Part shown: positions 1 to 64,000 of the stretch, piece after piece
How the letters are laid out: each line of letters opens with the position of its first letter
How positions within the stretch are numbered: position 1 is the first letter of the stretch
DNA from: Paragordius varius
Taxonomy: Eukaryota; Animalia; Nematomorpha
Assembly (NCBI GenBank): GCA_964247055.1
Contig: OZ176052.1
Coordinates: 8,432,001-8,496,000 of the forward strand
Length of the DNA: 64,000 nucleotides
Direction of reading: 5' to 3'
The notes under the pieces: model-generated
Database searches by the model: none
What the model was told of the DNA's origin: nothing
The model's input: only the letters and a program-made list of their open reading frames with translations
Translations under genes and position numbers: made by a program

Positions 1-3000
1 AAAATAGACTATTTTAAATAAAATGTTGTTTGCTTATAATTTTTGATGCGTTTATAAATTTTTTGGAATGAGGCATATTTTTATTTAGCATGTGGACAAG
101 TTTTGCAATTTTTCGAGATGAATGAATGACCACAGGAGTATAATTATTTTTTTTAATGACTACTAAAACCAAAAGCATTATGATAAATTCTGATGCATTT
201 TTCGATCAGAAAATATATATTTTATCAGATATTTTTTCGGCTGTGTACATAAAATAGTCTTCCATAAAAAATATTTTTTGCGAATATTTAAGAATGATAC
301 TATCTTTAATTTTCATAACATCTTTGACATCTATTATGTGGACGTCTAGCACTCATTTTAAGGTAAGAGTATTGGAGTTGCATACTCCAGCTGCATTTCA
401 AATTTAATATCTTGAGCCAAATTTAATATGCATTATTTAGCCTTTAGGGCGCATGATTATAAATAATTTTTTTTAAAAAACTTAAAATTTTAGAATCCTC
501 ATCTCAAGCTTTTCGCCAGCATTTATCTTTGGGTTTTATTCAATTGCTAATACAAATGGCAAACAAAAATATATTAAGGTTCATAAATTTAAATTAACTT
601 TAATTTATTAATTTAGTCTTTTTTTTCTAAATACTAAATAAGCTGTGTTACCTGTTACGGCTAGAGGCGTAGCTTGTATTTTTATATAAGCCCGATGAAA
701 TTTTCTCCAAAATGCTCGCGGGAAAAAAGGTTGGCCACCCCTAATATATTAAATTTTACAACATTTGCTAGTGCGTTTAGAGTAGGATTAGTTAATTTAC
801 TTACTGGATTAAATATAAAATTAGGTATACGTTTTTTCACCCAAAAATTTTTATTTTACAAAAATAATTGGGTGCTTTAAAACTTACCACCCTGTTTTAT
901 GGTGTTTCAGAGGCTTAAAATTGTAATGTAAATTAAAATTTATTTTGGGTTTAAATATTAAAATTTTATTAATGTATATACATAAAATATTTTTGGCAAT
1001 TTATATGATTTAAATTAAATTAGTAATAAATACAATTGTAGAAAATTTTTGGTTTAAATATTATTAACATTTGATTTTAATTGGGGTTAATAATACGCTA
1101 AACCATTTTAAATTGATATTTGAAAACTATTTAGTCTCAATGTAGTTTATCTTTAATCTTAACAAGAATAATTTCACAATTAGATACAAGGGCATTGGAT
1201 ATAACAGTTCTTTAAACTGATGATCCGAAGATTCCAAAGCGAGCGTTCCACATTCAAATTTAAGCTTCTATCTTAAAGTAATCTAAAACTATATTATCGA
1301 GATAAATTTTAAGAAATATTTTCACATAAATAATCTCGACGCCATTTCGATCTCAAAACTTACTGTTTTTTGGATTTTATTAATTTATGCATTAAACAAT
1401 ATTAAGACAGAAAAATAAAATAAATAAATCAATAATATTTTCATCTAAATTTTTGCTTAAGGTTAATATTGAACTTTGAGTCATTTTGAATAAATTTTCT
1501 TCATATTCTGATGCATCAATAATGTTAAAATGTAAACTAGTGATATCGATTCATACCTTCCGTATTTAATAAAATACTAAATTACAACTGACCAGGACGA
1601 CGTCATTTCGTATCGATAAAAACAGGATTTGCAAAGTGATAAAAGAAGCGCACTTGACTCTCAAGTAAAATGAGGCAAGTTCAGCAAGGTTTTAGCCAGC
1701 AAGTCTGCACTCTAAGATCGAAGATAAAAAATATATGTCAAGTCTTTTCCTTATTAGCTAAAACAATTTTTTCACACTCAATTAGATTACACCGTTAATT
1801 ATAAAAAGGTAGAAAGAAGATATATATACCCGTTCAAAAAAAAGTGGCGTAACCGGTCTGGTTTCACGAATGGAACCGAGGTGGTTGTTAAAATTACCGA
1901 AACCAGGCTCGTTCCTGATAAAGTGGGGACAGAACTTCCTTAAAATTTAACGGTTCTGGAGTCGGTTCCATTTTAGTTCCTGACTATTTATTATATGATT
2001 TTCATACAACATTTTTAACTTAATTTATTAAAAAAATCAATAGCCAAATGTATAAGTGCAAAGGTATATAATAAGTGTATTTGAATTAACTATCGCATCT
2101 ATGAAGGAATCGTTATTTAATATGATTGAGCAACCAAATTGGTCGTCAGACTACTTCTCAAATCTGAGAATATAAAATTTGATGTGAAAAGTTTCTTTCT
2201 ATGTTGGAGCCTTAATATGCACCCCAAATCTTTAAAGCCTCATGAGACCCATGGGCCGCGGTTTATTTACCATTGATATATAATGCTGCTCTTTTTTATG
2301 GGTAATTAATTGAAGAAACTATAAATTATTGTATTTACCAGATTCATTAATGAATAAGATGAATGTTTATATTCTATAGAATAAAAAAACTCGTAAATAT
2401 TTATGTGTGTGGTTCTCTTCAAGTGTTAAGAGGTAAGCTATTTAAATTTATTGACATGGGAAATCTTTTTCTTGGATTATAGAAAAAATTCTTACTAATG
2501 ATTAATTTAAACGAAACAGTTTAACCATTGACAGTGAACATTGGAACCGCTGATATATGAACAGGACTAATGACCAACCTTCGGCATTTTATTTGATCCT
2601 GAAATTTCACTCTAACAGATGAAATGGTTTAAATGCGGACTCGATAGTTTATTTTAATGTTTATCCCCATATCTGCTGGATTAAGGTATATAAACTTTTA
2701 ATTTCATATCACTTTTTGAAAATGAATTATGATTAATGTTGTGGATTGATCTCTATATGTATATAAAGAGGTCTATGTACCGTAAACTCAAGCCATACAG
2801 GACCCGACTCCGAAGGGATTACTCAATCATGTAGGACAATGACATCCTGGGAAGCAATGTCGGAGCCGTTGATATTTGAGCAGGATACCAATCGTTGGCA
2901 TCTCTTTTTGCCGAAGTTGAGAGTTGTTCATACGAACGGTGGCCGGGTTTTTATCGCGGGTTAGCGTCTTAGCTGAAGGTAGGGCTGAAACATGGTCTTA

Positions 3001-4459
3001 CGAGGGGTAACGTCGAACTTTCTGGTGTCCAATATCTACAAAATTGGTCTACCTTTGAGGCCACACTCATTTAAAAGCAAATGAAGACCCATCATGCACC
3101 AAAGATAAGATCTTAAAATAAACTCCACATTTGACTCGACATAGACCTTTGACATTACTTTAAGGAGTAAGGATCATAACTCTGTGTGTACGTGGTTATT
3201 TAACATCAAATATTGCTTTTCATACCTAACGAAATTAACATTTCGTTTAATATATATATGTATAATATAGCTTATTAACCATACTAACTTACCACCACCT
3301 AACATAAAGGCTATTTATGTATGTAGATACTAACACTAAACCCAATTTCCGATGTGTTGCCCTGCTCTGAAGCTTCATGCGTTACGGGTGGGTAGGGACC
3401 TTAACGGTAGGTGGCCGACTTCCGGCGCTCCCTTTACTTTAAAAAATCATCGGGAACTTTTCCGCATTTTTTTCTATGATTTTTTACAAAGGTAATACTA
3501 TGGGTTGGTTAAAAAAATTACATTTTAGGACTTTAAATGATATGTTTGTATTTCCATCATGTTTAAAAGCTATTCCTATTACACTGCGTTCAAAATTAAG
3601 GCCGGGAGTAATGATGAAATACGAACGCCGTGCTACAAAAAATAACTTGATGAAATATATATTTCTGATAGGAAAATATATCATGATTATAGGGTGCTTT
3701 TGGTTTTCGCCCTATTTACAGGTTTGATGTAGGTGCTTCCTATGAGAAAATGGAAAATATTGCGCACATTTTTAAATATATTTTTTTGAAAGCGAAATGC
3801 TTCATTTCAAAAAATATCACCTAAATATATAAATATATATTAACTACATGTTAAAAGCAAAACAATATTTTTAAAATTTTGGTTTTAAGATGTGAGTTCC
3901 AAAAGTCACATTTTTTTGCTCTTGTAAAATGGCCTGGTTTTCTTTAAATAAAAACATACCGATATTGCCTTATAATAAGGTTAAATATAAGCTAAATTTT
4001 GATATCAATCAAAAATATTTTAAAAAAGCCATATTTTTTTTAAAATATATTTTTTAGCAATATTTGTTAAAATGTACTTCATACTATCTTAAAGGATGAT
4101 GCAAACGGTATAAAACCGCTTAAAGACATTATAAAAACAGTTTTATCTTCAAAATTATATTAAATATAAATTTTGACGAGTATTTATGAGAAAACTAACC
4201 CTTAAATTAAATTCTCAAACGATAGAAATGATTAACGTAATATAATTTTACATCAAAAAAAAGGAAATTTCGCTCAAAAGTTAATTTATAGCAAACTATT
4301 TAAATTTATTAAAAATTAAAGTTAATTAATTAAATTTAGTTTAATGTTCTTTTAACTAAGTTTGATTTTGATTGTTGACATATTGTTAAGCATTATTATT
4401 TTATACAACAATCGCAAATTTATAAACAATATTCTAAAAATTTACAAATTATTATAAAT

Positions 4460-6408
4460 ATGTTTATTGATTCTCACACATTGTGTGCGAAGAAAAACGA
4501 TTTAATTTCAAATCCCCATAAGGCAAAATACCACTTTACACCTATTCATAATTTCGTAAATGAATTGCAATTGAAGGATCATGCAAATATCTTCGCAAAT
4601 CAAAGAATAAAAGAAGCCAAACTCAGAGCTGATAGTCATTTGCATCCATTGAAGATAAACCCAGTGATTGCTAAAACATTGAGGTTGAGTGATTATACGA
4701 ATATCATTGCCAATCAAATAATAAAAGAGGAATACAAGACTGATTTGCATCCATTGGACATAAACCCAGTAATCGCTAAAACACTAAGGTTGAGGGAATT
4801 GGCAAATCTCATTATAAATCATATTATTAAAGATGTCAACAAAGCTGAAAGTCATTTGCACCCATCAAAGATAAACCTAGTGATTGCTAAAACATTAAGG
4901 CTGAGTGATTATACAAATATCATTACAAATCAAATAATAAAAGAAATATACAAGGCTGATAGCTATTCGCCATCGGAGATAAACCCAGTGATTGCGAAAA
5001 TAATAAGGCTGAGAGATTTTACAAACATCATTGCAAATCAAATAATAAAAGAGGTCAACAAGGCTGATAGTCATTGGCATCTATCGGACATAAACCCAGT
5101 GATCGCTAAAACATTAAGGCTGAGGGATTTTACGAACATCATTGCAGATCAAATAATAAAAGATGTTAAACTCAAAGCTCATAGTCATTTGCATCCGTCG
5201 GGTATAAACCCAGTGATTGCTAAAACATTAAGGCTGAGTGATTTTACAAATATGATTGCAGGTCAAATCATAAAAGTTGTCAATAAGGGTGATGGTAATT
5301 ACCCATCGGATCTAAGCCTAGTGATAGCTCAAACATTAAAACTGAGGGATTTTACAAATAACATTGCAAATGAAATAATAAAAGAGGTCAACAAGGCTGA
5401 TAGTCCTTTACACCCTACGGAGAACCCAGTGATTGTTAAAATATTAAGGCTGAGGGAATTTACAAATATCATTGCAAAACAAATAATAAAAGAGGTCAAC
5501 AAGGCTGATAGCCATTTACATCCGTCGGACATAAACCCAGTGATTGCCAAACCATTAAAATTAAAAGTTTATACAAATACTAAAGCAAATCAAATGTTTA
5601 AAGATTCTATAAATATAGATCATCCGCATAATCAAACACAAAAAAGTTTTGATAAAAGATTGAATATATCTAAACCGGAGAACACTTCCGATTATAGTAG
5701 TAACAAAAGCCTAACTCTCTCCAATACTGCACTAAAATCAAGAAAGAAAGTAAGATGGATAGATGAAATAAAACCAAATGAAAGTGAAATGGTGAACAAT
5801 AACGCTAATCCATCACAACTTTACAATTCTTTCCAAGCGAAAGTTTTTCCGAATTGCGATAGCCAATATAAGAATGTAGAGGGATGTACGTTGAGATATA
5901 AATATGAATTAAAGACAGAACTACGGAGAATACGGACATCTGGTAATATATAATATTTCAATTGTATCATCCTTTAATCAAATTTATCATTAGCATACAT
6001 TTTATTAGTGCTATAGGATGACATTTTTCAGGTTTAATCAATTAATTTTAAATTGGTTAATTATATTTAGGAAAGGAAATGATTCCTCAAACATCAGATA
6101 AAGAATACAGACTGATGAAACAACTTGTCGAAATAGCAGATAATGAATCGGTGCGATCGTTTCATTCCAGACAAACCAACAAGTATATTTTAATTTATTT
6201 TGTGAGAAAATTTTCTATTTACTCAATATAAGTTGTTTTTTTTGTTATTTATTTTGGAAGGCGGCCAGCTCCAAGTATTTCCTCCATTCTTGGCAAGAGT
6301 AATTGTGCAAACAATACAACATCACAGGCACCTCTTAAAAGCATTTTGCGTAACAGTCAAGGCTCGTTAAACAAACGGACTTTTTGGAATAAAAAAATAT
6401 GGATATAA
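4460..6408 (+). CDS. Unknown ~580-aa tandem-repeat protein, copy 1. Exons 4460-5942, 6071-6182, 6261-6408. Putative PKA/PP1 scaffold
   Basis: The 497-aa ORF has a GT donor at 5943 (tct g|gtaata). AG acceptors at 6070 and 6260 and a donor at 6183 keep the frame (1743 nt = 581 codons, TAA 6406-6408). The same splice sites are kept in copy 2. The function is inferred from motifs only. Confidence 0.8.
4570..5610 (+). repeat. Coding tandem repeat: about 10 units of 35-38 aa (about 105-114 bp), consensus ADSHLHPSDINPVIAKTLRLRDFTNIIANQIIKEVNK
   Basis: Directly visible in the translation and in DNA (ataaacccagtgattgctaaaacattaaggctgag recurs). The equivalent array in copy 2 is at about 11165-12195. 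Confidence 0.95.
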
Positions 6409-7319
6409 GTCAAAAGCCTCAAACTGAAAAAGATAGCTTAAGTTATAATATCTCCGATTACAAAAATCAAACCTAAACATTGGTATTGAAGCAAACTTTT
6501 ATTCAGATAGGAAAGATATTAATGAATATTCCAATCAATAATGGATCCAATATTATATAAATCAATAAATTGCTTGTTCATCCGCTTATAGACAATATAA
6601 AATATCCCGCTATGATGAACCTTAAAGATGACGTGAACAATGAAAAAAATGATAATCAATTTTGTTTTGGTAGTCACGGTGTGAATTGTCGGGCTTTCAT
6701 GATGCGTTTAAGGATTGGTGATTAGAAAATGTATTAAATTTTGAAAAATATAAATAAATAATAAAAAATATATTGTATTTTTGAATCTCTGTTTGAAGGC
6801 AATATTTTTGAAAACAGATTGAGTTTTGAGCTTTTTTGTTAATATCTGCTTGACCCGTTGATTGTCTTATCCCAGTAAATATGTGGTTTAAACAAATTAA
6901 TTATGAGAAAGGTATGTGGCATTTGTCGTATTTTAATTACTGTAATTAGTCTTTTCCATACCATACTTTGTGTTTATTTTTATCATGGCGGATAGATCAT
7001 TCTAGGATTAAGCTGTAAATATATCAACGGCAAAACATAAGTTATCGATAGTTAAACTTTGTTACCCTCAGAATAAAAATTCTTTTTATTTGGATCCGGT
7101 TTCATTTTTATCTTACTATTAAAGAGTTATTAATTTTTTATAACAATTTTATTATAGTATTACCAAAATATCAACAAAGTAAAAAATTTGTTAAAATAAA
7201 TAAAGAATTTTAGAGTAATTAAAAAATGGCATAAACCTGTGTAAGTATCCTATTTTACCTTTCCTAAGCTATGAATGAAAGAATGTCAGCTTGGTTAATT
7301 ATTCAACTTTTTTCTGGAA

Positions 7320-7650
7320 TTCATGTACAAATTTTTTATAGCTGATCTGTCTGAGGATAAATTGATCAGATTGGAGATTAAAAGGTGGGTGTCATCTGTT
7401 AATTGTTTTTCTTTTTCTAGGTCTGCATCGTTTTCGCTTACCCTCTACCAGGCCCAGCATGATTGTTTTCTCCAATTTAAACGTTGCGGACGACGTGGAA
7501 GTAGCCTAATCGCCGTTTAGTTATTATTTAAAGTAATTTAGTCTTAGGGTTATTGTATTGCGGATCCATTCATTAGTGAGTTTGTCCGTTTATTTTTTTC
7601 CAAGTAGCATTCTCCAGCAAGCTTGCTCAAAAGCTTGGAGACGTCAATAT
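7320..7650 (-). mobile_element. Decayed RTE-clade non-LTR retrotransposon 3' fragment
   Basis: The minus strand reads ...TNEWIRN...KRRLGYFHVVR...LEKTIMLGLVEGKRKRCRPRKR, matching the RTE C-terminal LEKTIMLGKVEGKRKRGRP motif. It has frameshifts. Confidence 0.75.
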
Positions 7651-8221
7651 ATATTTAGGGTTTTTTTCCAGAAATTTACTTTAATAATTAAATAGCATAA
7701 AAAACTACGTAATTAGATAATGCATTTTTTCTCTTCAAGTGTTTACGGATATATTTTGAAAAGAATTGATGGACGAGTAAGAATTCTTTCTTATTGTCAT
7801 TATTTAACGACAACTTTTAAAAATATGATGTTTATTCGCTTTTGATGGTAAAGTAGTAAATTTTTTATCATATAATAAACTATGCTAATTTAACCAATAA
7901 ATTTTATTAAAAAAATCAAAATATATGTGGATTATTTATTTTAAAAGCCAAATAATAATATTTGTAAATAATAAATATCAAAAAAATGTATAAAACAAAT
8001 TTTTGAGAAAAAACGTGACAGAACAGTATTTTAACAATCCAATAACTTAAGTAAAAAGTGGTGATGACCGTGGACATATCATGACCATGGTCTGATTGGG
8101 TCTGACTGGACCTTTTTGAAAAAGCAGTCAAATGAAATGCACAACCCTAGCTCTGACAGATAAAATGGTATAATTGCAGCCAGATAGTTTATTTCAGTGT
8201 TAAACCCCATATCTGCTGGAA

Positions 8222-9189
8222 TCTATATATTTATAAAAATGGAAAATGCTGGCTTTGTGATCTGGTACCGGAAAACCTGTAGACCCATTCAAATCCAAAC
8301 ATCAAAAAATATAATCATTAATGAATGTCCCGACAATAGCTTCGCTCTTTTTTTGAAATAGGCCCCCAGTTCGGGCCCACCCAAAAATCGTGTCTTTGAG
8401 ACAATTTTCCGGAGAACGTGTTGGACCATTTAATTTCAAATATAACTTTTGTTTACTTATTTTCGATTGCGCCGAACTAGTCGTCTCGCTTTTTTGATTA
8501 AGGCCCTCTTTTTACCCGCTCCCCCCGTAAAATGCATTTTTTTTCAAAAAACAAAGTCCACAAAAATAATTTTTTAAATCTATTTTTCGCCCTAGGTATG
8601 AGACCGTAAAAATTTAATATGGATTTTACGTATTCCCTGTTAAAAAGCAAACATTTTAGTCAAGCGTTTCTTTGATGATAGCTGCTGGGTAAGGAGCTAC
8701 CCGCTAAAAACTGATTCCTCTTGTAACTTTGTGATCTGTTTCCGGAAAACCGGTTAACCCAATCAAATCCAAATATCGAAAAATAATCATTAATAAATGT
8801 CCCGACAATAGCTTCGCCCTTTTTTTGAATTAGGCTCCCAGTTCGGGCCTACCTCGTCTAAAAAACAGGTTGAGACAATTTTCCGGAGAACGTGTTGGAC
8901 CATTCAATTTCAAATATGATTTTTGTATACTTATTTTTGATCGCGCCGAACATAGTCGACTCACTTTTTTAATTTAGGCCCTCTTTTTTCCCGCTCCCCA
9001 AAAAACAAAATCCACAAAAATTATTTTTTAAATCTATTTTTCCCCCAAGTAAACAATATATTAGTAATGCACCGTTTTAAAATTCCTATATTTAAATAAT
9101 GTTTCGAAATAATCTACATATGTGGATCATTTTATTGTCCCTTATTTCAAATAGGCCCCAAGTCCGAAGGACTTCCTCGTGCAGCCTAG
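8222..9189 (+). mobile_element. Non-autonomous Helitron (968 bp) with internal tandem duplication and altered 3' hairpin
   Basis: 5' TCTATATATTTATAAAAATGG, 3' CTAG, inserted between A and T with no TSD. The paralogous site in duplication unit 1 (about 2680) is empty. Confidence 0.88.
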
Positions 9190-9747
9190 TAATGTACATA
9201 AACTTTAATTTTTATAAACTCTTTGGAAATGAGTTTGTTTAATGTTGTGGATTGATCTCTATGTGTATGACACGAGCTTTATTTCCCGTTGCAAACAGCA
9301 AGACTCGAATCCGACGGGATTACCTGTCAATCATGTAGGACAATGACGTCCCGGAAAGCAATGTCGGAATTTCTGATGCAGGGCTGGTTACCAATCTTTG
9401 GCATCTCCTTCCGAAGTTGAGAGTTGGTTCAAGAGAAGAATCGTCAGTTATTTAACGCGGGTAATAATCCTTGGTGGTATAGCTGAAACACAGTCGCACG
9501 AAGGAGTAATGTCAACACTGATGTTCAATATCTCCAAAATTGGTCTACCTTAAAGGCCATACTCATTTATAAGCAAATGATGACCCCTTTTGAACCAAAG
9601 ATAAAATCCTAAAATAAAGTCAACATTTGACTCGACATAGATCTTAGTTATTTTGAAGAGTATGGAAGACCTAATTTTGTTTGTACGGTTATTTAATATC
9701 AAATATTACTTTTACATACCTAACACGGTGAAATTATCATCCCTTTA

Positions 9748-9752
9748 ATATA

Positions 9753-9784
<32 letters not shown>

Positions 9785-9792
9785 AATATATA
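9748..9792. repeat. (TA)n microsatellite
   Basis: Direct. It is longer than the paralogous tract at about 3249-3268. Confidence 0.9.
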
Positions 9793-11052
9793 GCTTATAA
9801 ACCATACTAACTTACATTAATACACCTATAAAGGCATTTATTTATGTATATAGATACTAACATCAAATTCAACCTCCGATGTTCTCCGCTGTGAATCTCG
9901 GTCCTTTACGGGTGTGGAGGTGGACAACGATTATTCAACGCTACCTTTACTTGTATTTGGATAAAATCATGAAAACCTTTTTACCGCGTTTTTTTCTATA
10001 TTTTAACAAACGCTAATACTACAAGGTAAATAATGAATAATGTGGTAGAAAAAATCAAATTACATGGAGCTTTCTGATAATTTCTGATCTAAAAATGATC
10101 TGTTTGTAGTTCCATCATGTTTAGAAGCTCTAATTATACTTCGTACAAAATTGGGGCGGGGGTTATAATATCCTGATGAAATATGAACACCGTGTCCACA
10201 AGAAATTACCTGATGAAATATATATTTGATAGGAAAATGTATCCTGATTATCTTAAGGTTTTTGGTTTTCGCCCTTACATGATTTAATATTTACAGGTTT
10301 GATGTAAGTGCTTCCTAGAAAATGGAAAATTTTGCGCACATTTATATATATATTTTTTTTTGAAAACGAAATGCTTCATTTCAAAAAGTATCACCAAAAT
10401 ATATAAATATTTTAACTGCAAAAAGCAACAATATTTTTAAAAATTTTGGTTTTAAGATGTGAGTTCCAAAAGTCACATTTTTTTCGCTCTTGTAAAATGA
10501 CCTGGTTTTCTTTAAATAAAAACATAAATGCCGATATTGCTTTATAATAAGGTTAAATATAAGCTAAATTTTGATATCAATCAAAAATATTTTACAAAAG
10601 CCATATTTTATCTAATATATTTTTTAGAAAAATTTGTTGAAACGTACTAAATACTATCTTAAAGGATGATGCAAACGGTATAAAACCGCTTAAAGACATT
10701 ATAAAAACAGTTTTATCTTCAAAATTATATTAAATAAAATATTTTTGACGAGTATTTATGAGAAAACTAACCCTTAAATTAAATTAAATTCTGAAACGAT
10801 AGAAATGATTAACATCATCCAGTAATATAATTTTACATCACCGAAAAAAAGGAAATTTCGCTCAAAAGTTAATTTATAGCAAACTATTTAAATTTTATTG
10901 AAAATTAAAGTTAATTAATTAAATTTAGTTTAATGTTCTTTTAACTAAGTTTGATTTTGATTGTTGACATATTGTTAAGCATTATTATTTTATATTATAC
11001 AACAATCGCAATTTTATAAACAATATTCTAAAAATTACAAATTATTATAAAG

Positions 11053-12999
11053 ATGTTTATTGATTCTCACACATTGTGTGCGAACAAAAACGATTTAATT
11101 TCAAATCCACATAAGGCAAAATACCACTTTACACCTATTCATAATTTCGTAAAGGAATTGCAGTTGAAGGATCATGCAAATATCTTTTCAAATCAAAGTA
11201 TAAATGCAGCCAAACTCAGAGCTGATATTCAATTGCATCCATTGAAGATAAACCAAGTGATTGCTAAAACATTGAGGCTGAATGATTATACGAATATCAT
11301 TGTAAATCAAATAATAAAAGAGGAATACAAGACTGATTTGCATTCATTGGACATAAACCCAGTAATCGCTAAAACACTAAGGTTAAGGGAATTGGCAAAT
11401 CTCATTATAAATCATATTATTAAAGATATCATTAAAGCTGAAAGTCATTTGCACCCATCAAAGATAAACCTAGTGATTGCTAAAACATTAAGGCTGAGTG
11501 ATTATACAAATATCATTACAAATCAAATAATAAAAGAAATATACAAGGCTGATAGCTATTCGCCATCGGAGATAAACCCAGTGATTGCGAAAATAACAAG
11601 GCTGAGAGATTTTACAAACATCATTGCAAATCAAATAATAAAAGAGGTCAACAAGGCTGATAATCATTGGCATCCATCCATAAACCCAGTGATCGCTAAA
11701 ACATTAAGGCTGAGGGATTTTACGAACATCATTGCAGATCAAATAATAAAAGATGTCAAACTCAAAGCTCATAGTCATTTGCATCCGTCGGATCTAAACC
11801 CAGTGATTGCTAAAACATTAAGGCTGAGTGATTTTACAAATATGATTGCAGGTCAAATCATAAAAGTGGTCAATAAGGGTGATGGTAACCCATCGTATCT
11901 AAGCCTAGTGATAGCTCAAACATTAAAACTGAGGGATTTTACAAATAACATTGCAAATGAAATAATAAAAGAGGTCAACAAGGCTGATAGTCCTTTACAC
12001 CCTACGGAGAACCCAGTGATTGTTAAAATATTAAGGCTGAGGGAATTTACAAATATCATTGCAAAACAAATAATAAAAGAGGTCAACAAGGCTGATAGCC
12101 ATTTGCATCCATCGGACAATATCCCAGTGATTGCCAAACCATTAAAATTAAAAGTTTATACAAATACTAAAGCAAATCAAATGTTTGAAGATTCTATAAA
12201 TATATATCATCCGCATAATCAAGCACAAAAAAGTTTTGATAAAAGATTGAATATATCTAAACCGGAAAATACTTCCGATTATAGTAGTAACAAAAGCCTA
12301 ACTCTCTCCAATACTGCATCTAAATCAAGAAAGAAAGTAAGATGGATAGATGAAATAAAACCAAATGAAAGTGAAATGGTGAACAATAACGCTAATCCAT
12401 CACAACTTTACAATTCTTTCCAAGCGAAAGTTTTTCCGAATGGCGATAGCCAATATAAGAATGTAGAGGGATGTACGTTGAGATATAAATATGAATTAAA
12501 GACAGAACTACGGAGAATACGGACATCTGGTAATATATAATATTTCAATTGTATCATGCTTTAATCAAATTTATCATTAGCATCCATTTTATTAGTGCTA
12601 TACGATGACATTTTTCAGGTTTAATCAATTAATTTTAAATTGGTTAATTATATTTAGGAAAGGAAATGATTCCTCAAACATCAGCTAGAGAATACAGACT
12701 GATGAAACAACTTGTCGTAATAGAAGATTTAGCAAATCAATCGGTGCGATCATTTTATTCTAAAACCAACAAGTATAATCTAATTCATATTGTAAGAAAA
12801 TTCTCTTTTTACAAAAATTTAATTTGTTTTTTTTGTTATTTATTTTAGAAGGCTGCCAGCTCTAAGCATTTTGTCCATTCATGGCAAGGGTAATAGTGCA
12901 CACAATACAACATCACAGGCACCTCTTAAAAGCATTTTGCGTAACAGTCAAGGCTCGTTTAACAAACGCAATTTTTCGAATAAAAAAATATGGATATAA
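11053..12999 (+). CDS. Unknown ~579-aa tandem-repeat protein, copy 2. Exons 11053-12529, 12658-12772, 12852-12999
   Basis: 495-aa ORF plus the same two introns as copy 1 (1740 nt, TAA 12997-12999). All net exon length differences from copy 1 are multiples of 3 (-6, +3, 0). Confidence 0.8.
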
Positions 13000-13889
13000 G
13001 TAAAAAGCATCAAACTGAAAAAGAAAGCTTAAGTTATAATATCTCCAATTACAAAAATCAAGGGAGAAAACAAACCTAAACATTGGTATTGAAGCAAACT
13101 TTTATTCAGATTTGAGGAAAGACATTAATGAATATCCCAATCAATAATGGATCCAATTTCGTATAAATCAATCGCTATGATCAGCCTTAAAGATGATGTG
13201 AACAATGAAAAAAAGATAAACAATTTAGTTTTGGTAGTCACGGTGTGACTTTACCTATTAATTTGTCTGGCTTTCGTGAAGCGTTTAAGGATTGGTGATT
13301 AGAATATGTATTAAATATTGAAAAAATATAAATAAATAATAAAAATTATATTGTATTTTTTAAACTCTTTTGAAGGCAATATTTTTGAAAATAGATTGAA
13401 TTTTAGGCTTTTTTGTTTATATCTGCTTGACCCGATGATTGTCTCATCCCAGTAAATATGTGTTTTAAACAAATTAGTTGTGAATAAGGTATATGGCATT
13501 TGTCGTATTTTAATTATTGTAATTAGCCTTATGATTCCATACGATACTTTTTGTTCATTTTTTCATGACGGATAGATCATTTTCTAGGATTTAGCTGTAA
13601 ATGTTATATCAACGGCAAAACTTTTATCGATAGTTAATTCTTGTTACCCGCAAAATACAAAAATTTTTTTTATTTGGATCCGGTTTCATTGGTGTTTATA
13701 GTAAAATTTTTATATAACAATTTTATTATAATAATATTACCAAAATATCAACAATCGTAAATCAAAATGTAAAATATTTTGAGATTTTTAGCGTAATTAA
13801 AAAAATGGCACTTAAGATATCCTATTTTACTTTTCCTAAACTATAAATGAATCAGCGTAGTTAAAGATTCATCTTTTTTCTGGACTTCA

Positions 13890-14430
13890 TGGAGAAATTT
13901 TCTGTAGGCTCATCTGTCTGAGGATAAATTGATCAGATTGGAGATGTGGCTGTCATTTGTTAATTGTTTTGCTTTTTCTGGGTCTGCATCGTTTTCGCCT
14001 ACCCTCTACCAGGCTGTTAATTTGAAGGGAAGAAAATATGATAAACGTGAAATGATATTTATTCGGTTTTTTTGTGGTTTATATATACTAATTTTAGGTG
14101 TACATAATTTACATTATAACAATAAAATTTCAAGTAAAGGATATAATATTTACATAATACCAAAAAAATATTAAAATAATACAATTCAAATCTCGCAGAA
14201 AATTATGATATGCAACCAAAGTATATATTTCAAATTTGCTTGTAACACAGGCCCATCATAATTGTTTTCTCCAATTGGAGGCTGCGGACGACGCGGAATT
14301 GGCCTAATCGCCGTTTAGTTATCAATCGAAGTAATTTAGTCTTAGGGGTCATTCATTAGTGAGTTTGTCCGTCCATTTTTTACCAAGTAGCATTCTCCAG
14401 CAAGCATGCTCAAATGCTTAGAGACTCCAA
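13890..14430 (-). mobile_element. Paralogous RTE 3' fragment interrupted by a 233-bp insertion
   Basis: Collinear with 7320-7650 apart from the 14015-14247 insertion. Confidence 0.72.
14015..14247. mobile_element. Solo-LTR-like (or Ginger-like) insertion, TGT...ACA, 5-bp TSD CAGGC
   Basis: caggc (14010-14014) | TGTTAA...TGTAACA | caggc (14248-14252). The paralogous site at 7449-7453 has a single caggc. An internal AATAAA lies near 14121. Confidence 0.75.
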
Positions 14431-14732
14431 TATATAGATACGGTTTTTTCCAGAAATTTACTTTTAATTAAATAGCATACAAAACTACGTAATAGATAAT
14501 GCATGTTGTTCTCTTCAAGTGTTTAAGGAAGATACTCTGAAAAGAATTGAAGGAGTAGTAAAAAATTTTATCTTTTTTGTCATTATTAAACGACAAATTT
14601 TAAAAATATATGTTTATTTGATTTTGATGGTAAATTACAAAATTTTTTATCTAATAATCAACAATAATAATTTAAACGAATAGTAACAATTTGTTTTTTA
14701 AAATTAATGAATACTATCATATATAGTTACTG

Positions 14733-15120
14733 CAGTGGCGTACCGAGCATTTTCGGCGCCCGGGGCATAAAAATTTTATGGCGCCCCTCCCCCCCTTTTT
14801 TTAAAAGCCAATAAAACAATTTAGTAAAAATACAAACTTTGTAACCTAAACACCAGAGATAAGACAGCAGAGTCATATAAATTTTAAATCTATTAAACAT
14901 ATATATTTATATGATACTAAATTTATTCAATGATACTAATTAGGTGAATAATAGAGTATATATTATAGGGATTATTACCTAAATTGCTGAAAAATCTCAT
15001 TTGAAAGTTCTTATTATTTTTGCATAATTAAAATTTAATTTCAAAAAATCATTTAGGCGCCCCTAATTAACGGCGCCCGGGGCAGGATGCACTCCCTTGC
15101 CCCCCTTCGGTATGCCCCTA
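14733..15120. mobile_element. GC-tipped MITE, imperfect 14-bp TIRs (CAGTGGCGTACCGA / TCGGTATGCCCCTA), hAT-like termini
   Basis: The TIRs match at 11 of 14 positions. Subterminal ggcgcccggggc and ggcgcccct repeats are present. The flanking direct repeat is gttactg (14726-14732 and 15121-15127). Confidence 0.75.
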
Positions 15121-16608
15121 GTTACTGCCTATCTTTACTTTGCTTATTTTTCTCAAAATCGTGTTAAATATGTAACATTGTGAATATTCCTAGAACCACT
15201 AAAGAAGCATGAGTGCTGCCCTGTTTTGAAACAGATAAAAGCGTAATAGGACGGTAAAGGTCGTATTTTATGGATAGCATAGAGTACATATGGCCGTTTT
15301 TAGGACACTTAGATTCCTACTCGCTCCGCACAACAGTGACAATATAAATAATTATAATATTCTTCCTGCAATCACCATATTTTAATCTTATAATAATTAA
15401 ATGTGTAAAGTAAAAATCTTTACCTTTTATATTATATGTCCAGTAAAAGCAATTTACCTTTGCATGATCTGTTATCTGACAATAATTAATGAAAAACCAG
15501 CAATGTATATCATATACTGTATTTTGTGAAATGATTCCTTTCTATTCGCTAAGCAATTTAGTTACATATTTGCAGTATGCATTTTATTGTATGTTAAGTA
15601 ATTTTTTTGTCAGTTAAATTACATAAATGGTTTATCAAATGCGTAAAATACTGCTCCACAAAATTATATCGTAGTACACATATGAAAGAGGATTGACCTG
15701 AGAATTAACATAGGCTTAATTTGATGGATATTTTTGAATGCTAAGTTTCGAAAATATTATAGCAATTTATGTTAATATTTGAATATAGTGTTGATATATA
15801 TTAATAAATAGATGAATAGGTATTTTGAGAATATTTATGTTAAATCCTAATTAAATTTAATAATTAATATTTTTCAACATGATAAATACCTGTATTAATC
15901 AAAATTGGTATTTTTTTATATAGATGTAATTACTAATTAAAAAACACAGGTAAATATATATAAGTTTGTAAATATCTTAGATTTTTGTTGTTTTAGTTTT
16001 TTAGGTTTTGCATTGTTAATTAAAATTATATATTTTAAATATTTGACCTATTAATATATACATAAAAATATTTGGGTTAAAAATTTATGTAGATTATTCT
16101 TTTGTTTTTATGTTTTGTATTGTTTTTATTAATTTTGAAGAATTTCAGACATTTTAATAAATAAATGTAAAAATTACGGTTTTTAATAAATTTAGTTAAT
16201 ATATTTTTTTGTTTTATTTATCATTGTTAATCGTAATTAAATACTACATATTTTAAACTAATAGTATCAATATATATTTGATCAGGATATAGTTTTGAGG
16301 ATACACTATTGTCAATTTCAAGAGTGAAAAGTAAAAGATTGAAATTACACTTCAATTATGAGCGCAATGCCTAAATTATATATTAAGAATTAAGTATCTA
16401 AATAGTTGTAGATTAATTGATTGTAATCTTTAATGTTTTTAAATATCGATCAGTTTTGAGAATAGAGCCAAAATCAATATTGCGCACAACATAAACTTTA
16501 TATATCAATTTTCATATCATCTGCATAAGCGCTGTTTTGATATACATGCATTAAACAATCTGATATTTATGTTTAATTTTATTTTTATTATATTTTTAAT
16601 TTTCACAG

Positions 16609-19600
16609 TCAGGGCGAGTATAAATAATTATATTCCGGATCAAATTCACTTATCGTTTGGGGGTAAAATCACTTTTAATTTTAGACATTAATTCCACCAT
16701 TATTAAAGTTGTTTGGATAACACACGCTAGAGTACCAGATCCCTTTGTTAAATATAAAAAACACGATGAAAATATTTGGAGGTCCAAACACGGAACTATT
16801 TCAGAGTTTAAATCCGATCATTATTTGGAATATGTATATCAGGCTTCCCTAGACGATTTGTTTCCAAACACTACTTATTGTATTTTTTATTTTTAATGAA
16901 AATTAGATTATCATTGTGGTAGCCCAAAATTTGGATGGAGTGACGAATCATCATTTACAACTTTACCTCAGCCATATAAAAATGAAGAAAATTGGTCAGT
17001 AAATCTTATAATTTTTGGCGATTTGGGGGTTGGTAACGCTCAATCGCTAACTGATATTCAAGAAGAAATTTTTCAAGCTAATCCCTTATCTTTTCCAAAA
17101 CGACATAAAACTCTGAGTAATTTAATTGCTTATCACATAGCAATTTGAGCCATTATTTACTTTAAAGAAATGAGTTTTTTAATAAACGTGACCTAATTTA
17201 AACAAATTTTACCCCTTTTTTCGTTATCTCAAAGCTTTTTCTTTTATGTCTGGATTGAGCTTTTGACCAGTATTTAGTCTTTATGCAGTTATTTACAGTC
17301 ATAAGTTAATAATACCATTAAAATGGTATATTATGATTGTGTGTTAGAGCTTAGTCGCGTAGCGACTCTTAGCCCTCTTAGAAATCAGCTTTTTCCATTC
17401 CAGACGATCTTCAGACTTTCGAGTTATTTGGTAAAGGATTGGTAAATGATTTTATAATATTGAGCTACCGATTTTTGGGGCGGCCTCTTTTGCGAGTACT
17501 ATCGACCAACCTAAGGAGAATGTTTTATCAATTGGATCGTACAATATGGCCAAGATATTTTAATTATAGATTACTATATTGGTTTGATGAAGTTAAGTTA
17601 TGAATTAGAGATGTGGCCTTTCCAGAAGATGCCCAGAGTTTTCCGAAAGCACCACATTTGAAACGAGTTGAAGCGATTTTTGTCGGTGGTATACACATGA
17701 TTCAGAACCGTAAATATTGACGGGGTAAACCATCGCCTTTAGGATGGCGAATTTAATTAAAAAACTAATTTTTAATAATGTCATTAATCTATATATTTAT
17801 AAAAATGGAAAATGCTGGCTTTGTGATCTGGTACAGGAAAACCGGTAGACCCATTACCCAAAAAATATAATCATTAATGAATGCCCCGACAATAGCTTCG
17901 CCCTTTTTTTGAATAAAGCCCCCAGTTCGGGCCTACCGAGTAAAAAACGTTTTTTTTAAAAAAAACAAAAGTCCACAAAAATCGTGTCTTTTACAATTTT
18001 CCGGAAGACGTGTTGGACCATTCGATTTCAAATGTGATTTTTTTAGTTATTTTCGATTGCGCCAAACATAATCGTCTCGCTTTTTAAACTTAGGCCCTCT
18101 TTTTACCCGCTCCCCCCGTAAAATGCCATTTTTTAAAAAAAAACAAAGTCCACAAAAATAATTTTTTGTTTGTATTTATTTGCCCAAGGTATTTCAAATA
18201 ACCACCCCCCCCCCCCCCCCCCCCAGAAGTCCGAAGGACTTCCTCGGGCTGCGTAGCAGCACGAGATTTACGCTAGTATAATAATAATTAACCAACTGAT
18301 AATGTTTAAAATTTCTCAATTTTTAAATTAAATCTTCTATATATTAATTTTATGTGTTTAAGATAATATTTTTTATCCTAACCGTTTTTTCCAATTCCAA
18401 GTCCAATTTTTTACCTCTCGTTCCGGTTTCGTTATTTAGTTTTTCAAGAAAAACGTTTTTGATCAAATAGTGCTAGTAGTGGGTTTCAGTCAAAAGGTTT
18501 TAATTCCGGGTTTTTTTTAATTAGGATAGCACATGTAAAAAAAGTGTCTCAAAAACACATATTATAAACCATAAATTTAAAAATTGAAAAGTATTCAAAT
18601 ATAAGAAAAACAAGTTTTACCTTGTATTAATTATACAAAATAAATGATTAATAAAAGGTTTTTCTAACCGCTGCCAAAAATTGCCGTCTATTAGGCTGTA
18701 AAGTTATGTTAATGGTCCCGTTCCACATAAACAGTTAGAGTTTCGATCCTTGATTTTTTAAGCGGTCAGCAATATAAGAACATTTATAAAACCCGTCCGA
18801 ATTCTAACTCTAATTACCATATTTTTAATGTATTTACTCTATTTTTGTGTTTAGATACGACTAAAGCAAAATCTCCAACCGACGGTGTAATTAACGCTAT
18901 TCTCCATGTCGGAGATTTTGCCTACGATATGCATCAAGATGATGGACTCAGAGGGCGGCTTTTTATGCGACAGATCCAACCAATCGCCTCCCGCGTTCCG
19001 TATATCACGTGCCCTGGAAACCATGAACATCACGGGAATTTTTCTCATTACAAACATAAATTGGGTGCTGGTATGCCTGGAGATCCTGAAGGGGCCAACA
19101 TGTTTTATAGGTTTGAGCAGTTATTTAGTTAGTTAGATACAAGTTTTTGTCGGAAAGTTCAAAAATAGTATATTATAGTACTTTTATTGTTGGCCATTTC
19201 ACATTATTATTTGAGCAATTGGCAATTCTATAGCGTATGGATAAAAAACAACAAATGTTTGAAATCAAACATTTTTCCCCATCTTACAACATTAAATTTT
19301 TAATTATAAACAAAATTTGTTTTATATCATAGGCTATTATATTGCTAATTGGCCAACAATCTGGGTATTTTAATTTTAGATAACTTTATGGTTATATGTT
19401 TTTTATTTATTGTTTTGTAAATTTAACTTTTATATTTTGCATAAAGGTGTGAAAACCCTTCGTAAAAAGTCATTTTTAAATATTATGATTAATATAAGTT
19501 TGTTTTAATCTTGCTAATTGATGTCAATTTAATGATTTGTATATACAATTTGAGATTGGGAATTGCGCCTTTTTTTATTCCTCCTACTCCTCATCTTTAT

Positions 19601-20527
19601 CAATATCGATCATAAAAAAATTAGGAACCCAAATGCCTATAACTAAATGCATTTTATTTTATAAATTTTTTTTTATATTTGAACCGATAAAGCATATACA
19701 TTAAAATGTGTCTATTTTACTTATAGTTTCAATATGGGTCCAGCGCATTTTATTTCTTTTTCTACGGAATATTATTTCTTTTGGGAATATGGGTTTTGGC
19801 AAATAAAGAAGCAATACGAATGGCTTGAAGCCGATTTAAAGGTTATTTCAATATGTAACCCTTAAAACAATTTGTTAGACACGCATTTAATTTGTAAAAA
19901 TATTATATTGTTATTTACTTTAAATAAGAGTGATATTGACATACTAAAATATTCTAATATGCTAAAAATTATAGATTTTATGCGTAGGTATTTATTTAAA
20001 ATTTTTTATCATAATTAACACAATAAGGAAGCAACGAAACCAGAAAATCTAAAATTACGACCATGGATAATAACATTTGGCCACAGACCTATGTATTGTA
20101 GCAATTGGAATACCGATGATTGCACTAAAAATAGTAGCATAGTAATTATATATCAATTTTTAGGTTGATTTCTCATTTAAGTTTGTATTTAACATTTGTG
20201 GTTTTTTAACTGCGTTTACTATATCAGATAGCCTTTTTTATTTTAATATTACCTTTTTTTCTCGTATAATTATATCAATAATTCCGATTCATTTATAAAA
20301 TGATATACATTGATAATTATATTATTTTTTATATGGAATATAAGTAATAACTATTTTTTGAACAAAAACATCATATATCTTTAAAAATTCAATTAGTAAT
20401 TTTTTTTTCAATTTTAAAACAATTAGTCATGCAATTCCTTTTTATTTTATCTAATGTTATTATTTAAAAGCCACTATTTGATTCTAAAATTAAATGCGCT
20501 TAAATTTATGTAATAATTTGTTTAATA

Positions 20528-20575
<48 letters not shown>

Positions 20576-23030
20576 TATTTTAATCTGTTTATAGTAACGA
20601 ATCCAAAATGTCAATAAAATATTATTTCTATATATATGTGTGATATTTTCATTTTAGGTACGAACGGGTATCCCATTTTTAAGATGGTATGGATTGGAAT
20701 CTCTTTTTTACAAGTACGGTGTTGATATTGAATTATGGGCGCATGAACATAATTATGAGAGATCATGGCCTGTTTACAATAAAAAGGTTTTTATTTTAAC
20801 AAAATTTTTAAATAATTTATTCTTTCGTAACCGTATCCTACCTTTTTTAAAAATGTGTATATTGATTTGGGCGATTTCATTACTGTAGTTCTATATAATT
20901 GTTCTTCTCCCTCATAAAAAAGGTGCCTAATTATCGCATGATCATTATCACACTTTCTTTAGATTTATATAAGATCGGGAATTTTATTAAACAACTTTTA
21001 ATAATTGCGTGACATTGCAAACAAAAAAATCTTGTTGAAATGTATTTAGGCAGAATCCTGATTCTCATGGTCCATTAATAGTTTACGGGTTATTTAAGGT
21101 TTTTTTCAACTCTTATAGTGTGTTTCTTATACTAAATACTACACGTGTCAAAATAAAATTACTTTTCGCAAAAAATTTTGCCAATGTTTTGAATAAAAAT
21201 TTATGTTTATTTAATAATCTGGCATATTCTTGCAATGCCGGTTTTAAGCGTTTATTTTAAGGTACCCATTTCATCGGATTGAATTTTAATGCCGTTGTTT
21301 TCCATTTTTAATTTAATCTACATAAAAATAATTTGATTGAAAGCGATCAACTTTTGCTAAAACTTAATTATACCTAATATGCGCTAAATTTTCAGCATTT
21401 CTGATTTAGATATAATAAAAGTTATTCCGTTTTTTAGACGCATAAGCGATTGTTGATACATCTACCAAAATATACCTCTTTTAGGAAATTTTAAAAATTT
21501 GGCGTCTGTGTATTAACTTAAAATATTAATATTTGAACTACTTTTAATATTAATATTTATTAACGTTTATAATCATGTCTCTCCATAATTAAGTTGACTG
21601 AAGCCTCATATTCATTAAATTGAAAAATAATAACTTAACCATAATAAAATTATTTTTTTTCACGATTTAAAAAATATATTGTAATAAACTATTCACAGTC
21701 AAGCAAATATATTTAATATTTGGTTATATTTAATTTTACGCATTACAATTTTAATAGGTAATGAATCATACTGACTTATCTGATCCATATATACAGCCAC
21801 TAGCTCCTATCCATATAATAACTGGAAGCGCAGTAATCATTTTTTAATTAATATCCCGCAATTTGTAGAACATATATACCGAATAAAATAAACAATCTAG
21901 CGCTTCCTTACCTTTTAAATTTATAGCCTATATGGCTTAAATCCGTAAAAAAAATAAAATAAAAAATAATTTTGGTAAAATCATTATATTTAAATATTTT
22001 AAGATAAGAGTTATAAAGTTTTGAAATTTTTAGAGCTTAAAATCAATTAAAAGAAACAGCTAATTTTTCCTAATGTATTGCAATATAATTAATTGCATTT
22101 AAATTAATTTTTACATAATATATTTCGATTTGTAAATTTTTAGCGATTTATTAAACATCCAGAAAAGCATTATCGGTAAAAAGTTTGAGATTAGGATTTT
22201 TTACATATTTTATATTTTTTTGATTAATGCGCCTAGGCCATCATATACTTTTAATAATTGGCCCAATATTAGATTTTTTAGATGAATTTATTTTGGGGGT
22301 AAAAAACCCAAAAGGTGATTGAAGTTTTTGATTATGATAAATATAAAAATAAATTAACCCAAAAATTAATATTTAACATTAGTTTAGCGAGCATGATAAT
22401 TTTGAACAAATGCTTTAACAACTCGTATAATTTTAACTTAAATTATTTATTTCTATTTGTAAAATTTTTAGCAAGTCTTTAAGTATCAATTTTAATTATA
22501 TAATAATATTATGTAGGTTTTACGTAATACAATTTTTATACTTTTATATTTCTATAATAAATGTTTTTATGAAGGATTGAAATTAAGTTTTTTGTACACC
22601 CACATAAATTAATAGGGTTTTTTAATATATAGTGACGTTTTTTAATATTATCTTTAAATATATTTAACGGTATGTTGTGGATTTTTTTATCTTTTATTTA
22701 TTTAAAAAATATAGGGTTGTTCTGAAAAACATGATTCTTTTGAACAAAAACAACCCGAATGGTCAGCATTTCGAAGCCTCGATTATGGTTATACAAAGAT
22801 GAAAATAGTTAACAAAACCCATTTATATTTAGAGCAAATTAGTGTCGATCAAGTAAATATATTAGCCAAAATAGTTTGTTGTAATTTTTTAATTTTGTAA
22901 TAGTTTGATTTAACTATACATTATTCTGAACTATTTATGAAATTTTTATATATTTTTTATAATTTAATAGGGTAAAGTGATCGACAACATTTGGGTCATC
23001 AAAAGAAAAAACCTCATTGGTAATGAATAG
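16609..23030 (+). CDS. ACP7: Purple acid phosphatase (acid phosphatase type 7). Exons 16609-16662, 16685-16879, 16907-17116, 18855-19110, 19727-19841, 20028-20141, 20658-20786, 21758-21832, 22715-22852, 22971-23030. First (signal-peptide) exon not located
   Basis: All five PAP metal-ligand motifs are intact: FGDLG, HVGDFAY, PGNHE, FGHRPMY, WAHEH. N-terminal PDQIHLSFG...VVW...YHCGS...GWS and C-terminal IITGSAGC and GYTKM match ACP7-type enzymes. The exon sum of 1346 nt plus 1 nt from the missing exon gives 449 codons. Confidence 0.93.
17335..17752 (-). mobile_element. Decayed RTE-clade retrotransposon 3' fragment in an ACP7 intron
   Basis: The minus strand reads LKAMVYPVNIYGSES...GRPKNR...EDRLEWKKLI, resembling RTE KAMVFPVVLYGCESW...GRP..RW...DR..W. 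It is frameshifted. Confidence 0.75.
17788..18276 (+). mobile_element. Non-autonomous Helitron (489 bp) in an ACP7 intron
   Basis: A|TCTATATATTTATAAAAATGG...hairpins...CTAG|T, with a 20-nt poly-C run at 18205-18224. Confidence 0.92.
20533..20572. repeat. (TA)n microsatellite in an ACP7 intron
   Basis: Direct. Confidence 0.9.
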
Positions 23031-23071
23031 CCATAGATATATTAGAGACAAATAAATTAATATATTTTTTA

Positions 23072-23429
23072 TTATCCGCGTGGTAAGTTAAGTTTTGCAT
23101 ATGCATTTTGGCGTCTCTTGTGCATTTTACGAATGCGTATCCAGTATTCAGCAGAATCAATTTCTATTTGTTCAAATGGTATTTTTTCTAGTCTTAATTC
23201 CCAAAGCCAGTTGGGATATTCAGAGTCACTTTTTATCGGAATATCTGGCTCGTCTTTGTGGTAGTTAGCACCACAAACAAAGTTACAAAGTTTCTCAGGA
23301 TCTGTTTCAACATCATATAAAACTCTTTTGGGTTTTTTATTTATTGGTGGCAATTTATCTAAATAAAATAATAATTATACTTTGAAGAACATTTGTAGAA
23401 TATTTTTTGACGAAATTAAAAATTCGCAT
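23072..23429 (-). CDS. MRPL54: Mitochondrial ribosomal protein mL54. Exons 23429-23381 and 23358-23072 (about 111 aa)
   Basis: VETDPEKLCNFVCGANYHK...IKSDSEYPNWLWEL...YW matches the mL54 family. The ORF-track start is a TTG. The only nearby ATG exon (MRIFNFVKKYSTNVLQ, presequence-like, with an in-frame stop just upstream) joins in frame through a 22-nt GT-AG intron. Exon 1 is less certain than the gene identity. Confidence 0.85.
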
Positions 23430-23981
23430 GTGCGATTATTTTTTAAAATGATACCACATATGATTTTAAGCTCAATATTGCTAATCTTAATTATCGTTTT
23501 AATCGCGTAAGATTTAATATATAGAATATTAGACCTATATTAAAATATGCATTCTATGATTAGGCTTATTTTACAAAAAATTTAACAATACTTTTAATTT
23601 TTTCTGCCAAAAATTTAGTGTGGATTACACTGAATCGCTAAAAAACTAGTACAAAACCATTTTGGAAACTATAAAGCAAAGCAGTTAATTTCAAACCGAT
23701 TTATTGATGTATCAAATTAAATTATCGGTATTAATAGAGTGTTTGGAATAAAAGCCTGAAACATCCAATAGACTGTTAAACTTGTAAGGTTTTTTTGTTA
23801 AATAAACACTGCGTCCTATCGTAGGGTTAAAAAATTTTCCTGATGGAATATATATGTTCTAATAGATAATCAGGATTCTCTTGGCACTTATGAATGATAA
23901 CAAAATAATTTGTACCTGTGTGGTAAAAGCTCGATAATATATTGCAAAATTAGCGCACATTACAGGTAAGCAAAAATATCA

Positions 23982-24976
23982 TCTATATATTTATAAAAAT
24001 GGAAAATGCTGGCTTTGTGATCTGGTACAGGAAAACCGGTAGACCCAATCAAATCCAAATATCGAAAAAATATAATCATTAATAAATGTCCCGACAATAG
24101 CTTCGCCCTTTTTTTGAAATAGGCCCCCAGTTCGGGCCCACCCCCTATGAAAAACGGGTTTTTTTTTGAAAACAGAAGTCCACAAAATCGTGTTTTTGAG
24201 AAAATTTTCCGGAGAACGTGTTGGACCATTCAATTTCAAATACGATTTTTGTTTACTTATTTTCGATTGCGCCGAACATGGTCGAGTCACTTTTTTGATT
24301 TAGGCCCTCTTTTTACCCGCTCCCCCCGTAAAATGCCATTTTTTTCAAAAAACAAAGTCCACAAAAATAATTTTCTAAATCAATTTTTCGCCCTAGGTAT
24401 GAGACCGTAAAAATTCAATAAAGATTCCACGTATTCCCTGTTAAAAGGCAAAAATTTTAGTCCACCGTTTATTTGATGATAGCTGCTGGGTAAGGAGCTA
24501 CCCGCTAAAAACTGATTTTTCATATAACTTTGTGATCTCTTTCCGGAAAACCGGTGAACCCATTCAAATCCAAACATCGAAAAAATTTTATCATTAATGA
24601 ATGCCCCGACAATAGCTTCGCCCTTTTTTGGAATTAGGTCCCCAGTTTGGGCCCACCCCGTGTGAAAAATGGGTTAAGTCAATTTTTTGGAGAACGTGTT
24701 TGACCATTCAATTTCAAATACGATTTTTGTTTACTTATTTTCGATTGCGCCGAACATGGTCGAGTCACTTTTTTGATTTAGGCCCTCTTTTTACCCGCTC
24801 CCCCCGTAAAATGCCATTTTTTTCAAAAAACAAAGTCCATAAAAATAATTTTCTAAATCGATTTTTCGCCCTAGGTATGAGACCGTAAAAATTCAATAAA
24901 GATTCCACGTATTCCCTGTTAAAAGGCAAAAATTTTAGTCAAGCGTTTCTTTGATGATAGCTGCTGAGTAAGGAGT
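23982..24976 (+). mobile_element. Helitron copy with 5' TC end and two internal tandem units, lacking its own 3' end
   Basis: Same 5' end and internal sequence as the other copies. It stops at ...gagtaaggagt, with no hairpin or CTAG until the mini-copy 60 bp downstream. Confidence 0.85.
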
Positions 24977-25036
24977 ATCTATTATATGTATCGCATGTTA
25001 AAAGATATATGGATATTAAAACATTAATTATGGTAA

Positions 25037-25177
25037 TCTATATATTTATAAAAATGGAAAATGCTGGCTTTGTGATCTACAGGAAAAACGGTAAACCCAT
25101 TCAAATCCAAACTTAGAACCCCCCCAGAAGTCCGAAGGACTTCCTCGGGCTGCGTAGCAGCACGAGATTCACGCTAG
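25037..25177 (+). mobile_element. Minimal 141-bp Helitron
   Basis: A|TCTATATATTTATAAAAATGG...gaagtccgaaggacttcctcgggctgcgtagcagcacgagattcacgCTAG|T. Confidence 0.92.
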
Positions 25178-25279
25178 TTATGAAATAAATATATTCCAAT
25201 AAAAAAATGTATCATGAATCTCATAGTGCTTTTGGAGGGCCTACAAGGGTAAGAAAGTTTTATATATGTTTGTGTGCGC

Positions 25280-26230
25280 TCCATATCTGAAAAAGGCAAA
25301 GTTTGAGCCCATTTTGTGTACTAAAATTTTTTTGATGAAAGCTAAATGCTTCATTCCACAAATTATCACTAAAAGATATCATAAACCAATTATAAAAACA
25401 AGACAATATTTTTATAATATTTCAATTTTTAGATGTGGGCTCCGAAAGTTCCAAATTTTTTAGCCTTCAAAAACGGGTTCTTTCAAAATAAACGCATAAA
25501 CTCAGGGATCGCGCGATAAAAATTTGCTAAATTTTGAGATAAAAAAAAATTTTTTAAAAATGTAGACTTTTTACAAAAATTTAATTTTAGCGAAATTTTG
25601 TTCAAGCGTACTTCCTACTTTTTTTAGGTTTGGTTAAAATGATATAAAAATGTTTTAAAAAATTAAAAAGACTTTTTCTATATAGTTTGATGATGCCGAT
25701 CATTTCTATCAGCTCAAAATTGTGATTTATTCATTGGTCTTGAGATTTTTGACAAATATAAATTGTGTTTTATGAAGTTTCATCAAATTTAAAAGGAATT
25801 GTAATCGAACCATTAAATCAAAATTTGAAGCGATAGAAATGTTCAGTATCATCATATTATAAAATTTATTTATATTATCTGACCTCGTTTATATACCTTT
25901 CCATCATGCCTAAATATAGAAAGAAGTACGCTTGAACAAAATTTTGCTTAAAAATAATTTTTTCTACAGTATGCTTTTTTTTAAATATTTTGTTATGTCA
26001 AAATTTAGATATAGTTAAAAGTTTTATTGCGAATTCCGGTATTTTTGCGTTCATTTTAAAATAACCAGCCCGTTTTAGAAGAGCAAAAAATTTGGGACTT
26101 TCAACTAAAAAATTATTTGTATTCAGTTTATGAGATAATTTAGTGATATTTGTTAAAATGAAGCATTTGATTTTCACCAAAACCTATTTGATAATAATGT
26201 AGACTAATTTTTGCATTTGTTAGAAAGCCG
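25280..26230. mobile_element. Old foldback/MITE: diverged ~450-bp inverted arms centred near 25770
   Basis: e.g. 25593 aaattttgttcaagcgtacttc vs 25923 gaagtacgcttgaacaaaattt, and aaatgcttcatt (25345) vs aatgaagcattt (26157). Related half-copies lie at about 3740-3910 and 10320-10480. Confidence 0.75.
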
Positions 26231-26739
26231 TTACAACAAAATATAATCTTTCTTAACTCACTCATAATAGTCAAATCCGAAAGATTATGATGATCCTGAT
26301 ATACATTCCATTGGATTGTGCATATTTCGGATTTATTTATTACGGCCAACATCTATAAAATAGAAGCCAAATCTAATTGAAAATTAGCATTAGATAAAAA
26401 GATTGCCCACTAATTTTTAAATAAAATCAAAAGACTAGAAGAAATAAATTTCCCTTTTTTACCATAACATACTTTTATTTGTCATCTTTTAGCGTTAAAT
26501 ATCTTAGAAAATATATTAGATTATGGTTGTGGTGTCAGGTTAAAACCATTTAAAATTTTTTTAAAAAAATTTTAAATTTCCCAGAAAGTCATAAAACACA
26601 TATATTGTTTAATATTTTAGATACCTATCACATAATTTATCCAGTCGCTCTGCAAAAAATGACCCCACAAGTTATCAAATTTTTTTATGATGATAACTCA
26701 TTCATACATTTAACCATAAAATTTAAATTCAAATTTTAT

Positions 26740-26898
26740 ATGAAAAGCATTGTATGGAATTATTTTAAAGTGAGTACGAACGATGAGACAAAAGCTATTT
26801 GTAATTTATGTAATGCCTTGATTTCACGTGGTTCAAAATTTTCAACATCATCCCTACTTAATCATATACGTACCAAACATTATTTCCCCAAGAAACAG
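26740..26898 (+). pseudogene. Isolated BED zinc-finger exon, hAT transposase N-terminus type; no catalytic domain found
   Basis: MKSIVWNYFKV...KAICNLCNALISRGSKFSTSSLLNHIRTKH has the W-x2-F, CxxC, H-x4-H pattern. It ends at cag|gtatca. A hAT-end-like accggttatacaag follows at about 27087. Confidence 0.7.
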
Positions 26899-27139
26899 GT
26901 ATCATTATAATTAAATTTCTTAACTGTTTAAATCATGTATATTTCCTCTTATTTTTGATTTAACTAGAAATCCAACATAATTATGTTACCGATTATGACC
27001 CTATATATTTTACAGATGAAAGTTAAAAACACCATATTAATTACCAAAAAATATTTTACTTCAAATTCCATAGTTCAGGTTATATTACCGGTTATACAAG
27101 ACATTAGTATAAATTATATGTCCAAAAATTATGAGACAT

Positions 27140-27395
27140 GTGGCCATCGTTAAACCTCCTTATTTTAGGAATAACATCTTTTTTACATTATAAGTGATAC
27201 TTAAACCGCCGCCCACGGGCCGCATAGGGCCTTAAAAGTATTATACTATCGTCCTAAATTATTTGTAAAATATGCACTTAGTTGGAATCTAAATATCTAC
27301 AAATAAATCAAACAGCTATAAATTTTATTAGTATTATGGCCCTTGAGACAAATAAACATTTTTGGCCCTTTAAAATTGGTGAGTGCTACTGCATT
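27140..27395. mobile_element. Possible decayed hAT (Charlie-like) MITE
   Basis: GC islets gcccacgggccgcatagggcc and ggccct repeats, ending tggtgagtgctactg. No TSD identified. Confidence 0.35.
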
Positions 27396-30300
27396 ATGTC
27401 TACCGACGTAAAACGTATTATTAGAAAACATTAGTGTTACCCTAAACTAAAATTATCGATTGTTATTCTGTCCCTTATATGTATACAATGCAACATTATA
27501 AACATTGTACGCAGATGTATTAACATGGTTTCCCTAATACAATTCATTTGACTATTTTAAAGTCATAAAACTTTTTAAGATTGTATCGTTTTTAAGTCAT
27601 TGTTATTTTAAATAAAAAACACCATAGATTTTATAGTTTAATTTGTGATAGATTTTGTATACTCTTTTTAGGGCATTTCGATAGGATACGGATTTTAAAT
27701 TAAATTTCAAATAGTTATTAAATTGGCCATTTTTAGAATTATATAACTCGTGGTTGTATTTTGTATTCGATTTTGCTTTAGACAACCTTAATGAAATAAA
27801 AATTTAATTGTTTTTCACGGTATATATGATAGGCATAATATAAAAGATTTAATTTTAATTGATTTTTTGGTTAAGTATGTCCGGGTATTTATATATAATA
27901 CAAAATGTTTTCAACATTGCTACTGTATATCAGTTTTATCGTTCTTTTTAGTTTGAATTTTATGGTCTATTTCTGCACGAACTTTACCAAATCCTGATTG
28001 TTAGGTATATATGTTAAATATTTCATTTTTAAGAATTACGAAAAATGCCTGCCTGCTCAAACGATTGTGTACGTATTAGAATATGGTAATTTTAAAATAT
28101 TTTTATCGAATTTCTTCTGTTTTATCATAATAATAAAAAATGTTTACGTAGGTGTAAAAACGTCTATATAACTCTTCATCTCATCGCTCGCTGTTAAACA
28201 ATTATTATGAGTGTTAGTAAAAGTATAGTGTTCGTATGCAAAAATGGCATGATTGTCAAATTTATCGACCGTTTTTCTTCCCCTAACTAATACTAACAGT
28301 ATTGATTTTAATCGCGGATTTATGGGACAAAATATTCATTCGCGTCCTCTCTGCTCTGTATAAGAAAGAGTGCCCTGTTAAGTTGAATAAACTTGGTATC
28401 ACTCTCCAATTTTATTGTTTTATAATGAATGATACGTAATACATTCTGTTTTTGTCTGTCTGAGTTAGTGTTAGTGGAAAAGGGGAAGGTTGTTTTTATA
28501 CCTACTTATCCAATTTTATCGATATCGACGCAAAACGACTACATTTTTTATAATGGAGCTACCAAAATTTTTCCAATATTAGAGGAGACGAAAGCAGTAC
28601 CAAGATCTAACACTTAAGGATTCAACAGACTCTCTCCCTCTCTCTACCATTTATATTTCTCCTCTCCGTAATTTTTTATGTTGAGTAGTGTGCACAATTT
28701 GGTTGCTTGCTTGGTTTTGTTTTCACTTTTTTATGTTGTTACTAACCAACCAACCATCCAACCAACTAAAAAATATCAATAAAACGACGACTAGGACACA
28801 CCATTTTTTTTGTTGAAAATTAAAAGTATCTATCTGTCCAAGTATTATTGTAATTATTAACACAGCGTCGTCGTTTTCGTTTTTTAAAAGCGAACGAACT
28901 ATAACGATTAAACATTAAACACAAATGCACTCATACACCAAACAACATATAAATACAAAATAGTGCCTGTCTACAATGAGAGAATGTATATATATATATA
29001 TATATGTTCAACAAGAGACGCGTTAGTTACGAAACACGACCACTTGTACGCATACTTACATATTAGAGAAATGTTTGCGAATACCAACCAATTTATCGAT
29101 CGATGATAGTTTGACGCACATTTTACCAATACATACTCTATTACCATAAATAGAAAAAACGATATATAATTTACACATTTTTTTATATGTATGTGTGTGT
29201 GTGTGTGTGCAAAGGACCGAATACTAAAGCATAAAAGTGAGATAGAAATCAATAAAGGGTTAACAATAAAATATCCGTTAGTATTCGCTTTAATTTCACC
29301 CTAATAGCAGTATGATTTGATAAGTAAAAACTTGGACAAACTCGATGAAAATATAAACGGGCTATGCTAATTTGATATGGAATTATTTAAAATATTAACA
29401 CAAAAAGATAATGTTTTCATAGAGTTTGGATTGCGTGTATGCCGCAAACTATAAAGCAGTTTAAAATAAATGGACCGGTTATTTAACCGATTCACTTAAT
29501 TTAGAAATTTATAATATGTCTGACTGATTGTGTTCATTTTATTATTTTGACACCAAAATTAGATCTTATATCGTATTTTCAGTCTATAAAACTTGTTCTT
29601 GAATCAATCCGTAAGTTGTTTGATCCCGTCTAATAATTTAGATTTTGCAGATCATAAAATATTACAAATAAATAAGATTAAATCTATATCAAATTTTAAT
29701 TTATTTTAGGATAATTTACCAAATACTACTTACTTTCACCTCGATTAAAAATAAAACATTTTCATTTAATCAATTTTACTGGTTATCGTTTTATTTACCT
29801 ACTGAAAACATTTATAATAATGAACAGTACACAAAATACAAAAATCCTATTGAGAGCTTGATAAATTTATTTAAATGAATGGGGACGCATGCTAAATCCA
29901 TTAAATTAAATTGATGACAATTATAAATTATTTTAAATTATTCACTATATATACTAAGTGTAAGTAGGATCAAATGTAGCCATCTGTCATGTTTTCTATT
30001 AACTCAAATGTGCTGAATATCCTATTTTAGGGGATATATTATATATATAACACAAAAAGATAAATTTTATTCCGTATTTTTTTTCATTTGTATATTAGAC
30101 GACACACACATAAAAACTCTGGCGCTGAGTGAGTAATAAATATAAATTTTGTAATATCCCTAAAATTATTTTGATATCAACACATCCGTGTCGTAGTTTA
30201 TAGTTGACTAGTAGCAAACAGGGAAACAAACCTTTTTACATAAATTTGTTAAGGTGAATCATTGTGATTTAATGACACAACTCTTAAGAAATGCGTAACT

Positions 30301-32404
30301 ACGTAATACCTGTCAAATATATTTAGATAAACACTGTGTATAAATAATATTTCTAACCCGATGGAATTTTCGTAAGTATATCTTTCCAAAATAAATTACG
30401 TAAATTTTAAACCATACAAATATAAGGTTTATGTATGAAATAATGGTTTGCTACCTAAAAGCTTGTAAACCAATTTCAGCCCTTAACTCGGTTGTAGTTT
30501 TAAAACTTAATTTTAATAAGGGTACCGAGGTGTTACCCCCCCTAATATTTTTAGTAAATTTTTTAAAACATATGGTATAAAAACCCAAACTCTTAAGAAG
30601 CCTTTCTTTTGATAAAGCCGTTTTATACCTTATGTTATAAAGAAAATGGTTTAATGAGAAAAAAAACTTAGTTTGGAAATTGCTCAATTAATAATTGTGT
30701 TTCAATTTAAACCATAAAACTGGGGATACTATATTAATTTTTTATGCTATTATCCAAATCTGTGAAATCTGATGTTTACAAATATTAATCTTAATTTAAT
30801 GTGTTTAATAACTAGATTTGGCATAATATAGATTTAAGGCATATTTTTTGGATTAAAAATCGGTACCACCAAATTTATTGCACAAAAAATATATGATCAT
30901 ATGGGTCGAATTGGACTTGGGTTAGGAACTTTGTTTACACGAATAAATGAAGGCTTGATCCAAATTTTCAGGGCTTGTAACCGAAGTGTTTTAGGTTACC
31001 GCTCTATTGTTTATTGCAAAAATCGTTCCGGTTCTACTGCTTTTTAGTCAAACGGTTTTATCTTGCTTGTTTTTTTTTATATCTGTCATAGTTTTTTCTG
31101 AAAAATATTAAAAAGATATTATAAAATGAAATTGAACGCAATATGGAAACATTGGGTTACATTATAATTGGAAATATTTAGACACTGTCGATACTAAAAA
31201 AAGTTTCGGTTCTAATTTTTGATTTTCTAATTTGATATTTTAACTGTTTCTATCTTGAAAATAGGTTAATATACAACAATTTATCAAACTAAATGCCAAT
31301 ATATTACAGACAAGATATTTTGCAAATAATGTTAAATTTCCTAATATTTAGTTTTGACCACATAAAAGAAGTTTCATTTAGTTTTCTTTCCAATTCAGTC
31401 ATATAACATTTACACTTTTTGAATGATTTATACATTGTATTTTTTGACTTGGTTTCGTTCGTTTAAATCTGTTAAAATTTGAAAATGAAATTATCGATCC
31501 ATTCGATATGTCTTAGCAAATAGCAAGCTGTCCTTCGTTTAATAAAAAAAAGTTGAAACAATGCAGTCGTTTTAACCAACGCGACGCGACAACCTGTTGG
31601 ATCAATATGACTTGGACAGGCAAAAATATTAATACGAAAATAATTGGCGTTAGTATATATCAAACGTATGTCGATTATTTGATTCCGGATGATAATATTT
31701 ACTCTACCATTTATTTTAAGAATATTTCCCGACCAACGCCCCTAAATCAACCGACAATTAAATAAAGCAAAATTCATTTTAGATTCCATTTATTGGAAAG
31801 AGTAAAATTTAAATATTATTTAAAAATAAGGCGAGTGGCAGAGTAGCTAAAACTTCAGATTATTTCACTATCCGTGTGAATTTGCCAAAGATCAAATTTA
31901 GAATTTTTTATCATCACTGTCATCCCTAAACATGCGACTGTTAATTAATTATTTATTATAAAATTTGAGCTTGTACCCTTTATGAAAAAAAAATAATTTA
32001 GATTGATTTTATTTAATATCTTATTCAACCACCTTGTCCTTTTTATTTTCAGGACAAAAATTGTGTTGTTTTATTTGTTTATTGTCGAAAAAATTGGAGT
32101 ATCATGAAGAAATAGAATACAATACCGATGCATGATATAGTTTTTGTAGGTATTTTTTTTACTAGCGGTAAATCGGAATCCGACTTAACATATATTTTCT
32201 AATTAATGACAACACTGATATACCTAAGTAATTGGCGCTCATTATAAAAAAATTGAGAAACCTTATCACGCAAGCTGATAACATTTGAAATTTTTATAAT
32301 TAAAAATGGTAAATATAGACTACGTCCATAAAGTTACAAACTAAAATATTTTTTTGCATTTGATAAAAAGACTACTTTTTTATGTTTGGAAATATTTTCA
32401 AAGT

Positions 32405-33501
32405 ATATTTTATATAGCATAAGTCTTACCGGTTTTTTTTAAAATAATTTTGAAAAAAAATTATTTATTTTATTCAAAATATTGTTTACGGCTTCCACAT
32501 ATTTCCCCATCTTTCAAGTAAAATATAAATTCCATGCCAGAGAAACCTAAAGTCTCGGCTAACCATTCGTCTACTTTACAACGTCTTCGAAATTTTTGAT
32601 GTGTTACTCTGCGATCCTATGCCAAAATTTATAGTCCCACCAATCAGAAGAGTATGGCGGATGCGGAACAAGTTCCCATCGAAGCGATTTCAAGATGTTT
32701 TCACTGGTTTCGCTGTGTGAGAGGTAGCATTGTCATACATCAAAATCATTTGCCATCTGGCCCATTACGGTCGTTTCGATTAATACATGGTTTGAAATCA
32801 TATGTTGCCGATAGCGTTGTGTATTAACGGTTCACGGGTTTCTAAAGTTTATAACAATACCGTTATTTCACCAGACAAAGATCATGGTTTTCGTGCCGAA
32901 GCGATTTGACATTTGTGTTGATAGACCGTCTTGGCAGGGTGAAAGTCACGATTTTTCCGCTTTGGGTTGACAAAGCCATTTCTCATCATTCACAATTTGA
33001 TGCAAAGAGGAATTAATAATGTGAAATTAAGTTAAGTCACTTGATTCAGATTGGAGGTTTATTAAAATTGTGTAGAACCGCACTTAATTGGTCTCTCATA
33101 TTGCTCGTAGACATCTATTGACTGTTTTTTGTAATAAATGTAATGCTTCTAACGATTGTCGTTGAGCATTTGATCCAATAAATCTTGCATTTGATCGTCT
33201 TTGCAGTTGTGCGCTCTGTCAGAGATCTCACACTCTTTCCCATGAACTTTAAATAATCTTAAACATATTCCACATGTTTTGAACAATAAAGCATGTTCGC
33301 TATATGTACCTACTACGATAACCTTCAGCAACCTTTCTGATGGCAAACCGGGCTGCAAATAACAAAATTTGACATGATTCTGAATAAAGCTAAGACGGTA
33401 CTTTTTGCGGAGTCAACTCTCGTAAGTGCCAAATTAATCGCCTCCGCAAATTCTGACGTCTTCTCTTAGTTAAAATGGTAATGCCTTATGACTGCACCTA
33501 A
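32405..33501 (-). pseudogene. Mariner (DD34D) transposon relic with remnant TIRs
   Basis: The minus strand gives fragments IVNDEKW, RFGTKTMIFVW, TVNTQRYRQ, ILMYDNATSHTA and WELVPHPPYS. TIR-like cataagtcttaccgg (32418) vs the reverse complement of 33475-33501 (taggtgcagtcataaggcattacc). Many stops and frameshifts. Confidence 0.85.
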
Positions 33502-36500
33502 TATATGTTAAACCACGTAATAATTTAGGATATTGAAGTTGATTTAAATATAAGGATATAATAACGATAAACCAAACGTTTAAATTAGAAAGACAAAAAA
33601 GTGGACAATAAATATTTATAATTTACAAATAAATAAAATCTCGGGACTTTAAGCCAGTCAAAAAGTTAAGACGGAAACAAGATGCTTTCTGGACGATTGA
33701 ATCCGTTACTGCTCCAATCATAAACCTGTTTTATTTCAGTTCCGGTTAAGAGCCCTAAATTTTATTCCCCCCTCCAATTTTCGATAATTATAACACTAAC
33801 TCTGAACCATCCGTGAACTTCCAGTGATAATACATGTATTAAAAATATAAGCTTTAATTAAGGGCCTTTACCATACTATTTTCTAAGGTGGTGTTTCATC
33901 CTAAGACTATATAAATGGCCCAATAATAGAGTAGCTTTTATTAATCAGTCTATTACACGGTGCACACCAAAAAAATGAATGTTTTTTAACGTATATTATT
34001 AGATAACTAATAATTTTAGGATAATGGATATAATGAAGAATATAGTTACTATACCAAATAAATTTATTTTAATTTTTTTGCTATCAGTCAAAATCAAAAA
34101 ATTGCATTTATATCGCACATTAGGTTGAATAAAATTAATACAATAGATGATAACGCGTTAATTGAATTTTATTTTTTATGTATGAATAAAGCTAAAAAAT
34201 GACATTTTGGCGTTAAAGTCCCTGCTATTATGGCATAGATTTTTATTATAAATATATATTTGCTATATATAAAGTTTACCAAATTTAACGCAAAATAATT
34301 TATATTGACTAGTTTTCTTCCATTGTATTTAATTTGACCTAACATGCGATAAAAACGCGATTTGATTTCGGCTAGTAGCAGACAATTAAATTGATATTTT
34401 TTTCTGATTTACATTTATTATTTCGATTTTCGTTGTCATGAAGCTTTTAGCTATCTAATAATATGTGTTTATACATATTTTTTTTGATCCCCATTTTTAC
34501 CGCAAACTGTAATTTCACACACAATTGGTCGAAACCGAAAATATTTGTGTTAAATGAGGTCAAGCAAAAAAAATATACGTAGAAAGTATTTCAATAAGTC
34601 ATATTATATTAAAAGTATTTTAAAATTACACGACATCACATTTAAAGGCCTCGAACATACTTCTTACTTTAAATTTCTGACATTTGTCAGTTATTCTCTC
34701 GAAACATTCAACAATTGAAAGATTTAAAGTCTTATCAAACATGGATAAACTTTTTATTTCATTTAATATAGCTTTTTGCATTTGGTAAGCTATCCACTTT
34801 TTACTGGATAAATCAAATTTTACACTTTCCCTAACCAAATAATTTTTAGCGCAAAATCGAATATAAAATGCCAAGTTAAAAATACGATTTATTTTTACGT
34901 TAGCAAAAAAAGATAATTTGATTGATTGGCATAAAGCCTTTCAATCAATGACTATTTTATATAAAAACTCAAATCTGGCTCCAATTTATACTTCATTAAA
35001 CCAATCAGTGATCTAAACTCCCGAAATTTATAGTCTGCTGGCATTTATATGGTTTTTAAATTAGGTCGTTATGCCTATATATGTTAAATAAATTTGCTAA
35101 TAATGTACACTATTCGATTTCAATATGTAACTTAATATATTTGAAAATTTTGATAATATACAAACGGGAACGCCTTCATAATATAAATGTTGTTAGCCAC
35201 TTGAATCAATAAATACTATGCATAAATATCAATCGAATTTTACAAATATTAATATATTTTTTTATACCATAGGTTACCATATTTATTTTTTTGCAAATTA
35301 TTTTTGAAATTATTTTAACATTCATGGTGCATTTGATAATTGTAAACTAACTCAGAAATTTGATAAGAATTAGAACTATTTAGGTAAAATTAACTAAACG
35401 TATTTATTATATTTAAAATACCAAATTTATCAATAATACCAATTTGTTTTGTTAATGATTGTGCCATTTTTCTTTTTGTGAAAAAAATGAATTGTATTTA
35501 CCCTTTTACCTACCTAACTACTTATTCACCTTTAGAAGGGTATTTGTATATGTAGTTGTAATTGGATTATTTATACTTTGTAAACATTGAATGAATGGAA
35601 TATATATAAAATATCGATTTTAATTTTTGTCTTTTCATTCATTTTACATCATAATGAATATGGCGCTGTGATGATTTTTTTCCGTAATAATAAAGTAGTG
35701 TTCAAACAAGCTGATTAGAACGCAATTTATATTTTTTACTATGCATAAATTTGCATCCATATACGATATTGATTAAATTATGTCATTTATCGATATTTTT
35801 GATAAGCGTGCCGATATTTGTATTCTTTCTCTTTCCTATTTACTCTATACACCTTTTAGCATCTCTTCTTATTTGGGGGATGCCATAAGCATTATATTTT
35901 TTCATTTTTTATAAGATATGATTTTTAAAAAAAACGTAATTAATTGATTTTTGGTGGGTATATAGTAAAATTGTTATTTTGAATGCCTTATAAATGAACT
36001 CAAATCATTGCCATCAATTTAAATATCCAAAATATTTACAAATTATGATTTCTGAATTTAGATATTATCACATTTTTTATATTAATATAAAATAAAAATG
36101 GTTTTATTTTCTTATCAACCAAATAGACATATTTTTATATAAAATGCCAAATATGGATTTGTAAAAATGTTTTTAATAATAATGATAACAACCTAAAATA
36201 CATATTAGAATCGATTAGATTTTATAAACAGTCTATGATAGAGATTCAATACATACATATATTTGTATATATATATATATATATATATGGCATAAAAGGA
36301 AAGGAAAATTGATTTTTCATATTTCATTTATATTATTGAATATTCATCATCCCCGCATATTCACCCCCTATTTCAATGGTTGAGTAATGTATGTATGTAT
36401 ATATATAATGACTTGTGTCACACACACAAAAAGAGTTATTATATAACAGACTCAGAACAGAAGATACATGGATAGATAGATATAATAAGGAGTGCAAAAT

Positions 36501-37109
36501 GCGAAATGCAACTAAGTAAAAATCGTAGGAGGGGGAGGGAGGAGGAGTCATTATTAGATATAGAAAGCAACGCATAAGGGGGAAAGATTGGATATATAGG
36601 GAGCAAGTAAGCAAGCTAGCAAGCAAACAAGTAGTTGTTGCACATCATTATCGTATATAAATACGTTTATTTTAGTGTGTTGTTTACGATAATAAAAAAT
36701 ATTCAATAAAAATCTATATTAAATAACCATTTTTTGGTGTTATGCTTGAATATACGACTTTTATTGATAAAAATTGATACTTCATATAACCTTTGACTTC
36801 TGCTCTTCTGTGTTCCGCACACCCCCTTTGTCTCCTCGTCTAAGTGTTTATATATAACTAAATAATAAACTTTGATTCTGCCATTTTGGTTAACAGATTG
36901 ATTATTAAATTTATTGCATACCTGTTCTATACCAATAATCATAACAATATCTTTTCATCACTTTTTCGATTTTAAAATTTTTGAGCGATGGATATGATAA
37001 ATAAAAGTTTAGCATTTTAATTATATTTAATGTACCGCATATCATAATATATATCTTTTTTACAACATTATTGTATGGTTTATAGTTGAATTCAAGCTAC
37101 CTGAAAGCT

Positions 37110-40100
37110 ATGGAAGATGGTAAAGTTGATATCACAAATTCGGCATCGTCGCAAAATCTCACAAACTCCAAGGAGGATGAAAATAAAAATGTAACTAAAC
37201 AGAATCCACAAAAATCCCTTACGAATAATCACAACAATAAAAACAACAATCTATTTAGCAGTCTTCTTGTGATGAATGGATGCAATAATAGTAGTGGTAT
37301 AATTGGCGATGATAAATTAAGCATAAATGCAATAAAAACTGATGTTGAAAACATACAACCACCACCACCTGCTCTTGTTGAATATAATAATAATAATGTT
37401 GATATCAACAAAAATGAGGTCGATATAAATGACACTGTTAATAATATAAATGCTATTGCTAGCACAAATGTAAGTAATGGCACATATGAACTACGAGACC
37501 AGCAACAGAAAATAAATATTTCGAATATGCTTGAATCAAACATGGATATCACATCCATTCTCAATGAAATTAATGCCGCAGGCCAACCAACATCATCGCA
37601 AAAGTCAACGACACAAACTGGGTCCTCAGTCTCTTTCTCTCCCTCTAAAAAATCTTCAGATAACGTTGGTACTAATCAAGACATCAATATTGAAGAGTTT
37701 ATCGCTAAACTTACCAATAGTTTTGGTAATAAAGCGGAAGATGGCTCAAACTCTCACAATGATTCATTAGTTGTGGATGAAAATATATTCGCCAATTCAA
37801 TTACAACAACAGATGGGAACAATGTTAATCATTCTTCCGATGCTTTTATCCCCTCATCATCATCAAATTATTCCACAAATGCGACACCCGGAAGTTCTTC
37901 TGGTGTTTCCAAATACCCAGTTTTAGCGGTGGATGATGAAAGTGTTTCAGCTCCAAGTACAAGGGCTAAACTTACGCCCACCGTTTTTAGTGATAAAATT
38001 TGTTTGGCCCGCGCTCTGCAAGCCGGAGACCCGCGGTTAAAGCTGGTACAAAGAGGGGGCAACGTTAAAAGTCCTGTTTGGAAGATATTTCGTGTCATAA
38101 CGTTCGAGGGGAGAAAGACGAACCATATAGCATGTTATAGATGCCTTCAGGTATGTTATAGCAATCTAAAAATAAATGTAATTTTATTGTTTTGTTTAAT
38201 GTCACATATTTTCTGTTTAATTTTTAGTAAGTACATTATAAAGAATGTGCCACACTTAAGTATTTTACTGTGTTCGCCGAATATATTTAACCAAAAATTT
38301 TTGAAAATTTTATAACTATATTAGAGCAATTTACATTGATCCTTCATATATCAAATTTTCATTATTTATTAATAAATTGTCCTTAAAATTTTGTCAAAGG
38401 ATAAAATTTAAATTTTTTTTATTGAACATGTTTGGCGAAAACCATTGACACAACAATCTACAATAAAATAATGTTTATTTATTAAAAAATTGACCATGTT
38501 AGAGTAAAATAACTCAGGTGTCCTTTGATTATTTATAAAAATGAAAGTTTAACAGTTCATGCCGTACGTAGTTTACCGTTTTTAATGCAAAATGTTCCTT
38601 ATAAAAATGTAACTATTGGCCTAATTAATTTCATTCTAATGAAATTATTACGATACTCATATAGGTTTATAGGTATGATTCACATCACATGGGCACCTCT
38701 AACCTCTATCGCCATAAATGTGTTAACAATACAAATAATGAAAAAGCTGTTAACAGTGTTGATAATTTAACCCAATCTCCACTATCCATGAGTCCGGAAA
38801 AGACTGTCACTAAAAATGTGGATACATCTGAGCCCCAAAGCAATGATGATACAATAGGTAAATAAATTTATGCTATTATTTATCCTAAAGTTTTAAAGCG
38901 TAAAATTTTTGTGAGGAACAGTATTTGACAAGGTTATTATGGAAATGACTTCCCTTTAACCCAAAATTTATTTGAACTGCAAATAATAAATAATTATTTT
39001 GTGTTGATTTAAACCCATATAAAAGGATAAAATTTAAACATACGGGCTTGGATTTATTAGAACGATAACAAATACCTATAACATCGGTTTTAACACTATC
39101 AAACATAAATTATTTCTAATAGTACTGCATTTTTGCCCTTAAATTAATTTCTTCAAGCCTAAATTACTTTTTACCCAAATTAAATTCACCTTTGGATCGT
39201 GATAATATTTTATAAAACTAAGCCAATGCCCTTTAATTAATATTAGTCATTTCGATTTAGTATTGATTAATTAATATTGTTTGTTTTTATCTTTTTTTAT
39301 AATAATTTAGGTTTTTGTAAGCATTAAATACATTAACCTTTTTTCTTAACTTCCCGGTTCATTGTTTTTGTTAGCCGATAAATAAACACGCATTTAAAAT
39401 TATTTCAAACAGGTAAATTTAACAATGGATTTTTTATGGTTTCTGTATTTTGTAAAAAATTACACCAGGTGTGTAAAAATATAAATAATGGTATAAATAT
39501 ACCGATTCTCAAAATATTTTTTAAAAAATATTTTTTATTAACAGGAGAAGAAAAAATATATGTAGATGATTCCAAAAATTCCGAGAATCTTACCATTAAA
39601 GAAGAACAATCCGAAAATGACAGTGATGATTATAAACCATATGTTACAAGCAAATGTAACTATAAATAATTTCATTAAACTTATTTATTTCAATAAGTAA
39701 AATTTTAACCTAAGTTAGCTAAGAAAGTTAAATATATTAAAATCTAAGTTTAAGTGAAAAATCTTGAAAGGCACAATTATACTTATGAATGCAAGTTCTC
39801 AGAATAAACAAATAAGCGCAGATATTGTGTAATTTTAGATAAAATAAAATAACTCAATTCAGTAAAAAAACACTATTTATTACCTTTGCGCACGTTTATC
39901 AATTTTTGCCATAAAATTGTTATAAAATGTTTTCCTAAGTATTATATTATTCAATTTTTTAAAATGATATACCTATACAATTTGCTTCACTATATATATA
40001 GCACAACATGAAAAACAACAGGCTTCCCAAGTCAGTACTACACCTGTCCAATCAACTAATCGAAGAAAGAGGAGTATAATTTCATCTCTTGCGCAAAGAA

Positions 40101-43100
40101 AACGTTTGAAATTACCTAAATTACAATCTAGTTTACAAAGTATGTTTTTTATGCCCTAAAATTATTGAACGTTTGGAAATACGACCTAAAAATTATATAA
40201 ATATCTATATCAATCGGTTATTTAACCATTTTGCATTGTTTCGATGCATTAGTTTTTATAAGAAAATACAATTATATAAAATTTACTTTCTTAACTAATA
40301 TTGGATGAAAGCATTCAGCGGTTGGATTTTAAGCCGATTAAACGTCTTTTTGTCTATTTATGAACATTTATATATCATTTTTATAATTTGTCAATTAATT
40401 ACAGAACACGTCCCAAACCCATATCCCACAAACTTGGTCAATAATAGTTCAGAAACCGCTACAGATGAAATGGATGAGGCTATTATAGAAAACAATTTAA
40501 ACACCTCTGATTCTAATAGTAAAAACTTATTTTAAATCTATAATAGTAATATTACACTTAAATACAACTATATATTTACCATTTTTGAATATTTTTTTAT
40601 TGTTTTTTGAAAAAAATTGGTTAGCATAAATGATGAAAGAATATAACTAAATAAATTTTTCTTATAAACCAAACTTTTATTTAACTCCTTAAAAATGCTT
40701 TGATTTAACTAAAAACAATTTATTAGATTCCTACAAATTTTGGCAGAAAATCACTTGTTTGGGTTTGATGAAAGATTTTATGGATGAAATTAAATCGAAT
40801 CTCGACACCTGCGAGCAAACTATTGCCGCTTCAATCAAACATACAAACATCGAAAATAACAGCATTGATGATAATACCGTTTCATGTAAGTTATAGTTTA
40901 CACTAATTTTTTAGTTTTGGTATTATTAATAAATACTAAAATATATTTTAATTTATTATAGGTTGTAGGAAATTGAATGTAATTGTTAACGCTTTGGGAC
41001 TTAATCAAAGTTTAAAATTGTTATTCAAAAAATACCGGCGTTCCGTCCTCTTGGAACAAGAGAAAAATCGGAAAGAATTATTGGGTAACTTAATTTTTTA
41101 TTTAATCAGTTTTATACAGGTACATAGAGCTTATAATGAACCATATTGTGTTTTCTAGATTTACGACAAAAATTATTGTTAAAACAACACAAAAGTGAAA
41201 ATTTAAAGATTAGGGATGCATTTTTCAAAGAACTCATGGTTGAACATGACCAGATTTTGGCCCCAAACTCTGTAAACGTATCCAATAGCCTAACGAATAA
41301 TTGTGCATTATCACCTGATTTATTGTCACTTCAAGCTTTGATTGGAGATACGAATATGAACGCACAATCGAATTCTTTAGTATACAATGCTAATAATAAT
41401 GTTAATTTTGCGTTAAATACAACCATAAATAATAATGGTAATAGTCTTTTGACTGATAAAAATCTCAATATGCTGTACAACAGTTATTACAAAACATCTA
41501 TGTATTCACAGGCCAATACGGGTTCGACATCATCGTTTATGTCCACCAAAACGTTAAATGTAAGTATAAATTAAATAATCATAATCATATATGCAGGAAA
41601 CATCTAAATATATTGCCCTAATTTAATGTATTATATCTATATAAATTAGTTATAGTCATAAGTCTTTACCGGTTTTTTGGTAAAAAATACTTAATTTGGA
41701 ATTTGTTTTTTGATATCTGCATATTTCGCCCCTCTCTCTGTTAATATTTGATATGCCAGATGTTTGACTTTTGCCAAAAACTATTCGTCAAGGCATTTTA
41801 CAGTTAATTGTAAAAGTGCTGCTCAACGAGAGTGTTTTCCAGCCACGTAAAGGTAAGGTATGATGCTGCCAGATCAGGAGAATACAGCGAACGCGGAAGA
41901 ATTTTCAAAGTATCTTTCACTGTTTTGCTATGTGAGACGGAGCATCGTCATGTAGCAAGATCATTTTGCTTTGTCTTTTGGCGCATTCCGGTTGTTTTTC
42001 AATTAATACATGGTTATTTTAGTCATTTAATAGCGATAATGTTGTGTATGAACAATTTTATGGAATTTTATGATTTTATAAACAATGCCGCTTTGACACA
42101 TAGTATGTTTGTTGAAAAGATTTGGCCTGTGGATGATGGCTTCACAAGGTAACAGCCACGATTACTGTTTTCTCATAAGTCACAATTCGGTGTAAAAATG
42201 TTTTTTTCGCGATGTTGAGGCATTTCACAAGTCTCTGCGATTTTCGATTTGACGTTCATGCAAATTGTGTGGACCGATTTTATTGGTCCCTCGCATTGCT
42301 CGTAGACAATCTATTGATTATTTTTTGTGATATATGCGATTCTGCCATATAACGGTGAGTTTCAGTTGGGTCATCATCCAATAATCTTGCACTTGATCGT
42401 TTTTGCAGTGTGCGTTCTTCCAACACACTCTTTCACATTAAATGTGTCAATCGATTGAGCATGATCACCATATGTTTCAGCTAGCAAAAACTAACTTTCA
42501 ACATTTCTTCTGATGATGCCTATGTTTTTTCTGGTTCAACATTTTTCAAGATTCCTGAATGATTGAAGCAAGACTCTAGTTTTTGGTGAACTCAATTATT
42601 TATTTGTTTTATGTGAAGCATGTAGCAAATTAATCGTCTGCGTAGTTTTTTTAATGTCTTCTCTTAAAACTGCAATAAGTTAGGTATACACCTGGATAAA
42701 TATAATATATTATGTAAGTCCCACTTCAGTTTATAATGATTTTTTACTGATAATTATATTTGTTACGTACTCTAGGATATCTTAAAGAGTTTTGATCGCA
42801 CTAATCCAAGAAAAAGCCAAACCTCTAACTTGGATTCCATGATTCTTGCCAAACAACTCAATAATTGGAACGATGTTAGCGGTTCCAAAAATAAATTTGA
42901 AAACTTGAAGATTTTTAACTCTTCGCTCACAAATAAAGAACAGTCCCAGGACAAAAATAAAATTGTTAGTAATAATTTTTTGAACGAAGATTTATTGGAT
43001 ATATCTCGTGCCTTTTTCCCAGACGCATCATTGTTTTCTTCTGCCAACAACAAAAAACAAGCACAACAAAACCAAAACACACTTACGAATGAAAGTTTTA

Positions 43101-44053
43101 CTGCCCAACCTACTCTAACTGTTGCATCAAACACTTCTGAAATACTCAATGCACTGATCGGCGGTGCAAATTATGCCAATTTGAATCTCAATCTCAAAAA
43201 TAATATTGATTCTAATAGGAACAATATGTTGACTCAACAAAGCGTTGGAAATAATCGAAATTCGACTACAAATATTTATGACACACTGAAATCGTTAAAT
43301 TTACCCAACAACAACATCAACAACGGTAATAATAATATAATTAAATCGACATCGTATTATGATACCCTTTTAAATTCAACCGCTCTTACTCTCTTGAGTC
43401 AGTTTAATTTAAGCAATACTAATAGCAATGCGGGTTCAACGCTAAAATCATATATATCTTTTGGTGGCACATCAGCAAATGATAAATCAAATTATTCAAA
43501 CTACACTCAGACAAATACAAATGTCGCAAATATAATGGCAAAACCAAATAATTTGTTACCTTCCCTCCAAAATACAAATTTAACTACCAAAGATTCCCTT
43601 CTAGAAAATTTGTTAAATAACACAAATATTAATCAAGCAATGCTACCAAATAATCTCAATAATCATGTTAATACTCTAAATAACTCTAACAATATGAATC
43701 TCACTACTAATGGAACAATCAATGAAAACGAAAAAATCAATCACCTTAACGCAAATTGTGAACAGAATTCCAAGGATTTTGCCAGTAATTATACCACGCC
43801 AACTAAGATTGATCCCACCACACTAACCCTTAATACTGTAAATGGTGTGTCAAATGGTTCGTCCTCGCCCTTAGATTCAAATGTTAATGACAAAAATCTA
43901 ATACTTCTTAAAAGCCTGCGGAATATATTATCACCAAAAACTTCAGCACCTTCAAGTATCATCACCCAATATATTAACACCTCTGCAAATGAATCAATCG
44001 AAACTACCGGGAAAGCAACTACAAATAATGATACAGCATCGATTTCTCTTTAA
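37110..44053 (+). CDS. BED-zinc-finger protein (~1185 aa, Asn/Ser-rich), probable transcription/chromatin factor. Exons 37110-38150, 38665-38857, 39545-39655, 40002-40139, 40405-40518, 40727-40885, 40962-41084, 41159-41559, 42776-44053
   Basis: Spliced BED finger KSPVWKIF...IACYRCLQ|VYRYDSHHMGTSNLYRHKC. All nine exons are GT-AG and phase-compatible (3558 nt = 1186 codons). Basic NLS-like RRKR and RKRLK are present. The 5' end may extend through the acceptor at 37085. Confidence 0.8.
41644..42696 (-). pseudogene. Second mariner relic, antisense in the last intron of the BED gene
   Basis: The minus strand gives MILLHDDAPSHIA and LYSPDLAAS. TIR remnants are gtcataagtctttaccgg (41655) and the reverse complement ccaggtgtatacc at 42683-42695. 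Confidence 0.85.
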
Positions 44054-45276
44054 GATAAAAACTCTTTATCACACCCCAAAACCAAAATTTTCTACAGCTT
44101 TTTATTTTAAGGACCAAAAAACCTTAATTTTACTGTGTTTTACATTCACATTCCTTAAATATATAACGATAAAAATCGACATAGTATGGCCATACCATGT
44201 TTTTATTCATATATATATATATGTCGATAATTTCAAACGATTGTTTAGTCTTTTTATATTCCATTCTTTCTCTATGTCAATATCAAGTGCAAATATTAAA
44301 TATATTTATAATTTAATGGACCATTTTTAAATATTAATAATGTAAATGTTTAGGTAAAATGATTTTAATTCGTATATTAGTCTGTTATAAAACCACATTC
44401 CTTAATTTTAAAGAATATGCATTTATAAATTATTTTTTGTCTTAAAACCGACCAAACTTAAAGCATATTTTTAATATTTAATCGGTATATGTGTGTATTT
44501 TTCCTATAACATATTCAATTTTAATATAATTTTTATTATTGTATATGTTTATGTGAAATGTCCTATTTAATGCGACTATCAATTTTCTTATACCTTCATA
44601 ATATATTATTTGTAAATGTGTAAATTAATTTTAAAAAATAAATTCATATTATTAGCAGCTTAGTATCTTTCGGTTATATATATTTAATTTTTTCCAGCAA
44701 AATCCAATTTAAAATAATAAAAATAAACTGTCTAGTCCCAGGGTTGTGATTTTGACCCCCCTTTTCAGTTATATTTTAATTGCAGGCGAATTACGTTTTT
44801 AGCACACTCATCGACTATAAACTAAAAGTTATTAGTTTTTACTTAAATTTTTAACTATACTTTAAATTATTTAATTCTTAAGCTTAAAATAGAGTATATA
44901 TCTTAATGTAAAACTAAAATTCAAATAAATTCAAATTTTAGAAAAGGGACTTTAAATTTTTATTAATTAAATAAAGTTTACTCAGCGTCTAAATCCCAAA
45001 AAATATTTTTTTAACTAAAAATTGGAACAAAGATTTTAAATAAATTCAAATTACGGCATTTAGCTTTTTCCAAATATAAAATTTCGAGTTTTTGTTCTCG
45101 GCTAATATGAAACAAAATTAACCCATACCTGCAGAGTGTTAGTCGTATAAAAGATAAATATTTAAGCAAAGTGTTCATTTTTCTAGTAGTGACTTATTTT
45201 AATGTAGAGTCTAACATATATTATAAAGCCATCTCGGTCGCAAATATTAAGATAATGGCCATATATATATATATAT

Positions 45277-47455
45277 ATTATGTGCAAAAAAAATTTTAAC
45301 AAAATTTTTTTATGAGATAGCTTATGACCAGCGAATTCCAAAAAATTTCTTATTGATGAACTAGTTTTTGAAATATTGGAGAAAATCAAAATTGGGAAAA
45401 AAGTGAATATTAAGGATAATTAAAAAAATATTGATAAAACTTAAGATATTATGATTATCATTTTCGCAGATATTTGCATTTTAGCCTAAAATCATATAGT
45501 TAGGTTTTTATTAAAACTCAAATAAAAAAATCGCATTTTTCTTTTAACATAATTAAAAGCCAAAATTTTTCATACTATATTAAAATAATTTTTTTAATTA
45601 TTTAGTAGCTAAACTAACTAATAAAATCTTAACATTCATATTTTATTCTGTAAAAAAACTTATAAAATAAAACTAAAAAATATTTTTTTAAGTTTTAATT
45701 TTTTGTCTTCTGGTATATGAGTTTATAAAAAATTCATTCTTTTATTTTGCAATCTTACATGAGGGGGAATCTATATATTTATAAAAATGGAAAATGCTGG
45801 CTTTGTGATCTCGTACAGGAAAACCGGTAGACCCATTCAAATCCAAACATCGAAAAAATATAATCATTAATGAATGCCCCGACAATAGCTTCGCCCTTTT
45901 TTTGAAATAGGCCCCCTGTTCGGGCCCACCCCGTGTGAAAAACGGGTTTTTTTTGAAAACAGAAGTCCACAAAAATCGTGTCTTTGAGACAATTTTCCGG
46001 AGAACGTGTTGGTCCATTCTATTTCAAATATGATTTTTATTTAGTTTTTTTCGATTGCGCCAAACATAGTCGAGTCACTTTTTTGATTTAGGCCCTCTTT
46101 TTACCCGCTCCCCCCGTAAAATGCCACCTTTTTCAAAAAACAAAGTCCACAAAAATAATTTTTTAATTCTCTTTTTCGACCAAGACATGAGACCGTAAAA
46201 ATTCTTTATGGATTCCACGTATTCCCTGTTAAAAGGCAAAAATTTTAGCCAAGCGTTTCTTTGATGATAGCTGCTGGGTAAGGAGCTACCCGCGAAAAAC
46301 TGATTTCTCATGTAACTTTGTAATCTGTTTCCGGAAAACCGGTGAACCCATTCAAATCCAAATATCGAAAAAATATAATCATTAATGAATGCCCCGACAA
46401 TAGCTTCGCCCTTTTTTGGAATTAGGTCCCCAGTTTGGGCCCACCCCGTGTGAAAAATGGGTTAAGTCAATTTTTTGGAGAACGTGTTGGACCATTCAAT
46501 TTCAAATATGATTTTTGTTTACTTATTTTTGATCGCGATGAACATAGTCGACTCACTTTTTTGATTTAGACCCTATTTTTACCCGCTATCCCTGTAAAAT
46601 GCCATTTTTTCAAAAAACAAAGTCCACAAAAATAATTTTTTAAATCTATTTTTCCCCCAAGTAAACAATAAATTAGTATGAATGCACCGTTTTAAGATTC
46701 CCATGAGATCATCCCCCTCCCAGAAGTCCGAAGGACTTCCTCGGGCTGCGTAGCAGCACGAGATTTATGCTAGTTATAAAGTATATAAATTTATGCAAAA
46801 TAGGATTTAAAAGTAGTGGAATATCAACCAACAATCCATACAAATCCCTGTAACAGATTTGTTTTAACACAAATTAATATTTTTACTGGGATTCGTACGG
46901 ATTCTTGGTTAATATTCTACTTTTAAATATTTTGCATAAATTTATATACTTTAAATTTCCGCTCATGTAAGATTTTAAAAAAGAGTAAATATTTATACAT
47001 ACATAAACCAGTAGACAAAAAATGGAAAAATAAAAAAAAAATCAGTTTTATTGATATATAAATTTTTTTACTGAATAAAAATAATGTTAAGATTTTAATA
47101 GTGAGTTTAGCTAGTAAATAATTAAAAATTTATTTTAATATAGTTTCAAAAATATTTTGTCTTTTAATTATGTTAACAGAAAAATGCGATTATTTTGTCT
47201 GAATTTCAATAAAAGCCTATCTATATGATTTTAGGCTATTTATAAATTGCAAATATCTGCTTAAATGATAATCATAATATCTCAAGTTATATCAATATTT
47301 TTTTAATTATCCCTAATTTTCATTTTTTGTCCAATATTTGATTTTCTTTCAATATTTCAAAAATTAGGCCATGCTGCAAATGAATTTGCTGGTGATAAAC
47401 TATCTTATGAAAAATAATTTTGTTAAAAAAATTAACCCTCTTTTTGCACACAGTG
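45277..47455. mobile_element. Large foldback element with Tc1/mariner-like end (...TTTTTGCACACAGTG|TA), long inverted arms and a Helitron nested in the left arm
   Basis: 45281-45769 plus 46774-46860 is the inverted complement of about 46880-47455. Examples: aatcttacatgag (45751) vs ctcatgtaagatt (46962), and gatattatgattatcatt (45445) vs aatgataatcataatatc (47264). The left terminus is degenerate. Confidence 0.8.
45770..46773 (+). mobile_element. Non-autonomous Helitron (1004 bp), two internal tandem units
   Basis: A|TC...double hairpin...CTAG|T. The opposite foldback arm provides the empty site. Confidence 0.92.
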
Positions 47456-48169
47456 TATACATATATATTGTATTGTGATAGGAAAAATATTATGATTCTT
47501 TTGATTTTTGCACTTACAAGTGATTTAAGAAACTAATTTATACTATTGTGGTAACTGCTCTATCTTAGAAAATGACAAAATTTACTCACTTTTGTTAATT
47601 CAATTTTTTTGGAGGTAAAAATCCTTCAACCAAAAATATCAGTAATATATATTAGTATAAAAATCTAAATAATATTTTTAAAAAATTTAAATTTTTAGAT
47701 GTGTTCGAAATTCTCAATTTTTTTCGCTTTTCCGAATTAGGCTAGTTTTCCTATAAAAGCAAAAACGCCGATATTGCGCATTTAAAATTTTTAAAATACG
47801 CTAAATTTTAATATAAATTAATAATATTAATATAAATTATAATTTTTTCAAAAATTTAATTTTGGTAAAATTTTGTCGATGGGTTGTCTTTTTGTAAAGA
47901 GTAAACCTTTAAATTAAAATTCTGAAGCGATAGTTATCAAATTAAGAAAAAGTGTTTAATATCAAAGACTATCCAAAAGAATTTAATTAATTTTCTGCGG
48001 TATTATAAAAATAAATTTTATATATCTGTCATTTTTGCGAATGTTTTTTTGGAGGTTCACGGATTTGTTAAACTTAGGGTACTTTCTTAAGCAACTTATA
48101 TGCATTTAGCAAAGCTTTTCCCAATATTTCATCCTCTTTTGTAAATAGGATAATTAGACAAAAAATATC

Positions 48170-48800
48170 ATATAAAGGTCTTTCCAAAATAATTTTATCT
48201 AAATTATTAAATCCGTCAAGTGTGCCGTAGACCACACTTCCAAATTTCAAGTTTTACTAGATCATATGATTTTTATCACCACCGAATCAAGTTTTCTTGC
48301 TTTAAGTCCCCTAATGTTAAAACTTTTTATCACATAAAAGCAAGCCATGAAAATTTTTCAACTCGTCAAAAAAACTTACCCAACCCTAGTATGAAGTACG
48401 TTTCAACAAAATTTTTCTAAAAAATATTGAAAAATATGCATTGGAAAATATGTTGATATCAAAATTTTTCTTGAAAATTTTATTGCTCATATTGGCATTT
48501 TCGCATTTTTTTGAGAGAACATCCTATTATAGAGAAAAAAATTAGGGACTTTCGGAGCCCATATCTATAGGTGGGGTGGTAACAAATTTTTTCGATTTGA
48601 CTTTCAAGTTTTCAAGTCACTGCTTGCTTTCATGTGATAAAAAATTTAACATAAGACGACTTAAGTCAAAAATTTCTCGAATGAGAAAAAGTCATATGAT
48701 GAAGAAAAATTGATTGCAAGTGTAGAGTAGGGATCACTTTACAGATTTAAAAATATGGATAAGATTTATATGGAAACTATTTATTTTTATAATTTATGTC
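48170..48800. repeat. Diverged inverted repeat (old foldback), centre near 48480
   Basis: 48313 atgttaaaactttttatcacataaaagcaag vs 48623 cttgctttcatgtgataaaaaatttaacat, plus weaker matches outward. Confidence 0.6.
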
Positions 48801-49306
48801 TTAAATGAAACCTTTGATAATGCTATAAACTATTCATTTGTTAATTTTTAGCTAATTAACTTGTTCAAATCGGGAGGATACAAAAGAGGATAAATTTTTG
48901 GATAAACTCTGCTAATATTTAAAAACAATGCATATAAAAATATGCTAAATTTATTATTTCCGTAAACCGCAAAAAGATTTGATTCTTGAAAATACCTTAA
49001 AATTAATAATTAAATATTAATTGTTTAAAATTTATAAATTTATGTTTTGCATAAAATAATAAACGTTATTAAAGCATCTAAAGTCTATTTCATCATAAAT
49101 TTATTTCAAAAATATTGATAATCATATAAAAACAATAACATGTTATATTGTATAAACATCTTCCCATTATAATTGCATATGGACTCCTAACAAAATCAGT
49201 AATGTGGTGCAATAATAGAATTTGTTTTAAGGGCGAATGGTTTCATTAACTTTGAACTTTGAATTTTAGTTACTGGGCTCAATATTTAGAAAAAGTTATA
49301 AATTAA

Positions 49307-49806
49307 CACTTGATACAAACACATTCATTTGAGTCCTTCGATTCGAATTGGGGCAGTTGGATACCAGGCCTGTTTAATAAAATACTCTAAAAATTATGTA
49401 AGGAACCTAAACCATGGCAAAAGTTTACACTTATACAATATTGTTGAACCAAAATATAAGGAAAATTATTGATATACTTAATATTGCTCTTTTAAGGCAA
49501 ATCCAAAGGCAAAATTAGTCAAGCTGACAGGTATGCATTAGCTAAATAAAAAAATAATACAAACTTTTCTCTTTCTATCAATGTTATATGTGATTTATAT
49601 AAAAAATTAACTTTAGTTTTATATTTAAAATTTAATAAACACGATATTTTGCAAAAATGTTGCAAGATAAAAATGGCGCCTCAGTAATTTGATATGGAAC
49701 TATTTTTTCGAAAACTGAATTTTATCGAAATATTTTACCTTATTTATATAATTTTATGAAGCATAAATGGGACCGTTTCTTTCAGTATTTTTTTAAAAAT
49801 ATCAAA
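49307..49806 (-). mobile_element. Older inverted copy of the TTAA MITE, missing about 35 bp of its 5' end
   Basis: TTAA|cacttgatacaaacacattcatttgagtccttcgattcgaattgggg is the reverse complement of the 3' end of 49811-50383. Confidence 0.75.
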
Positions 49807-49810
49807 TTAA

Positions 49811-50383
49811 CACTTCGATTCAAATTGGGGTATCTAAATACCCCAGACTAAATTAGAGTTAGGATTTTTAAAAAAACTACTGAAGGAAACGGTCCCAATT
49901 TAAATTTATGCTTCTATCCTAATAAAAATTATTATGCCGAAACATCTCAATTTTGTTTTGAAAAAAAAGTTCCATGTCAAACTACTTCGACGCCATTTTT
50001 ATTTTACAAAATTTTTGCAAAATATCGTCTTCATTAAATTTTAAGGGTAAATTTAAAGGTAATATTTTATTTAAATTATATCCAACATTCATAGTAATAG
50101 AAAAAGCTGTTTAATTTGTATTATTTTTCAATTTTACCATTGCACGCATGTCATGGTGACTAAATTTTTACCTCTCGGTTTTAGTTCAAATTAAGTAATA
50201 TCAAGTATTTTTGAATAAAATTTTTTATATTTTTCGGTTTATTAATGTTATATAAGTGCAAGATTTTGCCATGGTTTTGATTCCTTCCATATTTTTAAAA
50301 GAATTTAATTTTAAACAGGTCTGGGGTATTTAACTACCCCAATTTGAATCGAAGGACTAAAATGAATGTGTTGTATCCAAGGG
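49811..50383 (+). mobile_element. piggyBac-like MITE (573 bp), TTAA on both sides
   Basis: TTAA|cacttcgattc...gtatccaaggg|TTAA. A ~35-bp subterminal inverted repeat (cttcgattcaaattggggta...aaataccccagac) lies 2 bp from the left end and about 29 bp from the right end. Confidence 0.8.
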
Positions 50384-52182
50384 TTAATATTGCCTGGAGC
50401 GTTTAGATACACCAATTTGAATCGAGGTGTTAAATAAATACGTGCCACTGAGTTTGTAAACTTAAATAAATTCACATTGTATTGATTGTTTATCTTTTTG
50501 TTCCTTATTTCATAAATTTTGGCTAAAAATGATTGAAATAATTTCCGTAAAATTCGAATTGAATGGCAAAAAAATGATATATTCATAAGCAAAAGACTTG
50601 ACAAGTGTTTTTTATCACCGATCTTTAAATCTACACTTGCTTAAGTAATTGCTCAACCTGCTACGCTTGAGTTACAAGTCAAGTGCGACTTTTTCCCCAC
50701 CCTATAAATTAGAATTTTTTAAAATTGTTTCGCTTTTTATGTGTAGTTGAAATATTTTAGTGATATTTTTAGAATGAAGTATCACCAAAAAAATTTATTA
50801 AAAAATGTCCGCAAATTTTACCATTTTTAGATATGCCGTTATAAAAAAAGTGTTAACACCTTTATTAAATCACTCGTAAAAGCAAAAACCAAAAGCACCA
50901 TTATGATCCTGAATTTTTTTATGAGAAAAAATATATAATTATGTTTTTTTATGGAAATTTAATACAGTTTATGATATATTTAAGTGATATTTTTTGGAAT
51001 TAGTGGATATATGTTAACCAAAAAAAAAACATGTGTAATTTTTCCATTTTCTGATAATGGTCATTTAATAAAACATGATGATAACCAAAACCAAAAGTAC
51101 CATAAAAATTCTAACATTTTTTTCAGAATATATAGTTTAATATTTTTACCCCAATTTCACAGTGTAATAATCGCAATGAAACATGCCTTTCACCAAGAAT
51201 TTAATATTAGATGCGCTCCATTTTAAATTTTTCTACAAGAAGGAGATATCTTATAAAAGTAATGACTCGTAAAGTTCAAAATCAAAAAATTTTTAAAACA
51301 TATTTTTAAATTAAAATATATTTTATAAACCCGAGTGTGGACTTAATGATACAATTGTTTTTGGACAAACGATACATTTCTTCTAAACATACAATATTTT
51401 TAAATAATTATTTGAAAACTGTATAAATGCCTATACATTGTTTACATTTAGATTTCAACAAAATTAATTTTATGGTAAAGAAATATTCCAATAAACTTAT
51501 TTGGCCAGAGGTTTAATGAATGAATAAAAATATATATTTATACACATGAAAATAAATTCAAATTTGAGAGGTAAATTTTTTATTTTGGGATCTTATATAT
51601 ATAATTATAAATATTATAGTTTTAATTAATTTTTATTATTTAAAAATTAATATTCTGATTGTTGATCAGGAAAATATATTTAGCTTAGATTTTATTTAAT
51701 CTATTAAGAATTTATAAATCATGAATTAAATTATCCTTTCCCCACCCCTGACAGAAATAGAAAAGTTGTCTTTTAATAATTTTTATATTTAGTAATTTTT
51801 CACTACAAATATTGATTGATGGATGATGGATTTAATCAAGTTTCATATTTCTGAATCTAATTTCACCTCATTTTGCACACATCAAAATATTCGTTATATA
51901 ATATATATCATCTTAAATTTTTAACAATTGATTTTTTTCTTTTTGATGTATGAAAATTATATAGTAGATATATAGGTAATCCTATGTAGTTTTTATTAAG
52001 TTTAAAGCAAATCTAGTTAATTTATTTAAACGTTTAACGGAAATATTTGACAGATATTTTTACGTGAGTTATCTCGTTTTTTTTGTTGAAACTGAAAGAT
52101 TTTTTTAACTGTGTTGTATAATTGGTGCAGATTTCAAATTTGACATCATTTTTATTACAATTTATTGATATATAGGTATTAA

Positions 52183-52758
52183 CACTTCGATTCAGGGTAT
52201 CTAAATACCCCAGACTAAATTTAAATTAGGATTTTTAAAAAACTACTGAAGGAAACGGTCCCAATTTAAAATTATGCTTCTATCCTGATAAATATTATAT
52301 AATTATGCCAAAATATCTTGATAAAATTTTGTTTTGAAAAAAAGTTCCATCTTAAACTACTTCAACGCCATTTTTATTTTACAAAATTTTTGCAAAATAT
52401 CGTCTTCATTTAATTTTAAGGGTAAAACTTAGGCTAATTTTTAATATAAATTACATTTAACATTGATAGAAATAGAAAAAGCTGTTTATTTTGTATTATT
52501 TTTTAATTTTACCATTTGACACATGTCACGTTGACGAAATTTTTACCTTTCGGTTTTAGCTTAAAATAAGTAATATCAGGTATTTTTGAATAAATTTTTT
52601 TATATATTTCGGTTTATTAATTTTAGATAAGTGCAAGATTTTGCCATGGTTTCGATTCCTTCTATATTTTTTAAAGAATTTAATTTTAAACAGGTCTGGG
52701 GTATCCAACTACCCCAATTTGAATCGAAGGACTAAAATAAGTGTGTTGTATCCAAGTG
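52183..52758 (+). mobile_element. Second full copy of the piggyBac-like MITE (576 bp)
   Basis: TTAA|cacttcgattc...gtatccaagtg|TTAA, collinear with 49811-50383 but with unrelated flanks. Confidence 0.82.
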
Positions 52759-55700
52759 TTAATTAAGCAATTCGATTTTAATAATTTAAAAATTATTTAA
52801 ATTTAAGTTATATTTTTAATTTTAATAAACTCAGACTTTTATCACTCTAACGGCCCTACAAAATATTTTTTATAAAGTTGACAAATAAATTTTTTGGTGA
52901 TTTTTGATGTAGAACCACATTTACAGCCAATTATGTTAAAATTTCGGAGATCACCTAGAACTTTAAAATATTTTGTTTGAATCTATCTATCCATAAATAC
53001 AATTTGTTGATGAAAAAAGCTATTAATATTCTACAGGTTTGATTTAAATTTGAAGCGTTAAAATTTATATTGAAAGCGATGATTACATTTAATCCACTCT
53101 AAGCCCAAATTTTGATATGGAATTAAAATTAAAATATATAAGTTAAATTGGTTTTAGATAAAATAAAAATTATAATATTATTGTTTCCATTTCTTCCTAT
53201 TTAGATATTTAACAGGATCAGGGTTGTCAACTGTAATTGTATAGGACATGATTGCATAATTTGTATTTTGGTGTTAAAATAGCAAAAATATCTTTAGCAT
53301 TATAAATATGCCTTAATCAATATAGATTTTTGAATTTGAAACTGTTCCCAATAATATTTTTTTCAACCTCGTTCAGGTGGACAAATAAATTGGTAAGTTA
53401 GTTTGATACATTTTACTAACATATCATACTTATCTGATTTAATTATGCATCAATCAATATTTCATATCAAATATAATTCAGCTCATAAATATGGTGTAAT
53501 TGTTCAGTAAAGCGTATTTGTTTGGGCGTTATATATATATATATATATATATATGAGCTTATCATACTCTACCTGTCTGTCCTGTTTATTCATTATAAAT
53601 ATTTATTAATTTATATATTTTCAAAATATTTATTATCTAAAATAACATTATTGTTATCTTATACTATATATATATATGTTATGAATGAAATAATATAAAA
53701 AGGATAACCAATTACGCTATCCGCCCTATTATTGTCAATATAGGTGTATAACTCTCTATTTTATAGCTGTGCTATTCTTTTGAAATATATCGCTAAAAGT
53801 ATTTTTTATTTTTTAATTAGATTACCTAAATATCTAAAAATTATTAATCTATTTTTTGTGTTGACTACACTAATTTGTTACATCCTTGTTTTGTTTTTTT
53901 GGAAAAAATTTGCTAAATATATTAACATTTAATATACTTTATGTGCAAAATATTTGTTTGTTTTTAGCATACAGGTAAAAAGTGTGAAATATGCAACATA
54001 GTTTATATAAAAAATATGCCAAAAATGTCATTATACTATATAATACAAATTTTAATTTGGGTAATATGTTTGTGACTGTTTTTGCCTGAGTATGATTTTG
54101 AATCAACGAAAAGGTTATAAAATCTTTAAATAATAAAACTACAAAAATAAGGTAATAAATAAAACTTTTGATTGGTTTTCTCTAAAGTTTCACATTGGGG
54201 CTAGGAATCATTAAAATTTCATGATTGTGCCTGACCAATATCAAAAATAATGAAAAAAAGATTAACACAATTTTCATAACTTGTTTATTAATTACAGTAA
54301 GAATAAGTATACATTGCTAGAAACTTATTAATTATTGCCAAATAGCTATACAATAAAGGGAGTATTATTGGCTTATAGTTATTTTTTTCACTTTTTTATT
54401 ATTAGCCAATAATGATTCTCTTTTCTGCATATGCTATTTGACAATAATTTATAACTTTCTAGCAATATATACTTATTTATACTGTAATTTAAAAGTTTCA
54501 TTAGTTTTATCATAGACATTGTTTGCGACTCTATATGTCTGCATTTTATAAGTCCTTACACCGGTTAATATTATTGTCCAGCCTCTCCTAGAGTAATATT
54601 TGTAATGACATTTATGAATATCGGCCCCTTTTTTGCTTTTATTCATGCTGTTAACCGATTTTAAACCAAATTTTTGAAAGGGTTGTTATTTCCCAAGTTT
54701 TTAAAAGAAATTATAAATTTTGACTTATACTATATGTTGTGGAATCTGTATAAATTTTCGTCCAAAAACAGTGATTTTTGACATTTTTGTAAATCGATAG
54801 CCTCAATTGATAATAATCTAAGTTTTTTTCACGAGTATTAATTATAAATTTTTGTTTATTTGCTTTATAAACGTATTCCTATATCATAGTATCGTTATGA
54901 TAAGGGATGTGCAAACTTGAAAATTGTTTGGTTAAATATATCGCTATGGGGTGAAAAATTTTCGTATTATTGTATCATTTATGAAATGAAGGGTTATTTT
55001 TAACAGATTGTTTAAAATAATTACTATCACTGGTTGTGTTTTAATAATATAACAAAAAGTTAAGCATCACAAATCTTTAATTAGATACATACCATTTGCA
55101 CCTCAAATTCACCTTTGAACAATTCAAATTCACTTTTAAAATTATCATAATACTGTAAAAATAATAAATAAGGCCATATGGAAATTTTTCATATTAATGG
55201 TGATATATTTTAACCCGAAAACACAATTTATTTTTAGGATTTTGATTTGATCAAGGGTAAACTTGAATTGTAAATGGTATATCTTTTAAAGAACCATAGA
55301 AATTTAACAGAGTTTGAGTCTTAAATTTTACCGGATTTTTATTATTTAAAAAACAAGTGTGCTAATATTCTAGTCATTATGGACGGCTTTTTAAAGCTAA
55401 TGTCTCTTTAAATCCACAATGGATAAAATATATTCTTATTTTTTTAACATTCGCGATAAATTATTTATTCCATATTGTTACAAATCAAAAAAATATAATA
55501 TTTCGTTTTCTTTTGAAAAAAAACTTGTTTTACATTTATTTTAAAGTTCAGTTTTTGAAATCATTGCTTATGTTGTTCATCCAAAATTTGGAGAATTACA
55601 TTGATTATAACACTTTTATTTATGCAAATTTGAAAAAACCACCCGATTATTATTGCCTATATCACTTATTTCTATATAAACAATTTCCATAAACCACAAC

Positions 55701-56655
55701 GATTAGTAGTTGTTTAGATATTAAAGAAAATTGGGTGTGTACCCATTGTACTATATAAATATTAATGACCCAATCCAACTAACTAATATTCAAAGAGATT
55801 ATTTAACACAATATGTTCTTTTTATCATCCTAAATATAGAACGATTTTATGAGGAATAAAATACAACCTGCTAAATTCTGTTATATGTTGTCACTTAGGA
55901 GAAAAGAATTTTGATCAGTGGTATATTCAAACAAAAATTAACTTTTTACCATAACTATCTCTAACTATTGTTTAATTTTAATTTAATCTTTCTTGATCCT
56001 GGTATTTTATATGAAATTTCTACCTCTATAGTCGAAATACGGCAAAAATATGGATTATTAAAATTTTCATATTAACGCATTAAAAATATTAATGGTGCGT
56101 TTTAAATTAATAAGTTACAAGGTATTGTTATCCCTCATACTATCGGTAAGTATCTGATATTAACAAGCTGTCAAATCTGAAACTGACCTTTCTGTAAAGC
56201 GACATTTAGTTAATTCGCATATTATATTAATTATTTCTAAAACATGACTTGACTTTAATGAGTCTTAAAACCCAAAAGCTGCCGAATTTCTAAGCATTTT
56301 GACTTAAACTTTGGGTAAAATTTTTCCTACTAGTAATTGCAAATATAATAAATTATAAATATTTTAATACCCTAACAATTTATTTAAAACTAGCAGAGTC
56401 TATACGTCTAATATGATTGATTTTATTATTATAGGCTTAATCTAATAAAACATAATTATTTTAGTGTTAATCTAAGTAAAAAGAAATTAAAAAATTTATA
56501 CCATGAGAGTGAAAAAAAATTGCTGATATAACGCACGTAAGATTAGTAACAGTAATTTACTGAAAATATTAATATACATATACATATATATGTAATTAGA
56601 TAAAACCGCGTGCAACCTCGAATCGCTCATATAATTTTATGAATATCGAAATTGC

Positions 56656-56660
<5 letters not shown>

Positions 56661-56697
<37 letters not shown>
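56661..56697. repeat. (TA)n microsatellite
   Basis: Direct. Confidence 0.9.
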
Positions 56698-56699
<2 letters not shown>

Positions 56700-57958
56700 C
56701 AAAATTTTGTTAATAGAAATATATTAGAATGAATTTAGGATCCCTTTTTGATTTGTTAGTATAATAACAAATATATTTTTCAAAAATTATGTTTTTTTCC
56801 CTAAATTTTAACGTTTTTTCATAATTTAGATAAGTATAGAGAGGAAATAGCAATTATTGTTGTGATATCAATTAACAAATTTATACATATATAATAATAT
56901 ATATAATTATTGAAATATAAATTTGTTATTTTTTTTTAGTTTCTAGTACATGTTTAATAATAATTTGCCTCTATTGTTTTAAGGTTAATTAAATTTTATA
57001 AATTACATATTTTTATACATTCCTTAAAGAAAGATAAAAAGAAAAAATTGTGATTATAATTTTTGAATTTGAATATCATTGCACAGGTAATATAAAGGTA
57101 GAAAATGGTTTGAATTTTATTTTATTAATATATATATATATGGATAAATTTTATAAAAAAGGATTAATGCTTGTAATTGATTTTTATGTCATTTTTTTAA
57201 GTTTTAGTTAGATATATTTCAATCAATTATAAATTCAGTTTGACTGTGCCTAATAGGTGTTTGGTATTTTAAAAGAGTTGGTGGATTATATAATGAGAGC
57301 TTCTAGTTTAGTTTAAGCACTGTTTTCAATGGGAAGAATTGATTTTACGAACTATATTATGTAAAACAAATCATTTTATAGCAATTCTTAACATTTGTAA
57401 ATACTATATAGAATTAGTATGAAAATCAAAAATCAAGTATTATTGATCTCAGGTAGTATATATATATATATATATATACGTATCAAATGTCATATAAGGG
57501 ATTTTGATATTTTTATAGTTTATTATTTTAGTAGTCATAAAATTAATTATTCTGAGTGTCTTTTCTAACTTATAGATATAAATAAATCTCTTCACACTTT
57601 ATATTTGTAATCCATTGTTTTTTTTGCAATCACACATATATCTTTTAACAGGTGGTTATAGTATCAGTCACCATTATAATTCATGAAAATTTCCTTTTAA
57701 AGCTGGTTACATAATTTTTTATTGAGGAGAAATTTTTATTAATGAATCAATAAAATCCACAATAAACGACAATTAGCCGTCACAAATATTCGTTTCACAT
57801 TATAATTTTCTCATCAAACTACTATAAAAGGCAATATTTTAAATTGGCTTACTTTAAATTTGGTCAATTTTTACATTTACACTTGTAATTATTTTTATTT
57901 TTTTTATCACACATTTTTTATATTTAATATACCTACCTATCTCTTCCTTATCTTCGCC

Positions 57959-60900
57959 ATGGAAGTCGTCTATTACCATTATAAAAAGTATGAAAATTGT
58001 ATAAATAAATAAATAATTTTATAGCTTTTTCGGCACACCTGTAATTTTATAAATTTAATTATATTTTTGTCTTTTGGTGTCAATTTATTAAAAAAAATAA
58101 TGAGTCGTTAATTGTTTAAATTTTAGAACCTTTACACAATCGAGAATTTCAAAACACTTTTTAAAAATTTTTTTCGTCACCATAACGCGTCGAAAAACCA
58201 AAAAATATGTGATTGTCATAAAATTGTTCCCAAACTTTTCGCCTATATCTAACAGTTTTGTCACGTTTTCTCATAATTTGTACTTTATTTGATCAAATGA
58301 GAGGTATAAACTTAGTTGAATTTTTTTATTTAACTTGTCTAAAATTTCTCTTTTATTTTATTTATATCGATATTATTAATATTATTTATTTTATGGTTTA
58401 CGATTGCTAATAAATCTAATTTATTTATGTGCGCGATAAAGTGTCATGGACATTTTGGTTTATTTATATTATTATTATTATTAAATTTTACAACGCAAAT
58501 TTTTTGATTTTTATTACTCCGCTATATATATGTATATAAATCACGGTTTAAACTGTAACATTTTGTTTAAAATATTTTAATATACATTTACAATAAAACT
58601 AAAAATTTTTTAAGGTCAAACACGATTACGACCGTATATTGTGACGATATGGTAACCGAAAATAATAATGATGACAATATAAACTATACGTATCATAAAA
58701 CAAAGGAATATCCTTCGACCCTTCCCCCACATTTTTTAAATCAAAATGGTCCTTACTACAAATCGGATGAAGGAGATGAGTTTTTTCAAAACCCATTGTC
58801 TTATCACAAATACTTTGATGGCCCGCGTAAAAAAGAATTAAACAACAATGAAATTTATAACTTTAAGCAAAATGGAGAAACAAAACCATCCATCTCAAAC
58901 ACTTTAACTAAGAATAATTTAGGGGATTGTAGATCAAACATGTCTCATCACGACACCATGAAAAATATAAACTATGATAGTACTAGCACTTATGATAATT
59001 TTTATAAAACGCATAATTCATCACCCTACAATAAATATTCTAATGGAAAATATAATTCGGTTAACGGTTACCCAACCCAAACATGTAATTATAACCAAAA
59101 GGAATTCGCCCAAACTTACGATCAAAGCGGTTATGATAACGCGAAAAAAATGTTTAAAACTACATCACATCAACTGTCAGATGATACTTATTGGAATCCA
59201 GAAAAGTATCGAAAATTACGTGGAATGGTCGCACCTGTCATGATTAAAATTGCGGAGAAAGGTTTATTATATAAAAGATTTTATAACAAAAGAAATTTTG
59301 TTTAAATTTAGGAAAATGGATTGTGTTTATCATGATTTGTATGTTTAAAATGTTGCTTGCATCTTTGTTTTTTAACGGATAATAAAAGCTGAAACTATTA
59401 TTTTACTTCAATATGTATATTTTTTTATAATCAAATTATCGACTATTCTTAATTATTAATCTCTGCCTTTTACTTTTTAGATTTGGCATTGAAGCACCCC
59501 GTTAAAAAGAATTATTATAATTTTCGAAATGCGCTTAAACGTGGCATAAATGGACACTCTAATACATTTCTCGAGGAACATTCGGATGATCAAATGATTG
59601 GAAATGGTACTTTTGAACCCCGTTACTTGCGTGAAAATGGTAGGGCATATACACTTTCATGTGTTAATAGTACACCAACCTCTAGGAAATCTTATCAACG
59701 CGATAACCACGAACATCGCTATGTCAAGTATGCCATATATAGTTTATTCCAAAATCCAACCAAAATATTAGGTTTTTTGGTATGTTGAAATATTTTATAT
59801 ATTAATTAGAAACTCATTAAATTCAGATTATTGAATTTATTGAAACCATGATATTTTGATAACTAGAAGTAATCTTGTAAAAATAAGGCAAAAACATAAA
59901 AAAATTTACTATACTTCTATAACTATCTTGATTAGCATTGATATAGCTTTACTCGTAAATATTGTTTCTTCTAATTATTAGTGAACATAATGACTATGAA
60001 AGTTCTCCCGAAGATGTCATTTCTCCCTTCCTATCTCCTTGTACGAGTGCCCAGGGAAATGCAAATTCATATAGAAATGTTGCTACCCAATATCAACAAC
60101 TCAGGGCCCCTTACCTCAGACACGATGGATATGAATCGGAATGGCCTAGAAATTGGAATCGAAATCAACGAATTAATTTACAAGAGCTGCTGTTAGCTGC
60201 TAAACATGGCACCACCAATAATAATTACAACTACAACAATTATAACGCAAATAGTAAACGATCAAATTCATTCGTATCAAATATAAATATTAATACAGCT
60301 AATGTTGAACGCAGAAATGATCCACCATATACAAGACGAGATGAGGGAAAATTAATTGACCAAAAATATTATGATGCAAGTTCACCCAACAACGATTTCT
60401 CTAACGATAATGTGCAAAAAAAGGTATACATACTCGTTACCAAGTCAATTTAAAATTTGGTATATATTAAGGTCTAAACCATATGTTTTAAATAAATCTG
60501 TTACTTTTTAATTGTAAATGTGAAAGGTAAAATATAAAACTTAAATTAGCAACCTAAGAATAATTTGTGTATTGATTGAATCCATTTTTCCAATTTTGGT
60601 AAAGATGGTGCTAATTATATAAAATTAAAACGGGTAAAATTTTTATAATATATTATTTTTATTCGTGAAATTTATATTTTAGAGAAGTCAAAGCACTCTT
60701 CCTGCCATGCATCCCAAATATTTACCACCACCAATATACTCGACTCGACCAAATAACCAGGATTTCGCCTTTAAAAACGAATTCAAATGTATAGATGATA
60801 ACAATATAATTTGTTCTAATTCGAACCACCCGAACCATTATTTGCCCAAAAATTATGAGGTTCAAGAATCTGCCCCAAAATACACCAATGGGTGTGAGGA

Positions 60901-63900
60901 GAGATCTGACACAGCAAGCCATAAAGATGATACAAACAGTAAATTGCTATTGTTGAATACGACATTTGATTCATCAACCATGTCCTTCCCTTCATCTTCT
61001 ATGAGTCCACACCGGAGTGGAGTTTATGAACAATTACCGTTTGTACATAGATATTTGGATGGTGGAGGCTTTGAATATCCTCCTAGTACTGAAAATAAAA
61101 CTACCCAAGCTTATGGGACCAGTAATTTTAATTTAGGAAATAATATTATGAATGCTACAAATTTTGACACTATTCGAAAAATTGATATTACATATGACTC
61201 AAAAACCCTGTCTAAGCGGAAAGATTCTTACGAGAATATAATAGAGGATTTTGAAAGAAACCTTAATCAATACTCATATCATCCGAATGTTAGTAATAAT
61301 GATTTAACGTATAAACAAGCCCTTAAACTACATGAACCAACAAAATTTTCCGTTGCCCATTATGAAACCAATAACAACAGTAATAATCATAATCGTCATT
61401 GGCGTCTAATCGGTGGTGGTTTACAAAATGACCCCATTCATTCTTTAGAACCTAAAATAACCCAAAACCACTCTATGCCCTTCTCCAATGTGCTACAACA
61501 AAACGCGCAAAAGGATGTAGTCGACAGTGAAGGCAAAATTTACGCACATTACAATGAATGCGATGCCGATTCAATATCGGCTAATAGACCTAGAGATTAT
61601 TCTCAATCTTGGCAAAATGCGTCCCGTGCATTAAATCAACAACACGTACAGAATACTGCTGATTATACTTTAGGTTCGATGGGTAAAACGAATCAATCGA
61701 GTGTTACAAATGGATATTGGTATGGTGATGGTGTTAAAGGATTAGAGAGCACATCCAATTTGGTTAACCATAAAAATGAAACGGGCCAATTATGTGTGGA
61801 AGTGAATGGAAAACCTACCCCTAAAAAAGATGGCACAAAAAATAGTAATGATTCAGGTTTTGTGTTTCCTCGCCATCTTTCCGAACTTTTAAAGGGTAGC
61901 GATCAAAAAGTAGATAAATCAAATAATGTTAACGAATTGGGCATTAAGACCTCAGGAATGTATTTAAATACCACAAAAAGTACGCATCAATCAAACAAAA
62001 TTTATGACACATTCGATAAACGAACGAAATCCAAATCCGATTTGATTGGTGGCGGCTATGTTTCAACATTCACTCCTCCAAACACCATAAATTACTCTTA
62101 TGTATTAAATAATCCTTCATATGCCAACAACGTTTATGTTAGTGCCAATAATTCTTTAGCATCAAATACCTCTAAAAATTTCCTGCATGAAAATAAACCT
62201 CAATTACTTTCTGATGATAATACTAAAACCACAAATCCTATACCAACACCTCCTCCGCCTGATCTTTTGGGAGAACTTAAGAAACGATTACAAGCAAGAA
62301 AAACTTTCCTGCACAAATATATTAATCCTATCGTAACAATCAATAATCCTGTCCGAAAAACGTTAAATAATGGAGCAATTAATGTTTCAAATACATATTT
62401 TGAACCAAATACTCCACATATATCTTCGTATAATAATAATACCAACTCCATAAGCAGATCCTTGGCTGATGTACAAAAAGCCGCAATAAAAGAAACATTA
62501 TCTTCAGAAACAACAAATAGCGATACAATATTTATAACTAAACATATTACCCAACTTTCAACCGCAACTATAAAACCAATTATTACAGCACCGACTGTGC
62601 CAAGTCTATCCATAACTAAAATATTTAACATTGATATTATGGGTGAAGAAATTTGTTCAGATGATCCTTTACCAAATCAAAAGTGTAAAAATGCTGGTAA
62701 CACTTGTAAAGTTGATTCCAAAAACGAGGGACTAAATATAGATCGAGGATGTTCTAATATTATCGCTAATGTAATTAAAGAATCAAATAAAAGCTTGGAA
62801 AATTTATCTTTGGAAATGGACACTGAATGTATCAAGGAGTAATATTTTAATTTTTATCTCGTACTTTTATTTTTACTGACAAATTTATTATAATCATATT
62901 TTATACAGTTTTTTCAAATATCTAAATGCAATAATATTCGTTTATTATTAATTTTATTAAAAAATAAATATTATTATTGTACTTGCTAATAATAATTTTT
63001 ATGGCTCATTTACTATCTTTCTAAGAAATAAAATTTTATCTCTTTAAAGATTAATAATGGTTCCAAATATCTTGAAAACTTTATATCTCTATACTTAATC
63101 GGTTTGTTTTACAGAAAAAAACGAGATTGTGTAGATGAATCAACAATGACGACAACTAGTCTCATTATGGCTTTGGACAAATCTATGAACACTTCAGTTT
63201 TGCTGGAGAATACGAATAGCATATCTGGGTCTAGCACTGGGAGTAATTCTACTGAAACAAACGATAAAAACGACACATCTCCTCTCAAACAAAATATTTT
63301 TAAAACAAATGAAACTCTACCAACAAACTCCACCGGTATTAATAACGCAAATATAACGGAAGCATTTATGAATAAGGATTGTGATTTCCATAAAATACAC
63401 ATAAATACGAATCGGAGCCAAAACATAGATTTTGAGCAGAGTAGTATACAACTATTACAAAAGAAATTGAAGTTGCTTAACTTACTGAACGAGACAGACA
63501 ATATGGTTAATAACAACGCCCAATTAAATTATTTATGTGGACATGATAAAAATATGGACCATGAAAGAAATAAGGTTGAAGGCGTTCAAGATATTTGCCA
63601 AGATTCACCATTAAAAGTTGAAATAAATGGTAATTGGGTCCAAGGACCTTCAAGCAATTACGCCAGTGTTAATAGTCTTAATCTTTCACCCTCAAGTTTT
63701 GCCGATGTCTTCCGTCTGTACAACAATGCGGGTAAATTGATGCTCTGTCAATCGTGTGACACGAATGTCCGAAACGTGGCGATATCAATGGCCGAGCAGT
63801 CATTGAGACGCATTACGAGTCCAATCAGATCATTGGCTTCTGCATCTCCTTCTCCATCAACTAACCTATCTCCAAATACACATAAGGATTGTAGCCCAGG

Positions 63901-64000
63901 ACCACAGCGCAATATTAATGATAATTTTGTTGATGTCTCAACGAATACCTCTCCCCAAAAAGTAGATTCACCCAAATGTAACAATGAAAATTTGGGACAT
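57959..64000 (+). CDS. Large low-complexity (N/S/T-rich) protein of unknown family, >1460 aa, 3'-incomplete. Exons 57959-57987, 58615-59261, 59481-59727, 59982-60423, 60683-62838, 63115->64000
   Basis: Consecutive long ORFs join through phase-compatible GT-AG introns. The start gccATGG at 57959 is in phase with the next exon. The last exon stays open to the window end, so it is absent from the ORF track. Confidence 0.72.

What the first reader, a model, noticed from the sequence alone, without database searches (positions are those of the whole stretch)
16880..16906. 27-nt GT-AG intron apparently obligatory in ACP7
Seen: gtattttttatttttaatgaaaattag interrupts FPNTTY|YYHCGS. Unspliced, it gives an in-frame TAA. 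The next AG (43-nt intron) frameshifts. Skipping the 195-nt upstream exon would delete a segment with clear PAP N-terminal domain homology. All catalytic motifs downstream are intact, so the gene does not look dead. Known: most animal introns are rarely below ~40-50 nt, and 20-30 nt introns are characteristic of ciliates and a few highly compacted parasites. Inference: this TE-rich genome has kb-sized introns and no other intron in the window between 28 and 73 nt. It may splice a separate class of micro-introns, giving a bimodal size distribution. This is the best supported of three cases in 7 kb.
Basis: partly seen in the sequence, partly recalled or inferred. Interest (0 to 1): 0.8.

Follow-up and report, generated by a model that had tools for sequence, protein, structure and literature searches.

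The report
27-base intron in hairworm ACP7 gene
A 27-base stretch inside the only purple acid phosphatase (ACP7) gene of this AT-rich, hairworm-like animal is almost certainly a real but extremely shrunken intron. It sits at the exact codon and phase where a mite has a 249-base intron, but I could not see its removal in RNA.

Summary
Window 16880-16906 is a 27-nt GT...AG segment with in-frame TAA TGA, inside an otherwise intact 10-exon, 461-codon ACP7-like gene that is single copy in the 110.6-Mb assembly. Three homologues align with a 9-residue gap exactly on these 27 nt, and removing them restores NTTY-Y-YHCGS.

The strongest new evidence is comparative. In the best full-length relative, the ACP7-like gene of the mite Brevipalpus obovatus, a 249-nt intron lies at the same codon and phase (phase 1). 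A 328-nt intron lies at the site of the neighbouring 22-nt segment (16663-16684). Two further phase-0 introns are also shared.

Splice signals resemble those of the gene's long introns. All seven micro-introns I checked in 264 kb carry TTTA with the A 15-17 nt from the 5' end, a likely branch site.

The searchable literature reports introns under 30 nt only for myxobolid Myxozoa and Dicyema. The scan has already noted this class many times elsewhere in this genome. This is one well-supported instance, not a new discovery of the class.

The parts
16569..16662 (+). ACP7-like exon 1. It starts at the ATG and encodes a hydrophobic signal-like N-terminus and PDQIHLSFG.
   Evidence: tblastn of P0023, P0124 and P0058 aligns P(E/Q)Q(I/V)HLS here.
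16663..16684 (+). Micro-intron 1: 22 nt, GT..AG, phase 1, directly after HLSFG.
   Evidence: The mite orthologue has a 328-nt phase-1 intron after EQIHLSLG, the same position.
16685..16879 (+). Exon 2, 195 nt, encoding the purple acid phosphatase N-terminal domain.
   Evidence: Pfam PF16656, 9.7e-9, profile positions 12-74 of 93.
16880..16906 (+). Micro-intron 2, the finding itself: 27 nt, GT..AG, phase 1, with in-frame TAA TGA. TTTA has its A at position 16.
   Evidence: The mite orthologue has a 249-nt phase-1 intron after ANRQY at the same codon. The Pfam profile continues across it, positions 11-93, 44.4 bits.
16907..17116 (+). Exon 3: YHCGSPKFGW...IIFGDLG, the first metal-binding motif.
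   Evidence: Its only match in the genome is itself.
17117..18854 (+). Intron 3, 1738 nt. It holds a repeat copy (17785-18290) also present at 24013-25190.
18855..19110 (+). Exon 4, carrying the GDFAYD and GNHE motifs.
   Evidence: Pfam Metallophos, 2e-5. 1221 relatives at E of 0.001 or lower.
19111..19726 (+). These were not sent to any search tool afterwards.
19727..19841 (+). Exon 5: FNMGPAHFISFSTEYY...
19842..20027 (+). Intron 5, 186 nt.
20028..20141 (+). Exon 6, carrying the GHRPMY motif.
20142..20657 (+). Intron 6, 516 nt.
20658..20786 (+). Exon 7, carrying the WAHEHNYER motif.
20787..21757 (+). Intron 7, 971 nt.
21758..21832 (+). Exon 8, ending ...APIHIITGSA.
21833..22714 (+). Intron 8, 882 nt, phase 0. 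The position is shared with the mite (IISGAA|GG).
22715..22852 (+). Exon 9: GCSEKHD...WSAFRSLDYGYT...ISVDQ.
   Evidence: The exon end was corrected to 22852.
22853..22970 (+). Intron 9, 118 nt, phase 0. The position is shared with the mite (ISIDE|H).
22971..23030 (+). Exon 10: GKVIDNIWVIKRKNLIGNE, then stop TAG at 23028-23030.

Best explanation
Window 16880-16906 is a genuine U2-type GT-AG spliceosomal intron that has shrunk to 27 nt. It must be cut out of the pre-mRNA of the genome's only ACP7-like purple acid phosphatase gene to give a 461-residue secreted-type enzyme. It descends from an ordinary intron present in the common ancestor with arthropods, because a mite has a 249-nt intron at the same codon and phase.

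Inferred, not shown: recognition is by intron definition with the same weak signals as the gene's long introns (GTA/GTT at the 5' end, T-rich tract, TAG at the 3' end). The branch adenosine probably lies in TTTAA, 16-17 nt from the 5' end and 10-11 nt from the 3' AG. Because its length is a multiple of three, retention would not shift the frame, but the in-frame TAA TGA would end translation, so an unspliced mRNA would be non-productive.

The intron belongs to a local class of 21-27-nt introns that sit in the first few hundred bases of genes beside introns of 0.1 to 1.7 kb.
For: 1. The sequence is as described, and removing it restores the conserved motif.
2. Homologues from three sources show a 9-residue gap exactly on the 27 nt. 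The Pfam N-domain profile runs across it, positions 11-93, 44.4 bits, with 1 TAA and 1 TGA inside.
3. The gene has 10 open exons, all five phosphoesterase motifs, and canonical GT/AG at all nine introns.
4. It is single copy. Exons 3 and 4 match only themselves in the 110.6-Mb assembly, so there is no intact copy elsewhere.
5. Exact exon mapping of XP_074602984.1 (Brevipalpus obovatus ACP7-like, P0023) on its locus L014 gives a 328-nt phase-1 intron after EQIHLSLG and a 249-nt phase-1 intron after ANRQY. These match micro-introns 1 and 2 in codon and phase. Two phase-0 introns are also shared. By my rough estimate, a given intron coincides with one of 6 mite introns among about 1383 positions with chance about 0.004, so both coinciding is about 2e-5.
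6. Seven micro-introns checked in 264 kb (ACP7 x2, MRPL54, VPS53 x4) all start GTA, end AG, and carry TTTA with the A at position 15-17. The VPS53 ones are backed by contiguous Vps53_N profile positions.
7. There is no stable fold (z = +0.42) and no Rfam family, so nothing points to another excision mechanism.
Against: The RNA-like runs of the same species label hold next to none of the sampled words of this locus, so expression of the gene is unproven. No same-species protein was found in the protein collections. Raw genomic reads across the site were not inspected, so an assembly error is not formally excluded. The crinoid and coral ACP7-like genes lack an intron at this codon. They have a phase-0 intron 8 codons upstream, so the position is shared with one arthropod only. 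No closer relative's locus could be fetched. The branch site is inferred from a motif seen in 7 introns.
Confidence: 0.85

Rival explanations
1. The gene is a recently inactivated pseudogene, and the 27 nt is an insertion that happens to begin with GT and end with AG.
For: No expression evidence was found. The RNA-like runs hold almost none of the locus. Two in-frame stops lie in the segment.
Against: All 10 exons are open, every catalytic motif is kept, and all splice sites are canonical. It is the only PAP gene in the assembly. The segment lies exactly at an intron position and phase of the mite orthologue, as does the 22-nt segment upstream. It is not a duplication of its flanks. It shares the GTA...TTTA(15-17)...AG layout with six other homology-supported micro-introns.
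Confidence: 0.04
2. The 27 nt is an assembly artefact. A longer ordinary intron was collapsed or deleted during assembly or polishing.
For: The segment is AT-rich with homopolymer runs. I could not inspect raw reads. The best DNA holders contain only 0.66-0.70 of the sampled words of the 4.2-kb stretch.
Against: A collapse would have to leave a clean GT...AG unit with a branch-like motif at the usual distance. It would also have to do so repeatedly at 21-27 nt in at least seven conserved intron positions within 264 kb. Long AT-rich introns and repeat copies in the same gene are assembled normally.
Confidence: 0.04
3. The intron is real but is mostly retained, so the locus acts mainly as a regulated or poorly productive gene. 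Retention gives a stop codon and mRNA decay.
For: Its length is a multiple of three and it carries in-frame TAA TGA. This is the arrangement expected if retention is policed by stop codons. Sampled words of the locus are almost absent from the RNA-like runs.
Against: Nothing measured here speaks to efficiency. The same layout occurs in housekeeping genes (VPS53, MRPL54) that must be expressed.
Confidence: 0.06
4. The segment is removed by a non-spliceosomal route (IRE1/RtcB-type as in XBP1, or tRNA-type endonuclease), or is bypassed during translation.
For: Its size resembles the 23-26-nt XBP1/HAC1-type introns (from general knowledge).
Against: There are no paired stem-loops. The minimum free energy is -6.5 kcal/mol, z = +0.42, with 130 of 200 shuffles folding as well. 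There is no Rfam match. The ends are canonical GT and AG, and the position is homologous to a spliceosomal intron in the mite. Two consecutive stop codons make read-through unlikely.
Confidence: 0.01

Closest known systems
Ultra-short introns of myxobolid Myxozoa (Henneguya salminicola, Thelohanellus kitauei, Myxobolus rasmusseni) and of Dicyema japonicum (PMC13644364, Mol Biol Evol 2026)
   Same: These are GT-AG introns of about 20-30 nt at conserved intron positions. The 5' signal is reduced to about GTA. Conserved A residues move further from the 3' AG as the intron lengthens, meaning a roughly fixed distance from the 5' end. Here the A of TTTA lies 15-17 nt from the 5' end in 7 of 7 micro-introns. 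All these lineages are parasitic.
   Different: In those lineages the tiny size is the genome-wide norm, with median intron length 22-27 nt. Here only 2 of 9 ACP7 introns are tiny. They are the two most 5' introns, and the same gene has introns up to 1.7 kb holding repeat copies. The lineage is different too: hairworm-like and ecdysozoan, based on mitochondrial palindromes, GC of 27% and intron positions shared with a mite. The paper names no such group.
Orthologous introns of the mite Brevipalpus obovatus ACP7-like gene (XP_074602984.1, locus L014)
   Same: Both micro-introns match in codon and phase: phase 1 after HLSxG and phase 1 after N-x-x-Y. Two further phase-0 positions are shared.
   Different: The mite introns are 328 and 249 nt, against 22 and 27 nt here. 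There is no sequence similarity between the introns.
Tiny introns of ciliates such as Paramecium (about 25 nt; PMC5014332)
   Same: The size is similar. An intron whose length is a multiple of three and which carries an in-frame stop fits the idea that retention is caught at translation.
   Different: Ciliates have only tiny introns and a different genetic code. Here the standard stops apply and long introns coexist with the tiny ones.
Purple acid phosphatase / acid phosphatase type 7 family (Pfam PF16656 + PF00149 + PF14008)
   Same: The N-terminal domain and the Metallophos motifs GDLG, GDFAYD, GNHE, GHRPMY and AHEH are present. The gene is colinear with ACP7-like proteins of a mite, a crinoid and corals.
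   Different: Nothing unusual was seen in the protein itself. Only the gene structure is unusual.

Membership tests
U2-type GT-AG spliceosomal intron | GT at the 5' end and AG at the 3' end | tested here: met
   The segment reads GTATTT...ATTAG.
U2-type GT-AG spliceosomal intron | Removal restores an open frame and the conserved protein sequence | tested here: met
   Removal gives NTTY-Y-YHCGS. Homologues have a 9-residue gap exactly here. The Pfam profile is continuous across it.
U2-type GT-AG spliceosomal intron | Position and phase shared with an intron of an orthologue | tested here: met
   The mite has a 249-nt phase-1 intron at the same codon. The crinoid and coral do not share it.
U2-type GT-AG spliceosomal intron | Branch-point adenosine upstream of the 3' splice site | tested here: inconclusive
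   TTTAA has its A's at positions 16-17. The same TTTA, with the A at 15-17, occurs in 7 of 7 local micro-introns. No lariat data exist.
U2-type GT-AG spliceosomal intron | Excision seen in RNA | not testable with these tools
The RNA-like runs hold about none of the locus. No same-species proteins were found in the collections.
Animal ultra-short (<30 nt) intron class as published for Myxobolidae and Dicyema | Length under 30 nt with reduced GTa...AG signals | tested here: met
   It is 27 nt and starts GTA. The neighbouring intron is 22 nt. The published description is in PMC13644364.
Animal ultra-short (<30 nt) intron class as published for Myxobolidae and Dicyema | Tiny size is the genome-wide norm (median 22-27 nt) | tested here: not met
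   Only 2 of 9 ACP7 introns are tiny. The others are 118-1738 nt. A genome-wide histogram could not be built.
U12-type (minor) intron | Extended 5' consensus (A/G)TATCCTT and TCCTTAAC branch box | tested here: not met
   The 5' end reads GTATTTTT and there is no TCCTTAAC.
IRE1-cleaved XBP1/HAC1-type unconventional intron | Two stem-loops presenting the cleavage sites | tested here: not met
   No stable structure: z = +0.42. No Rfam hit.
Purple acid phosphatase / ACP7 | Pur_ac_phosph_N domain plus a Metallophos domain with the five metal-binding motif blocks | tested here: met
   PF16656 at 9.7e-9 and PF00149 at 2e-5. The motifs are read in exons 3, 4, 6 and 7. Enzyme activity was not tested.

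The most novel reading that the evidence does not exclude
A horsehair-worm lineage splices a discrete class of 21-27-nt GT-AG introns, with the branch adenosine about 15-17 nt from the 5' splice site. These are confined to roughly the first 0.6 kb of genes and sit beside kilobase, repeat-laden introns in the same genes. This would be a third, independent origin of introns under 30 nt in animals. It would be the first in Ecdysozoa and the first in a genome where tiny size is not the rule. That pattern would point to a position-dependent (cap-proximal) relaxation of the minimum intron length rather than whole-genome compaction.
Probability: 0.6. Interest if true: 0.75.

Novelty: new variant of a known kind. 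Interest (0 to 1): 0.6.

Why it matters
Introns shorter than about 30 nt were long thought absent from animals. A 2026 survey of 51 animal genomes found them only in myxobolid myxozoans and one dicyemid (PMC13644364). A hairworm-like ecdysozoan with 21-27-nt introns beside kilobase introns in the same gene would show two things. The animal spliceosome can handle a 5' site to branch distance of about 15 nt without genome-wide compaction. And shrinkage can be restricted to the 5' end of genes.

There is also a practical point. Standard gene finders and RNA-seq mappers set minimum intron lengths above this size. They would therefore break or miss genes such as this ACP7, which may add to the low gene-completeness scores reported for nematomorph assemblies.

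This single intron is one instance only. The scan has already recorded the class many times in this genome.

Tried and rejected
Those places were sent to no search tool afterwards.

2. PDB sequence searches with exons 2 and 3 gave no hits.

3. I looked for same-species RNA-derived proteins that would show a junction. The whole-library search with exon 4 gave no hit above 75% identity. The word search with the MRPL54 exon gave one 60% relative only. Records of this genome may be left out of these collections.

4. The search for paralogues or an intact second copy found none.

5. I ran an annotation-free ORF-bridging test on 264 kb. It counted short GT..AG segments that join two open frames and compared them with control dinucleotide pairs. 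For lengths 23-28 nt there were 58 GT-AG cases against 32-53 for controls. The test has no useful power and I draw no conclusion from it.

7. Intron maps for more species were not possible.

8. IRE1-type and U12-type readings were rejected on structure and sequence.

All searches used single exons by reference.
Full report
**Observation.** The window is AT-rich animal DNA with GC about 0.27-0.29. Positions 16880-16906 read GTATTTTTTATTTTTAATGAAAATTAG, which is 27 nt. Read without splicing, the frame gives ...DDLFPNTTYCIFYF**KLDYHCGSPKFGW..., with TAA and TGA in frame. Removing the 27 nt joins T|AT into a Tyr codon and gives FPNTTY-Y-YHCGS. The exon before it (16685-16879, 195 nt) matches Pfam Pur_ac_phosph_N at 9.7e-9, profile positions 12-74 of 93. 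Run over the genome in six frames, the same profile continues across the 27 nt to position 93, at 44.4 bits with one TAA and one TGA inside the match. tblastn of three homologues places a gap of exactly nine residues on the 27 nt, for example NTEYF---------YRCGD and GGQYY---------YVCGT against NTTYCIFYF**KLDYHCGS. The next AG makes a 43-nt segment that shifts the frame. The only other frame-keeping pair nearby (16860-16922) would delete the conserved motif.

**The gene.** By reading frames, homologue alignment and a script check of every boundary, the gene has 10 exons and 461 codons.
- It starts at the ATG at 16569 with a hydrophobic, signal-like N-terminus (an inference) and ends at the TAG at 23028-23030.
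- All nine introns are GT-AG. Their lengths are 22, 27, 1738, 616, 186, 516, 971, 882 and 118 nt.
- The phosphoesterase motifs GDLG, GDFAYD, GNHE, GHRPMY and AHEH are all present.
- Exon 4 matches Pfam Metallophos and has 1221 relatives at E of 0.001 or lower in the 1.84-billion-protein library.
- Exons 3 and 4 match only themselves in the 110.6-Mb assembly, and the other weak hits to the N-domain profile fall below its cut-off.

**Comparative evidence.** This is the main new result.
- The best full-length relative by summed tblastn score is P0023. The source names it acid phosphatase type 7-like of the mite Brevipalpus obovatus, XP_074602984.1.
- I mapped this protein exactly onto its locus L014. 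It has a 328-nt phase-1 intron directly after EQIHLSLG and a 249-nt phase-1 intron directly after ANRQY.
- In the window, the 22-nt segment 16663-16684 lies in phase 1 directly after DQIHLSFG, and the 27-nt segment lies in phase 1 directly after PNTTY. Both tiny segments therefore sit at the same codon and phase as ordinary introns of an arthropod orthologue.
- Two more phase-0 positions are shared (IITGSA|GC with IISGAA|GG, and ISVDQ|GK with ISIDE|HN), so 4 of the window's 9 introns match 4 of the mite's 6.
- As a rough estimate of my own, a given intron coincides with one of six among about 1383 positions with chance about 0.004, and both micro-introns coinciding by chance is about 2e-5.
- The crinoid Anneissia japonica (P0169, L021) and the coral Pocillopora verrucosa (P0174, L023) have no intron at either site. 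Both have a phase-0 intron eight codons upstream of the 27-nt site. The position is thus shared with one ecdysozoan, not shown to be ancestral for animals.

**Signals.** The 5' ends of the two ACP7 micro-introns (GTAAAA, GTATTT) and their 3' ends (TTTTAG, ATTAG) resemble those of the seven long introns (GTAATT, GTTTGA, GTTATT, GTAATT, GTTTTT, GTAATC, GTAAAT; TTTAG, TATAG, ATAAG, TTTAG, AATAG, TATAG, AATAG). Nothing points to a separate machinery.

I checked five further micro-introns in the 264 kb that I could read.
- One is the 22-nt intron that gives the convergent MRPL54 gene its start (23359-23380, minus strand; the exon matches Pfam Ribosomal_L37).
- Four are VPS53 introns of 21, 24, 25 and 26 nt, 6.7 kb upstream of the window (L043). 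Their exons cover Vps53_N profile positions 2-34, 36-85, 86-124 and 126-164 without gaps.

All seven start GTA, end AG, and carry TTTA with the A at position 15-17 from the 5' end. This fits the report that, in myxozoan and dicyemid tiny introns, the conserved A residues lie further from the 3' AG the longer the intron is (PMC13644364). I therefore infer that the branch adenosine of the 27-nt intron is A16 or A17. All seven lie within about the first 650 nt of their coding sequences.

**Other mechanisms.** The region has no stable fold: minimum free energy -6.5 kcal/mol, z = +0.42, with 130 of 200 shuffles folding as well. It has no Rfam match. It also lacks U12-type boxes, so IRE1-type or minor-spliceosome excision is not supported. 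Two consecutive stops make read-through implausible.

**Organism.**
- The assembly has 110.6 Mb in 44 contigs, and the window is C3:8432001-8496000.
- Its mitochondrial contig has a well-conserved COX1 with six TGA codons, flanked by perfect palindromes with no spacer (arms of 131 and 97 nt). Hairpin-rich mitochondrial DNA of this kind is described for hairworms (PMC10380579, title and abstract).
- GC is like the 26.9% of Gordionus montsenyensis.
- Earlier notes of this scan also call the genome hairworm-like.
- I regard Nematomorpha as likely but did not prove it. The conserved COX1 and the intron positions shared with a mite rather than a coral argue against a myxozoan.

**What is missing.** No RNA evidence was obtained.
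- The look-up of sequencing runs listed no holder on record as RNA. The RNA-like runs of the same species label hold next to none of the sampled words of the locus.
Nothing was laid.
- I found no same-species protein in the protein collections.
- Raw genomic reads were not seen either, so assembly error is argued against only indirectly. A collapse would have to produce clean 21-27-nt GT...AG units at seven conserved intron positions.
- An annotation-free ORF-bridging count on 264 kb had no power.
All searches were done exon by exon, by reference.

**Comparison with what is known.** A 2026 paper states that introns under about 30 bp were considered absent from animals. Among 51 genomes it found them only in myxobolid Myxozoa (medians 22-27 bp) and Dicyema japonicum (PMC13644364). 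I found no paper on nematomorph intron sizes in the searchable library. The two nematomorph genome papers I opened do not mention introns. The case here differs from the published ones because tiny introns are a minority. They are confined to the 5' part of genes and share those genes with kilobase introns that hold repeat copies.

**Verdict.**
- The 27-nt segment is a genuine, obligatory, extremely short spliceosomal intron. My confidence is about 0.85.
- The remaining doubt is mainly the lack of RNA and raw-read evidence.
- It is a new variant of a known kind. As a single site it is moderately interesting.
- The class it belongs to has already been noted many times by this scan on other parts of this genome, so this report adds a well-supported instance rather than a first sighting. 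It also adds the mite intron-position match and the fixed TTTA spacing.

Noticed in passing
window 23028-23074: The ACP7 stop codon (TAG at 23028-23030, + strand) and the MRPL54 stop codon (23072-23074, - strand) are only 41 nt apart. The 3' UTRs of these convergent genes must be tiny or overlap, even though the ACP7 introns hold repeat copies.
   Followed up: no
window 23359-23380 (- strand): A 22-nt GT..AG segment follows ATGTTCTTCAAAG. Removing it gives MFFK-D-KLPPINKK... and so supplies a start codon for the MRPL54 exon (Pfam Ribosomal_L37, 7.6e-9). No RNA or orthologue intron map was obtained here.
   Followed up: partly
L043:2560-3245 (- strand; 6.7 kb upstream of the window): The start of VPS53 has micro-introns of 21, 24, 25 and 26 nt. 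Its exons cover contiguous Vps53_N profile positions 2-34, 36-85, 86-124 and 126-164. The 21-nt one has no in-frame stop, so only the profile contiguity marks it as an intron.
   Followed up: partly
window 16663-16684, 16880-16906, 23359-23380; L043: All seven micro-introns checked carry TTTA with the A 15-17 nt from the 5' end whatever their length (21-27 nt). This is a possible branch site at a fixed distance from the 5' splice site.
   Followed up: partly
window 17785-18290 and 24013-25190: A dispersed repeat lies inside ACP7 intron 3. It has two to three more copies or partial tandem copies 6 kb downstream, 83-100% identical in pieces, and includes a C20 run at 18205-18224.
   Followed up: no
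window 4460-5953 and 11053-12540 (+): Two ORFs of 497 and 495 aa. The second, whose translation I read, consists of about ten repeats of an ...NPVIAKTLRLxDxTNIIxNQIIKE... unit. The first has no Pfam family. That the two are related is suggested only by matching candidate positions in the ORF-bridging scan.
   Followed up: no
window 37086-38315, 42830-44053, 58649-59305, 60707-62842 (+): Long open reading frames of 218-711 aa with no Pfam family at E of 0.001 or lower. Their nature (repeat-element genes or lineage-specific genes) is unknown.
   Followed up: partly
G000 contig C44 (L044:1-4341): The mitochondrial contig has COX1 (412.7 bits, six TGA read as sense) flanked by perfect palindromes with no spacer (131-nt and 97-nt arms) and a tandem array of a 49-52-nt hairpin unit. 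This is hairworm-type mitochondrial DNA.
   Followed up: partly

What the first reader, a model, noticed from the sequence alone, without database searches (positions are those of the whole stretch)
23359..23380. 22-nt intron needed to give MRPL54 a start codon
Seen: on the minus strand, gtataattattattttatttag separates an ATG exon (MRIFNFVKKYSTNVLQ) from the mL54 body and joins them exactly in frame. Read-through has stops in both relevant frames, and the body has no ATG before the conserved core. The length is identical (22 nt) to the first ACP7 micro-intron, and all three micro-introns start GTA and end TTAG. Inference: a housekeeping gene that depends on a micro-intron argues for a real splicing capability rather than local decay.
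Basis: partly seen in the sequence, partly recalled or inferred. Interest (0 to 1): 0.72.

Follow-up and report, generated by a model that had tools for sequence, protein, structure and literature searches.

The report
22-base intron in mitoribosomal gene
A small housekeeping gene for a mitochondrial ribosome protein (mL54) can be read only if a 22-base stretch is cut out as an intron; it lies where other animals have a normal-sized intron, so it is probably a real, extremely shrunken intron, but no RNA could be examined.

Summary
On the minus strand, an ATG exon (23429-23381) and the mL54 body (23358-23075) are separated by 22 nt, gtataattattattttatttag (23380-23359). Removing it joins the two exactly in frame. 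Read-through hits stops, and the body has no ATG before its conserved core.

New evidence:
- **Conserved position.** Six of seven other animal mL54 genes mapped here have a phase-1 first intron of 65-2627 nt at the same place. It lies 15-26 residues before the invariant TDP; here it is phase 1 and 17 residues before TDP.
- **Acceptor.** The acceptor at 23359 is the only AG that keeps the conserved basic residue at -5 before VETDP.
- **Chance rate.** A chance GTA...AG solution of 18-30 nt with an ATG exon occurs at 2-3% of mock acceptors in this window.
- **Exon-1 peptide.** It is basic, has no acidic residues and is strongly amphipathic (top 2% of matched decoys).
- **Local precedent.** ACP7, in the same window, has two homology-backed micro-introns of 22 and 27 nt.

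The rivals are a distant 5' exon and a 1-nt homopolymer assembly error; both are unlikely. This scan has already noted the same micro-intron class on other DNA of this genome, which is probably a horsehair worm. Published animal introns under 30 nt are limited to myxobolids and Dicyema.

The parts
23436..23459 (-). Short upstream ORF (ATG 23459, 7 codons, TAA 23438-23436) in the same frame as the main ATG. Its stop closes the frame 6 nt before the start codon, so exon 1 cannot be extended upstream.
   Evidence: Sequence read. There is no AG between this stop and the ATG, so no upstream exon can be spliced into this frame.
23381..23429 (-). Exon 1 coding part: ATG, 16 codons (MRIFNFVKKYSTNVLQ) and the first base of a split Asn codon. 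Proposed short mitochondrial targeting N-terminus.
   Evidence: Net charge +3, no Asp/Glu, maximum helical moment 0.634; jointly in the top 2% of composition-matched decoy peptides. FVKK resembles the conserved [YF]AKK block that precedes the intron in other mL54 proteins. The statistical support for that resemblance is weak.
23359..23380 (-). 22-nt GT-AG micro-intron, phase 1, gtataattattattttatttag. It is 91% A+T with no C. Candidate branch A is at -6 or -11 from the 3' end.
   Evidence: Position and phase match the first intron of mL54 genes in six other animals.
23075..23358 (-). Exon 2: last two bases of the split codon plus 94 codons, covering the basic linker (KLPPINKKPKRV) and the conserved mL54 core.
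   Evidence: Pfam PF08561 E 7.8e-9. Human, mouse-like and pig mL54 chains match at E 1e-14 to 7e-11, residues 15-88 aligned to 60-134. 79 animal homologues found.
23068..23074 (-). Stop codon TAA (23074-23072) overlapped by an AATAAA hexamer (23073-23068), a possible polyadenylation signal.
   Evidence: Sequence. The signal's function is inferred only, and the hexamer is weak evidence in DNA this AT-rich.
16663..16684 (+). Comparator: first ACP7 micro-intron, 22 nt, phase 1, gtaaaatcacttttaattttag.
   Evidence: Exon 2 matches Pfam PF16656 profile positions 12-74 with its residues 3-64. This leaves just enough room for the PDQIHLSFG at the end of exon 1.
16880..16906 (+). Comparator: second ACP7 micro-intron, 27 nt, phase 1, gtattttttatttttaatgaaaattag, with in-frame TAA and TGA.
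   Evidence: Removal restores the TTYYYHCGS motif region that follows profile position 74. Because its length is a multiple of three and it holds stops, no indel error can explain it.

Best explanation
The 22 nt at 23359-23380 (minus strand) are a genuine spliceosomal GT-AG intron, the extremely shrunken descendant of the ancestral phase-1 first intron of animal mL54 (MRPL54) genes. Transcription starts a little upstream of 23429. Exon 1 supplies the start codon and a 16-residue basic, amphipathic N-terminus. The spliceosome pairs the minimal donor A|GTATAA with the acceptor TTTTATTTAG|AT, probably using the A six (or eleven) bases before the 3' end as branch point. The junction makes an Asn codon and yields a 111-residue precursor of mitoribosomal protein mL54. 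Shown here: the sequence, the frame logic, the protein identity, the conserved intron position and phase, the chance rates, and the local precedent in ACP7. Inferred: actual excision in RNA, the branch point, the transcription start, and mitochondrial import through this short N-terminus.
For: 1. Need. The body has no in-frame ATG before the core, and both read-through frames stop.
2. Acceptor. 23360-23359 is the only AG between the in-frame stop and the basic residue five places before VETDP. That column is Lys in 37 of 41 homologues and Arg here. The same-donor alternatives of 58 and 79 nt are in frame but delete that residue or the invariant VETD.
3. Conserved intron. Exact spliced mapping of annotated mL54 genes gives a phase-1 first intron in Lineus (395 nt), Bacillus rossius (1809), Ramazzottius (233), Mytilus (1802), Chamberlinius (65) and Ridgeia (2627). 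These lie 15-26 residues before TDP; here the intron is phase 1 and 17 residues before TDP. An unannotated annelid-like contig has a classic acceptor in the same phase.
4. Donor. With the acceptor fixed, the 22-nt solution is the nearest of 75 formal ATG..GT candidates in 6 kb. The next is 529 nt away, and many of the next ones, those from about 23.96 to 25.2 kb, lie in dispersed repeats. A 40-kb scan found no ATG-started candidate outside a dispersed-repeat copy with a [YF][AV]K[K]-like tail.
5. Chance. A GTA-type micro-solution exists at 2-3% of mock acceptors. The exon-1 peptide's charge and amphipathicity are in the top 2% of matched decoys.
6. Local precedent. ACP7 has two homology-backed micro-introns with the same ends, one of the same length.
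Against: The donor is weak by ordinary standards (AAA|GTATAA). The predicted N-terminus is short: 34 residues before TDP, against about 55-65 in full-length homologues. Profile tests of exon-1 homology were not significant: HMM rank in the top 10-25% of decoys, and pairwise tests at p 0.03-0.13. No close relative's gene could be found to test conservation.
Confidence: 0.82

Rival explanations
1. The acceptor at 23359 is real, but it is joined to a more distant 5' exon through a normal-sized or large intron. The nearby ATG exon and GTA donor are then a coincidence.
For: 75 formal phase-1 ATG..GT candidates exist within 6 kb upstream. Full-length homologues have longer N-termini, about 55-65 residues before TDP. 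ACP7 in the same window also has a 1.77-kb intron.
Against: There is no candidate between 22 and 529 nt, and many of the next ones lie inside dispersed repeats. Apart from one inside a dispersed-repeat copy (24141), none within 40 kb combines an ATG with a [YF][AV]K[K]-like tail. The coincidence needed is about 2-3% for the GTA micro-solution times about 2% for the presequence-like peptide.
Confidence: 0.08
2. There is no intron. The assembly has one T too many in the T-run of this segment, or the ribosome shifts +1 there. The gene would then be a continuous ORF with seven extra residues (…VLQ-SIIIIYL-DKLPP…).
For: Removing one T from the T4 run gives an open frame from the same ATG. T-runs are typical sites of long-read assembly error (general knowledge). 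The segment is 3n+1 nt long.
Against: This requires both loss of the ancestral phase-1 intron at exactly this site and an error within a 22-nt stretch that happens to start GTA and end TAG in phase. The 27-nt ACP7 micro-intron, with two in-frame stops, cannot be an indel artefact, so micro-introns are real here.
Confidence: 0.04
3. Exon 1 is spurious. Either translation starts at a non-AUG codon in the body (for example TTG at 23353 or ATA), or the gene has lost its 5' end and is decaying.
For: The body alone carries a basic N-terminal stretch (KLPPINKKPKRV). Earlier notes of this scan report several mitochondrial proteins of this genome without obvious presequences (not tested here).
Against: Non-AUG starts are rare in animals (general knowledge). 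The body is intact over its whole length, 51-60% identical to many animal mL54 proteins and free of stops. A fitting ATG exon sits 22 nt away.
Confidence: 0.03

Closest known systems
Ultra-short (<30 bp) spliceosomal introns of myxobolid myxozoans and Dicyema japonicum (Hadjez et al., Mol Biol Evol 2026, PMC13644364)
   Same: [quoted passage not shown] The median of 22 bp in Thelohanellus and Myxobolus equals the length found here.
   Different: In those lineages the short introns are described through genome-wide medians of 22-27 bp. Here they sit beside kilobase, repeat-filled introns in the same gene (ACP7: 22, 27 and about 1770 nt). The paper names only those two lineages, and neither 'Nematomorpha' nor 'hairworm' occurs in its main text. 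This genome's identity as a horsehair worm comes from earlier notes and composition only.
The orthologous first intron of mL54/MRPL54 in other animals
   Same: Same phase (1) and same place, between the targeting N-terminus with its [YF]AKK block and the basic linker before VETDP.
   Different: It is 65-2627 nt long in the six species mapped, with ordinary GTAAGT/GTGAGT-like donors and pyrimidine-rich acceptors. Here it is 22 nt with GTATAA...TTTAG. Capitella has lost it.
Micro-introns of ciliates (Paramecium about 20-30 nt, Stentor 15-16 nt) and the chlorarachniophyte nucleomorph (18-21 nt); from general knowledge, not tested here
   Same: Length class, GTA...TAG ends, very high A+T, and a branch point that must lie only a few bases from the 3' end.
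   Different: Those are unicellular eukaryotes, or a reduced endosymbiont nucleus, whose introns are nearly all tiny. The gene here uses the standard code (it ends at TAA TAA) and is most like protostome animal mL54.

Membership tests
U2-type spliceosomal GT-AG intron | GT at the 5' end and AG at the 3' end | tested here: met
   gtataattattattttatttag at 23380-23359 on the minus strand.
U2-type spliceosomal GT-AG intron | Removal restores a continuous, homology-supported reading frame that read-through does not give | tested here: met
   The join is open and the read-through has stops. The downstream part is mL54.
U2-type spliceosomal GT-AG intron | Branch-point adenosine in a YTRAY-like context upstream of the acceptor | tested here: inconclusive
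   The A's at -6 and -11 lie in TTTAT/ATTAT contexts, which fit YTNAY but not YTRAY. The T-R-A-Y at -9..-6 seen in the first ACP7 intron is absent.
U2-type spliceosomal GT-AG intron | Excision seen in RNA | not testable with these tools
Orthologue of the ancestral mL54 intron 1 | Same phase and homologous position as in other animals | tested here: met
   Phase 1 in 6 of 7 mapped genes, 15-26 residues before TDP; here phase 1 and 17 residues.
Animal ultra-short intron class (<30 bp; PMC13644364) | Length under 30 bp with reduced splice-site motifs | tested here: met
   22 nt. Beyond GTA and TAG there is no match to GTRAGT.
Animal ultra-short intron class (<30 bp; PMC13644364) | Belongs to a lineage in which short introns are the genome-wide norm (median 22-27 bp) | tested here: not met
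   ACP7 in the same window has an intron of about 1.77 kb next to its 22- and 27-nt introns. Only this window was examined.
mL54 / MRPL54 (Pfam PF08561 Ribosomal_L37) | Score above the Pfam gathering cut-off, and alignment to mL54 chains of solved mitoribosomes | tested here: met
   36 bits against a cut-off of 21. 3j9m_l matches at E 1e-14 over residues 15-88.
mL54 / MRPL54 (Pfam PF08561 Ribosomal_L37) | N-terminal mitochondrial targeting sequence | tested here: inconclusive
   Exon 1 has charge +3, no acidic residue and a helical moment in the top 3.9% of decoys. It is much shorter than in homologues, and no dedicated predictor was available.

The most novel reading that the evidence does not exclude
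This bulky, repeat-rich bilaterian genome, probably a horsehair worm, would be a third and independent animal lineage that routinely splices 20-30-nt introns. Unlike myxozoans and dicyemids, it does so only near gene starts, beside kilobase introns. Ancestral introns such as mL54 intron 1 would have shrunk to a near-minimal size, which would call for altered 5' splice-site and branch-point recognition. Gene predictors that refuse such introns could then account for part of the reported low gene completeness of hairworm genomes.
Probability: 0.6. Interest if true: 0.75.

Novelty: new member of a known kind. Interest (0 to 1): 0.55.

Why it matters
Introns under 30 nt have been published for only two animal lineages (PMC13644364). 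This example is unusually clean because the host gene is a single-copy, essential mitoribosomal gene, the intron separates the start-codon exon from the rest, and its position and phase match an intron of 65-2627 nt in six other animals. It therefore documents shrinkage of an old intron rather than a new insertion.

In practice, aligners and gene finders with minimum intron sizes of about 20-40 nt would miss exon 1 and drop the gene. That could inflate apparent gene loss. The Gordionus genome paper reports 71.6% BUSCO completeness and never discusses introns; the link between the two is my inference.

A 22-nt intron also limits where a branch point can lie, so these introns are good substrates for studying the minimal geometry of the spliceosome.

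Tried and rejected
- **Close relatives.** The word search with the body alone gave one hit. With a two-sequence profile it gave 79 animal mL54 proteins, none above 60% identity and none from a horsehair worm. The best-identity hit (P0008) comes from marine metagenomes. The conservation test on a sister species could therefore not be made. The big HMMER search was not used: the protein was not left open, and a closer relative would already have shared words. The third word search was also left unused.
- **Exon-1 homology.** Profile HMMs of homologue N-termini did not rank the exon-1 peptide significantly (top 10-25% of 1594 decoys). Pairwise local alignments gave p 0.03-0.13. The [FY][AV]KK motif is rare in decoys (0.25%), but I chose it after seeing the data.
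- **Other donors.** The GTs inside exon 1 (53- and 32-nt introns) are out of phase, as read.
- **Other acceptors.** With the same donor, the 56- and 87-nt options are out of frame; the 58- and 79-nt options delete conserved residues.
- **Spliced-leader start.** An SL ending in AUG would be out of frame with a phase-1 acceptor (by reasoning).
- **Synteny.** PEX11 sits beside mL54 in an annelid-like contig and a millipede but is not in this window.
- **RNA genes.** Rfam and tRNA scans of the window found nothing.
- **Joined model.** No search was made with the joined (spliced) protein. The exons were searched apart, by reference, and the joined frame was only checked in a local script.

Full report
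**Observation.** On the minus strand an ATG at 23429 opens 16 codons (MRIFNFVKKYSTNVLQ) plus one base. Then comes gtataattattattttatttag (23380-23359, 22 nt), then 'at aaa ttg cca...', open to TAA at 23074-23072.
- The exon-1 frame, read through, stops at 23357-23355 (24-aa ORF).
- The body frame has a TAA at intron positions 4-6.
- The body's only in-frame ATG is near residue 78.
- An in-frame TAA (23438-23436) lies two codons before the ATG, and no AG lies between them. The exon therefore cannot be extended or fed from upstream in this frame.
- Removing the 22 nt gives an open, phase-1 join.

**What the gene is.** The 94-residue body scores 36 bits on Pfam PF08561 (cut-off 21). It aligns over residues 15-88 to residues 60-134 of human mL54 from solved mitoribosomes at E 1e-14. 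A profile word search found 79 animal mL54 proteins, mostly protostome, at 40-60% identity. The gene is intact. Its stop codon is overlapped by an AATAAA.

**The acceptor.** Between the in-frame stop inside the 22 nt and the conserved core, the only AG is 23360-23359. The segment just downstream (KLPPINKKPKRV) carries the basic residue five places before VETDP; that column is Lys in 37 of 41 homologues and Arg here. So this segment is coding. With the same donor, acceptors giving 58- and 79-nt introns are in frame but delete that column or the invariant VETD. The 56- and 87-nt options are out of frame.

**Conserved intron position.** I mapped seven annotated mL54 genes onto their loci by exact spliced matching. 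Six have a phase-1 first intron between the targeting N-terminus and the core:

| Species | Intron length (nt) | Residues before TDP |
|---|---|---|
| Lineus | 395 | 16 |
| Ramazzottius | 233 | 15 |
| Mytilus | 1802 | 15 |
| Bacillus rossius | 1809 | 26 |
| Chamberlinius | 65 | 24 |
| Ridgeia | 2627 | 22 |
| This window | 22 | 17 |

Capitella is intronless. An unannotated annelid-like contig (L001) shows a textbook acceptor in the same phase. The window's intron is also phase 1. It is best read as the ancestral mL54 intron 1, shrunk by one to two orders of magnitude.

**The donor.** The conserved position supports the acceptor; it does not by itself choose the donor.
- With the acceptor fixed, 75 formal ATG..GT phase-1 exons exist within 6 kb, so ORF logic alone does not decide.
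- The 22-nt solution is the nearest. The next is 529 nt away, and many of the next ones, from about 23.96 to 25.2 kb, lie in a dispersed repeat that also fills the large ACP7 intron.
- Taking every AG of the window as a mock acceptor, an in-phase 18-30-nt GT..AG with an ATG exon turns up at 12%. The rate is 6-8% with 10-16 codons or more, and 2-3% with GTA.
- The exon-1 peptide has net charge +3, no acidic residue and a maximal helical moment of 0.634. Jointly this is the top 2% of composition-matched decoys, as expected of a targeting helix.
- Its FVKK resembles the [YF]AKK block, the most conserved N-terminal block of mL54, which lies 3-9 residues before the intron in the other species. One example is RIF--NFVKK against RIFCANYAKK of Littorina.
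- That resemblance is only a lead. Profile HMM ranks were top 10-25% and pairwise tests gave p 0.03-0.13.
- A 40-kb scan found no better-fitting upstream exon.

**Local precedent.** ACP7 on the plus strand needs a 22-nt and a 27-nt intron, both phase 1.
- Its exon 2 matches Pfam PF16656 profile positions 12-74 with residues 3-64. This leaves just the room taken by PDQIHLSFG before it and YHCGS after it.
- The 27-nt intron is a multiple of three and holds TAA and TGA, so no indel error can explain it.
- The next ACP7 intron is about 1.77 kb. Tiny and large introns therefore coexist in one gene.

**Weak points.**
- The donor (AAA|GTATAA) is minimal.
The first ACP7 intron has that motif (TAAT); here the candidate branch A's are at -6 and -11 in T-rich contexts.
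- The predicted N-terminus (34 residues before TDP) is about half the usual length.
- Deleting one T of the T4 run would also give a continuous ORF, so a homopolymer error or a +1 shift is a formal rival. It would need loss of the ancestral intron exactly where a GTA...TAG segment of 3n+1 nt now lies.

**Context and novelty.**
- Earlier notes of this scan report the same class of 20-30-nt, start-proximal introns on many other pieces of this genome. They take the genome for a horsehair worm, and one note claims RNA support. I did not test those claims. The window's roughly 22-35% G+C and repeat load agree with the Gordionus montsenyensis genome paper (26.93% G+C, 63.8% repeats), which never mentions introns.
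- The current literature names only myxobolid myxozoans and Dicyema as animals with introns under 30 bp (PMC13644364).
- This finding is therefore one more well-supported member of a class that is known in kind but, as far as the searchable literature shows, unpublished for this lineage.
- Its particular value is the strict dependence of an essential gene's start codon on the intron, together with the demonstrable homology to a normal-sized intron elsewhere.

**Verdict.** A real 22-nt spliceosomal intron, confidence 0.82. The rivals are a distant 5' exon (0.08), an indel error or frameshift (0.04), and a spurious exon with a non-AUG start or decay (0.03).

Noticed in passing
window 23068-23074 (-): An AATAAA hexamer overlaps the mL54 stop codon (TAA followed by TAA), suggesting a very short 3' UTR.
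   Followed up: no
window 23436-23459 (-): A seven-codon upstream ORF, in frame with the main ATG, ends 6 nt before it. If the transcript starts further upstream, this would be a uORF.
   Followed up: no
window 4460-5953 (+) and 11053-12540 (+): Two paralogous single-exon ORFs (497 and 495 aa). Neither has a Pfam match.
   Followed up: partly
window 17700-18300 and 23960-25200: The same dispersed repeat fills the 1.77-kb ACP7 intron and, as two tandem copies of about 480 bp, the region upstream of mL54. Shared ORF fragments such as MENAGFVIWYRKTGRP appear in both.
   Followed up: no
L001:5001-9997 and L009:1001-2479: mL54 and PEX11 lie tail-to-tail in both an annelid-like ENA contig and the millipede Chamberlinius, possibly an old gene pair. 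No PEX11 was found in this window by tblastn.
   Followed up: partly
L008:1001-1429: The Capitella teleta mL54 gene is a single exon. It has lost the phase-1 intron present in the six other animals mapped.
   Followed up: yes
L007:3001-3480: The gene call for P0020 (an mL54-like protein with an Asn/Thr-rich N-terminus) does not translate to its recorded protein. No exact GT-AG spliced solution was found. Unexplained.
   Followed up: partly
window 7520-7541 (+), 19855-19878 (+), 20638-20657 (+), 58104-58126 (+): An ORF-continuity scan lists further AT-rich GT..AG segments of 20-24 nt flanked by long open stretches. Two lie in the later part of ACP7; if real, micro-introns would not be limited to gene starts.
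   Followed up: no
window 26605-26910 (+): An ORF with a BED zinc finger (E 3e-12), possibly transposon-derived, lies upstream of mL54. Several long Asn-rich low-complexity ORFs (37086-38315, 42830-44053, 60707-62842) have no family match.
   Followed up: no
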